The position numbers and the translations under genes were made by a program. A stretch of DNA of 64,000 bases. It comes from Perna viridis (taxonomy: Eukaryota). The notes beneath the pieces are model-generated. The model saw nothing but the letters and a program-made list of their open reading frames with translations. It was not told the DNA's origin and ran no database searches. Below are positions 1 through 64,000 of this stretch, piece after piece. The DNA lies in assembly GCA_037379345.1 (NCBI GenBank), contig CM074524.1, forward strand, positions 19,402,750 to 19,466,749. The letters run 5' to 3'. Numbering within the stretch: the first letter of the stretch is position 1; the number at the start of each line of letters is the position of its first letter.

Positions 1-1212
1 TCAAGGGTATAAGTAATCTGCACCACATCTGTTTACAACAGAATTTTTGAAATGCATCCTAGCATAAAAGTCCTTTTTTTTTCTAAAAATATATGCTGAA
101 TTGCTGATACAATAATGTTGGGATCACATATTACAAAACAATAGGAATATCATTATAATAAGGCCATAACTGTTACCAAAGCAAAACATACCAGATCAGT
201 ACATATGCAGGTCAAAACTTTTTTTTGGACAAAATATACCGGTATATAAAACAAATTTGGTAAAATGAACTTGAATTTATTCCTAGTGATTTAGACATTC
301 TTTTAAGGATAATTGTTATATGTTCATAAATATATTGGTCTAACTGCCACAATTGTAGTTCCGATAACGTAATCCCCAACCCCCCCCACTACGATCATAT
401 CTACCGCTACTGGGAACAGCCTTTTCATTGATGAAGCCAACCAGGATCTGAACTGGAAACAATTTACAAGAAATTTTATCAGAATATTTCCAGATCGGTG
501 GTTTCAAGTTCAGTTCAGGGTAACTGGAAATAATTAAATTTGTTTTGGCGTAGTTATCATACTGATAAATGATTAATATATAGCATTTAAGAAAGTTTGA
601 AAAACTGCGTCAAATGACAGACTTTTTCCACCAGTTTAATCTGATTATCACTAAACTTATACTTAATCTGAAACCCATCATTTAATTTGTATTAAAGCAA
701 TCTGAAGTGATGTGATACAAAGAGCATGAAGACAAATAGGGAATGAATGTTGTATATTTTTTTCTAAAAATAGGGAATTACTACAGGTAGCCACATTACT
801 GTTGTAATCTTATTCTAAATAAAACTCCATCTGCCAAGCCCATATTTATTCAAAATACTCAACAACTGTATTTACATATCACACATGATTTTATATACAC
901 AGATTTAACAACAAACTGTTTAAAAACCCTAATGTAAAATCGATAGACAGTTTAAAATGAGGAAAATGTATGAATTAATCTAGTTTTAAAAACAGGATTT
1001 GATATATTATTTTAGATTATTTTAGCACTACAGGTAACATGGGTAGCAAAATGTGGCAACTTCAAACCAACTTATAAGTCTAAAAATGACAATTCAATTT
1101 TGAAACCTACATGCTTTCTAATATATATAGTGACTTATTTGTGACGAGTTATTTTTGCAATTATTTCTGGTCTGCAAAATTAGCAAAAATAAACTGGGTT
1201 AACAGTATTTAA

Positions 1213-1576
1213 GTAGCACTCCAGCTAAGAATAATGCAAAATGTGATTCATGGGTTAAAAGCCTACATAATTTTATTTTTGATATTTTGTTAGAATTGCC
1301 ATAGTAAACATTCAGTTTTTCATTTAACCTGTGTTCTTAGAAAATAAAAATTATATAGAATGCACTGTAGATTTCAAAATTAAGAGAGATAACTCTGTAA
1401 ATGACACTCAAATACAATAGAATCTATTGCATTTTCAACGTTGATTACCTCCTAAGAGCGGGTTGATTTGAATGAATAATTATACATTTTGTCATATAGA
1501 CCTATAAAAATATATAGCCTTTTATTAGGTGTATCACATTTTGCAGAATTAGCGTGTTTCTTACAAAGACTGCTAC
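1213..1576. mobile_element. TTAA-flanked MITE (Kolobok-like), copy 1
   Basis: TTAA|GTAGCA...TGCTAC|TTAA; inverted homologue at 15259-15652. Confidence 0.8.
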
Positions 1577-1977
1577 TTAATATTTATCAATGGAAAACTA
1601 TTTTTTCATGCATTTATTCGACAGAGAGAACATTTTCCAACTAAAGTAAAATAATCAATATTTGCCCACGGCTTGTTAAGTTCACACTGCATCATATTTA
1701 TTTTTTAAATATACAATGATATTCAAATATTTCAAGCAATTCAATACATAAAACTGAGCTGAGAGTATTGAGCCAATTATCACTTTTTTTTACCATTTAA
1801 TGTTGAGAAAATAAATGCTGTCTACAACAATTTGACTATAAGAAATAGAATATCTAATCTGATATTCAGTTATTGGTATCAATGAAAATGGGAAATAGAG
1901 GAGACATATGCACCAACAACAACTGGCAGTCACCTCCCTTATAGGTAAGAATCATGAGGAGGAAATGGCTGTGTACT

Positions 1978-2091
1978 GAAATTTAGATCAAGGAGTTGGA
2001 TAATCCACACTTCCCGAGAAGAACTATCAGTGGAATTTAGATCAAGGAGTTGGATGATCCACACTTCCAGAGAAGAACCATCAGTGGAATT
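1978..2091. repeat. Tandem duplication, 54-bp unit x 2
   Basis: ATTTAGATCAAGGAGTTGGAT at 1981 and 2035. Confidence 0.9.
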
Positions 2092-5000
2092 ATTTTCTAA
2101 GTTTGTATTTGCTAGTACATTTTATGGACTAGAAAATGACAAAAAGAATATTTCTTATTAAGATAATTCTGGTCAAGATCAATCAATATGAGATCAACAC
2201 AATAAATTGAAAGTAATAAATACAAAGTAAATAAATTCACAGAAAATTCTTCCACTGGGAAACTGTAGACATTCACCCATAGTCATATGATTTCTATCTG
2301 TTTATATAAGATATAAATTGTTGAGCAAAAAAAGAACAAATTGCAACAGATTAATATTTTTACTTAAGTAGTTTTGTTTTGTTTTTTTTTCCAAAAAAAG
2401 AAAAACTTTAAGTACAAAACATTTGTATAATTAAAAATGTTTCAAATGTTCCATTCTTATGAGAAGATTAGCATGTATACAGTTTGATACAACCACAGTG
2501 GTCTTTAAACTTGATACATCTTTAAAATTCGTTGTGATTAGACAATTAACACAATATAAGATTTGCCCAATACCAAAGTTGTTCCTTTATGGCCCATTAT
2601 TCCTAAAATATTTCAAGTCACAACCTCTAAGATCAATCCAAAGCTTCCTTTTTGGAGTATGGAACTTTGTGGTGTAATTTCAAAGAGAACCATTCCCTTT
2701 AACTCCAGTAATTATCCAGAAATAAGAAAAATGCTTGTATTGTGGCTCTTAATTCTTAATCAGCACGTCAAAACCCCAAATCTCCATCCCAGACTTCCTT
2801 ATATGGTAAGACACCATGTAGTACAATTCAAAAGATATCTATTAACTCAGTCAATTTATTGTTTAAACATCAGGATAATACTTGTTTCTGGCCCTTGTTA
2901 AATCCCTCAATACTAAACAGTTCAAATCTAAACCACCATTACCAAACCAATTATGACCATAGAATATTGTGGAACATTATCCTAGACATCCATGTTTTTA
3001 CTGGACATATATAGTTCAATTCACTGAAAACTTATCTGACCCTAATACCAAAACATTCCCATTACCCCCTAATCCAACATCAACCTCCCTTTAATTGTAA
3101 GGAATTTATAGGGATTCAAGTGATTGTAGAAAACCAAGTGTCCATGGACATAAACGCAGACAGCAAACATTATACGACTGCAAATTGTCTGTGGTTTTAT
3201 GAAAAAACATGTCTCATGTACTATTTATATAGTCTGTTAACAAAATATTGAGATATGATTTAATTCATTCCACATGTAAACAACAGGGTGTCATTTTCAC
3301 ATTGTCAAGTAAAGACAAGACATAAAAATATGAAGAAAAAAAACAAGTGTACTTAGAAATTTAAATAAACAGCAAGTTGATATTAAGATTTTACTTAATA
3401 AACTAATAGTATGACTATCTTATTCAATTTAATTGAACAAAATGAATAATAAATATGGAATGGCTCAAATTAAACAACAGAAAAAAATAAAAACATTGCA
3501 CAAAATAACAACTAATACCACAAAATGTGTATACTTTGTGACTGTATGGAGACAAAAACGGAACCCAATTATTGGAATTTAAGTACATGTTAGTATATAT
3601 ATCATAAGTTGAAGTACATAAATAAATTAAGGGCCTGATCTAAACATTAATGACAAGGACAATTGTGAAGAGAATTCTGTTTAAAAAATAAAATTGTTGA
3701 CATTTTTGAGTATGTCATCTACTACAAAAACTTCTCACTCTCAAAAAAGAAATGGGGAAAAGTAACCTCAAACAAAGAGAAATTTTTGCTCAAATCCCCC
3801 CTGGATTAGGTTCAACTTCAATATTAAAAAATAAAAAAAAACTTAAGCTTGTGAATGTACCAAATAAGTATTTCAATTATGAAAATGAAAGACAAAACAC
3901 CATAAAATCAAAAAAACCAAGAAATGTCAAGTTTCAAATTGTTTTGAGAAGTTCATAAATTAAAACTATATCATCAAGTTCATGTATTTTCAAAAACTAC
4001 AGAAAGAAGCTTACTGATAGAGAAGTCCAAAAATGCATTAAAGGGGAATATAGGATCTGATACTATGGTACAAAAAAGTTCTGCATAATGGCAGAAAAGA
4101 AGTTTTCAGCACATCAAGTTTCACCTACTGTGCTAATGACCAGGAAGTAGAAAACTGCCATGACAGATTTTGTCACCAACAAAGTCCCATGATACATTTA
4201 CAATGTGTATGTCCTGGCAAGTCTTCATAGTTCCTACATGTGTGATTCAATGTTTCTTTGAAAGTGTTTCACATATTAAATGACATTAAAATTACCTTCA
4301 CAGAATAAGCTTTGAAAGTTTTAAGTAGCAGTTTTATAAAAATCAGACAGGTAATTCATGCATGTCAAAAACCAACCAAATTCAGTTCTATTTCTTGTAC
4401 AAAAACATTTACCAATCACAAAACCAGTTTTAGTTCTTCATTTGGTTGTTGCGCTTTTGAGATAAAAATAATATAGATTGTACATAAAATTGGCACTTTG
4501 TAAGAGTTATCGTTCTTGATTTGTTTTCATTTGGTTGACATACGTGGGAAATAAATGTATGATTTATCTACAAAATGCAGAACTGAATGCAGAAATGATT
4601 ACTGTTATGTGAATATGTAGCATATATATAGACTGAAAGAGCATCGTTTGTTTGATGGGTTTTTCTACACCATAAATCACTTTACTATTTCTAGTGTCTG
4701 AATTTTATGTGGACTGATACTTAACAGACAAATCAAAATAGTTAACACAATATCATATATTATACTTGAAAGCACTAATAAATAAAACTAAGTACAACTA
4801 ATATAAAGCAATCATTCTCCAGATCAAACGATGAATTAAAAAAAAATAATGCCTTGAAATAAAATAGTTCCGATCAGACTTGAGGCATAAAATATGTCAC
4901 AACTATGCTATCAAATTAATCACAGGTGTTCAGTTATAGCACAAATTCAACTTCATGTTATGCAAATGCTTAAATTTCCCTTGTAATGAAAAATATACAT

Positions 5001-5148
5001 GTATAATGAAGTACATCATGAAAACTGTCATAAATATTTTTATTTTTCAAACATGAGAAGTTTGGTATGAAATGTATAAATAAAAAATTGTGTTTCTCTT
5101 GAATCATCTGACAATATTTCATGCAATTTCATAATAAATAAATCACTG

Positions 5149-5309
5149 CTTCCTATTTTGACAGTATTTGTGTGTACAATGAATTGTAGGATTTAGATCT
5201 TCCTATTTTGACAGCATTTGTGTGTACAATGAATTGTAGGATTTAGATCTTCCTATTTTGACAGCATTTGTGTGTACAATGAATTGTAGGATTTAGATCT
5301 TCCTATTTT
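5149..5309. repeat. Tandem repeat, 50-bp unit x ~3.2
   Basis: Unit starts at 5149, 5199, 5249, 5299; near-identical. Confidence 0.95.
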
Positions 5310-6025
5310 TTTTTCTAATGTTGCTGATGGAGGTTACTCCTTAAAACATGTGTACAGCATATCAAAATTTGCAATATATATGATTGGAATTTTTTGTATT
5401 TAAATTATAATCAGAACCATATTCCATCATTATATTTAAGTCATAAATCATGAGTAAAAGAAAAATCCACAAATTTACACATTTTAACGAAACTGAAATA
5501 CAAGGAGTGGACTAACTTAGGAAAAGGTTATTAGAAACATTCCTGGAGTAAATAAAAAAAACATTTCATTGATTGATTATATGTAAAGAAGCTTAATTTG
5601 TTTACATAATTTTCATTAAGCTCTATACAAATCAATATACTGTGTATAAAGGCAGGGGCAGTTAAAATACAACTCAGAGCCTACATACTATGCTAAATAG
5701 CACTTAATACAGGGAATCTGTCTAAACCAATCTAAATGAACTAGAAACCTGTCTTAACAACCCTGAATAAACTGGAAATCTATCTAAACCAGAAACTTTT
5801 AGAAATTCTCTTTTTTGTAAGATTACATACATTTGAACCTGTGTTAACTAAATATCTATTGGAAAAGCACCAGTCCAAATTTCCCTGTATTTACAGTTCA
5901 CACTGTAACATTTAATTCCATCCGCTTTTTTTTTTTCATTTTCCCAATCAATCTGATTTTGGTCAGTTATTAATTTAGTTTACCTTGAAGAAGTATTGCT
6001 GCAGAACTCTTGTGTTCTGAGTTAA

Positions 6026-6232
6026 TGTGAAAGTACTGTTGTTCTTGGGGTACCAATTTTCGTGGTTTTCGTGGGTAAGCCAAACCACTAAATTTGGTTC
6101 CAAACAAAAAAGAGATTTTCATTGATGTATATACTAAAAACCACAAAACCACAAATTCAAGAATCCACCAACTTGTGTTTCTTTGTTAATCCACAAAAAT
6201 TGGTATCCATGTATTAAAGAACTTTCACAGTA
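6026..6232. mobile_element. ~200-bp MITE family with TACWGTGAAAGTA-type TIRs (other copies ~12298-12495 and ~20643-20801)
   Basis: Shared termini GTGAAAGTA...ACTTTCAC and internal GGTACCAATTTTCGTGG-like arms in three places. Confidence 0.65.
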
Positions 6233-6461
6233 TAAGATTTTCTTAGAAAATACCAAAAAACTAGCCTGAAAAAAATACAGAATTTCGAACTAAAAAAAAA
6301 CAAATTAATATCATGATAGAAAAATACTTTAACAGAAAATATTTCATCACAGAGGGGTTGCCCATTTTTATAGATCACTGTACAAAAACAACTGATAGAC
6401 TGAATAACTCTGTAATCAACTAGACTGTTCCTCCAACATATACATACAGAAGCTGTTCCTT

Positions 6462-6532
6462 TCACCTCCTTATTTTTCCAATCATTTTCAATGTCTTTGC
6501 CATCATTGGTGCTTTGGTAGGTGGCTTTGCAG
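6462..6532 (-). CDS. ELOA: Elongin A last coding exon (AAKPPTKAPMMAKTLKMIGKIRR*)
   Basis: TTTCCAG acceptor, conserved APMMAKT, TGA at 6464-6462. Confidence 0.9.
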
Positions 6533-9500
6533 CTGGAAACATAAATGAACAATACATTATGAATTGAGACACAGGAAAAGTATTTTCTTTTAAATTTCTT
6601 AGTGGGTTGTTGATGAATTAGTTGATATTACAAATGATGTTATGTAGGCTGGATGGTTGCCATGAACAACACTTTTATATTATATATGTAGGTCTATGGT
6701 ATGACTTACTAATGACAACTCCCATGATGTTACGACAATAAAAACCAAGAAGACATATTACTCATAGATTAATACATGCATTACCCTTGTATCAACCCTC
6801 TATTGATATCGGCCCTGAGGGCTTTAGGTCATGGGATGATATCAATAGAGGGCTAATAACAAGGGCAATATTTGAAAAGCCTTGTATAAACCTCATTTTT
6901 CACATATTTTACACCAGTGATGAATTATTTACCACATCTTCTATTGATACAAAAAGCATATAGGTTAATGAATAAAGTCTGCTGTCTATTCTGTTGATTC
7001 TTTTTTCATGTTTCTGTTGTATTTGACTTTTTCACTAATTCTGGCAGTATTGCTACCCATTGTAACATGGGATTTTTGTTTATTGGGGAATAATCATTTT
7101 TGAATTGTTCTTACCGCCTTATTTTCTATCTCATGCCACTCCTGTGATACTAAAAAAACATCTGCAATTTCAAACGACAATGTATGGTCAAATCAACTAT
7201 GGCGTAACCGATAAACAGAATGACACCTGACTTATTTTTTAAAAGGAGTGATATCAGGGAAGATCAAAAGAGAGCTGATAACATGTTATCTACTTTCTCA
7301 AAATGTTAGGGGCAGACAACATACAGACATAAGATTTCTTTTATTGCAACACAAAATCCGTGTTATTTCGTTAATAAATGATTAAGTCTTTAATATAACT
7401 TACACAAGAATTAAAAAGAGTTTCAAAAGTATTTATTAATGAATAGATGCGAACTGATTTTTGATACAATCAGTAAAAATGAATTTAGTTGTACATAATT
7501 TGGCACCTTTGTCAGTAATTATTATTAAGTTTGAAATTTGTTTTAGGTGAAAACGTGTTTCATTCACTATTTGGAAACCAGATCTTAATCGAGATCGAAA
7601 ACACATGTGATACCCAAATGCACTGCACAATCCAAATCTTCATTGTGATTCTTTCGAAGAAGCGTCTAATTGATCAGAATATGTTTTTTAAACCTGGAAC
7701 TAGTCAAACTGGAAACAACTGAAAATCCATTAAATAATAGCAGTTGACTGCAAGACCGTATATTATACCAACAATTTGCAAAAATTACAGACAAATCATA
7801 AAGGTTGGCATCTTTGTAAATATACCTTATTTTTTGTTTACTCACCTCTACCCAGAGGAACAACATCCATTGAGGCAAATTTACTGATCCTTCCATGAGT
7901 AACTGGGGCATTACTAATCCCATGTTTTATCTGCTGACGTCTCACCTCCCTTGGAGGTTTGGCCACCACATCAACATAGGCTAATTTAGTTTGTCGCACT
8001 GAAAGTAAAAAGGACTAAATCATGTTAAGTTTTTATTGAGTTTCTTGGCAGAAGTCAACTTTTGCTATTTATCTTCTTCATTTAATCATATTCTACAGAG
8101 AAAAAGGAACAAATATGGTGAAAGGCAAAAAAAAAACAAACCATAACAAAATAGTAAATACTTACAGAGATCACTAAGTGAAAACACAGCTTTAAGTAAG
8201 CTATGAAAGGCCCTGATGACAAAAGCAATAAAACCCATGGTAACAGAACAACAAAACATCTTAAAATGGAGGTTTTATCACATCACAGTGATGTGGATGA
8301 GTGATATACCACTATACAACTACAAAGGTTTTGTGGTCTCAATTACTGAGACAGGTCAGTTACTGAACAGTTTTTGTTCTTGTAGGTACATATAATTTAA
8401 TTTCAGAAATAACACACTTTCTGATTGGATAAAAAATTTTGTCCATCATCTCATAGACCGAATTTTGTAATTTAACTATGTCATTAACCTTTTTCAATGA
8501 TTTACTTCTTGAATTTTTATATCAACATTAAATAATAAAAAATGTCTTTCAGTCTATTTGAAATAACCTCAGTGCCCTGGGTGCACACTTGAAAATAACC
8601 TGCTATGCCAGTTATTTAGTGTGCACCATGTGATTGAGGTTAACTCTTCATAGACTGAAAAAATATAACAGTCACTCCTTTAATAGATGAGATTTATATT
8701 GATTAACAGTAATTTTAGAATGGCCCAATGAAAAACAAAGAGATGTATATTGTGCTAGTTAAAATGTGAACATTTAATGGAAATTTTGAACTATTAGTAC
8801 ATTAAGTAAAATATTTGATACATTAGTTAAAAAATGTATTGTCTCTATACAAGTAAAATATTCATCATTGTATAGTAAAAGGATTATTGCATTGTTATCA
8901 GTAAATATCTTCATATTGCACACACAAGCTTGTGCAATATAATATATACTTGGGACAATATGTACCACTATAAATACAAAAATACCTTATAACATATTAA
9001 AAATACTTTTTCTTTTAGTTTCAGAAAAGAATTCAATAAACATTTCAGCAAATACAGTATGTTCAGCTGACTGGATTTACATCTTTGAGACATGAAATAC
9101 CATTGATTATAAAAATCAAACCCATATTGCCGCTCCTAATTATAATACCTTACATTGGACCAAAACCTGTGATTTTTGTATTCTTAAAGAATACTACTAA
9201 AGGATTTAAACAACAATGAACATGCATGATCTGACCATGAAAAATAAAGGCAATGCTTACAAACCTATAGGGGCAAATGTGCCACACATGAGAATCATAT
9301 GGTTTGCATCATATAATTATCATATAAATCGAGGACCATATGATAATCATATCTTTCGGTATACATATGATTATCACATGATTATCATATGATAATCATA
9401 TGTTTTTCACAAACATATGATTGTCATATGTTTTTATGCCAAAATTATCATATGAAAATCATATAATAATCATATGATTGTAATATGATTACCATATGAT

Positions 9501-12500
9501 TATTATATGAATCGAGCACCATATGATAATCATATGTGGCACATTTGGCTGTATTGTGCGCCTAAAGGATTAGGTTTAATTGGTCGGATGTCTTGTCTAT
9601 GCTGGAAGTCCAAAGTGCAATATCACATACTAAAGAATTGAAACCTACTTAACTATGGATATGCAAATGGATCTGGTGATGCATCATCAGATATCCAGAA
9701 TGTGGTAAAAAGAGTTAAAGAAAGGAGATTGAATAACCATTCTTTGCAGAGGTTATGGCACCACAGAAAAAATACTATCATACTTCATAGAATATCTTCT
9801 TTCATAAGTCTGTCTAGATAACAATTCTTTTAGTAAATGTAGGCTTTGTCACAAAATGAAGCAGATACATAACTACAATAAAATGCTTAGCAGGGTGCAA
9901 CTTGGTACTACCTCAGTAGGAGTAAACATGGACAAACTACTTAAGCTTGATACAGCCTTGAAATTTGATTGTGATTAGATAATTGACACATGATATGAAT
10001 TTGATCAGAATCTCAGTGGCCCCTTTTTGGCCTTTACTTCCTAAATGGTTCCAGTCATAACCTAAAGAATCATTCCTAACCTTCCTTCCTTTTCACTCAC
10101 TAAAACTTACTTGGATCTTTTTTAACTTGAGCGGCAGATATGTTTTGTCTAACAGCTTTAAGTTTTTCCTCTCTTTCATCAAATTTCCTCTGAAAAGATC
10201 AATGTTCAAACCTGTAACCTTTTTTTTTCTAAAAGTAAATTTTTCCAGAGCTGGTTCAAAAATCTTCGAAATTTGATCAAATCCATTTTCAACTCAAGTA
10301 TTAGTACTGACTAATCAGATTGCTGAAATTTAGGATTTAAGAAAATGAAAATGATTTGATGAACATTTCAATGTTAAAATGCTTACTGTTTTATGTAATG
10401 AGAAAACAAATATTCTTCACAAAAATATTATCCATGTACTACATATGTAAATATATTTCTAGGATTCTGTTGGTAACAGATAATGTTTTTAAAAATCCCA
10501 TATACACAGATGTTGCTATGACATATACTGGGTACCTAGGTGTTATTAACCATTTTCCTGTGGAATGTCACATGCTAGTCAGCACTAACACAACATCCAT
10601 TACAAATATCTCTAGTTGACTATTGGATATTAAAAAAAAAACAATTGTTAGATTACGTAACAGTTCTTGTTTTTTACGTTACGTCCTAAACAATGAACAT
10701 TTAGTAGACGCAAAATATTGCAAAATAAACTAGTGAAAATTGTGAAATTTTGAAAGGGGTTCTAGCTATCATAAGTCATTTTTTTTGCCAAAAATAGTGC
10801 ATTAAAATCAACAATTTTTCAAACAAAATGAGGATCTAACTCTGGAACTCCTACCCTCATCAGAATCAAACGTAAAACTGACTGTCACTAATTTTCAAGA
10901 CTAAAGGGAGATTACCCAGTATAATTCTCTCCATGATTCCATTTCCTCACAATCTGAGCCTTTGAATTCCTTGTTACAATGGAATTTCCACAGGTAGTCA
11001 GTGTCTTCAAGGAAATGCTGAAAATAGCCCATACAGATAATACATATATAACACAAAATAGATATATAATTATTACAGTAACCATCTCGAAAATCTGTCC
11101 ACAAAGGCAATGTTCATTTTATATGCACATCAAATATATAAAAGTCATGAACAACACTTAATTTTGTGACATATTTTGATACAAGAAATATTGGCAAAAT
11201 CCACTTACAACCTTAAAAAAATTTCAACTGTAAAAGACAGCTTTTGACAAAATATTTAGTATGTTGAAGCATGTGACCAAAATATTTCCTGATAAAAAAA
11301 TCAACCCTGAACCTCCCAGTTTCATAAGAAATAACTGAAAATTTCTTGATAATGGCAATTCGTGACATCATCTTGAGTGTGCTTTCGTTGCCACTGAAAG
11401 ATCGAAGGGAAAATGATGGATTGATCAATCTTTTTTTTATTCAAATCAAGTAATAAATGTATGAAAATTTTCTGAGTCGCTTCAATTAATTTGTATACGC
11501 AATGGTGCTGCACATGTAGCTTTAATTTAATTATGCAATCAACTAATCAGTTACAGGTAAAACAATTAGACAGGTAGACAGGATATTTATACAGTAATAA
11601 TACCACACTGACTGTAATCTATAAGGGTTTACAGTTTTTTATGTCCGATATTGGAAAATGGTCATCGGTCATTTGCAAAATATGTCGGTCAATGACCGGC
11701 ATTTTTGACCGTTTCCGGATCCTTGATCTGGACATGTTATTGATGTGACAGCTTGTCAATATTACTGTATGGGTTAAGCAATATCTTAAAAAAGGAAATA
11801 TGCCAAAAAGACATTTCAGTGGTTAGCCTAAAGTTCCATGTTATAACAGGTCCTACAATTGGTCAAATATAATATATCCATTTTTGACTGCCAGAATATA
11901 AATCAGAGAAAAAGTAAAATTTACTACAAAATATGCTTTGAAAAGGAAAAAGTTCTACAATTTCAGAAAATCATTTCTTAAGAACATCTCTTGATCTTCA
12001 AATTTCTATTGAGAATAATTTTCTACAAAAAAGTACTCATAATCATAGAAATGAGAGTTGCAAGAGAGATAACTCACGGGATTGTAGTCCTCTAGTCTGT
12101 AGAGATCAGTAGGAGAACATTTCTCTAGTACTGGCTTCAATATATAGAAGGGTATACCACCGACATAGTCAAGACCTAAAACAAACCTGACAGTGTAAAC
12201 ATATACATTTAAAAGGGTACACCTTCTACAAAGTACAGACCAAAAACAAATGTGAAAGTGTGAACATGTATACATGTAAAAGGGTACACTTTCTACATAC
12301 TGTGAAAGTATTATAGTTCATGAGGTCCCAATTTTCCCTGTTTTCGAGGGTTTGATAAATGATGTAACTTGATTCCCAATGAAAAGGAATTTTCCAAATC
12401 GTTTTTATGATAGAGTGGATTCCAGAATCAACGAATAGATAATTTTTCTCTAAACCAAGAAAGTTGGTACCAATAAATTCAAGTACTTTCACAATTGTAC

Positions 12501-15500
12501 AGACCAAAAACAAACATGAGAGTGTAAACATATAGAAAGGTATACACCTGCAACATGTGTAATGTCGTTCAGGAGCCAGCTGTGGCCTACCCAGTGGGTA
12601 CCTATGTGTCATGTCATTTAGGAGCCAGCTGTGGCCTACCCTGTGGGTACTTATGTGCCATGTCCTTTAGGAGCCAGTTGCGGCCTACCTAGTGGGTACC
12701 TATGTGTAATGTCGTTTAGGAGCCAGCTGCGGCCTACCCAGTGGTGTGTTTGTTTACTATTCATTCAATGAAGACCCACTGGTGGCCTTGATCTGACATT
12801 TTTCATCCCTGTAAAATTGTTGTCTCTTTGACATATTCACCATATTCATTCTCCTTATATTGTACCTTTTTTTACAATCTTATTTCAAATGGGAAAAAAT
12901 GGTTGCATTTTAATATCTTTCAGCAACTTTGTTAGCTGTATTAATGCTCTGCAACTGCATGATGCTATGCTGCTACAACAAAAGTATAAGTGTTCTGCTG
13001 AATGATGCAAGTAAGAATTAAATTTGGATACTCATAAATAACAATTGCATGAAGGTAAATTTTAACAACCAATCTATTTAAGATATTTATGGACAGGTAT
13101 ATAAAAAGCTCTAAATGATGGATGGTGGATGTATTAATTGATTTTAGAGACAATGTATTAGTTTTCTTAAATTATGATATACTCAAACTGGATTGCTCGT
13201 GGACAGACAGACCCTGATTGCTCAACAATGAATTACTAAATAACTATACCCAGAAGTGACCTCCATAATGTGTTCCGCTAATACAAAAATAATTGAGATT
13301 TTTTTTCCTTTGACCAAAAACTCTTCAGTGTGTCATTGTTATTTTTTTTGGATCGTGGTTCACCTTGAATTGTGGCTACTGATTATTCATATTCATCCTA
13401 AGCTCTAAAATGTGGATGTGTTAATTGATTATTTAGACAATGTATTAATTTTCTTAATTGTTGGAATCGTACTTATTATTCAGTTTAATATATATTATAT
13501 TCATCTCAATAGATAAATACTCATTATATTATTTCTGATATCCTTGAAAACAAGAAATAATTGTAATAGAAAAATTCACGTCATTAGTTAACTACATGTA
13601 CTTACTTTCAATATTGTTCATCAGTATCTGCATACACAAGTCCTGAAGTTTGTATACCTCTGTAAAGTAAACAATGAATTGAAATCTGAATGATGCAAAA
13701 CATAGAATATTGTTTTGTATGGCTTTACCCATGTCTTTTCTTGAGTGTTTTGAGGTTGAAATAAGAGGGTAAAAGGTCAGGGACAGTCCATTTCTGACCT
13801 TGAACTTTTGAAAATTTATTACTTAGGTCCTACACCTTCAACTCTTTCCATTGACACTTTACTTATTAGGAGTTTTGGTTACATTAACCATTGATTTGAA
13901 AAGTCCTAGACCTACTCCTGAAAGTAAATTTCAATGCTACAGTTAAATAATCTATTGCAAAAAACTATTGTGCTGTTTTAATAGCACACAATATAGTTAT
14001 GTAATAAACATAATTTTGCCTTAATACAAGTATATCTACAAATGCATGGTTTAGACATATTAAAGCATAAGTAGTACCGGTATCTATGCAGAGTTATTAT
14101 TGTAACTATAAATAAATTCTGTACATTTATTCTTCCCTATTCTGCCCCGTGCAGGTCCAGGTGTTAAAAGAATAGGCCTGCAGCAGCGCTAAGCTTGTCG
14201 TAAAAGGCAACTAAATAGTGCTCAGAACCCTAGCCGGGGGCTAGGGCACTCTGCCCACAGAGCAACTGGGATGTGTGCCCCAGGTGGTGAAATGGGGTAC
14301 CCCTGGCGTGGGTTGTCAGGCTATACTACGGAAAACCTGACCGCAAACCATAGTGGTGCACCGTGTTGGGAAAGATGCCACGTTCCTCGCATGTTTAAGA
14401 ACCCTACTGTGGTATTCTCCTGGAGTAGGAACCATAGGGCTCCGCCACAGGAGGCTAAATTGCCCGATCCTACCCACCTCTCCCTATTTCCAGTGGCAAT
14501 CAAAATTTCTCGACCCCATTGTCCTTGTGTCCCATCCCTTTTTCATTTCATCATCATTTCATGTTCATTTTATCATCAATATCATGTTCATTGTCTGAAT
14601 ATAGCTGAAATATTGCTGCTCGGACGTTAAACCCCAACAAACAAACATCTTCCCTATTCTGAACCGATTCTGTATAAATTCTTACCTGGCACAACGTTTG
14701 TCTTTTTACCAGAGTAAACTTTTGTCTTTTCATAGTTTTTCAGACCAATAACTGACTCATCAAATCCTGAAGCTACAATAACAATGTTAAAGTCTAATAC
14801 ATACATTCTAATTTTTAATGATGTCAAATAACGGAACTCCTACATGGCTTTTAAAGTCATATATAACAGGACAGCAATATGCAGATTTATAGGGACAGAG
14901 TGGTTGATATATAATTATGAAATATATTACCCGCGAAATTGATCTTAAACATAATATAACGCTAAACAATTTCTTCGAACTCAAGAAATCGGTACCCGTG
15001 AATATGTTTACTTGATCAAAACCACAAAAATTACTACTTTTAAGAGTATAGTTGCTTAGAAACATAAATGGCTTACAATCGCTCTGTTCAAAGTGATATA
15101 TTTTGGTGATTGTTTGATCTTTTAACATGTGTTATACTAAGTCCTGCATATATTTATGTTTGTCGAGATATCAACAATATAACAACATAGCCATGTATTA
15201 TCCTAGTCAAATGTTATTTGAGTACAAACAGCCCCACCTCTTATACCCAAAGCCTTAAGTAGCTGTCTTTGTAAGAATCATGCAAAATCTGAAAAATGTG
15301 ATACACCCCAAAAAAGGCTACATATTTTTATTTTTGTAATTAAGTTGTTTTATGGGCCTATACTATGAAATGTGTAATTATTCATTCAAATCTGCCTGCT
15401 CTTAGGAGATAATCGACATTGAAAATACAATAGATTCTATTGTATTTGAGCGCCATTTACAGAGTTATCTCCCTTAATATTGAAATCTACAGTGCATTCT

Positions 15501-18500
15501 ACATAATTTTTATCTCCTAAGAGCACGGGTTTTATGAAAAACCACGTTTACTTCTGTTTACTATAACATTTCAAACAAAATATCAAAAATAAAAATATGT
15601 AGGCTTTTTACCCATGAATCACATTTTGCATGATCCTTAGCTGGAGTGCTACTTAAATGATATTAATACTAGATTAAACACAGTATCCTAAATCTATCTG
15701 ATCTTATGTATGTTCCTAAATTGGCAAAAGCATAGCAACAATGATAGCAAAAAAAGCCTTCTCATTTTCATATTAGAAAGTTTTATTTGTTCATTATTCC
15801 ATATCAATATTACCTAGATAGTTGCTAAAAGGTCTTTAGAATTTCCCTTAATCTGGCAAGAAACATTCGCCATTAAGTAAAATTACATGTACATGTATAG
15901 TTTAAGACAAAACAGACCTCCCATGACAATTCTGAGCTTTGCACTTGGGCCTGCTTTTATTGCAATGTAATAGACCAGCTTGGGAACTGGGTGGTCCATT
16001 ATTTGTTATTTAGGGTCATATAGGGCTTGTAATGAATTGCAGTTATCTAATATTATTGTCATGTTTATAACCCAATGTATAATAGAATTTTAGCACTACA
16101 TATTACATGTATATTGACTTTACATGATAGCTTACCTTTTTTGATTTCGTCAGGTGGTGGAATGTATTTCCTCGGTCTGTAATCAGCCATAGGTTCTGGC
16201 AGACTACTGGCCACTGGCTCTAGCTTGATCTGAAAGGAAGATATAAAAATATTTTAAAAGAATTCTTTCAGACACATTTAAGGAGATAAACATAAGGTAA
16301 GGGACACAACTCTTACAAATAATTGGAATATTTGTAGTAAGCATTTTATCTCATGTAAGCATCAAAGTAACTTGGACTGATTTCATTCTGCTTTAGTGAA
16401 ATTGAATATGATACAAACATATCACTGATTTCAAGAGTTTTGTCCCTTACCCTAGGTCTACCTCCTTAAGGCAGTAAACAAAATAGGGATAACTCTGAAA
16501 CCCCTTGGCCCTGGTCACTGGGAATATGTGTGAACCAGTAAATCTCAAATTTTGATGTCAGTTCAACCAATTAAAGCTAGTGATTAAGAAAGTCTTATTT
16601 TTATTTTACATTCTCATTAAGTAAAAATGTACCTGAAAGCAGATATTTTCAAGGTTGGCCTTACAAAAAATCTTCTTTATACCTCGAACTATTACCCACC
16701 AGTTTAGAGTTAGATTTTAAGTCTTCCGGATCTGCCTTTCGTTTACTGCTTGTTGAGATGTTTGACGAGCTGCTATGGCCACTACTTGAAGATTTGCCTC
16801 CCCTTGAATCAGAAGGTTTACTTTTTGCAGGTTTTTCACTTTCATCTCCTTTCTTTTTTATCTTAAATTTAGATATAAGCTGCTCATACTTGCTATCTAC
16901 CTCCCGTTTTTTGACAGGTTTTTTCTTTGAAGTAGTCGACATAACATCACCAAATGATAGTCCCTCAGAATTACAAGTACCACTTAGCTTCCGTGATTTT
17001 GACGACTTCTTGTCCTCATTTTCACTCTTTCGTTTTTTGCTTTCATTGTCACTTTTAGATTTGTCCTTTTGACTAGATTTATGAGAAAATTTTGAACTGT
17101 GTGAATATTTCCCTGAAGGCAATGGCATAAGAGGGCTTTCATAACCATTTGTCAAATGGTTTTCAAGCACAGAATCGTCAAAATCTGCCAAGTGATATTT
17201 CTTAGATTCATGGTCTATAAACTTCATCCTTTCACTCACACTTTTATCAATGTCATCGAAAGAAAAGTCCATGAAGTCATCATTGCTTACTGGATTTCCA
17301 AGATCTTCAATACTCCATGAATTTTGCCTCGGTTTCTCGTCATCACTGTCTTTTTCTTCTTTCTGACTATCACTTTCAGCATCATGCTTGCCAAATAAAG
17401 GACTTGCAGACTTCTCATCAATTTCATCACCAGACATTTCAAAGTCTTTAGATGCTTTCACTTTCTGTTCACATTTAGAAAGTATGTCTTTGGCAAGTTC
17501 TGCCATAATGTCACTAGCACTTTTAGTTTTATCACTATCACTTGATTTATGCTTGCTTGAATCACTTCGATGTTTATCTTTGTGATCAGAGTCATGCTTA
17601 TGCTTTCTTTCAGAGTCCCTTCGATGCTTGTGATCAGAACTACTTTTCCCCTCCTTATGAGAAGAGTCTTTACTTTTCCCTGAACTTGATTTTTCATCAG
17701 ACTTACTCCTATGTTTCGAGTCAGAGTGCTTATGTTTTTCACTAGAGTGTTCCTTACTTTTATGTTTGTCACTTTTCTTGTTATTATGACTTGATGACGA
17801 TCGATGTTTTGAAGAACTATCGCCTGACTTACTGTCCTTTTCAGTATGTTTTTCTATGTTCACATCACTATTTCCTTTGTTCTTGATTTCACTTGAAGAT
17901 TTGTGTTTTTCACTGTTACTTCTGCTAAGTTTGTCCGTCTCTTTTTCTTTCTTACAGTCATTATTTTCATTTTTCTCACTATCACTTTTACTCTTTGACT
18001 TGTCACTCTTTTCCCTTTCTCTATCTTTTTCTTGCTTTTTCTCAGTAGACCTGCTTTTATGACCATCACTTTCTTTGTCTTTATTTATACTTTCACTTTT
18101 GTCTTTATCTGACCTACTTTCTTTTCTATGCTGATGACTTGAATGTTTGTCACTTTTGCTGCCTGAGCTAGTTTTCTGCTTATCGCTGCTATGTTTTGAG
18201 CTTGAGGTACTTCTACTGCTTTTGTGTTTGTCTTCACTGTCTTTTGACCTATGAGAATCACCATGGTGATGTTTATCACTACAATCTTTACTGTCACTAG
18301 AATGTTTTTCGTTATTTTCACTAGATTTTTCTGCCTCCTTACTATGTTTGCTATCATGTGACTTACTATGTTCACTTTTCTCATGCGAGTGTTTGCTACT
18401 ATCACCTAAACTTTTACTTTCCTTGCTTTTTTCACTAGAACTGTGGCTGCTTTTACTACTAGAGCTCTTACTTTCCCATGATGAGCTACTATGTTTTTCA

Positions 18501-21500
18501 TTCTTTTCACTAGAATATTTTGAGTGACTTTTGCTACGCTTCTGTTTTTCTTTTTCCTTCGAATGACTACTCCCCTTTTTGTCACCATGTTTACTGCTAG
18601 AATGTTTGTTTTCAATGATGTTTCTTTCCGATGATGATTGTTTGTGCTCCTTTTTATTTTCTTCATATTTTCTGGAGTCATGATGCTTCTGAGAATCTCT
18701 GTATTTCTCAGTTTCATGTCTCTTGTCTTTTTCTCTAGAAGACTTCTCTTTGTGGGAGGTACTTTCATGTTTACTTTCTAACAACTTAGAATTTTGGTAT
18801 TTAGAGACATCATTGTGTCTGTTTTCTTTCTCAACAACACTGCTATCACTCTCATTATCTAAATATATTGAGGCTTCTGATTGGCCAGATTGTGATTCTG
18901 CTTCTGACTGGTTCCCTTCTTCAGATGGGGCACTCTGGTATTCATTGCTGTCAGGTGACATAGATTTACTTTCTAACTGGTCACTTTCTGCAGCTCTGCT
19001 CTCCTGCTCCAATCGTATTTGTTCAGCAGCAACTAATGCCTTCCATTTGGCAACCAGTGCTTTAGCATACATGCCAACCTCTCCATCAACCTTTCTGAAA
19101 CTGTTGATAACTTTACCAATGCCTGTTACCTGTAAAATTATTGAAGAAGATAATAGATAAATTGGAAGTAATTATGATTGTAAATGAAAAAAAATGACGT
19201 GATGATGAATCTAGAGAGAGTCACAAACTCAAACTTACCTGGTACATACATGTATAAACAAAAGAAATTACTTTCATTCTTTGCTATATATGGAAGTAAA
19301 GTAATATACTCATATGAAGCATATTTTATGTAAAAAAGAAACTACCCAAAAAATTTGTTATTAGTATGCATGCATAACTTGGTCAGATATTTAAATACAT
19401 TACTTATACATATTATACATGTTGTAGTATTATCTAATTGATTTCCAGTCCACAGTAAGTATGGATCCTAAATTAAAATGTTCATCTGATTAGGAGAATT
19501 TGAATAACAAGCATATTAACGATTATATGTCAATTATGTCAAAACAGTGTATTATCAAATAAATATTTTTCTGAAAAAAACAACAAACACATCAAAAAGC
19601 TGAATATGACTCCTCTCCTAATCAAATCATTATGCTTTCTACAGAATACATAAAATTGTAGATGTGGCTTTCTCTAAAAGCAAGATTCAAGTATGGTCAT
19701 TTTGGCTACTGTCATACTCCTCTACTCTAGTTAACTGAGTGTCTTCCTTCATTATTCACAGATGCCCATATTTTTCCAAGACTGGATTTTTGTAACTCAC
19801 ATAGTGTTCTATAATTGCCGAGTCATATTACTTAACAATAAATACCTGTAAATCATCAACTGTAATAGGTAATTCAGACAGCCTCTTAATGGCATGGAGA
19901 ACCTGAAAAATATATATAATCTAATTAAAATATGTCAGATATGACAGTATGATTACAGGTAGTCAAACAAAACGTGCAATGATGTTGTTACTGGTGTCTT
20001 AAGAAAATGCAAGGATACATGAAAAAATATGACCTTGAGAAAAATACAGTAGACTTTGGATTCCACTTAATCGCATACCTAACATGTTAATCACATAAAA
20101 TTTCCATCTTATCCGTGTAAAACACCCTCTTTTTAGCACAACATGAGACCAAAAATTAGAAAATTCCTCTTAATTGCAGAATTTTTTTTTCAAAATTTAC
20201 CCAAAAATATACCTTAATAGATAAAACAACAATACATTGTTACTGAAATACCTCAGTATTTTAATGAACTTTGTTTTAACAACAAAATTTTCTCTTTCTT
20301 TTGACTAGACACCTCAGCAGGAATCTAATTAAACATGATAAATGAATATATCCCACTTAAACATTGAAAATATTCAGGTATTTTCCCTTGAAATAATTCC
20401 TGTTAATTGAATATTAATGTCTGACAAATAGGCTATGCAATTAACAGGAATCCACTGTATTCTATCAGTCACTTAAAGAATACCATGGCTTTGGAACATT
20501 ACTAAAAGTATACATATGTAAGTGTACAGGAAATTCAATTTAACCATGTTTTCTCAATAAGCCAGTGCAATCAACTTTATTAATCAGGACCCATGGACAG
20601 ACAGTTTTCAGGAAGTCTGACAGGTAATTCTTGAAGTCTTCATACAGTGAAAGTACTATTGTTTGTGGGGTACTAATTTTTGTGGTTTTCATGGGTAGGC
20701 CAAACCACAAAATTTGGTCCCCAAAGATAAAAAGATCTCCATTGATGTGTATAATGAACACCTCAAAACCATGAATTCAATAATCCATGCACTTTCACTG
20801 CACTCATATAAGTCCGAAAATATCCCCAAAAACTTAGATTTTGCAGGTGTAAATTTTCAGTACTTGCTAAATATATAGTGTAAAAATTTCTGAAATTCAA
20901 TCCCTGATGACTGAATATTCTTCTGATCAAGATTTCTTAGAATTTGTAGAAATTTGAAAGGTGTCTTTCGGAAGTTAGAACAGAAAAAGTTAATTCCGCT
21001 TTGATTCAGATTTGAATATTAGAACAAAAGAATTAATATCAAATAAACAAAATAACTGACTATAATAAATCATGAATACATTAAGTGTGTGTACATGTAG
21101 TACATATAGTGTGTGCTCACACTTGAATTTGTAAATTTTCTACATGCTTTCTAATGTCACTATGTGTAAAGCCCATAGAAAACCTGATTTGTTTAGGAAT
21201 ATCAAAGTCACAACAGTTTCACTTTCAGTCAATGTGGAGTTTGAATTTAAAAATATTCTTGCTTTCAAATTACAAGAATTACCAGGTGAAACAAACATGT
21301 TAATCTATTAGAATTATCCTGTGTTACGATTGATTGATTATTGGGGTTTGATGACTGAGCAGCAATATTTCAGTCATATGCAGGCGATGAACATGAAATG
21401 GATGATAAAATGAACATGAAATGATCATGATGAAATGAAAAATTTGATGGGACGCAAGGGTAATAGGGTCGACTAATCTTGATTGCCACTAGAAAAAGGG

Positions 21501-22487
21501 AGGGATGGGTAGGGTCAGATAATTTAGCCTCCTGTGGTAGAGCGCAAAGGTCCCTACTCCTCTCGAATACCACAGCAAGATTCTTTAATGTGCAAGGAAC
21601 ATGGCATCTTTCCCAACACAGTGCATCACTAAGGCTTGCAGTCAGGTTTTCCATATTATAGCCTGACGACCCCAACATGTAACACAATGAGGATACCCCA
21701 TTCCAACACCTAGGGCATACAACTCAGTTACTTTGTTGGCAGAGTGCCCTAGCCCCCGACTAGGGTTCTGAGCACTTTTTAGTTGCCTTTTACGACAATC
21801 TTAGCGCTGCTGCAGGCCTATTCTTTTGACATCTGGACCAGCATGGGGATGGGGCTCCTTTGTTATGTGATTTCACAGCAGTCGATAATAATATGTTTGA
21901 TTTTATTTGAAAAAAAAATGCATTCTACATCTAGAATCATCTTTTTCATTATTTTAATGTATATGTCTCCCTGTAAATTTGATAGTGGGAACTAGCCCCT
22001 AGGTGTTAACTTAGCCTGATACTCACAACTAGAAAATGTTTGAAACTCCCAGGCCAAGGTAGGTACCTAGAAACCCTGACACATGTGGGGCTTGATTACA
22101 GTGATGTGGACCTAATGATAAAATCCAATGCCTTTACCACATGGCAACCTGCCAACTGTACATTACTACATTATATCTCAATTTAAATGAATGTTTTCAA
22201 AATTTAACTATTAGTTGGTTAAACCTTTAATTAGTTATACATGTGTATCCTAAATACTCGTTGGGAAACTGAATTTGTCCAATAAACGTTGGAAAAGCTG
22301 TAGTACGACGGTATGTGCAGATCCTGCTGCACGACCACGGGATAAAAATAAGGTGTTATGAGAAGAAACATTTTACAGATAAATCGATGTCTATTATTGT
22401 GCCATGTCGGTTTACCTTATCTCCATCAAAATTGCTCCTTGTCAAATAAGATTTATATTTCAGAACTTTGTTGTTTATGTCTACCAT
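6462..22487 (-). CDS. ELOA: Elongin A (RNA polymerase II elongation factor SIII subunit A), 11 coding exons, ~1098 aa
   Basis: Exons join in phase with GT/AG boundaries. N-terminal TFIIS-N motif (LSELPITVDDLQVTGIGKVINSFRK...LVAKWK), KTKVYSG, BC-box (VYKLQDLCMQIL), VGGIPFYILKPVLEKCSPTDLYRLEDYNP, TDYLWKFHC...ESWRELY, AKPPREVRRQQ and C-terminal APMMAKTLK all match the Elongin A family. Confidence 0.95.
7846..7998 (-). CDS. ELOA: Elongin A exon 10 (MRQTKLAYVDVVAKPPREVRRQQIKHG...)
   Basis: CTTTCAG acceptor, GTGAGT donor; conserved KPPR.VRR.Q motif. Confidence 0.92.
9268..9553. repeat. Fold-back element with internal CATATGAT(T/A)AT array
   Basis: Arms CAAATGTGCCACACATGAGAATCATATGGT / ACCATATGATAATCATATGTGGCACATTTG enclose many degenerate ~11-bp units. 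Confidence 0.75.
10111..10189 (-). CDS. ELOA: Elongin A exon 9 (RKFDEREEKLKAVRQNISAAQVKKDP)
   Basis: CTTTTCAG acceptor, GTAAG donor, phase 0-1; matches the helix after the WRELY motif. Confidence 0.9.
10916..11017 (-). CDS. ELOA: Elongin A exon 8 (HFLEDTDYLWKFHCNKEFKGSDCEEMESWRELYW)
   Basis: Within ORF 10901..11110; TTTTCAG acceptor, GTAAT donor. Confidence 0.93.
12078..12175 (-). CDS. ELOA: Elongin A exon 7 (SLDYVGGIPFYILKPVLEKCSPTDLYRLEDYNP)
   Basis: Within ORF 12006..12275; TTTTAG acceptor, GTGAG donor. Confidence 0.93.
12555..12744. repeat. Minisatellite, 49-bp unit x ~3.9
   Basis: Unit starts at 12555, 12604, 12653, 12702; each holds TACCC-AGT-GGGTA or a variant. Confidence 0.92.
13606..13659 (-). 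CDS. ELOA: Elongin A exon 6, BC-box (EVYKLQDLCMQILMNNIE)
   Basis: LxxLCxxxL BC-box; TTTACAG acceptor and GTAAG donor, phase 1-1. Confidence 0.92.
14145..14647 (+). mobile_element. ~500-bp SINE-like retroposon, copy 1
   Basis: Perfect 14-bp TSD TCTTCCCTATTCTG (14131-14144, 14648-14661); (AAAC)n tail; homologous to 3 other copies. Confidence 0.92.
14686..14772 (-). CDS. ELOA: Elongin A exon 5 (SGFDESVIGLKNYEKTKVYSGKKTNVVP)
   Basis: TTGTAG acceptor (a second in-frame CAG 6 nt further in), GTAAG donor; KVYSG motif. Confidence 0.88.
15259..15652. mobile_element. TTAA-flanked MITE, copy 2 (opposite orientation)
   Basis: Reverse-complement similarity to 1213-1576 along its length; TTAA on both sides. 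Confidence 0.8.
16136..16229 (-). CDS. ELOA: Elongin A exon 4 (IKLEPVASSLPEPMADYRPRKYIPPPDEIKK)
   Basis: CTTTCAG acceptor, GTAAG donor; LP..xYRP motif of Elongin A. Confidence 0.85.
16282..16465. mobile_element. Short Kolobok-like MITE
   Basis: TTAA|GGAGATAAACATAAGGTAAGGGACA...TGTCCCTTACCCTAGGTCTACCTCC|TTAA; imperfect ~33-bp TIR. Confidence 0.75.
16700..19129 (-). CDS. ELOA: Elongin A exon 3 (2430 nt; end of TFIIS-N domain plus S/K/H/D/E-rich disordered region)
   Basis: Contains ORF 16661..19072 extended upstream to the TTTACAG acceptor; the phase-0 donor CTG|GTGGGT is required to match exon 4. Confidence 0.9.
19846..19902 (-). CDS. ELOA: Elongin A exon 2 (VLHAIKRLSELPITVDDLQ)
   Basis: TTTTCAG acceptor, GTATT donor, 57 nt, TFIIS-N helix motif. 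Confidence 0.9.
21329..21855 (-). mobile_element. SINE-like retroposon, copy 2 (more diverged, (AATC)n tail)
   Basis: Reverse-complement homology to copy 1; degenerate TSD TCCTGTGTTACG / TCCTTTGTTATG (10/12). Confidence 0.88.
22416..22487 (-). CDS. ELOA: Elongin A coding exon 1 (MVDINNKVLKYKSYLTRSNFDGDK)
   Basis: ATG at 22487-22485, phase-0 GTAAAC donor; lies just downstream of ETS and CCAAT motifs. Confidence 0.8.
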
Positions 22488-22543
22488 GACTTTTCCCAGC
22501 TGTTTTTCTTCGGTGTCAGTTTTTGCTGTCTGTCAAAAAATCA

Positions 22544-22606
22544 ACTTCCGGTTTGACCATTTGGGGTTCCAAGGGGAAGTGAAGTTTCATTTTTGGTAAT
22601 TGGCTG
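22544..22606 (-). promoter_or_regulatory. Putative Elongin A core promoter: ETS motif CCGGAAGT (22551-22544) and CCAAT box (22603-22599)
   Basis: Motifs 57-115 bp upstream of the ATG; arrangement typical of housekeeping promoters. Motif match only. Confidence 0.5.
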
Positions 22607-23540
22607 TTAACACAATGTTTCAACGGTTTAAAAAAATTTATTGCCCCAAATCATCTCAAATGTACCGAAGAAAATGGGAAATCTCTATAAAACCGCTTCA
22701 TTTTTCAGCATACGAAGAAGAAAAAACGAATGATAAAAATCAAAGTCCTGTAAATTCTAAAAGATGAATTCCCGGGGATGGAAATGTTCAAATATAGATA
22801 TATTTTTTTCATTAAGTTTCCAATTAATTTAAAACTGACATGCCAGTACAACTTCTACGTTACCATAAAATATTAAATCATCCTTTTTGGGGTCACCGTT
22901 GGCATATGGTGCCGTAAGGGAATTGTTCGAATTCATATCTCATAAATATAACACACCATTATTGAAAAGATGTCGTGCAACGCTAATTCACAGTAGAAAA
23001 TTCCATGTTTATTTTGTTTTAATGAATGTAAAATTATTTTCTCAGTTTTGGACCATTTTTTCTGCTTGTATTAAAAAATGCTTATCCGATTTTCAGCAAT
23101 AACAAAATCATCCTTTGTTTGGGGGTGGGGTAGCGTAACATAATCATACTTTTTGGGGGAATGACCTGTGGCGTAATGGTTATTTAGCTGGACTTCGGCG
23201 GTGAAAGGGAAAAGTTCGTATTTCATTAACACATGGATACAGATATTTTGACGACTCTTGTTCAATGCCGGTGTCAAAACAAGCAGAAAATTCCGTATTA
23301 TTGCACTGACCATCGTCAATGAAGTAAATTGTTATTTTGTCTATTTTAAGAAGAACATTGTTATTTACTTTTGAGAAAATTACAAATATCAATGATATAG
23401 TGTGCGTTTTAGAGTAAAAATCAGTTTTCGAAATATTGTAACTTTTCTTCTGCAAACTTTCTCTAAAGTACAAACAAATTCTTGGAAATATTTTCAGAAT
23501 TTTATCTCCACGAACAATAAACATATCTGTTAGGCTAAAT

Positions 23541-23675
23541 NNNNNNNNNNNNNNNNNNNNNNNNNNNNNNNNNNNNNNNNNNNNNNNNNNNNNNNNNNNN
23601 NNNNNNNNNNNNNNNNNNNNNNNNNNNNNNNNNNNNNNNNNNNNNNNNNNNNNNNNNNNNNNNNNNNNNNNNNNN
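23541..23675. other. Assembly gap (135 N)
   Basis: Run of N. Confidence 1.
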
Positions 23676-24249
23676 GCTATCTCATCAGACACCAACTCAT
23701 TTGAAAAACTAAGATGTCACGATAAACGTGCTTTTTAATCTTGTATTAATATTGGCATCCTGATATATTCAAATTATTTGACCCAACTTTATAGTGTAGC
23801 CTGACTATATGGATCTTGTTTATATTTACATCAAATATTCACATAGCTGTTCGAACAGTCAAAAAATAGATTAGGATGTTTTAAAATACGATTGATTTAA
23901 GCCTAATGGCCTAATATTTTCAAAATTTTATCTCAAATTGAGAATTTCCTCAAGTTCTGTGTTTATCCTCAAATCTTCAATTTTACGTGATCTGATTGGT
24001 CAAAATTTGAGTTGAGAAAGGATTTGAGGAAAATCTTAGTAATAGATGTTTTATGGAACCGGCGATAAAATTTTGAAAATATTTTTCAAAGTTTGTATAC
24101 TTGATTTGAAAAACAATTGGAATTGAAAAATTGAATTATTTTGAAAATAAATTTTAAACGCATTTCACCCAAAGATTTATAAACCCATACGGACTATAAC
24201 TACCAACGTATTACTTAATATATAGCAACAAATAATAGCAAAATGTCTG

Positions 24250-27200
24250 ATGGGACAAGATGGCGACAGGTGTAAACAGCTAAGTAAAACTCCAAAGAAA
24301 AGTTCGGAAATGTACATGTTATATTTTATGCTTATCATCGCAAAAATGTGTCACTGACTGAATATTCATAGAAAACATAAAAAAAAATTGGTATATTTAA
24401 TCAGACTGACTTGTTAAGACTTGTAAAAGAAGAATGTTTGACCCGTGTTTACACTTCTGTATATTGATCGAACAGACCGCTTAAAGGTAAGCAAACATTC
24501 AAACATAGAAAATTGTAATGTCATCCAACCTATCAAAGACTGATACACCAAACACACCAAGCAATACGAGTGATGGAACTAACAACCCCCATAAACCCCC
24601 GGAAACGTCAAGCACTGAGCCACAATTTTGATAGTCCACCACACAGTCATCCATTACTATCCCCGTTGGGTAGCTCGGCCGGACCTGTCCCGTGTAAGTC
24701 AGCCAGGGTCATCACATGATACGGTTACATTCAAACCAATAGGGGAAAAGTGTAACATGAGCCATTTAATAAATACCACCCTCAACGAAGTGCGTTCAAG
24801 CCCAAAATTTATAACTCATTGGTAGCTAAGATGGCAGATGCCATGGAAGCAGTTGCAATGGATATAATTGAGCCAATCGTAGGAAAAGCTGTAAGCAATG
24901 CAGTGACCAAATACGAAAATAAATTAGTAAAACAAGATGAGCGTATCACAGAACTATCTAAAGTTATTGAGCAGGTTGAGGATCAAAATCAAAGCCTCAC
25001 AGATTATGTTTACAAACTAGAAGATCAAATTGAGGAGTTTGAACAATACGGTCGCCGAAATTCACTGAGGTTCCACAATGTACCATTGCTACAACATGAG
25101 TTACAAGAAAGAGACCAAAAAAAATAGTTAGCATTTGCAACCAAATGCTTGGTGTTCAAATTTCAGAAGATGATAGTTTTAGATCCCACATCATTGGTGA
25201 AATTGACCGACGAGGTAAGGCCCAAATTATATGCCGTTTCCGTAACTGGAAAGTTAAAAACTCTATCTACAGTAAAAAAAAAAAGCTAAAAAGGAATTCA
25301 GAACGCGCAATAAATACCGAAGATCTTCCCAAATACAGACAGAGCATCATTTTTCATGGCAATCTTGCCAGACGTAATCATGAACTGTCCTCCTTTTGGA
25401 CAAATGACGGGCGCATCTTTGTAAAAACGTCGGAAAACAGTCAGAAAATACTCATCCGATACCAGTGCGAATTGGACAAACTTTCAGGGAAAACGCCAGA
25501 TGACATTCCAGATGATCTAATTTACTAATTAAACAATAACTATTAATATTCAGAGGTTTTTCATTTTTCAGTCTGTTCTGAAACTGTTTAAAATCTTTAT
25601 TTATAAAAAATACTTACATGTATTTCGTTTTGATTAAAAAAACTTTTTTTTCTTTTATCACCACCATCAAATATTATATTCCAAACTTCAAATGTACTCA
25701 GTTAACACTTTATACTCCCAGTTTGTGTTCGTTTTTAAAATCGGGTGCACTCGAAATGCTTATGAATGTTATGACGGGTAGTTCTGTCTATTTATATCAT
25801 ATGTTCTGGTTAAATGTGGCTTTAGGAAAGGACGTGGATGCATAGACCAAATATTCACGCTCCGTAACATCATATAGCAATGTATAGAATGGAATATGCC
25901 TCTTTTCATCAACTTTATCGATTTTCGAATGGCATTTGATAGCGTCCACAGAGAGACCTTGTGGAAAATTCTAGTAACATATGGAATTCCATTAAAGATT
26001 ACCAACTTGATTAAACTTTTCTACACCAACTTTGAACGTAGTGTCATGCTGGGAAATGCCATATCTCAACCATTCAATGTAAGATCCGGTGTAAGACAAG
26101 GCTGTATATTGTCACCGATACTGTTCCTAATGACCATAGACTGGATCCAACGGAAAACCACAAGAACAAGTCATGGGATACAATGGACAATGTTTAGCAA
26201 ACTCGACGATCTGGATTTTGCAGATGACCTTGCAGAAATATCAACATCAAGACAACACTTGCAAGAGAAAACAAATTCTTTGAATAACTATGCAGAAGAG
26301 GCTGGCCTAAATATAAACACCACCAAGACCAAAGTGATGGCCATCAACAAGACACTTACAACCCCAATCACTATTAACAAAAAGCCAGTAGAAACAGTTG
26401 AAGACTTCACATATTTAGGCAGCATAATAAGCTTTGACAACGGCACAAAGAAAGACATCCAGGCAAGATTATCGAAAGCTCGAACTGCCTTCGTCAGATT
26501 AAAACCTGTATGGAATTCAAAGGTATACAGCAAGAGAACAGAAATACGTATATACAACAGTAATATCAAGCCAGTGCTGTTGTATGGGTCAGAATGTTGG
26601 CGCATCATTCAGAGGGACTTGCAGAAATTGGAAGTTTTCCAAAACAAATGCCTAAGAAGAATCCAGAGTATATTTTGGCCAGAGAAGATAACAAACGAAG
26701 ACCTGTTAAGAACGTGTAAATGTCATTCCATTGCAACAGACCTAAAAAAGAGACGCTTCAGATGGCGAGGCCACGTGTTCAGAATGCCAAATGACCGCCT
26801 GCCAAAAATTGCCCTACGATGGACACCACCTGGGAAGAGGAAACCGGGCAGACCTCGCACCACCTGGAGGAGAACAGTGCTGGAAGAGCTAGAAGAACTT
26901 GTTTACAGCCTTGGCGAAGCTCAACACCTGACCCAGGACAGAGACAAATGGCGGGATCTTGTTATGGCCTTATGTCCCACTGGGAATGAAGAGGATAGGT
27001 GAGGTAAGGTTGTGGTTAAATTGATAGAATGGTATTCATATGCAAATCACTGTTTGTACCTGATTTTTAATTTGTCAACCCATCATTTATACATTGTATA
27101 TTTTATGTTAACATTATATCTAGAATTCCTTTATATTAAAAAAATCTTAAAGAATGTCATCAAACGACAAACTTGATTGCTGATTAAAAATGCAAATGTC

Positions 27201-27927
27201 ACTTTCATGTTCAAGCCGGTTTAATTTACCACTCTAGATGTGCAAAATCTATATTCTCCCTTAACATTCAGTTCTGAATATTCGGTGATGTCAATAGTTT
27301 ATTGTTATTTATCTTTAATGATGTAAATATGTATATTTAATTTCTGTTCTTCATGTGACATGCCACTATATATTTTAAAATTAAAAAAATTCCCAACATT
27401 ACTTTCTTAACCCTCTCTATTTGAAAAAAAACACATGGTAAAATAATCACTTTATGGGCGTTTTGTTTTGTTTTGTTTGTTTTTTACATCATATAAAATA
27501 TATATGTGCTTCGCAAGGACTTGCATGTTACTATGTCTTATATAGAACTAACTAGCTGTCAGTACATTATGATAATTGATCTTTTCTTTTCAAAATATAC
27601 ATTCTGACTATTTATATCATATTTGACATTAGCGTGGTATTTACTATGGTAACGTGTCGTTTTCTTTTATCGGGTTAAAATATTGGCTTCTTTTAATTTT
27701 AATTTTCAAAAATCTATCCTTGTGAAAAAGGAAACCGTCTGCTTGAAAGCATGCTTAGTAGTTTTTGTATAATGTTTATCTATTATTCTCATTATTTTGA
27801 AATTAAATTTAGCTACACATATTTACCAGCTGACAATAGAATAGAGTTTACTACTATTAAAACTACAAATGTATATAATAATTTTGTCTTGCGGACTTTA
27901 AATAAAGCTTGTCTATGTCTATGTCTA
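24250..27927 (+). mobile_element. Non-LTR element with ORF1 only (L2/Crack-type coiled-coil + RRM/CTD ORF1), interrupted by RTE
   Basis: ORFs 24819..25127 and 25145..25528 (LEDQIEEFEQYGRRNSLRFHNV...IICRF...WTNDGRIFVK) form one frameshifted ORF1; 5' AAGATGGCG; AATAAA then (TGTCTA)n tail at 27901-27927. Boundaries approximate. Confidence 0.6.
25816..27008 (+). mobile_element. 5'-truncated RTE-clade LINE (reverse transcriptase and C-terminal region)
   Basis: ORF 25896..27002: FIDFRMAFDS, GVRQGCILSP, LDFADD, WTPPGKRKPGRPRTTW; short AGGT(A/G) tail; TSD GTTCTGGTTAAAT / GTTGTGGTTAAAT (25803-25815, 27009-27021). Confidence 0.92.
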
Positions 27928-28709
27928 GGTCATAATATGCAAGATGTCTGCTAAAGGAAATACAGAAAACATGACATAAACCAATAATATGGAAAAATCC
28001 GAACTGTTCCTGACCTGTTGTATTTTCCATAATGGGAAAACGTTTTGTAAACTGTATTTTAGTTTATTTCCTGTTTTCTTTGTTATTTTTAAATTTGACT
28101 ATTAAGACCTCGAGTGCTGAATTGTGTCGTTTTTTGAAAACTGCTTGCGTTGTTCTTTACCACATGACAGTCTATGACGTGGACCGACTACATGCTTTCA
28201 TGTTTGACTACGGGTAGTGATATAAACTTGCATCGCTCCGAGATGGGCTTGTTTTATGGTAAAGTCTATTCTCGTATCCGGACGAAATCTGTGTATATAT
28301 ACAGATACAGGACATACAATATACTATTTTTGTTTCTAGGAATCCTAATTTCAGCCTTAAAATCGCTTGTCTTTGCATATCACAGGTACATTTTTGAGCC
28401 ATTCACTAAGAACCCTTATTACATACTCATACTAGTGATTCTTTTACTGCTCAGCAATGGCGCCAGTGAAAATCCGGATCCCCATGTTGATAATCTTTTC
28501 GCGATCATGCATATTAATATTAGGAGCTTAAGGCACAAGCTTTCTTACGTTGAAAGCCTAGCTCATGGAGCATCGATCTTGTGTATTACTGAAACCCACT
28601 TAGATGGAACAGTCCCATCTGATGATATTCATATGACCGGTTTTTCTGACATCCCTATCCGCAAAGATCGAAATTGCCATGCATGGGGGCGGTGTCTTAG
28701 AATATATTG

Positions 28710-29208
28710 CCCTCCGTGCAGGTCCCCTGTAACCGCGCTAAGTTTGTCGTAAAAGGCGACTAAATAGTGCTCAGAACCCTAGCCGGGGGGTAGGACGCTT
28801 TTCCCACAGAGCAACTGGGATGTGTGCCCCAGGTGGTGGAATGGGGTACCCCTGGCGTGTTACATGCTGGGGTTGTCAGGCTATAATACGGAAAACCTGA
28901 CCGCAAACCATAGTGGTGCTCCGTGTTGGGAAAGATGCCACGTTCCTCGTACGTTAAAGAACCCTACTGTGGTATTCCCCCGGAGTAGGAACTATAGGGC
29001 TCCGCCACAGGAAGCTAAATTGCCCGACCCTACCCACCTCTCCCTATTTTCAGTGGCAATCAAAATTTCTCGACCCCATTGTCTTTGTGTCCCATCCCTT
29101 TTTCATTTCATCATCATTTCATGTTCATTTTGTCATCCATTTCATGTTCATCGTCTGAATATAGCTGAATTATTGCTGCTCGGACGTTAAACCCCAACAA
29201 ACAAACAA
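28710..29208 (+). mobile_element. SINE-like retroposon, copy 3, inserted in the CR1 endonuclease
   Basis: TSD TAGAATATATTG / TAGTATATATGG (10/12); removal restores the APE motif HGGGVLVYMADEL. Confidence 0.9.
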
Positions 29209-29575
29209 TAGTATATATGGCGGATGAGCTTACAATAATTTATCGTGATGATCTAGAATTTCCAAACGGAGAACTCATATGGCTCGAACTTTGCTTTCCT
29301 CGTTTTAAGTTGCTACTATGTGCTGTCTATCGAATACAAGGAGTTACAAATCCCTTTTGAGAACACTTTCAAATATCAATTGCATGAACAAGACTTGAAT
29401 TACACGCCAAATATCGTTATCACTGGTGATCTTAACGTGAATTTATTATCGGAGAATAGGAACATATTGAAGGACATCATTGAGATCTATAACATTCGTA
29501 ATTATATAAATGATGCAACGCGCTATGATGTTAATGGGCAAGTAACTCTTCTAGACCCAGTCCTAGTATCTCCTG

Positions 29576-30086
29576 CAGGTCCGGGTGTCAAAAGAATAGG
29601 CCTGTAGCAGCGCTAAGCTTGTTGTAAAAATCGACTAAATAGTGATCAGAACCCTAGCCGGGGGCTAGGGCGCTCTGCCCACAGAGCAACTGGGTTGTGT
29701 GCCCTAGGTGGTGGAATGGGGTACCCCTGGCGTGTTACATGCTGGGGTTCTCAGGCTATAATACGGAAAACCTGACCGCAAACCACAGTGGTGCACCGTG
29801 TTGGGAAAGATGCCACGTTCCTCGCATGTTAAAGAACCTTACTGTGGTATTCTCCCCGAGTAGGAACATAGGGCTCCGCCACAGGAGGCTAAATTGCCCG
29901 ACCCTACCCACCTCTCCCTCTTTCCAGTGGCAATCAAAATTTCTCGACTACATTATCCTTGTGTCCCATTCCATTTTTCATTACATCATCATTTTATGTC
30001 CATTTTATCATCCACTTCATGTCCATCACCTGAATATAGCTGAAATATTCCTGCTTGGGTGTTAAACCCCAACAAACAAACAAACA
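29576..30086 (+). mobile_element. SINE-like retroposon, copy 4, inserted in the CR1 endonuclease
   Basis: 11-bp TSD AGTATCTCCTG (29565-29575, 30087-30097); lies between the LLDPVLVS and ISDH motifs. Confidence 0.92.
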
Positions 30087-31037
30087 AGTATCTCCTGTGA
30101 TGTGCAGCTTGCTAAAGTCGTTGATGTTGACAGATCTATCAGTGATCATCAAGCTACACAATTGCATTTGAAGATACCTCAGCGACTTAATAATTCATGC
30201 TCCAAGCGGACGGTGTGGTTATACAAACACGGAGATTTTAATGGGATTAACGATATTATCAACTCGATCGATTGGGTGGAATATTTCAATAATATGGGTA
30301 ACAACATCTATCTGATGTGTACCGAATTCTCAAACAAAATTATTGAGATTAATAAACGACATACATCGTCAAAGGAGGTAACTATTCGCCCAGACGATAA
30401 ACCGTGGTTTAACTCTGAACTGTGTAGCGAGATCAGAAAACGTGACCGATTACGCGAAAAGGCGATTAACAGCAAAACTAATACTGCTATTCAAAATTAC
30501 AAAAGGCAACGTAATAAGGTTACCTGATCAAATACGCTAAGGAACAATTTTTCTTAAGCGTAGATGACATGCTTTATGCCAGTTCTAGCCCAAAGACATT
30601 CTGGGGTTTAGTTAAGAACATGGAAGGCTCGGGATCATTTACCCATGTACCAGCACTTCACGATTCAACTAGAAACGAACTTGTTGTTGATGTCGAATCC
30701 AAGTCTGACCTCCTTAACCGATATTTTTGTTCGATTTTTACAAATAAAGATACAAATCGAGCAACTCCAGAATTTGCACCTTGAATTGACCAATCACTAA
30801 ACGACATTATAGTTAATAGATAAGACGTTCTGGATGTGATAAAAGTCCTGAAATTGGGTAAGGTGTCAGGACATGATGTATTAGTCACCATATGCTCACG
30901 TACACCGCTGATCGCATATCGGTCCCGTTATATATACTCTTTAATAAATCATTATCGACTGGGGTGTTTCCGGAGTTTAGGAAGCTTGCCTCAGTTATGC
31001 CTTGCTTTAAAAAGGGGGAGAAGTCTCTGCCTTCTAA

Positions 31038-31487
31038 GGTCTCACTAACCACTTCTAACGTTTCCATTACTTTACATGTTAAAAAAGTAATTTTCAAAGT
31101 CTCACTGTGAATTCCCAGGACAAATGACATCTTAAAGTTGCATACCGTTGCGAAAGTAAGGCTTCCAAAATCAGTATGCTAATGGTACGATGATTGTAGA
31201 AATTCTTCACAAAATTTACTTGAATAAATAATACTGAAAATCCACATTTTTACCTGTTCTGCTAACTGACAGCATGGAGGCAAATTACTCACACATGTAA
31301 ACAATATTCATACACTTTTGTAATTAATTACATATAAGGTTTTAAAGTACACATTCTCAGCTTTATTTTGACTACTTTTAATCATAATACACACAAATAA
31401 TGCACTTACAATGCATATGTCTAGGTTCAGTGTGTTTTGGTACTACATAGGGGGTGGCCATTTGACCCGGAAGTGGTTAGTGAGACC
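31038..31487. mobile_element. MITE, PIF/Harbinger (Tourist)-like, inside the CR1 RT
   Basis: 18-bp perfect TIR GGTCTCACTAACCACTTC; TAA TSD; removal restores LPSNYRPIALLS. Confidence 0.9.
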
Positions 31488-33350
31488 TAATTATCGACCG
31501 ATTGCGTTATTAAGCTGCGTCGGAAAGGTTTTTGAGAGAGTAGTATACAAGTACCTTTACAACTATCTAATTTCAAACTCATGGTTATATAATATAAATT
31601 TCAGTCGGGTTTCATGGCTGGGTACAGCACAGTCCATCAACTGACTGAGATCTATCATAAGATATGTGAAGCTGTAAACAAGAGATACAATACTTGTGTA
31701 GTGTTCTGTGATATTTCGAAGGCATTTGATAAGGTATGGCATAAGGGGTTAACAGTAAAGCTTAGATCATATGGAATTAACCATAACGTTCTTTAATGGC
31801 TTCAAAGCTATTTATATAAAAGACGACAGTAAGTCTTTGTGAACAATTCTATGTCATCTGAGTCTTTTATCAACGCGGGAGTTCCGCAAGGTTCTGTTAT
31901 TGGACCCTTACTATTTTTGATCTTTATAAATGATATATCTGGTTATTTGAATAGTTTTACTAAATTATTTGCTGACGATACCTCACTAGGCTGTTCGTCA
32001 CAGAATCATTTAACAATGGAGCATACCATTAACTCTGACCTCGATAAACAACAAAAATGGTCTGAAGACTGGAGGGCAGACTTCAACCCTGCCAAAACCA
32101 AGGCTGTATATTTTACAAACCAAGAAATACAAGAACCAATCAATATTAAATTTAATAATCGACGAATAGAGATGGTTGATTCTCACAAACATTTAGGAGT
32201 AGTATTGTCTTCGGATTGTAAGTGGACAACCAATATTATTTATATATGTCTGAATGCAACAAGACAGTTAGGTGTTCTGCGAAAGCTCAAGTTCACTCTG
32301 AACAGATCAAATTTTAATAAGATATATCATACTTATATTTTACCATTACTGGAATATTCTTGTGAACTGTGGGATGGATGTTCTGCAGAATGTGCAAATA
32401 AATTAGATAAAATACAAAACGAAGCTGACAGAATTGTAACTGGTCTTCCAAGATATGCCAGTATTGAATCTTTATATTTTGAAACTGGTTGGGAGACAGT
32501 CGACGAACTGTGTCTATTCCATAGAGTACACTAAAGTAAGGTAGCAGAATACTTAAAAGACTGTTTAACACCTATTGTAGGCACAACCAATCAAAATAAT
32601 TTGAGAAATGAGGCCAACTATGTTTATCTTCAAACTCGTATTAAAACGTTTTCGAAGTCATTCTTTCCATCTACAATACGATTGTGGAATAGCTTAGACC
32701 TACGATTGAGACAGGTGCCAACCTTAGATAATTTCAAACAATTACTGAGAAATCAGAATCTTGTGTTCAAACCACCTTCATCTTATTATAATGGAATTCG
32801 AAAGCTTAATAGTTTGCATAGAAGACTACGTCACATGAGTAGTACACTCAAAGCTGATCTGTTCAGAGTGGGTTTGGTGCCTGACCAGAAATGCACCTGT
32901 GGCTGGCCTATTGAGAATAGTATTCATTTCTTTCTAGAATGTCCATTGTATGTAGAACAACGCAGATTATACATAGACAATCTTCCAGATACTAGTGAAG
33001 ATCGAATAAAAAAATATTTTATTTGGTAGCGCAATACTTGATAACACCAGCAATGATGACAACTTTAAAACAATACAACATTTTATTCAGCACTCAGTTC
33101 GATTCTGTTCAGACTGATCAAAATATCTTTGGCATTTTTCTGATCTTTTATTACTTATTAACGTTTTACACCAATTATGATTTTTTTCCCTTTTTGCGAT
33201 TTGGACCATTATCAATTTCTGTACACTACACTTGTCGTTATTTGTTCAATAATTTATTGTGTGCTGTATTCCATGTATGGAGAAGACCATGTGAGTTGGA
33301 ATTGCTTGTGTCTAATCCAAATTTGTTTATTTACAAATAAAATATATTTA

Positions 33351-33750
33351 AAGAGTTATCAAGGGAACCAAGGTTATAGCGGTAATCAAAAGAATGTAAT
33401 CCAGGGTCAAAGACCAGACATGGAAAACAGACATACATAACAAAGAACATAAACTAACTAAAATCATACATACAAAGTAACAAAAGCAAATAAGCAACTC
33501 GGACTCCACTAAAAACTGGGAGCATGGACCAGGTGCACCGGTAGGGTAAGCGTCCTCTGCTTTTCTAGAAACACCCGCCGAGTTGCTCATAAAAAGTCAA
33601 GTCCGGGGTAGACAAACGAGGAAAGGAAAACTATGACCCGTTGAATAAATCAGTTTTCGTGGTGCTGATGGATACACCATAACGATCCACGAGTTCATGA
33701 TGGTGACCATAAAACTTCTGTAGTGATGACTTCAATCTTGTAGCAACATA
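33351..33750 (-). mobile_element. 3' fragment of a probable Penelope-like retroelement, copy A
   Basis: Reverse-complement of 54523-54925; encodes ..[22 protein letters not shown].. plus 3' UTR. Confidence 0.6.
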
Positions 33751-34759
33751 TAATATATAGCATAGGTATAGTCGAGATACATAAATATATCAGATAAGTG
33801 CATGAAAAATCGTGAGATTTTGTAACTTTTTTTAAATGTATATAAAATGATGAATTAACACCTTAACAATTTCAATCACTTAGCTTAGAGAAGAGCCATT
33901 ATTGTATTACCGGCAAATGTTCTCGGCCTCCAACGTTGACTATAGAAAAGGCGATAAAGGCTCCACCGTAAATTTTATCAAAATTACCAAACCCTAGCCG
34001 ACATAATTCACAGGCACTACAACTGACATTCTTTAATAAAAATCAGATTACTATATTTTTACATAAGTAGCTAGTTTGTTGTCAAAACTTGTCAGGCAAA
34101 CAACTAATTATGCTCATATCAAATTTCTATTTGACGACTGTAGATATAATATATACTGCCTTTAGATAATATGTTGGAACAACAAACAAAATGACCGGCA
34201 GTGGCGAAAATGTATCTATTCAGAAAACTAAGCAACACAAATAATTTCTGTGTATTGCGTTTAAAAAGAAAGATAATTCAAAATGTATAATTAAAATGCT
34301 CAACGTGTCAAGTCTACAAGTTGCAATTTAGTGAATTTCATACTAGCATAAAACGGAAAAATTAGGATTATACAAATTGTACTCCACTCCTTAGGATCTA
34401 AACACTTTGAATATTAAGGTCCAATGAAGAAATATTTTAAGAACAAACAGTATACCTTTTTTACGGAACAAAATTTGTGACCGAAAACTTCAAAATAGAT
34501 AGTAATCAGAATGTATAAAAAAAACATGGAATGGTTTTGTTTATCATGCCAACAGAGATACTTTACAATAGTCAGAACTCAAATAATACACTATATTTAC
34601 ATAAGTAATTTGATATAATTATGTTTACATTTTTTTTAAATTAAATGTCAAATCAGCTTCTAAATTTGGGGTATGTTCAGGCTTTGTGATATTTTAACGG
34701 TCGTCAGCACAATTTGATTCACTTATATGAAGATGAGACAAGATAGCTTTAGTTAAATT

Positions 34760-37700
34760 CCACGTCTAACCGGATTGACAACCTACCCTTGTTGCAGATG
34801 TGTAGCTCCCTTGACACACTCTGTCGGAAGAGCCACAAGAGAGCATGTAAAAGGAGGCCCAATGACTCAAAACGGTATATTTTTTTCAATTACAGTTTTT
34901 ATATCAGGTTCAAGATTAAATGGCCAATGTTTTATGGTGACTTTCGATAATCTTTATTTAATTGTCTATTTAGGATAATTATCAACCATTTACAAAATCA
35001 ATTAGGGCCACAGTGTCAATCATCTACGCCAATACACAGTAATTTCCAATCAAACCCACCGCCACAACATATAAATTCCGTACAGTGTCAAGGACAATAC
35101 ACACAATTGTCAACAATGGGACAGTTTCCTATTAACAATAGCATCGGTGTTGTTTTGAACGACATTCAAAATAAACTTACAAAATTAAACCTACTGGATA
35201 GTATCGTTGATAGATTACGAAACATAGAACAACGATTTAATGTGGTTGAAAATGACATTGTACAACTCAAAAGGTCGGTATCGGATCATCAAAACAATTT
35301 TGAAAAGAACAATAGTGATATGCAAATTTTTCATACAAGATTACGCGACCTAGAAGCAGCAAAGGGGGAGCTTGAGGACATGACTTATAAAATGCACGAA
35401 TCGTTCTTGGACCAACAAACCCGTGCGATGAAGTACAACTTAATTTTTGAAAACATCCCCGAAGTGAAGCCTGATCCTACCACAACTGAAAATACAGAAA
35501 TGGTATTAATCGATTTTATTAAAAATGAAATGAAAATTGACTCTAACATATCGTTTCATAATGTTCATCGTTTAAAGCCACGGCGTGATCGAAAACCACC
35601 ATCAATTGTAGCAAAATTTCTTTACAACAACGAAAAGGAAAAAGTTCTCACCGCTGCTAGAACCGAACTGTCGGGAAAACCGTATAAAGTATACCAGCAA
35701 TACCCGCAGGAGATTAGCGATAGGAGAAGGCAGTTAGTGCCAGTCATGAAGGAACTACGCGAACAAAACCAAAGGGCATATATAGTACGTGATAAACTTT
35801 TCGTAAATGGTAGACCGTATATCACAGACGAACCAAGACAATGTAACCATATTAACAGGATGCAACAGGAAGGAATGAATTCCCAAAATGTGCGCGGTAC
35901 AGTTCCGGATTTCAGGCAGGTACATTTCAGGTAGGCCAGGCGGCATAGTGGTGCAAAAGAACAGTACAATAAAAATTGTAATAAACATTTTCTTAAGTTA
36001 TCATGTCTGAACGTATGTGGTTTAATTTCAAAATTAAAAAACCCTGATTTCTTGCAATTTATTGAAAACTATGACATTTTATTTTTTCAAGAAACAAAAA
36101 CTGATATATATGATCACTTGTGTTAACCAAAAGGTTATAGTTACAAAGCCAAACACAGGAAAAAATGTCATAAGAAATATGGTGGTATTATAATTATTTA
36201 TAAAAATTATCTATCCAAATTTCTGGAATTTCCGGAAACAGAGTCCGATTATGTTCAGTTGGTGAAAATTGATAAATCCTTATTACAATCTGATCACAAT
36301 TTTATTTTTGGATGTATTTATGTCCCACCCGAAAACACTAAATACTCTTCTCACGAAGCGTTCAATGAAATTGAATCGGAGATGATTGATATGGTGAAAG
36401 AGGGTGATTATATTGGATTTCTTGGTGATTATAATGCAAAAACTGGTACTTTACTAGATTATGTAGAAACAGACAAGTCATTATTAGATCTGTTTGATTT
36501 AGATGAGGATGTAGACTTGATAAAGTTCATGTATGACTATGAAAATTTAACAAAAGCAGGTATACCATTAGATAGAAAAAATTCTTGTACAGGTCGACCA
36601 AATGCATACGGCCACAGGCTACTTGATTTTTGTAGAAAAAATAATATTTATATTGTAAATGGTCGAGTAGGTAAAGATAATATGAAAGGTGAATGCACAA
36701 GTGGTGACATATCACTGATTGATTATTTTTTAGCATCTTCAAATTTATTTCCATATATTATTGATTTTGAAGTAAAAGATTTTTCGCCATTATTTTCCGA
36801 CGTACATAAACGTTTACACATTTCCCTTGGTATGTTGAAACGCGACCGGACGATTACCGAATCCGAGACACCTGATGACAGTATCCCGACTACACGTCCA
36901 CGCGCTTGGTCCGAAGATAAAACTGAAAACTATATAGAATGTTTTCTGTCAGGCTCGAGATTTGAAAATATAAATCGCTTTGTTGATTTACTTGATGAAA
37001 AGCATAATAACGGAGAAGTTATTACAGATGACTGTGTTAACAAAATTGTTGACGACATCGGCGAACTTTTTAATGACACAGCAAAATCTGTGTTCGGGAT
37101 TAGAAAGAGTCCTACAAATCGAGATGGACCTAATAGTGATAATTCGCAACAGACCCCGTGGTTTAATACCGCTTGTAAAGATAAGCACGAAATTTTTCAT
37201 ACAGCTAGAAAAAAATATAACGTTTGTAAAAGCGATTTAAATAAAGCGCGAATGAATCTTGCTAGTCGAGAATACAAAAAAGAGCTTAATAAAGCATACG
37301 ATCAATTTCAAAACAAGATGACGGGTGAAATAAGAAGCGTTTCTAAGAGTAATCCAAAGAAATTTTGGGATATTCTTCGCCGCTGTACCAACAGCAAGAA
37401 GTCAGATATTGATGTCGCGTTAAAAGATTTGTACGAATATTTTAAAGAAATAAATCGTGGTGACGACACTCAATTAGATTTTAATCCTGATGAGCAGAAC
37501 GATATTAATTCTGAAATTTCAGACCGTATACTGAATGGTAAAATAACGGCAGCAGAAATAGAGAGTGTGGTGAGAAAATTACATAGTAATAAAGCATCTG
37601 GTTTAGATTTTATTACTAATGAATATTTAAAGCACACACTCATTATTATGCTTCCTGTTTATACGAAACTGTTCAATATAATTTTTGAAATGGGTATTGT

Positions 37701-39655
37701 CCCCGAATCATGGACAACATGTAATATACATCCAATCTATAAAAATAAAGGGAATTCGATGGATCCGAAAAACTACCGTCCTATAAGCCTAGTAAGCTGC
37801 TTCAGTAAAGTCTTTACTACTATTATAAATAACAGGCTTACTTCGTTTTCTGACGAAATTAACCTTATTTCGGAGGTACAATGTGGATTTAGAAAATCAC
37901 ATTCAACGGTTGATAATATTTTCATCTTGAATTCTTTTATTGATTTATATTTGCATAAAAAGAATAAATTGTTTTGCACGTTCATAGATTTTAGTAAAGC
38001 CTTCGATAAGGTGAATCGAAGTGGTCTCTGGTCAAAAATGATAAAATCTAATATTCAGGGAAAATGTTTTAATATCATTAAGAATATGTATCAAAATATA
38101 AAGTCATGTGTAACTAAAGGGGGTATTAATTCAGATTTTTTTGCTTGTGAACTAGGTGTGAGGCAAGGGGAAAATCTTTCGCCCTTCCTCTTTGCAGTCT
38201 TCATGAATGATTTAGAATCATATTTTGAAAATCATTATGCTGATTCATTACACATAGTTGACGATTTATTTTTCGAACATTTGAATATTTTCATGAAGGT
38301 TTTTCTCCTTCTTTATGCGGACGATACTTTGTTGTTTTCGGAAACTTTGGATGGCATGCAAAATACATTAAATATTTTTGATGATTACTGTAAATTATGG
38401 AAACTTGAGGTAAATACTGAAAAAACTAAAGTTGTGGTTTTTTCAAAAAGAAAATTTAGACCAGATGTAAAACTGAAGTTGAATGGGAAAGAACTAGATT
38501 ATACTGATACTTATTCCTATTTGGGCATACTATTTCAATATCATGGTAATTTTAATGCTGCAAAAAAGAAACTGGTCGAACAGTCACAAAAAGCTTTATA
38601 TGCTGTTATTATAAAATACGAAATTTACGACTACCAATAGATTTACAGTTAAAGATTTTTGATTCTTTGGTATCGCCTATTCTTTTATATGGTAGTGAAG
38701 TTTTGGGTATTGGAAAAAACGATAATATAGAAAAGGTGCATTTACAGTTTATGAAGAAAATACTTGGACTCAGAATTACAACTCCTAATTTTCTAGTATA
38801 TGGTGAATTAGGTCGATACCCATTATACATTAATATTAAGATTAGAATGTTGTGTTTTTGGAGTAGATTGTTAGTAACTAATAAGTTATCGTCAAAAATT
38901 TATGAATTGTTGTACTCTTTGTATATAGATGGTCAATATCAGTCAGCTTTTGTGAAAAATATTGCAAACATTTTTGATGATACTGGTTTAAGTTTTATAT
39001 TTAATAGCCAGATGCCAGTTAATCCAATATGGATAAAAATTATGTGAAACAGATATTTATTGATCAATTCATTCAAAAATGGCGTAGTGATATAGCTAAT
39101 TCATCTCGTGGACACTTTTATTCTTTCTTTAAGCAAGACTTTTGTTTAGAGCCTTATTTACTACGTCTTCAATATAATTATAGATGTTATATTACTAAAT
39201 TCAGATTGAGTAATTTCAAAATACCTATCGAAACTGGCAGATGGCTAAATATAGCAAAGGAAGACAGAAAATGTCCAAAATGTTTAAATAATGATATAGG
39301 AGATGAATTCCACTATCTTTTTATATGTACTAATCCAGAAATCAGTAACCTCAGAATTAAATATATTCCCGATTATTATATCGAATATAGCAGCGTCGAG
39401 AAAATGGCTGGTATTTTTGCATTATGTCATGTAGATTTACTGAAAAATGTATCTTTTTTTCTAAAGAGTTTGAGCAAATTATTTGTGTAATACCGTACCA
39501 TCTCTGTTAACCATGTTTTTTCCTTTTATGTGTTTGTATTTTGTTCTTTATCAATGTATATATGTTTGTAGTTAAAATGCTGTATTGTATTCTCATGTTG
39601 CACTCTGTGCCTGAGTTATTAAATAAAGTCTTTTGAATCTTGAATCTTGAATCTT
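34760..39655 (+). mobile_element. Near full-length RTEX-like LINE: ORF1 (35107..35934) and ORF2 (APE-RT-CCHC, ~35935..39490, one stop and two frameshifts)
   Basis: ORF1 coiled-coil/RRM type; ORF2 LNVCGL, QETK, GDYN, NYRPISL, RQGENLSP, LLYADD, IPIETGRW..CPKC..GDEFHYLFIC; AATAAA plus (TTGAATC)n tail. Clade assigned by motif recall; 5' end approximate. Confidence 0.88.
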
Positions 39656-41303
39656 TACTTTATTTACATCATGAAACTTTGTTTAATTAAATGATATCAT
39701 TCAAGCTTGAAATGTGACTTGAGGGGATTACTTTGCATCTGTCTGCAAGTACTTTAGTTTTGTTGTTGTTGTTTTTGGGTTGTTTTTGTGTGCGACGTTT
39801 TATTTTTCTTTTCTTCGGGTATCATTTGTAATCTAAATATTCATTTTTACGTTGTGTTTTTATATAGATCGCCTTTGTTTCCTGTTTTTACGTTCTGTTT
39901 TGAAGATTCTGAATCTTCTCATTATTGTCCTTCAGACGCTTCGGTATCTTTAATTGATATTTATTTAAAATGGGGAATTTCGGAGTTTTCGAATTTTCCT
40001 ATACAACATTATCAAATTTAAATTGTTTTTATTTTTTAGGTTATCTCGTTACAAGTAGATAACGATCTTATAGAGAAAAAAACCTTAAATATATTAGTAT
40101 TTGACTATTTCATATCATTGACTAAATCAATAAAAAAATAAAACATTTGATTTTTTTGTATTCTTTTACTTACTGATTGACCAATATATGTAAAATATAT
40201 ATGCACTTTAGTACTAAAAAATGTAAGCAAAAACAAAGAAGTCGTTGGTGTGCCCAAACGAGTATAATTAATTTTAATCAAAATATTTTGAAAGGCTATC
40301 TTACATTTCTTGATTTTAATACGAGATGTATTTACCATTTGTCCGATAAACCATCTATATGGTTCAGACCACTAAAAGGTACCAGAAATTTGCGACGAAA
40401 AAATATGGGACGGGGAATTCTATTGGCTTATTAATGATACTATTATTTTAGACATTTACACATTCAAAAGCTTAAAACGTAAGCCTTTCAGTGGGATCTA
40501 ACATTTTTGCATCTTGTTTATTTGTTCTTAAATGTGTTTACCTAATTTCAAACCGCTTGATCGGATAGAAATGTGTTTTACATATTAAACCAACGAATTG
40601 ATATATGTTTTCAAAAATCATTTTAGGTCACAGGAGAGGCTTGTGTTGGTTATTGGGCCACCATGGTCTAATACTTGTTTCTATAAAATCGGTTTGAGTT
40701 GTTGCCCTTTGATTATGAAATGAGGTGGTTTTAAACATAAATATATACAAATCTGTTATCTAGATTTGTAACTTACAGACCGTTTACACAAGTTATGTTT
40801 GTATAACACATATTTCTGTTTCCAATGTAAAATGTGTGTTAATTTCTTATCCTTTACCCTATACTAATGGTTAAGACATTTGTTTGAAATATGTTTGGCC
40901 TGCAATCAGAAAACAACACCTGCAGTTATTCATTTATTACAAAATGTGCATGTAGTATAATCCACTGGCAGATCCGGGGTCAAGGGGTGGCGCATGAACA
41001 AAATTTGGACGAAAATGAACACTTTAAAATCTTGGGATCCGCTGCTGAAATCAGATAGTCTGTGTATACATCACGTAAATATTCACCTCATTGGAATGAT
41101 TGCGTAGTTTATTCTATTCTTTTCTATAATTGCAAGAACGTTTTGAATACATTTGTAGACAGAATGTACACGCAGCTTCTTAAAGCCGTTCTTTCGTGTT
41201 AAAACAAGCACCTCTACACTTGGCTGCGGCAAAAATTGAATATATTTTTTGTCGGTAGCCAGGGCATTATAAATTCAGAATGTCAATTTGACACTTGGGC
41301 AAT

Positions 41304-41340
<37 letters not shown>

Positions 41341-42149
41341 ATGTTCTCTGTCGTCTACCATACTTTGTCACACTAGTCTGTCTGTCTGTCAATTAACTTT
41401 GTCACACTAGTCTGTCTGCCTGTCTGTCAATTATAATTTATCTTTGCCTGTCTCCACTTCGACCTACTTAATTGAGATGGCATTAGGCCATGTATTAAAG
41501 TCTGTACTCAAAGCAACTAAATATAGAGACTATATTAACTCAGAAGGACTAAACTGGCAGCCTTTAGCCTTTTCCATTGTTAAACGGGCTTTATTGTTAT
41601 CCCGTTTGTCCATATACTTGAAATCCTTTCTCCAAAAGATACGTGTACATAGCAGGATCTCCTAAATATAGTATTCCAAACATTAATATTATAAAATTTA
41701 AACAGAACGTGCAAAAGATCGAGAGGAATATAATAGACAAAATAATTAATTTAAGCAGCGACTTTATATTATAAGTTTTCAATAGAGAAACTTGAGAAAA
41801 TTGGCCAATGAACAGTCAAATAGAAACGACACAGTTCTTTTCAGATTATTACAAGTGACTTCTCCTAACCTAAGTTAAAAGAAGTCAAGAGCTCCAAAAG
41901 AATATTGTTATTGAATTACAAAATAAGACATGACGTATAACCCAAAGAAGAATCAGCAGTGCCATACAGGTAAACGCACCTTCGGTCGACATACGTTTGA
42001 TTTCCCATGGTCCTTCGAAGACTCCAGTTTAATTCCAATTTATTAAAAGCACCGACAGACGAATTAACCCGTCATTTTTTCAAAGGGGCCGTCTAAAACG
42101 CTGGTTTTAAACTTGGAAGCCATACCACCACCTTTAACAAGGCGTTATT

Positions 42150-42739
42150 TGGACAAAGTCCTTATCAGGAAAAACAGGTAAATCTCTGTTTAGTGTTTAC
42201 TATTTAGAATCCAATGTAGCCTAGGAAAATTGTAAATATGGGTTACTGAAATATTACACGACAATTTTATGCTGCCATAATATGCAAAATAGTTTTGGAG
42301 AGGTCAAAGTTGAATTTTGGCTTATTATGGGCTGTATATTTCTCTACAAGTGGACTATCTTTGTTTAGTAGTCGTATCTTTCGACTCCGTTATCAGGAAT
42401 TTTCATGGTAATAAGCCCTTTGATTTATCGCGTTTTACAACCAACATGTCCGCCGCGCGCGCTATCTCTCGTCTGCGTCAGGGTAGTTACTATACAATCA
42501 GTGATAAAGTTTTATCATTCTATTTTTCGTATCTCTATTCTGCTCTTGAACCATTCGGAGAAAGTTTGCGGACAACTTAACATGTTCATTTGGAATTTGT
42601 TCTTTTGGACTTTTTGAACTTAAAATTTAAACTTTGATTAGTCTTTTAAATCAGGAAGTCACCTAAGACGACGTCTATAGATATTTTTTTCAAAGTCAGG
42701 ATTTAAATTTCTGAAAATGTGTTTTCATTCCATGGCAAG
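42150..42739 (+). promoter_or_regulatory. Putative GATA promoter and first (leader) exon
   Basis: CpG-rich patch near 42450, Inr-like TCAGT at 42498, clustered WGATAR sites, nuclear-receptor DR1-like motifs, strong donor AAG|GTAAGC at 42739/42740. Confidence 0.5.
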
Positions 42740-43144
42740 GTAAGCAGTGAGTCGATAGAGTGGAACTCTGTCGGTTGGCTTTCAGTGTAGTGGCTTCAAT
42801 TGTTCAATATACCGCGTCACTTAATAAATTACATTTTCACAATTTCGTCACGTGACCAATTTAAACGGTTTTTTAGTTTGGTAAATAGTTTTTCATTTTA
42901 ACTCTTCGCTTCTGAAATTTTCCAATTCGAAGAATACATATATTTTGTAAGTAAAACAAGAAGTTTTCTGGGTTTGCTGACGTTAAACCTGCTTACATTA
43001 GTGTTCTAATTTTAACAGGTGCGCGAGTTCACATTGGCAGGTGACGACAAGGTTTACAGGTAGTCCACGGAATTGTGACTTTGAACCTTACGAGCTGAAA
43101 CAACGCCTCCTACGGACTATATACAATTGTATATTATTTCCAAT

Positions 43145-44060
43145 ATGACTGAAGTTGACCAGGCATGGCAAAATAATTCGCCTGATAATTATTCTCAAGA
43201 AGGTCGAGAAACACCATGTCATGAGGATACTAATTCCGCAGTAGAGGAGCTTGAGAATTCCCGACCATGTGAAGATACGCCTCAAGATTTCAGCGATATC
43301 GGTTCAGAGTCCAACCCCGACATCAGGTCAAACTCTGAGTTGTACACTAATGGAGTAACGCCACTTTGTCAAGTGGTGATACAATCTGCCGAGGCTGTGG
43401 CTGAAACCGCACAAGCAGTAGAAAGCATAAGTCAGGATATTTCAGACGAGAATCGCGTCGAGGAAAATAATACTCTGATTCAGGACGGGGATGGCAATGT
43501 GACATATACAGGTTATAATATACAACCGGGCAGTACACTGACACAATTAACACCTGTGCCAGCATTTGAATCTGCCACGGGACATTTATTACCTAAGGAG
43601 GACGTAGAAGCATTTTTCAGTAATATGGACCACCCGGCTGCCACTTCGGTGACACTTACCACGCCCAATTACGCTGCCACTGGTAACGGTGAATTTACAA
43701 CTCTGACAAACGCGCAGTCACTGTACCAAAACTTATTAACAACTCAGCATCAGATCGTTGATAACCAGGGAGCATACAACATGACAACTCTGTACTCTAA
43801 CCCCAGGGCGCTAATGCATTACGGTGGTACCACGACAGGATGGCAGTTATCCGCTGCAGGGGATGCACTTTACAGTTCACCAGGATCCAGTCCTTCAGCA
43901 GGAAAGTACAACAGCTACGCCATCAGCGGGGACCCTGGTTCCCCTTCAAGCGGGAGAAGTGATTCTGTAGATATACCAAGACAGAATATGCAGTATACTA
44001 ATTTCCTGACCCAAGACGGAGGCTATAACTTTACCATTCCAAACAACTACGGAGCACAAG
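43145..44060 (+). CDS. GATA456: GATA coding exon 1 (acidic, S/T/G-rich N-terminal region)
   Basis: ATG 43145 in ORF 43127..44077; CAAG|GTAAGA phase-1 donor matches the N-finger exon; contains [11 protein letters not shown]; upstream acceptor TTTTAACAG ending 43018. Confidence 0.8.
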
Positions 44061-47000
44061 GTAAGATTTTAAAATAATTTAGTTGTTGCTTATTTTCTTT
44101 TTATTTCGTTTGTTTGCTTTATTAAAAATATGTTTAATTTCTTCAACTTGCTTTAAGATACATCGCATATACACTTCGTGGTAAAAATGTAAACTGTATA
44201 AATCTCTGTATATCGTATACAGTAATGTAAGCTTCATAACGTGTTGTACATCCAAAAATGTATATTATTCTCTTTATAGGCAACATTAAATGCTTGTTTG
44301 ATTTTTTAAATTAATTAAGGATTTATGTGATGCATTATGCTCCTAAATTAAATGTAGCTCAAATATTTATATAAAACATATATTTGTTGTGTCTTTGAAT
44401 AAAAATATATGCATTATTTCATACATTATAAAAATTCCGAAATCAAAATCTAAATTTTTGATAAAATTAGAATTAACAAGCGGTACAATAATTAAAGGGA
44501 ATTATATTTTTTGATATTATTTTATCAAAATTCCTCATTAGAAAATACTAGTTTATCTAGATAATAATTTTCGGTGTGAAGCCATTGTATAGTTGTTTGT
44601 GTGTGTACATCAGTTTGTTTATATAGCACTAAAAGATCAAGAGATAACACTTTAACTCCCACTAATCTGTTTAGACAGTAATTAAATTTTTACTAGAAAT
44701 TATCTTTGAAAAAAGTATAAATATCTGGCTGTACACCACTGATTTCGTCAATTCGAGACGATATATATTCTCTTATATAAATTGTAAATCTTTTTGAACG
44801 AGATCAAGGCTCTTAAAGGTCGAGTTAAAAACGTTTTATGACTTATAACTCGTTATTTTTCACATGAATGTTCTATTTTATCCAAAAATTTGAGACAATA
44901 AATATTTACTTATAAAAATGAAAACCTTTTTTTACGAGATCAAGGCTCTCAAAGACGATTTATAACTTTAAAATTATAAATCGTTATCTTTCACATGAAT
45001 GTTCTATTTTATCCAAAATTTGAGACAATAAATATTTCCTTACATAAATGAAAACCTTTTTGAACGAGCACAAGGCTCTCAAAAACGATTTATAACTTTA
45101 AAATTATAAATCGTGATATTTCTCATGAATGTTCTATTCCCCTTTCTGATTTTTCGTAGTTCCTTATTGAATTGGAATAAAACAGGAAAGAGTCTATAAG
45201 GAATACCATTATGCAATATATAATGATAAAACAGGTAATAATTTATAGAGAAAAAAAAAACAAACAAAAAACAATTTTTTATGCATAGATATTGTTCAGC
45301 ATTTGGGGTTTTTTCTTTTCTTTTGTTTTCTTTTTAATTTGGTTTAAATAAACATCATATTAATCGCCACAAACTTCTAGATAAATAAACAGCCTTAAAA
45401 TTATGAAAATACAAATGAACTTTGATAAAAAAAAAATCAAATTATCTATGAATCTAATCGAATTTATTACGTTCGGTGTCTCCATCAATAAACGTGCCAC
45501 CCAATTTGTTTATTAATTATGACATCAGTTGGTAATTCAATTATCATGCATACGTCGATGACACGTGTGACAATTTGCATCCAATTAACAGACAAGGAAG
45601 TGTCAACATGGGAATCTGATATAATATATATTTCAGATTAAATTCTTGATCATTTAAAAATACAAAAACTAAACAGACCGATGGGTTCTTTATGAATATA
45701 TGATACCAGATATAAAAAATACAAAAATGAGTAACTTCTCATCAACATTATTATATAGATCCAAATACATGTGTAAGAAGATGTTAATCTCAGTTATCTA
45801 TATATAAGTGTGTGTCTCTCCTTTTAAATTGGGATAGAAAAGGATTCTTCTATATCAATAAGTCATATATTCGAAACTTTACGATCACGAGGGGAGTCAT
45901 AAATTACTTTCTTTAATATATATATGTATTTTAATTCGCGCTAGACTTGATTTGTAATCGTTTATTTTGCTGCATGTATACGTACATGTAGCACAATAAA
46001 TGGAATATTTGAATTCAATGGATTATGTAATATTTTTACTTAACGAATGTCATTAGTATAAAACTAAATTGTATTGTGATGTCTGCGTCTTCTTCTTTAA
46101 AAAAATAAAATTTGAAACTATAATTTTACAACAGAATAACACCCTCCAACGTGTACCAAATTGGGGACGTTTTCGCTCAGGAAAAATTATTGTGTTTGTC
46201 TTACACAAGTTTCGACCATAAATCTGGGTTTACGGCCCAATAATCAAATATTTGCGATTTCAAGTACATTTATTCGAGGACAGAAACTCGAAGCTTTTTA
46301 TGGCTATATGTGCAGTAAAAGATTCAGTAATAAAAGACTAAATTAATCACTATATATTTTAGGTGTGTCGATCTGCAAAAGTGATAAAAGTACGTTCTGT
46401 GTTTATTCAAAAATAAGTGTATAGATTATTTGATTTTCTGGCCCGATTTTTTCTGATTTGCAGAATGTTTGGGTATAGATATGAGGACAAATTCAGTTCT
46501 AAATTTACGTATCAAATTGTTCAGACCTTATTTGTTCATCTTCCACTCTGGTAGCGAAATATAAATTAAATAATAATAAAAAGAAATGAATGAATGTATT
46601 AAAAAAATTTAAAAATGTCACCACAATACAAAACAAAAAGGACTTTCAACTGCCCAAACGTACTGTAGATTCTAGACAGTGCCGCTTTCAGAGAAATTTG
46701 TTGCATTTCTTTTTATTTTGTATCTGTTTTTTTTTTTTTTTTCGTAGAGAGTAGGAAATGTCCATGGGATTTACTTACGGAATTAACTATGTTTTTCAGT
46801 GACTATAAAGGACGAAATGACATTTTACCAAAGTCTTACAATTTAACGATAGTTATCAATAACGAAAGAAACGGGTATTTTTTATACATGTTGTACAAAT
46901 TCCTCATGGATATTGCATGTACATGTATGTGTTCAAATGCTTAGTTCATAGTATATACGGCATACACATGGTCAAACATAGTGAAAATGCACACCATAGA

Positions 47001-50000
47001 GACAGAATCACCATTTAAACTGGTATTGAATGAATTGAGACGAAATGGTATTTTACTAAAATTTTATAAATTAAGGATACATATAAATTACGAAGAAACG
47101 AGTGTATGCTAACCATTTTTTGTGCAAGGGTTTCATCAAAATTTCATAAGGAAACTCAAGTGTTCAAATGCTTGTTTGCAAATTTAATATTGAGTAAACC
47201 AAATTTAGTATACATATACACAGAAGTTTGGTCTAATTCGGTCTATAAATTTCCTCAAAAATCAATTTACTTGAAACAAATGACATGTTTGGTCCTAGTT
47301 GCCTAGCAACAATCTTAGATCAAGAGTTGTTTTGTAAAATGTTTCATTGTGTTGAAGCTCGAGAACTTAACAACGAAACATTTTTAGGGATTAGGCTTTC
47401 CTTTCCCGCATTATATGAACGTAAACCTCAGTCCGAGGTTAGTAATAGTAACGACTACAGGGTCTAAATTTCTCATTAATTGATGTATATTGCATGCTCT
47501 GTTTGATTTTGTGGGGTTTTCAACTAGAGTCGACCCTGAATCTGTCATTCTGTCATGAATAATTGTTCATTACTTTAATGAGTAAGGCTGGAACCATTAA
47601 AAAAAGACAAGATCTAAGGTTAAGACTGCAATTTTTTTATGTGGTCATGAACTTTCTTTAGTGACTTTGAAATTACACGAATTTTGAAAATCTTTACATG
47701 ATTCAGCTCCATAACTTCAAAGGAGAACGAATATTATCATGTTGCATTCCCCTGTTTCCCACTATTTGGAATCTTACGCGTTACACTCCCCGTTGTCAAC
47801 TACCCCAAAGAATGAAGTGTGCTTGCTAAGGGCGTTTTAATTTTGTACAGTATTATTCATGAAATGAGGTATACATGTAACGTGTTCATTTGTAGTAATG
47901 ATACAATTTTGTGAACAGTATTCTCTTCTTTCCTTTTTCGTTTTTCGTAACCACAACTTCTGAAACAAATATGTACAGGTACCACATATTTCATTTTTGT
48001 ATATGTCTTCTTCCATGTGTGGGTTGTCAATACTTGTTTTTTCATGGAAAAATATAGAATTCAATTTAATTCCTGGTTAAAGGCCAAAGTTTCATAACTT
48101 TTGGATTTTTTTAACAGGTAAATGCACGTGGGTAAATGTAGGCATCCGGTGACTCCGATGTAATGTGTCTGGGCAATGGGTGTTTTTTTTTTTTGTTTAT
48201 CTCTTCCAATTCCATAAAGAGTGTAATTTTCACAACATCAAACAAGGCCAGGGATCTTCATTAGAATCTTTTGGTGAAAACTTTCTGATTGACCTACTTT
48301 CAAGCATAATGTCTATGAAGGATGAGCTATTAGTAAAAAGTATGGTCAGTGCGCGTTAAAAGATCAAGAGGGCATTACGACAATGCCCAAATCAGATTCT
48401 TCAGTGAAATAAACACAGGTATGCTAGTGATACTGCCTTTGACGGTCATACCCCCTTTTTGAGTCGAGACATTATCAACGATTCAGGCAATACCACTGTC
48501 CCTTGGGCAGTCAATTTATCAGGACGAAGCCGTCTTCTGTAAGCAACTATTGCATATTCATTAGTAGAATAAGTACTTATGAATTTGTTTTCCACCTAAC
48601 TCTATGATCTATATATATGTTCGAAATCTAACAAATTGCTAACAGTTGAGAGTATATTTGCAAATGCAAAGTCTACACATGTGAAAACCTATTCCCGTTT
48701 ACAGCAAATTTCACAGGACTTCGAAGTTTCGAAGTCCAATACCCTTCCCATCATTCTTATATATATTCGTGTGAAAAGTCCAGGCGTCCAATTTTTTGTA
48801 AACATTTGAGTAAAGTTTATGTATTACAAAGTCCGTACATCAGATAATTTCTACATGTTATCAATTCTTATCTGAAGAATGGTTGACACAACACAACATA
48901 TGCGACACAAAATATTGGACCTCATCGATTTTAATCTTAATATTTTATCTCTTAGATAAAGAAAATCAATGTGGAATTTTCTTGTTATCTTGTCGTGAGC
49001 AACGTAAACTTTTGTGCACTTCTTCAGACAATGGACGTCATTTAAGATTACGAAAATACTTGCTAAAATGCACCAGGCCTAAAATTCGAGCACCTGCTTT
49101 TAAGAATAGTTCTTTATCCCATATGTGATAAGACTATGGGGTATATGTTAATGATCTTATGGAAAAACAAAGACCCATAATCTCAATGATAGTCGATTTA
49201 AAAAAAAAATTGAAGGGCTCCCACGGTTTGAAACTTTGATTGTTAATGATGGGCCCTAAAATGGTATTTTCAGTTAGTAGTAAACTTTTTCGGAAATATA
49301 AACCTTTTCAATAAACAGAGTAAAATACTTTTTACATCTCTTATGTTTTTGTCAAAGGCGGTGTTTTGAGCTGTGTACTTTGAAACAAATGGTACAATGC
49401 ATATTAGTCTTTTTCTGAAGAATTCTGTTCAGCTTGATTTATCTCTTAGAGCTATTTTTGGTGCATTGTAATGCAGAGTTATCTTTCTTTTGCTTCACAA
49501 GTTGACAAATGGAGGCAATTAAAATAAAAGTAAATATTATTTGTTTCTCATTAATGGTCAAAGAGTTTTAACAAAACTATGGGATAATTTGTTTCTTGTC
49601 ATTTATGAAGATAGTAGGTAGTGCAAGGTGTTTGATATTAAAAGGGGATTGAGTTGATCCTTTTGTATATGTTTTATTTCAGCGGTATCTCAAAAATTGA
49701 AATTGGAAAGTGAGTTATTTCTGTTTATGACCATCAGTCTTAGCCACTTTATTTTATGTGCTTTTTGCAATTATTGAGTGAAGATTTTTGCCACAGTATT
49801 TCGAATCTTGTTTATTTTACATGTACACATGTATACATGCCCGTACTTGAACAGCAGGGGAAAGAGCAGAGACATTTGCTGATTCTCTATAGTTACAACG
49901 AATAATCTCTCCAAAATATATATATGTTAACTCACACATCATAAGTTCGTTATTTTACGGATGATTTTAGCATTTCCACTAGCTGCAATGGTTGAATATG

Positions 50001-53000
50001 TGAAATGACAAGCCACTCAACTTGGCACGTGCATCCCCGGGGGTGCACCAGTAGCTCTGGTTTGACCAGGTTGTCTGCTAATTGTGTGTAGTTTGAACAC
50101 TGTAATGGGCGATAACCCCGGCACACCAGCTGGAGGAAATACCATTTTTTGTCTGTAATTTGATATTTTTCGGAAGTTTCTTGCAATACCCCTAGGCAGC
50201 CCCATTCAGAGATTAGCATGGCGAAGCTGAAGCTACTCTTTCTTTAACACAGAATTTCATCTCACTTTCAGAGGACCAAGGGACATATTTTGACATGGGT
50301 GAGGGTAGAGAGTGTGTAAACTGCGGGGCGGTGTCGACCCCTCTCTGGAGGAAGGATGGAACCGGACATTATCTGTGTAATGCATGCGGCCTTTATCATA
50401 AAATGAATGGATTAAATCGCCAACCAAATGGTAAACAGATACAATCACCAAGAAGGGTATGTATCAACGTGGCTATATAAAACTACATGTAGTTCCATTT
50501 AATTTGTTCTTTTGATTTTCTTCCACCCCTATTTAAAGATTCATGTTTGTTTATCACTTAGCTGTTGCATGTCAAGATTTCTTATCTATCTATATATATA
50601 TATATTCAAATTGTTCAAATTCCTAACGTGTTTTTGAAATATCAAGCTTGAGACTCATCAATCACGTTAATTATTCACTAAGTAAAATCTGATTTGGTTT
50701 GAAATATGTGAGAACATAAGATGTCTGAAAGAACAAAGACATTGAACAATGAAATAACCCGTTTGATGATTTACTCTCTTCTACATTTGAAATATTTCGT
50801 CCAAAATCCAATTTTTTCCCCTGTTTTTCAATATAAGAATGTGTTTTTTGGACTCGCTTGTCTATAACATGAAAAGGTAAATATTTGAACTTTGCATTAA
50901 TTTATGCAATTCTATTTATTCTGATTCATAATCTGACAAATAGCTCATAATCCGAAATGCAAACACATCACCATGGGATAAAACACTAAACTCCCGCATC
51001 GAACCCCTTTTTCACACATAATCGCTAATGGTCCATCTCCCATCCCATGGTGCTGGCAGCCAATTCATCGAACTTATCTGGTTATAAAATTCTTTCAACT
51101 TCTACACTATTTTCTTTTGACCATGAGAAAATTGAACCCCCAGGAGCCCCATGATTTATTCTGGTGAGGGGTGTTGGGTTTCACTCATGTAAACTTTTCA
51201 TCATTATTTATTCATCGGCAGTGCAGGCCACACGTGTGTGCTTTGCATTAATAAGAACAAGTGTTCAGAAATTTCGTATTTTCAGGGAGTGTTTCCTTTC
51301 GTCCCTCATTGGAATTTCGTTGAGAGTTTGAGATTTTTAACCTGAGAATTTTCCGTAAAGATAACACGAAAAAGAAAGATTCTAGTTTTTTGGCTGATTT
51401 CGTCAAATTTGCTTTGGATACTTCACGGTGTTGATCAGTTTGGAAAAGAGCTAATATTGGAACCCTCTGGATTGACACTCATTATCAAATAGACTTTTAT
51501 ATAGCTGTCGTGGTTTTTAACAGTTTAGTCCACTTTTGAGAAACCAGAACGCTTTAATAAGTTAAGGAAGAAGCAGTGCAGTAATAAACCCAAAGCAGTC
51601 CTAACACAATGTTACAGTATTACCAGTATGGAAATTTCACCGACGATTTCTCCAATCTTTTCCAGGAACCTGTTGAAGAAGAAAAACCGAAGAAGTTTGA
51701 CAAGAGTAATTATGGCGAAAAGGTATGTTAATTCGTTCACAGGTTTTACCCTTTTAGGATAAAGGTTATTTTTGTACAAGAGTAATTAATAGGACTTGAA
51801 AGTTAGCAATTTTTGCCTTCTAATAGAAGGGATTCTCAAGTGTTCCAATTCGTGTGAGTCCTAGGTCCGGGATCTTCAATTACTGACTCCAGGACTAATC
51901 AAACTTCTTTTAACTAATCCATGGACGTTCAATGCTAAACATTGAGCTGTATTTAGGACTTTTGGTTTTCCTCCAAATTTTAAAATGTATTGGACATTCG
52001 TCTTTCAATAGCAAATTTGAAGCCCTGACTTCTTTTTTTAACAGATTAATGTCTTTAACGTTTTTTCCCATAATACTCAGAGGAAGTACTGGTAACGTGA
52101 ACCATTTTAAAAATATCTTTGTAAATATGAAAAACTTACATCCATTCACTGCTACGGAAATTTCAGAAGTAAACTTGCTCTTGTTTACATTTACGTCAAG
52201 TACTGCTGATGGAAACACCCAAAGTGATGCAGTACATTTCTATCTAATAAGTGACGTCTTTGTTAGGTTCCTCTCCTTAAACAACTTCTTACTCTGTACA
52301 TGTTTTATGAACATGCGAATCTAATTAAAGAATCGATTGACTGTCCGTAAATTTTAATGCCTGTCATATATATGTGAATGATTTATTGTCCATAACTTTT
52401 AATGCCTGGTTGTCATTTATATGTGAGAAGGAATACAAATAATCTGTCGCCGCGTCTGTCCGTCCATCTGTCTTTGTTCTTGTTAAGGTTAGGTTACGCT
52501 ACGGGTGTACCTGGTCCATGCTCCCAGTTTTTAGTTGAGTCCGAGTTACTCATTTACTTTTGTTAATTTGTCTGTATGATTTTAGTTACTTTATGTTCTT
52601 TGTTGTGTATGTCTGTTTTCCATGTCTGGTCTTTTTCCCAGGATTACATTCTTTTGATTACCGCTATAACCTTGGTTCCCTTGATTACTCTTTGCTTTCA
52701 AGCATTTTTAGGGAAAATGTGTTTTCACATCTTGAGCTATATGATTTATGGTCATATGTTTTTTTTAATTGATATGTTTTACTGTACTTCTGGATGAGTA
52801 GTGCCAAGCGAGGCAGTATTACTAAGTATCATATCTCAAGATTGATCTAGCTAGTACAACAGTGTACATGTATAAGGTCTAAGCATAGCCCATGCCATGT
52901 CAATCTCAAACTACTAACATTGGGTTCATGTAATTATCAGTTTCATGAGAGCTTTTGTATTGTACAAAATAAACTTAAATATCGTACTGAAGGATAGTAT

Positions 53001-53555
53001 GTTATGCCTGTGTGAATGGCGCAAATTGTGAGCTTTTCTTTTGTACTCAGTACTTACAGACACACCTTTTCTCTGAATGCGCTTGTGTCACCAATGTAAG
53101 AGGGTAATACAAAATTAATTAATTCAGGGCGACAAACTTATGCATAGATTCAATTCGAATTCATACGGAATCCGTGACTTATCATATGCTAATTCGCATA
53201 CGAAATCAAACTTTGGATATTGTATTTCTTTAAATGAGGCTGTATGACAAAAATCGTTTGTTTTTAGTAAGTGATTTATAATGATTTCTAATTTTAAATT
53301 TGGTGAGCCATTATCGTGTATTTTTTACGATGTTGGCAAATGTTTGTTTTGGTCTTCATAAATCAACAAAAATCCATATACGGAGCAGACACGGCTATTA
53401 CCCGGAAGTGGTCAACACTTAAGATAAAAAGGACATAAAAGGGAACGTTAATCCTTTAAATGTATTTCATGCAAACATTTTAATCGACATATTATTGACT
53501 ACACCTCTATTTCTTTATCGAGTAGTCTTCATCACTGTAAACCAAAAAAAAAAAA

Positions 53556-53586
<31 letters not shown>

Positions 53587-56500
53587 TAAAAATAAAATAA
53601 AAAAATGTTAAAACATAATCGTAGAAAAAGACCGTTGAAAAAAGTATCTGGTAGGTTCTTATGGATCAATGTTTTGAGATGAAGATTTATGGTTCGTCTG
53701 ATGTGAGTTATTTCTGTTTTAATGAGGAATCCCATACTAAAAGAGTTAATCCAGGATTGTCGGTAATCCTTAAGATTTTACCTGTTGTTATCCTTAGTGA
53801 AGCACAAATCGGCAAGTTATAATTGAAACCTTTTGAAATGATAAGACGCAGTAGAAAAAAAAGTACATCTAAAAACCGTTTAACGATATAATGTATCATG
53901 ACCACGCACGCACGCGACATATGTTTTGCTGAAGCATGAAAATGTATATATAAAACATATATATAAAACATACGCGTAGCATCGACAATCGTGCAATTAT
54001 GACATGGAGGAAAATATGGCTTTTTTGTGTTCATATGTTTGCATGTTACCTTCCGTTTGTCAATGATTCAAGAAAATAGCGCGAGATTTTATTTTCTCTG
54101 ATATAAAGATTTATAAAAAAATATTTTTCGACCGCAATCGTCATCTGATGTCCGGACAGTAAAATCAGTACGAGTACATGGATGCCACTCTAGACGTTCT
54201 TTGAAATGTATAGTTGTCCACAGTTTTAAATTGTCGTTGCTGTGTCGTATAAGTGCGATGTCTTGTAACACTTTCATTCTGAACCCTACGATGTGTCAAA
54301 CATTTTCAATTTGGGCAGCATCAACTTAGCCCAGGGTAGCTGAATAAGGGGTTCACTGTTTTTATAAATCTCATACACAGAGAATATTGATAGTAAACCA
54401 TACTCCAATTTATTTGAACACTGCACAACATTTTACATGTATTAATTCTTTTTTTATGTTTCCATCCGGCTTGTATCACTTTGTATTGCGCTAAAATTCT
54501 AACAATTAGGCTTCTGGAACATGGTTATGTTGCTACAAGATTGAAGTCATCACTACAGAAGTTTTATGGTCGTCATCATGAACTCTTGGATCGTTACGGT
54601 GTATCCATCTGCGCTATGAAAACTGACTTGTTCAACGTGTTATAGTTTCCTTTCCTCGTTTGTCTACCCCAGACTTGACTTTTTATGAGCAACTCGGCGG
54701 GTGTTTCTAGAAAAGCAGAGGACGCTTACCCTACCGGTGCACCTGGTCCATGTTCCCAGTTTTTTAGTGGAATCCGAGTTGCTTATTTGCTTTTGTTACT
54801 TTGTATGTATGATTTTAGTTACTTTATGTTCTTTGTTATGTATCTGTTTTCCATGTCTGGTCTTTGTCCCTGGATTACATTCTTTTTGATTACTTCTATA
54901 ACCTTGGTTCTCTTGATTACTCTTTTGCTAACCAAGGGTATTTTTAATTATCAACTGATCAAAATATTGTATATATTCCCCTTTTTAACACCTCAAACAA
55001 CGAATATGAAACTACAAGTGTTTCTTGAATCATATCGTACACGAAGAAGCAGTTTGATATGCATGTGACTTCACTATAAATTTGTTTATAGAGGAACAAA
55101 CAGTTCTTGATTAGAGGGATACTTTAGTTAGCACTCGACACCTTTTTATTACCTCGATTATGGCGACATTTTGCTGTCTTCTCGACAGAATGTCTAATTG
55201 TTTCCATCTAATGTAATATTTTAACATTATTCATGTTTTACATGAGTAGTATAATATGATTAACATTTCATTTTAAATGTAGAATTGTGGTAACTTTTTT
55301 TCAGTTAGTTGACAATTTGATTATACATATTAATATCTAGCTGCAGCTGCTGTTACATCTATTTCATGGTCTTATCACGACCAAGGTACCACCCCTCTTA
55401 GTGATCTGGATAAAAGAAATAACTACTTTGCAACGTAGTCGTTCACCTTGATTAGAAATTCGCGAATTTTTAGCTGTTGTCAGACCTGTCTGCGATCCAT
55501 TAGCCACTCTTCTCGCAAGGAATGAAATTATAGATAATGCATCATTGCCGTTATTGACTCTAAATACGTGATTTTTATATGGAAATGCACACAATTTAAA
55601 TGAAATTCAGGATATATAGATACCGTTGAATGGAAAGTTGACCGTGAAGAAATCAGAAGAAGAAGAAGAAGAAGAAAGCATTTTTTAAATCAAGTAAACG
55701 TAATAGAAAAGTTGAAACATTTAATGATGTCTAAATGTTTTGGTCTTGTATTGCCTGTCTTTTTTTTGAATGTGTGATATTTTTTGTCAATTAGGAACGA
55801 GAACCGTGTGATTTGTAAACTTTTACTTTGCCTCATCTTTTCGGGATATTGTTTTTCTTTATTCATTATTCGAATATTAAACATTCGATATAAATTGACA
55901 AAGTGCACAAGTGTTTTGATTTTTGTACAAATTACTAAAACAGCTACCGGTTAATTTACGGGATTAGCTTTAGCAATTCTGTTGTTTTTTCATGAGATGT
56001 TTTGTAACCAATTCAGTCGTACTTCACGTACATCTTAAGTTATTTATTCAGAAACTGAGGGTTTTCTGATATCTCCTGCCTTATACTTAGGAACACGGCT
56101 ACTCAATTTCCATTCGACAATAAATTTTTATGAATCATTCAGGAATGAAAATGAGATGTAGATCTCACTTCATAAAACACTAGTATCTTTAATTCGCAGG
56201 GGGTGGCAATGAATACAGTCTTGTGCGAAAATATTATGTCGATTTTACGCATGAAGATAAATTAAAAGCTATATTTAGTGACACGCTCGTGCAATAAGTC
56301 ATAAAACAAAAATTCTCATTAAATTGAATAAAAAAAACACTATTCCATAGATTATTCGCCTTCTGTTTTGAGTTTTAGAAGAACTTATACATATTGTCGA
56401 TTTTTCACTCAATGGCATGAAAACAATTCTAAAAATAACCACCGTCTGATTTTAGATATTTTCTACCAATCTTTTTTTTCTTTCCAAGCAACTGCCTTTA

Positions 56501-59500
56501 ATCAGATTTTCCACAATGTATATGAAGCTAGGAGGTTTTAATCGGTCTATTTTTCAAAGAGAGTTTATCAACGTAAATCGCTAGCTCACTAAAGTGTGGA
56601 TTTCTGATATGTGAAACATTTGGTTGGCGCGGTTCACTTAAGATCGGCAAAATAAACAAGCTCTAAAGTAAACAGGACTTGTTTTGTTTATAATGTCTAA
56701 CTAAACATCGTTTGTTAATAGTACTACACGATTGAGCAGTCTAAATGATTGGATTTCTGCATTAAAGTTATCAAAGAAGATGTTATAATAATATCGGCGT
56801 TAATTAGTAAAAATATCGTCAGAATACCATGAAAGCTTTGAAATGTTTTCGTTTAACTTGTTAAACATTTGGCCGGACTAAAAGGCTTAATACATGTTAC
56901 GAATGATGACGTAATTCAGCATCTCTTTCTAAAGAAGATGTACATATTTTCTTTCAGTCCGTCTGCCCTTTTTTGTGTGTTCACGGCAAAAAAACGGGAG
57001 GATAATCTGTTTGCAACCATAAGAAAACATTTTGAACACAAGTGGCGTTTTAATCACTGCAAAAAATATGTATTCATGTTTGGAGGTTAACTAATAACTA
57101 TAGCTCCTGCTACTAACTATGAAGGTTTCCATATTTCAAAAATTTCAAAATAATTACTTTTTAACTACATCCACCTTGCCAATGAACTTGTCGCCACCTT
57201 AAAGCCGTTCCAATTAACTCCCTGTTCTGGCTAATTGGCAATTCTGTCTTAATGACTAGTGGGTCTGCATCTTGTCAGAAAAATACCAATTAACAAGAAA
57301 TTTCAGTGTTTACCGGGTCAGGACCAACTTCCCGTCACATTAATTTAAATTTCAGAACAAAAAGTATGCACAAGGTATTAAAGATATATAGCATGTTGTG
57401 AGGTCGCATTTCTTGAAACCATCCCACTCATTCTTTAATATTATTACATTAGTTTTCACACACCCGTTTTTACAAGAACCTTTTTAAAAGTCGTAAGATA
57501 GGAGTACACGAGAAATTTATCGGCTACTTATTCATGGTTTTGTTCTTTCTTGTATTTAGTTCATTTCAGTGCTGGTTCAAAGGGATTTGGGGAGGGAGGG
57601 GTCCGGAGGCTCGAGCCCTACTTTTGTTGGAAAATATTGTGAAAATTTGTGCAAAATCGAGAAAATGGGTAAAATGAGCAAATGATTGTTTGAACCACCG
57701 TTTTATTTTTCCATTTGACCGACACCCCTTCCCCCAACACCCTCCGGACCGTTGATGAACCTTGCCTTTTATAAATCATGTCTAAAGATTTCCCAAGGCA
57801 CCAAAAAAAATGGGAACAATTGGGAGTAGGATATATCTATATTACAGTAGAATACTACGAAATTCAAAAACCAAACTAAAGAAAAAGGGAAAGAATGACA
57901 AACTTGATCAGCATCAAGACTAAATTGCTTTCTCTGACTTATTAAAGTCATCATGTCGACTAATTGAATCACGCAATCGAAATAAAAATAAAATCACTTT
58001 CAATTTATGATTTTGCATGTTAATCGCTATATCATAAAGCTCGTATTGCTAAGATTTGATTAAATTTTCAGCGTGAAGTATTATTTTATGGCCGATATTA
58101 CGTACTTAATGTAAAATTCATTAAAAGCTTCATCTGCACTGTGCGAAACACGCTGTCAAAGGGTATGGCAGGATCAACAATGACATTGTAAAAGTAGGCG
58201 CTTGCTAAAAAATGTGAATGTTTACAAAAAATGGGTTGGATTACTTGGCCGAGTATATGAAGCTGTTGTTCGTTGATATATTTGTGTCCCGAATATTGCA
58301 TTCCATCTGTTAACAAGAGTAGTTTTATGACAAAACAAAAAACAAAAAAAAAACTAATTTTGAAATATGTTTTTTTTTTCAGAAGAAGTTCAAAGTTGTT
58401 TCGTTTCTTTTCGGGTTTTCTTTTATTTGGCGAGTATTTATATAATAAAATCCGTATATTTGGGTTCGTTATTTTCTGATAATTTGCTAGAATAAACCGT
58501 GTTGTTGTTTACAAAGACAAATGAATGTCGGAAATATGTTTTTGTGTCCAACGATAAACATGCATTTCAGTCGCTTCGTAACATATTCTAAACCCGTTTC
58601 AGATCCGTTTCAAATAAATATAAGCCATATTTTATACATGGCTGTCAAAACATGCTGTTAAGGCTCTCCACGATTGTTTGTTCAACTAAAACAGGAAAGT
58701 CATGGATTATTGACGCATTTAATACATGTAATCATCCAACATTAGTTACTATAGCAACCAATATCAAATGGGATAAAACAAAGATCTTCAAATCCACGCC
58801 AAACTCCTATATATTATTCGGAGTGTACAGAACAACAGTGTGCATTAGTTTAGTTAAAATGTCTTATAACATGTAAACCCGTTTGAACTGAGGTGTGTAA
58901 GTGATTCGTGACTTTTACTTTACCCCTTGTGTCAGTCTGCACTAGATAAAAGTTGTCTAATTCTGAAGAATTACGAGTTTTACCTACTGCCCTATAAATC
59001 CAGTATGATGTTATTGAAGTAAAAAAAAGTTATTCATCATGGATGTTTTTTTAATCATCAAATGAGATTTGTGAATATTTTGACGTTTTGAAATAGAAAA
59101 GCACAATTAAAAACAAAACCAAATGGTTTTAGAATCGGGTATCAGTTTTGTCAAACTGATAATACCATCTTCCATAAACCTCCCAAATAAACTAGAAACC
59201 AGAAGCGGAAAGAGTCTAAAATATTCGGCTCTTTCTGGTTGTTACTGAAACTAACCTTTCAACAAATTCAATGATCTTTTTTTATTTGCAGGTGAACAAT
59301 AGAAGTCGAATGGGCCTATCCTGTGCTAATTGCGGGACTACAACAACGACATTATGGCGGCGGAACAGCGAAGGAGAACCCGTATGTAATGCATGCGGAC
59401 TCTACTACAAGCTTCACCAGGTATGATCAAGTGACTAAGTATCCTGACCTTTATACATGATTTTTACCTGCGTCAGTCTAGTCACCGACGGTGAAAGCAC

Positions 59501-61357
59501 GTCAAACAGCCGTCCGTCCGTCAGGCTTAGTGATTCATACTTTATATCAAAACCAGAAATTAATTAAAATTAATTATTAAGGTAGTAGTGACCTTATTCG
59601 GTTCGACAGATGCTTTCGTTAAATTCACGTTTAAGAAGGTGTTGTGAGTGCTTGAATTAAATGGTTTTATTTGTATTAAAAATAAGTTGATTGATAAGCC
59701 GCAGTATGTACAGTATAGTAGATATTAGAAAACATATATACTGTTTCAATTGCTTTAAAAAACACAAACAAAAAAAAATAAAAAAAAAAATAAAAAAAAA
59801 AAAAAAAGAAAGAAAAACACACACACACACAAAACAAGCTACGTTCAAGATTTTAGCCATGGCAACAACTTTAAAAGATGTAGTGATGTAGTAATGACTA
59901 GGGTATGAGCATATCTTGCCCACTGATCGCCACAGAAAAGCAAAAAAATAAATAAATAAAACATAACAAGCGCTTGTTACAGTTTGTAGATAGTTTATGA
60001 ATCATATTACGTGCACATTAACACGGAATAAAATCTTTATATATGAAAAAATTATTGTTTCAATCACATCATTATACCTTGTGAATGAGTCATAGTTTAC
60101 TCGTACAGGAATGTTTATTTTGTAATTACAGGTTAATAGACCTATGTCCATGAAAAAAGATGGTATACAGACAAGAAAGAGGAAAGCCAAAGTCTCGTCT
60201 AAAGCGGCCACGCCCACCCGCGAGATCAACAACACACCCGACCATACCGTTATACCTACGTCATACATGCCGTCAATGCCATACACTACTCCCCACTCGT
60301 CATCTGCCGGTTTACTAGATCTTTCAGTGACCAGACCAGAAAATCCATCAGGTAAATTTTGTCATTCATTACAGGATACAGTGGACCTCTCCTTTTTGTT
60401 TAAAAAAAATGTTGTTTTGGTGCAAAATGTAGGCAAAAGTGAGGAAATGTTGGTTTTGAACCTACCCCTTTTATGAATTTCTGGATCGGACCCTGTTTAT
60501 GTAAATTTTTTGTATCCACCTAGTCTCTTATGTAAACTTTGCCGTAATTCCCTTTAGGTTAAATAATTCATTACGCAAGAAGGGAGATAACTACGTTTTT
60601 CTCAAATTCATGTTTATCTGTATTTATTAAAGAACAAAGAAGGAAACACTCCATATGTTGGGGAAAGTATGTTTAAACTATAGCCATCTTGTCCAATTTA
60701 TGCCTTCTAATATGGTGGCTGCACTATCGAATATCAAAACCAAGTATAGGTAATTACAAAACAGTTATAACTCACTTCAGATGGTCGTAACAACCTAGTC
60801 CCTATCTAAGCAACGCGTTGATATATTTTATACCCGAAAATCGTGTCTAAAGAAGTTAGATCTAAATCTGCCCTACCACACACGAAACAACTCATTATGA
60901 AAAAGTTCCACATTTTACTGTTTAAAGGTTCCTATATAATCGACTTTTATTTATATTATAAATTAATTCTTATGCTTTGTTTATTCCAGTTCCTGATATC
61001 AAGAACATAACGTCATACCCGAACCTTTATCAAAGTCACAGTTCAGTTTTAGCTGCCCTCAGCGCACCACCACCAGCATTGTTGCAAGTGGGAAGTCCCC
61101 CACCAGGCATGCTTCCTTCAATCCAGCATGTAACATCCGGTCACATGACTGAGCTCGACCGTTCCATGACCTTTCCACCGGAATTAGTCTTGAAGCAGGA
61201 ACCTATGTTTGAACCTTCACCACCAAAAGCTGTTCCTGTTTCTGTTCCGGAATTAGAAGCCGAAAATGAGCTTAGAGCCACCAACGGAACGCCAACGGAT
61301 AACTCCCCATCAGATATTACTCCGCTGAAGGCAGCGTCTATGGTGTCACAGAGTTAA
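43145..61357 (+). CDS. GATA456: GATA4/5/6-class zinc-finger transcription factor, 5 coding exons, ~605 aa
   Basis: Two fingers, [25 protein letters not shown] and [25 protein letters not shown], followed by [23 protein letters not shown] and TRKRK point to the 4/5/6 class rather than 1/2/3. Exon phases 1,0,0,1 are consistent. Confidence 0.93.
44788..45140. repeat. Tandem repeat, ~130-135-bp unit x ~2.7
   Basis: ACGAGATCAAGGCTCT...CACATGAATGTTCTATT recurs three times. Confidence 0.88.
50272..50456 (+). CDS. GATA456: GATA N-terminal zinc-finger exon
   Basis: CTTTCAG acceptor, AGG|GTATGT donor; [37 protein letters not shown]. Confidence 0.95.
52498..52693 (+). mobile_element. Shorter copy C of the same repeat (3' UTR only)
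   Basis: Matches 54735-54926. Confidence 0.7.
54470..54926 (+). mobile_element. 3' fragment of a probable Penelope-like retroelement, copy B
   Basis: Translates [51 protein letters not shown], resembling the RT C-terminus of mollusc Penelope-like elements (from recall); three copies share the 3' end but differ at 5'. Confidence 0.6.
59292..59420 (+). CDS. GATA456: GATA C-terminal zinc-finger exon (not in ORF track)
   Basis: TTTGCAG acceptor, CAG|GTATGA donor; [43 protein letters not shown]. Confidence 0.96.
60132..60351 (+). CDS. GATA456: GATA basic-tail exon
   Basis: TTACAG acceptor, CAG|GTAAAT donor; [20 protein letters not shown]. Confidence 0.93.
60990..61357 (+). CDS. GATA456: GATA last coding exon (P/S-rich)
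   Basis: TTCCAG acceptor in phase 1, open to TAA 61357; contains LKQEP, a SUMO-type psi-KxE motif. Confidence 0.8.
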
Positions 61358-62034
61358 ATGGAGAGATAATGGGACATTGTGGCCACGGTGTGTATTTTTC
61401 AAACGACTGGCAGAGTAACATTTATGATTTATTATACTCAAGTTGTTGTTGAAATGGGGAAATGCATATCAAAAACATTGTCAAGCATTTAGTGTGTAAA
61501 AATGTAATTGATTTCTGTTGATCCTAAAAAGAGTTTTAACCAGCCATGTTAAACTAATTGATAAATCAATCCATCTATGGAAAAATCGAAATACTTTGAA
61601 ATATCAACTGTACCAAAACCTCAAAGTTGCATAATATTTTGTACAATAGAATTAATAATTGTGTAGAATTTGCTCAAATCAGAATGGGTAATATTAGAGA
61701 TAGTATTTGTTAACACTGTTCTGCTTCTAGTAACGAGAATTCCAAAATATTGCTACCTCTATTAATTGTATTACTATAAAACTTCAATGTTTACTAAAAC
61801 ATCAACCTTCCCTTTATTTTTATTTACGGAGATACTCACTGCATTCAGCCAAAAATGTTTAGGGACCAAACGAAAAAGGCAATTGAAAACGAACCTTGTT
61901 CAAAGAATAAATATGTTGATGAATCTTGGCAATTTTAACAAACTCGAATTTTAAATCGTTATAATAACAGCAATATGACCTTAAAGTTATGTATGTATTA
62001 CATCCGGTTCATAAAAAAAAATAGGCAATAATCG

Positions 62035-62286
62035 ATTTTTTTTATACCTTCCGCTTTGCGTAAGGTATGTAGTGATCACGGCGTCTGTCCATACTTCCGT
62101 TCGTTCTGCATTTTTTGTTACAGTTTTCTCTGCCACTATTTATCAAAGCCACTTGGTATTTTGCACGAAGCTTGATATAGGTATGCCAAATTGTGGTATT
62201 CGATTTCAGACTAAAGTGACATCAACTTCCTGGTTTGGGAGCGCGGAGTATCCTTTAGTGTGTTGTGGTCATACTTTATTCTTGTA
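62035..62286 (+). mobile_element. Probable Helentron-associated non-autonomous element (HINE/DINE-like)
   Basis: Starts in a T run with TTTTATACC and a short hairpin, then a degenerate (GTCY)n microsatellite, ends ...TTCTTGT. Confidence 0.45.
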
Positions 62287-62858
62287 TTGCTATCCTGTCT
62301 ATAATTGATCAGACAATCAACATTTTCTGAATTTTTCTCAGATTTTTATATTATACTTAGATACAATTATTTTATATTATTATAACAGGGTATTTAGATA
62401 TATATTGTATATAGTATGATGTATATAATAATTTTATGTGTAGGACCAGGTGCTTTATGCTTTATAATTTAATGAATCATTTATAGGAACATACATGTAT
62501 ATAATTTTTTTTTGTAATTGTACAACGCCCTTAACAGAATTGCAACATATCATTAGGGCCACAAATAATGTCTGTTTTCTGCTACCCTACCTACTCTAAA
62601 CATCTTTCACCATTTTGGTTCAAACACTGTAAAATTCTAGATGGCTACTCCTTTAACTCAATGTACAAAATGTATTTGAAAAATATACTATTTTCACTAC
62701 CTATTTTTGTTGGTAGCAGGAAACAAGGCTGTTATTTTCCCCATTTTTTTTAACCGAAGCTACCGGTTCAGGCTTATCTGCTTTGTTTGTTTTTCAAATT
62801 CAGTATACTTCGTTGAGTATGAAATGTGATTGATTTCTTAGAATTCTTCAAAATATTT

Positions 62859-63031
62859 AGTGGCGAATCCAGAGATTTGGGTAAGGGGGGGGGCAACAAA
62901 ATTTTGAAATATTAAACTTCAAATCCTGCATTCTGAAACTGTAAAATATAAGGGGAAACAATTTTCAACAATTTTTAAAAATGCAATTTTTTAAGGGGGC
63001 CTGGGCCCCCGGCCTCCTGGATCTGCCACTG
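62859..63031. mobile_element. MITE with CAGTGGCGGATCC-type TIRs (degenerate relatives near 40962-41047 and 57567-57760)
   Basis: AGTGGCGAATCCAG...CTGGATCTGCCACTG termini with G/C runs inside. Confidence 0.6.
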
Positions 63032-64000
63032 ATAGTCTTTAAACCGATTTTGTTTTCATAAGAAATTATAAATAAATAAATAAGCAGAAATCAAACAATA
63101 AATTAATACATTGTTTCCTCATTCATATGGTGCAGTCATGATTTATTCACGGATTTTTTAATCCTGATTTTACCTGCGTGTTTCTTTTTCTTACTGTATG
63201 TTTGCTTCCGGTTTCACTATTTTCCGCTTTTTATTGACTTTGTAACATAATTGAATGTGAATATTTTATTGAGATTTAGTCTTTTTTCATCGTCATTGCT
63301 TCTTCAAATCCAGATAGATATTGTAATCATTTTGCATAATTGAAAAGAAGGGTAAACGTTATTTTTAGTATTTTTATGCCATTTGACGAACATGCAAATG
63401 ATGGGATATGAGAGAGGTTGGGGAGGAGTGTTTGTGAATCTAGTATCCCACATAAATAATGACAATCATTTTTATTAAAAATGTTAATGAGTATATTGCA
63501 GATTATTATCTGTGTAATAATAATAATGTATGTATTTGTCATAAGAGTGTTCATGTCATCTCTAAGAGACATTTGGTCACCCTCGAGGCTTTTACTCGGG
63601 TAATATCATTTCATGTTCAATCTTGCCTTAATTTAATTGTTGATAGGACCAATTTGTCTTGCCTTGTAGTTTGACAAATACATTCCAAACTAAACTTCTT
63701 GTTTGTTATTATATATGACTTAAAGTGTGGTGAACCCTCGAGGACGAACCCTGACATTTTATGAGGAGGTTGGAGGACTCTGATAAGTGCGAATGGGGGT
63801 AGTACTTTCGTTTCATGGAAAGGTAAAAATAACAACGATGCATACAGCACTGTTATAATTAAAACATTATAAATGAAACGTAATAATGGTATTGAAACAT
63901 TTTCTTTCAGTGGGCTTAGCTTGTAAAACACCTATAAGGTGCATCCAGTTTTTAAAAAAGTCACAATTTGAATACTCCCAGTCCCTTGAATCGATCTGTT

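Follow-up and report, generated by a model that had tools for sequence, protein, structure and literature searches.

Does a two-finger GATA gene of the mussel Perna viridis harbour a further exon between its finger exons, and could such an exon begin a protein with a single finger? The window in which this question arises is a stretch of 64,000 nucleotides (G000:C14:19402750-19466749) that carries the gene on its + strand. The initial annotation had pointed to an ATG at 51609, in the context ACA-ATG, opening 38 codons that end at a phase-0 donor (AAG/GTATGT, 51722/51723), with an in-frame TAA at 51585, and had proposed either an alternative first exon encoding a C-finger-only protein of about 276 aa or a cassette exon lengthening the linker. 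On re-reading the sequence we recovered all these features and the same peptide, together with the C-finger acceptor at 59292, and joining the exon to the three downstream exons indeed gives a predicted product of 276 aa. The description of the 38 residues as acidic and aromatic holds in part: the aromatics are confined to the first 19 residues (6 F/Y, 2 D), and the last 19 form a conserved acidic-basic linker. The donor ranks third among the GT sites between the fingers and is the only site of such strength with an ATG-started frame of at least 10 codons. A frame of 38 or more codons that opens with ATG and runs up to a phase-0 donor just as good appeared in 3.6% of 500 Markov-2 simulations of the intron, for which the donor weights were approximate. 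This estimate of chance is suggestive, not decisive, and the reality of the exon is settled by the transcript data.

Seven of the 24 public runs listed were examined, namely X1, X2, X5, X8, X12, X18 and X21. None of the listed runs is recorded as RNA; X1, X2, X5, X8 and X12 are presumed to be RNA and X18 is marked '?', and the presence of spliced joints indicates that the runs are probably RNA. It should be noted that six of the seven were chosen because they contain 51480-51730 and are thus uninformative on prevalence, and that X21, the only run of raw reads, was read to 19% and contributed 12 reads on 41500-52400. Evidence for the junction 51722→59292 (GT..AG), which the initial annotation had named for an RNA-seq check, was found in 7 of 7 runs: the joint itself is seen at a depth of 198 in X8, 13.1 in X1 and 7.86 in X2 and in 1 raw read of X21, and the C-finger sequence continues after 51724 as a loose end in X12, X5 and X18 (three of four runs, the fourth being X21, which has the joint). 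Since the exon stretch is single-copy in G000, with one match only, we rejected a processed copy as the origin of these joints. Within 41500-52400 there are four joints in total over four runs: 42739→43019 (GT..AG; X12 and X18), 44060→50272, 50456→51666 (3 of 4 runs; 1 read in X21, depth 15.1 in X12 and 260 in X18) and 50456→51286 (1 of 4 runs; X18 only, depth 9.78). The joints 59420→60132 and 60351→60990 were recovered in 4 of 4 runs.

The two-finger mRNA includes 51666-51722 and encodes 624 aa, and the supposed 8.8-kb intron between the fingers is in fact two introns of 1,209 and 7,569 bases split by this short exon. As to the proposed cassette, splicing of the two-finger mRNA does employ the acceptor after 51665 (3 of 4 runs), and the acceptor at 51617 was rejected, there being no joint into 51618 among those listed, with all four joints of 41500-52400 known in 4 runs. 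Direct skipping from the N-finger to the C-finger was also rejected, as no such joint is among the 15 listed from a longer set and no loose end lies behind 50456 in 4 runs; for the same want of a direct joint among those listed, the linker exon looks constitutive rather than optional, and we regard its existence as virtually certain. The joints 44060→51666 and 44060→51286 are likewise absent from the four joints of 41500-52400 in these 4 runs. Depth over 50600-50963 is zero in 4 of 4 runs, which shows that the signal further downstream is not retention of the entire intron. The resulting map is given in Table 1, in which 42439 marks the 5' end only as far as contigs reach.

Table 1. Exons and transcript regions of the GATA gene, in window coordinates
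Feature	Position	Strand	Evidence
Untranslated upstream exon, two-finger transcript	42439..42739	+	Joint 42739→43019 in X12, X18; X18 contig begins at 42439
Large first coding exon, two-finger form (ATG 43145; 305 codons)	43019..44060	+	Joints and contigs in X12, X18; orthologues
N-terminal GATA zinc-finger exon	50272..50456	+	PF00320; joints 44060→50272, 50456→51666
Probable 5' UTR and start region, one-finger transcript	51188..51608	+	ATG-free; contig 5' ends
Minor long exon form via second acceptor	51286..51722	+	Joint 50456→51286 in X18; translation
19 codons unique to one-finger isoform, new N-terminus with 6 aromatics	51609..51665	+	Unbranched contigs in X1, X2, X5; P0001 match
57-base linker exon common to both isoforms (19 codons, acidic then basic)	51666..51722	+	Joints on both sides; orthologue linkers
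C-terminal GATA zinc-finger exon	59292..59420	+	PF00320; joints
Exon with basic tail after C-finger	60132..60351	+	Joints 59420→60132, 60351→60990
Last coding exon, to stop codon (3' UTR goes on beyond)	60990..61357	+	Transcript contigs and homology

With 58.7 and 63.4 bits, both finger exons lie above the PF00320 cut-off, and the gene has the C-X2-C-X17-C-X2-C fingers and the basic tail (in 60132-60351) of metazoan GATA proteins. Exon 1 carries a conserved LLPxExVExFF motif from codon 43586, shared by 14 of the 16 proteins in which it was sought. Among named proteins the closest is GATA4 of Mytilus edulis, with 83% identity across the last exon, and the named profile matches are mostly GATA4/5/6. 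In a tree built from 49 rows of finger domains with the linker removed (unrooted, no row known as GATA123), the gene falls in a starred 12-row bivalve set (96/84) within a weak 18-row group of mollusc paralogues (72/95), set apart from the canonical GATA4-like gene that lies on C14 at a distance of 3 Mb. It appears to be a mollusc GATA4/5/6-type gene, an assignment that comes from the named matches, the tree being unrooted. The sister GATA4-like gene lies at L001 3317-7677 (G000:C14, 22.4 Mb); its annotated isoforms in mussels, scallops and oysters (P0096/P0205, P0081/P0230) differ by about 36 residues, the long ones having an inter-finger insert, and linker length is seemingly variable in both paralogues.

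Several other features of the locus may be recorded here. The basic tail of the N-finger (50272-50456), here and in all orthologues, has diverged from the RPLIKPQRRL of the sister gene and may bind DNA poorly. Some proteins of relatives (P0013, P0017, P0021, P0070, P0084) are devoid of the big first exon and begin at or just before the N-finger; the N-finger contig of X18 is also broken at its 5' side, and the 6.2-kb intron may contain a third start. A tandem repeat (130 bases, 2.9 copies) occupies 44750-45138 in the first large intron. A short repeat at 52500-52694 and 54494-54911, with similar text at 33351-33596 (-), reaches depths of thousands to tens of thousands in all transcript runs and is probably an abundant interspersed element present in many mRNAs. 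Elsewhere in the window there is an 836-codon Ser/Lys/His-rich open stretch at 16664-19171 (-), which we take to resemble Elongin A, and upstream of the GATA gene three broken stretches on the + strand (24756-27000, 28168-33026, 34951-39487) with ORF1, endonuclease and reverse-transcriptase-like frames, presumably of non-LTR retrotransposon type.

The proposal of an alternative first exon concerns the sequence immediately 5' of the linker, and in X1, X2 and X5 this extension does behave as a first exon. In X1 a single contig of 1,199 bases runs from 51424, and in X2 one of 1,641 bases from 51466, in both cases covering the C-finger exon and the two exons after it, while in X5 a contig of 2,658 bases runs from 51421 into the C-finger exon. 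These contigs, from three studies, are unbranched; depth on the N-finger is zero, and depth in the downstream intron is no more than the exon's own bases give. In X8, X12 and X18 the extension contig instead ends at 51694, which is the break expected with the N-finger exon as a second predecessor, other upstream exons placing it at 51693. The unbroken contigs are informative precisely because the others break where an N-finger predecessor predicts, and for the same reason X8, for which no N-finger contig is among those listed, is most likely dominated by the two-finger form. Relative to the two-finger path the depth of the extension is 0.035 in X8 (7 vs 198), 0.038 in X18 (9.78 vs 260) and 0.53 in X12. 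In X8 this value of 7 is below the 10-20 of the neighbouring intron, and in X18 a joint at the 51286 acceptor links the extension to the N-finger exon. Exon 1 has some depth in X1 (1.99), so a low-depth N-finger path was possibly pruned there by the assembler.

The contig 5' ends within the leader fall at 51215, 51227, 51251, 51421, 51424 and 51466, and the first three of these contigs run across the 51286 acceptor unspliced. The leader is devoid of ATG over about 421 bases (51188-51608), where some 9 would be expected over 51215-51608 (P about 1e-4). No other ATG-free run between the fingers is as long (about 422 bases vs 222 for the next), and this one starts shortly before the 5'-most contig ends. 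It is likely to be a 5' UTR kept free of upstream starts. Contigs cannot reveal a start site, and the position of the promoter is therefore inferred; no pile-up of read starts at the exon is listed in the runs examined. The TATATA motif noted at 51498 is present, and its reading as a promoter TATA box is not supported, as it lies inside transcribed sequence, the contigs beginning at 51215-51466. Two WGATAR sites, at 51359 and 51482, lie in the presumed leader of the short isoform; autoregulation is possible, and two such sites per 500 AT-rich bases may be chance. The exon is thus used internally, by way of the joints 50456→51666 and 51722→59292, and as a first exon, with continuous genomic sequence upstream and no upstream joint in X1, X2 and X5. 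We consider it probable that this is an alternative first exon with a 276-aa frame.

Conservation of the frame and donor in relatives was judged at the protein level. The two fingers are usually spaced by 54-55 residues (71 of 103 multi-finger profile matches), and in 33 of 33 two-finger orthologue sequences from mussels, scallops, oysters, pearl oyster, ark clam and Mercenaria the spacing is 73-115 residues, always with an acidic-then-basic linker. A comparable linker occurs in Solemya, Patella, Haliotis, Gigantopelta, Pomacea and the chiton Liolophura, and judging from these protein sequences we infer that it is a separate exon in those molluscs too. P0098, a partial model from Lottia, has no linker (spacing 59), perhaps because the exon is missing from the model; Patella, closely related to it, does have the linker, with a spacing of 72. 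The linker peptide is already contained in annotated two-finger proteins such as CAG2204328.1 of Mytilus edulis.

Six one-finger proteins begin just upstream of the linker: P0001, P0022 and, from the oyster clusters, P0011, P0036, P0040 and P0049. P0001, a protein of 275 aa from a close relative, is identical at 10 of the 19 residues of the extension, a match equalled in 0 of 5000 shuffles. Over an 18-residue core the oyster extensions are identical at 15-17 positions in the three pairs compared (Saccostrea vs Magallana clusters). In P0022 (M. galloprovincialis XP_076083078.1) the extension has only 5 residues, and this model may be partial. The Pomacea protein P0179 is also a one-finger protein beginning just before the linker, and in the Pomacea cluster 4 of 4 RefSeq isoforms are one-finger, isoform X2 beginning 16 residues before the linker. 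Homology between mussel and oyster extensions was rejected, the similarity not being significant (p 0.46 and 0.07), and because the two are not detectably related, the comparison of these predicted proteins indicates that the one-finger architecture recurs while the extension peptide is lineage-specific.

A word-index search of the 45-codon open stretch against longer proteins gave 5 candidates, 0 of them at E≤10, and phmmer with the 38 residues gave 3 matches: P0057, a 40-aa unspliced reading that is 100% identical; P0058, an unrelated 2112-aa protein with 8 repeat matches, which was rejected as a relative; and P0059, a true relative. A group of 'short isoforms' of about 310 aa (P0028-P0031, P0035, P0044, P0045, P0051-P0054) was set aside as exon-1 read-throughs without a finger. 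Automatic annotation includes one-finger models that start just before the linker (XP_076083078.1 and Pomacea XP_025091322.1), and no published description of the isoform or of these one-finger gene models was found in the literature searched, the coverage of which was incomplete.

These data can be explained in other ways. Conceivably only the 57-base linker is functional and no one-finger protein is made, the extension being the 3' part of a 'poison' exon (51286-51722) or of incompletely spliced pre-mRNA truncated by 3' bias. The joint 50456→51286 in X18 with its early stop at 51343 is in keeping with this, as are the intron-like depth of the extension in X8 and its low level in both X8 and X18, which reaches just 3.5-3.8% of the two-finger path. 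However, a poison exon would need to be the sole path in X1, X2 and X5; moreover, contigs of X8, X12 and X5 run unspliced across 51286, and the ATG-free leader would be left unexplained, as would conservation of the start and of the extension peptide in P0001 and between oysters. We therefore hold this explanation to be improbable. The minor long form itself has a predicted 386-aa N-finger-only product, with the stop 377 bases before the next joint, and the transcript is probably a decay target that is degraded; if this joint, found in 1 of 4 runs, is counted, the gene may have three kinds of product, NC, C-only and N-only. Still less credible, to the point of being very improbable, is a one-finger form that arises from the upstream promoter by splicing of an untranslated exon to 51286, with exon 1 and the N-finger skipped. 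An untranslated exon (42439-42739) does exist and the 51286 acceptor is functional, but such a joint is absent among all 4 joints in the range covering both places, the depth of X5 on 42439-42739 is nil except for a 21-base repeat match, and three contigs run across 51286 unspliced.

A different objection accepts that the one-finger mRNA is real and starts internally, and regards it as a tolerated by-product of transcription at a strong internal exon, or a weak competitor, without a selected role. The weight we give to it overlaps with the structure proposed here, the dispute being over function alone. In the runs where it has no competing path this mRNA reaches a depth of only 8-16, mussels and oysters do not share a conserved extension peptide and that of P0022 has just 5 residues, and hybrid first-internal exons are very common in human, at 80,000 according to the available text of PMC11797052. 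Against this, there is no upstream ATG over about 421 bases, the extension retains identity at 10/19 with P0001 and at 15-17/18 among oyster clusters, and the same architecture is found in several lineages. We consider an unselected by-product unlikely and lean, if only slightly, towards a selected, distinct function for the one-finger isoform.

The preferred reading, which we hold with good confidence, is that of a dual-use or 'hybrid' exon, serving as the linker in the 624-aa form and, in its entirety, as the first exon of a predicted C-finger-only form of 276 aa. Like the human hybrid exons it is internal in some transcripts and first in others, with a common donor, as that source describes (PMC11797052). 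Starts of the human exons are, in the same text, typically centred at the 3' splice site, whereas the mussel contigs begin 200-450 bases before the acceptor and have an extension that is coding. The mussel gene retains ZF1, ZF2 and 3'CD as separate exons, and this three-exon GATA domain is kept in nearly all lophotrochozoan GATA456 genes according to the available text of Gillis et al. 2008 (PMC2383905). It differs from that ancestral domain in the extra exon between ZF1 and ZF2, and ZF1 joins 51666, not 59292, in place of direct splicing of ZF1 to ZF2. The same paper describes exon structure as little changed among lophotrochozoans; as the Lottia model P0098 has no linker, the extra exon may have escaped notice there.

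The N-finger keeps the ECVNCG stretch, the valine of which corresponds to the FOG-contact residue. A search of G000 with the CCHC_ZFPM2 profile (PF25445) for a FOG gene gave no match, and the profile matched no control either. In chicken and mouse the short GATA5 protein is reportedly one-fingered. As far as PMC9099915 describes them, citing MacNeill 1997, truncated isoforms of chicken and mouse GATA5 arise from alternative first exons and the truncated GATA5 is active; the mussel gene is similar in that the choice of first exon or promoter gives a truncated GATA456-class protein. In GATA5 a coding exon is excluded after an untranslated first exon, whereas in the mussel an inter-finger coding exon is extended upstream, with its own ATG and 19 residues. 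The closest parallel in product is Drosophila serpent, for which the available text of PMC8844375 describes a two-finger SrpNC and a C-finger-only SrpC from one GATA456-class gene, the N-finger binding the FOG cofactor U-shaped and the one-finger form being the essential one, with its own targets. That text attributes the Srp isoforms to mutually exclusive internal exons 4A/4B, with the N-terminus retained, a switch thought to be hexapod in origin. Like SrpC, the predicted mussel product (a 276-aa frame in spliced contigs of X1 and X2) comes from a two-finger gene with the N-finger dropped. Unlike SrpC, it is apparently made by way of an internal promoter with loss of the whole N-terminus, and the linker exon is common to both forms; a mutually exclusive exon swap with a retained N-terminus is not what the mussel gene displays. 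It is thus SrpC-like in outcome and a hybrid first-internal exon in mechanism.

We propose that in some samples an upstream promoter would make the two-finger form abundant (depth 200-300), and that an internal promoter, with initiation presumably within 51190-51470, would give the one-finger mRNA at a low level, as the sole path in other samples (depth 8-16) where the upstream promoter may be quiet. Translation from the ATG at 51609 would then yield the 276-aa protein. Its frame keeps the C-finger, the basic tail and the entire C-terminus, lacks the N-finger and the N-terminal 305 residues, conserved motif included, and has instead 19 new residues, six of them aromatic. In GATA proteins the C-finger and its basic tail bind DNA; the N-finger makes binding to palindromic sites more stable, and FOG-cofactor function depends on it, as the serpent source relates (PMC8844375). 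By analogy the short protein, having kept the C-finger, tail and C-terminus, should bind single WGATAR sites, and loss of the N-finger would mean escape from the cofactor and no stabilisation on double sites. Most likely, if the fly is a guide, it would, as SrpC does, regulate a different range of targets independently of the cofactor. More tentatively, the extra exon may have been gained in one mollusc GATA456 paralogue before the split of chitons and bivalves and become a promoter exon in mussels, oysters and perhaps apple snails, through which the gene would be switched, from one tissue to another, between a cofactor-sensitive factor with two fingers and a cofactor-free factor with one; molluscs would then have a promoter-based switch convergent with that of SrpNC/SrpC, a scenario that we regard as plausible and somewhat short of probable.

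For this paralogue, any probe, knock-down or orthology tree built on a two-finger domain of 54 residues overlooks one exon and mixes two products. The principle is already known from flies, and the gain here is one of scope and mechanism. An independent switch in molluscs, if true, would point to repeated selection for shedding of the N-finger, and would provide a non-insect system for testing whether the N-finger restricts target choice.
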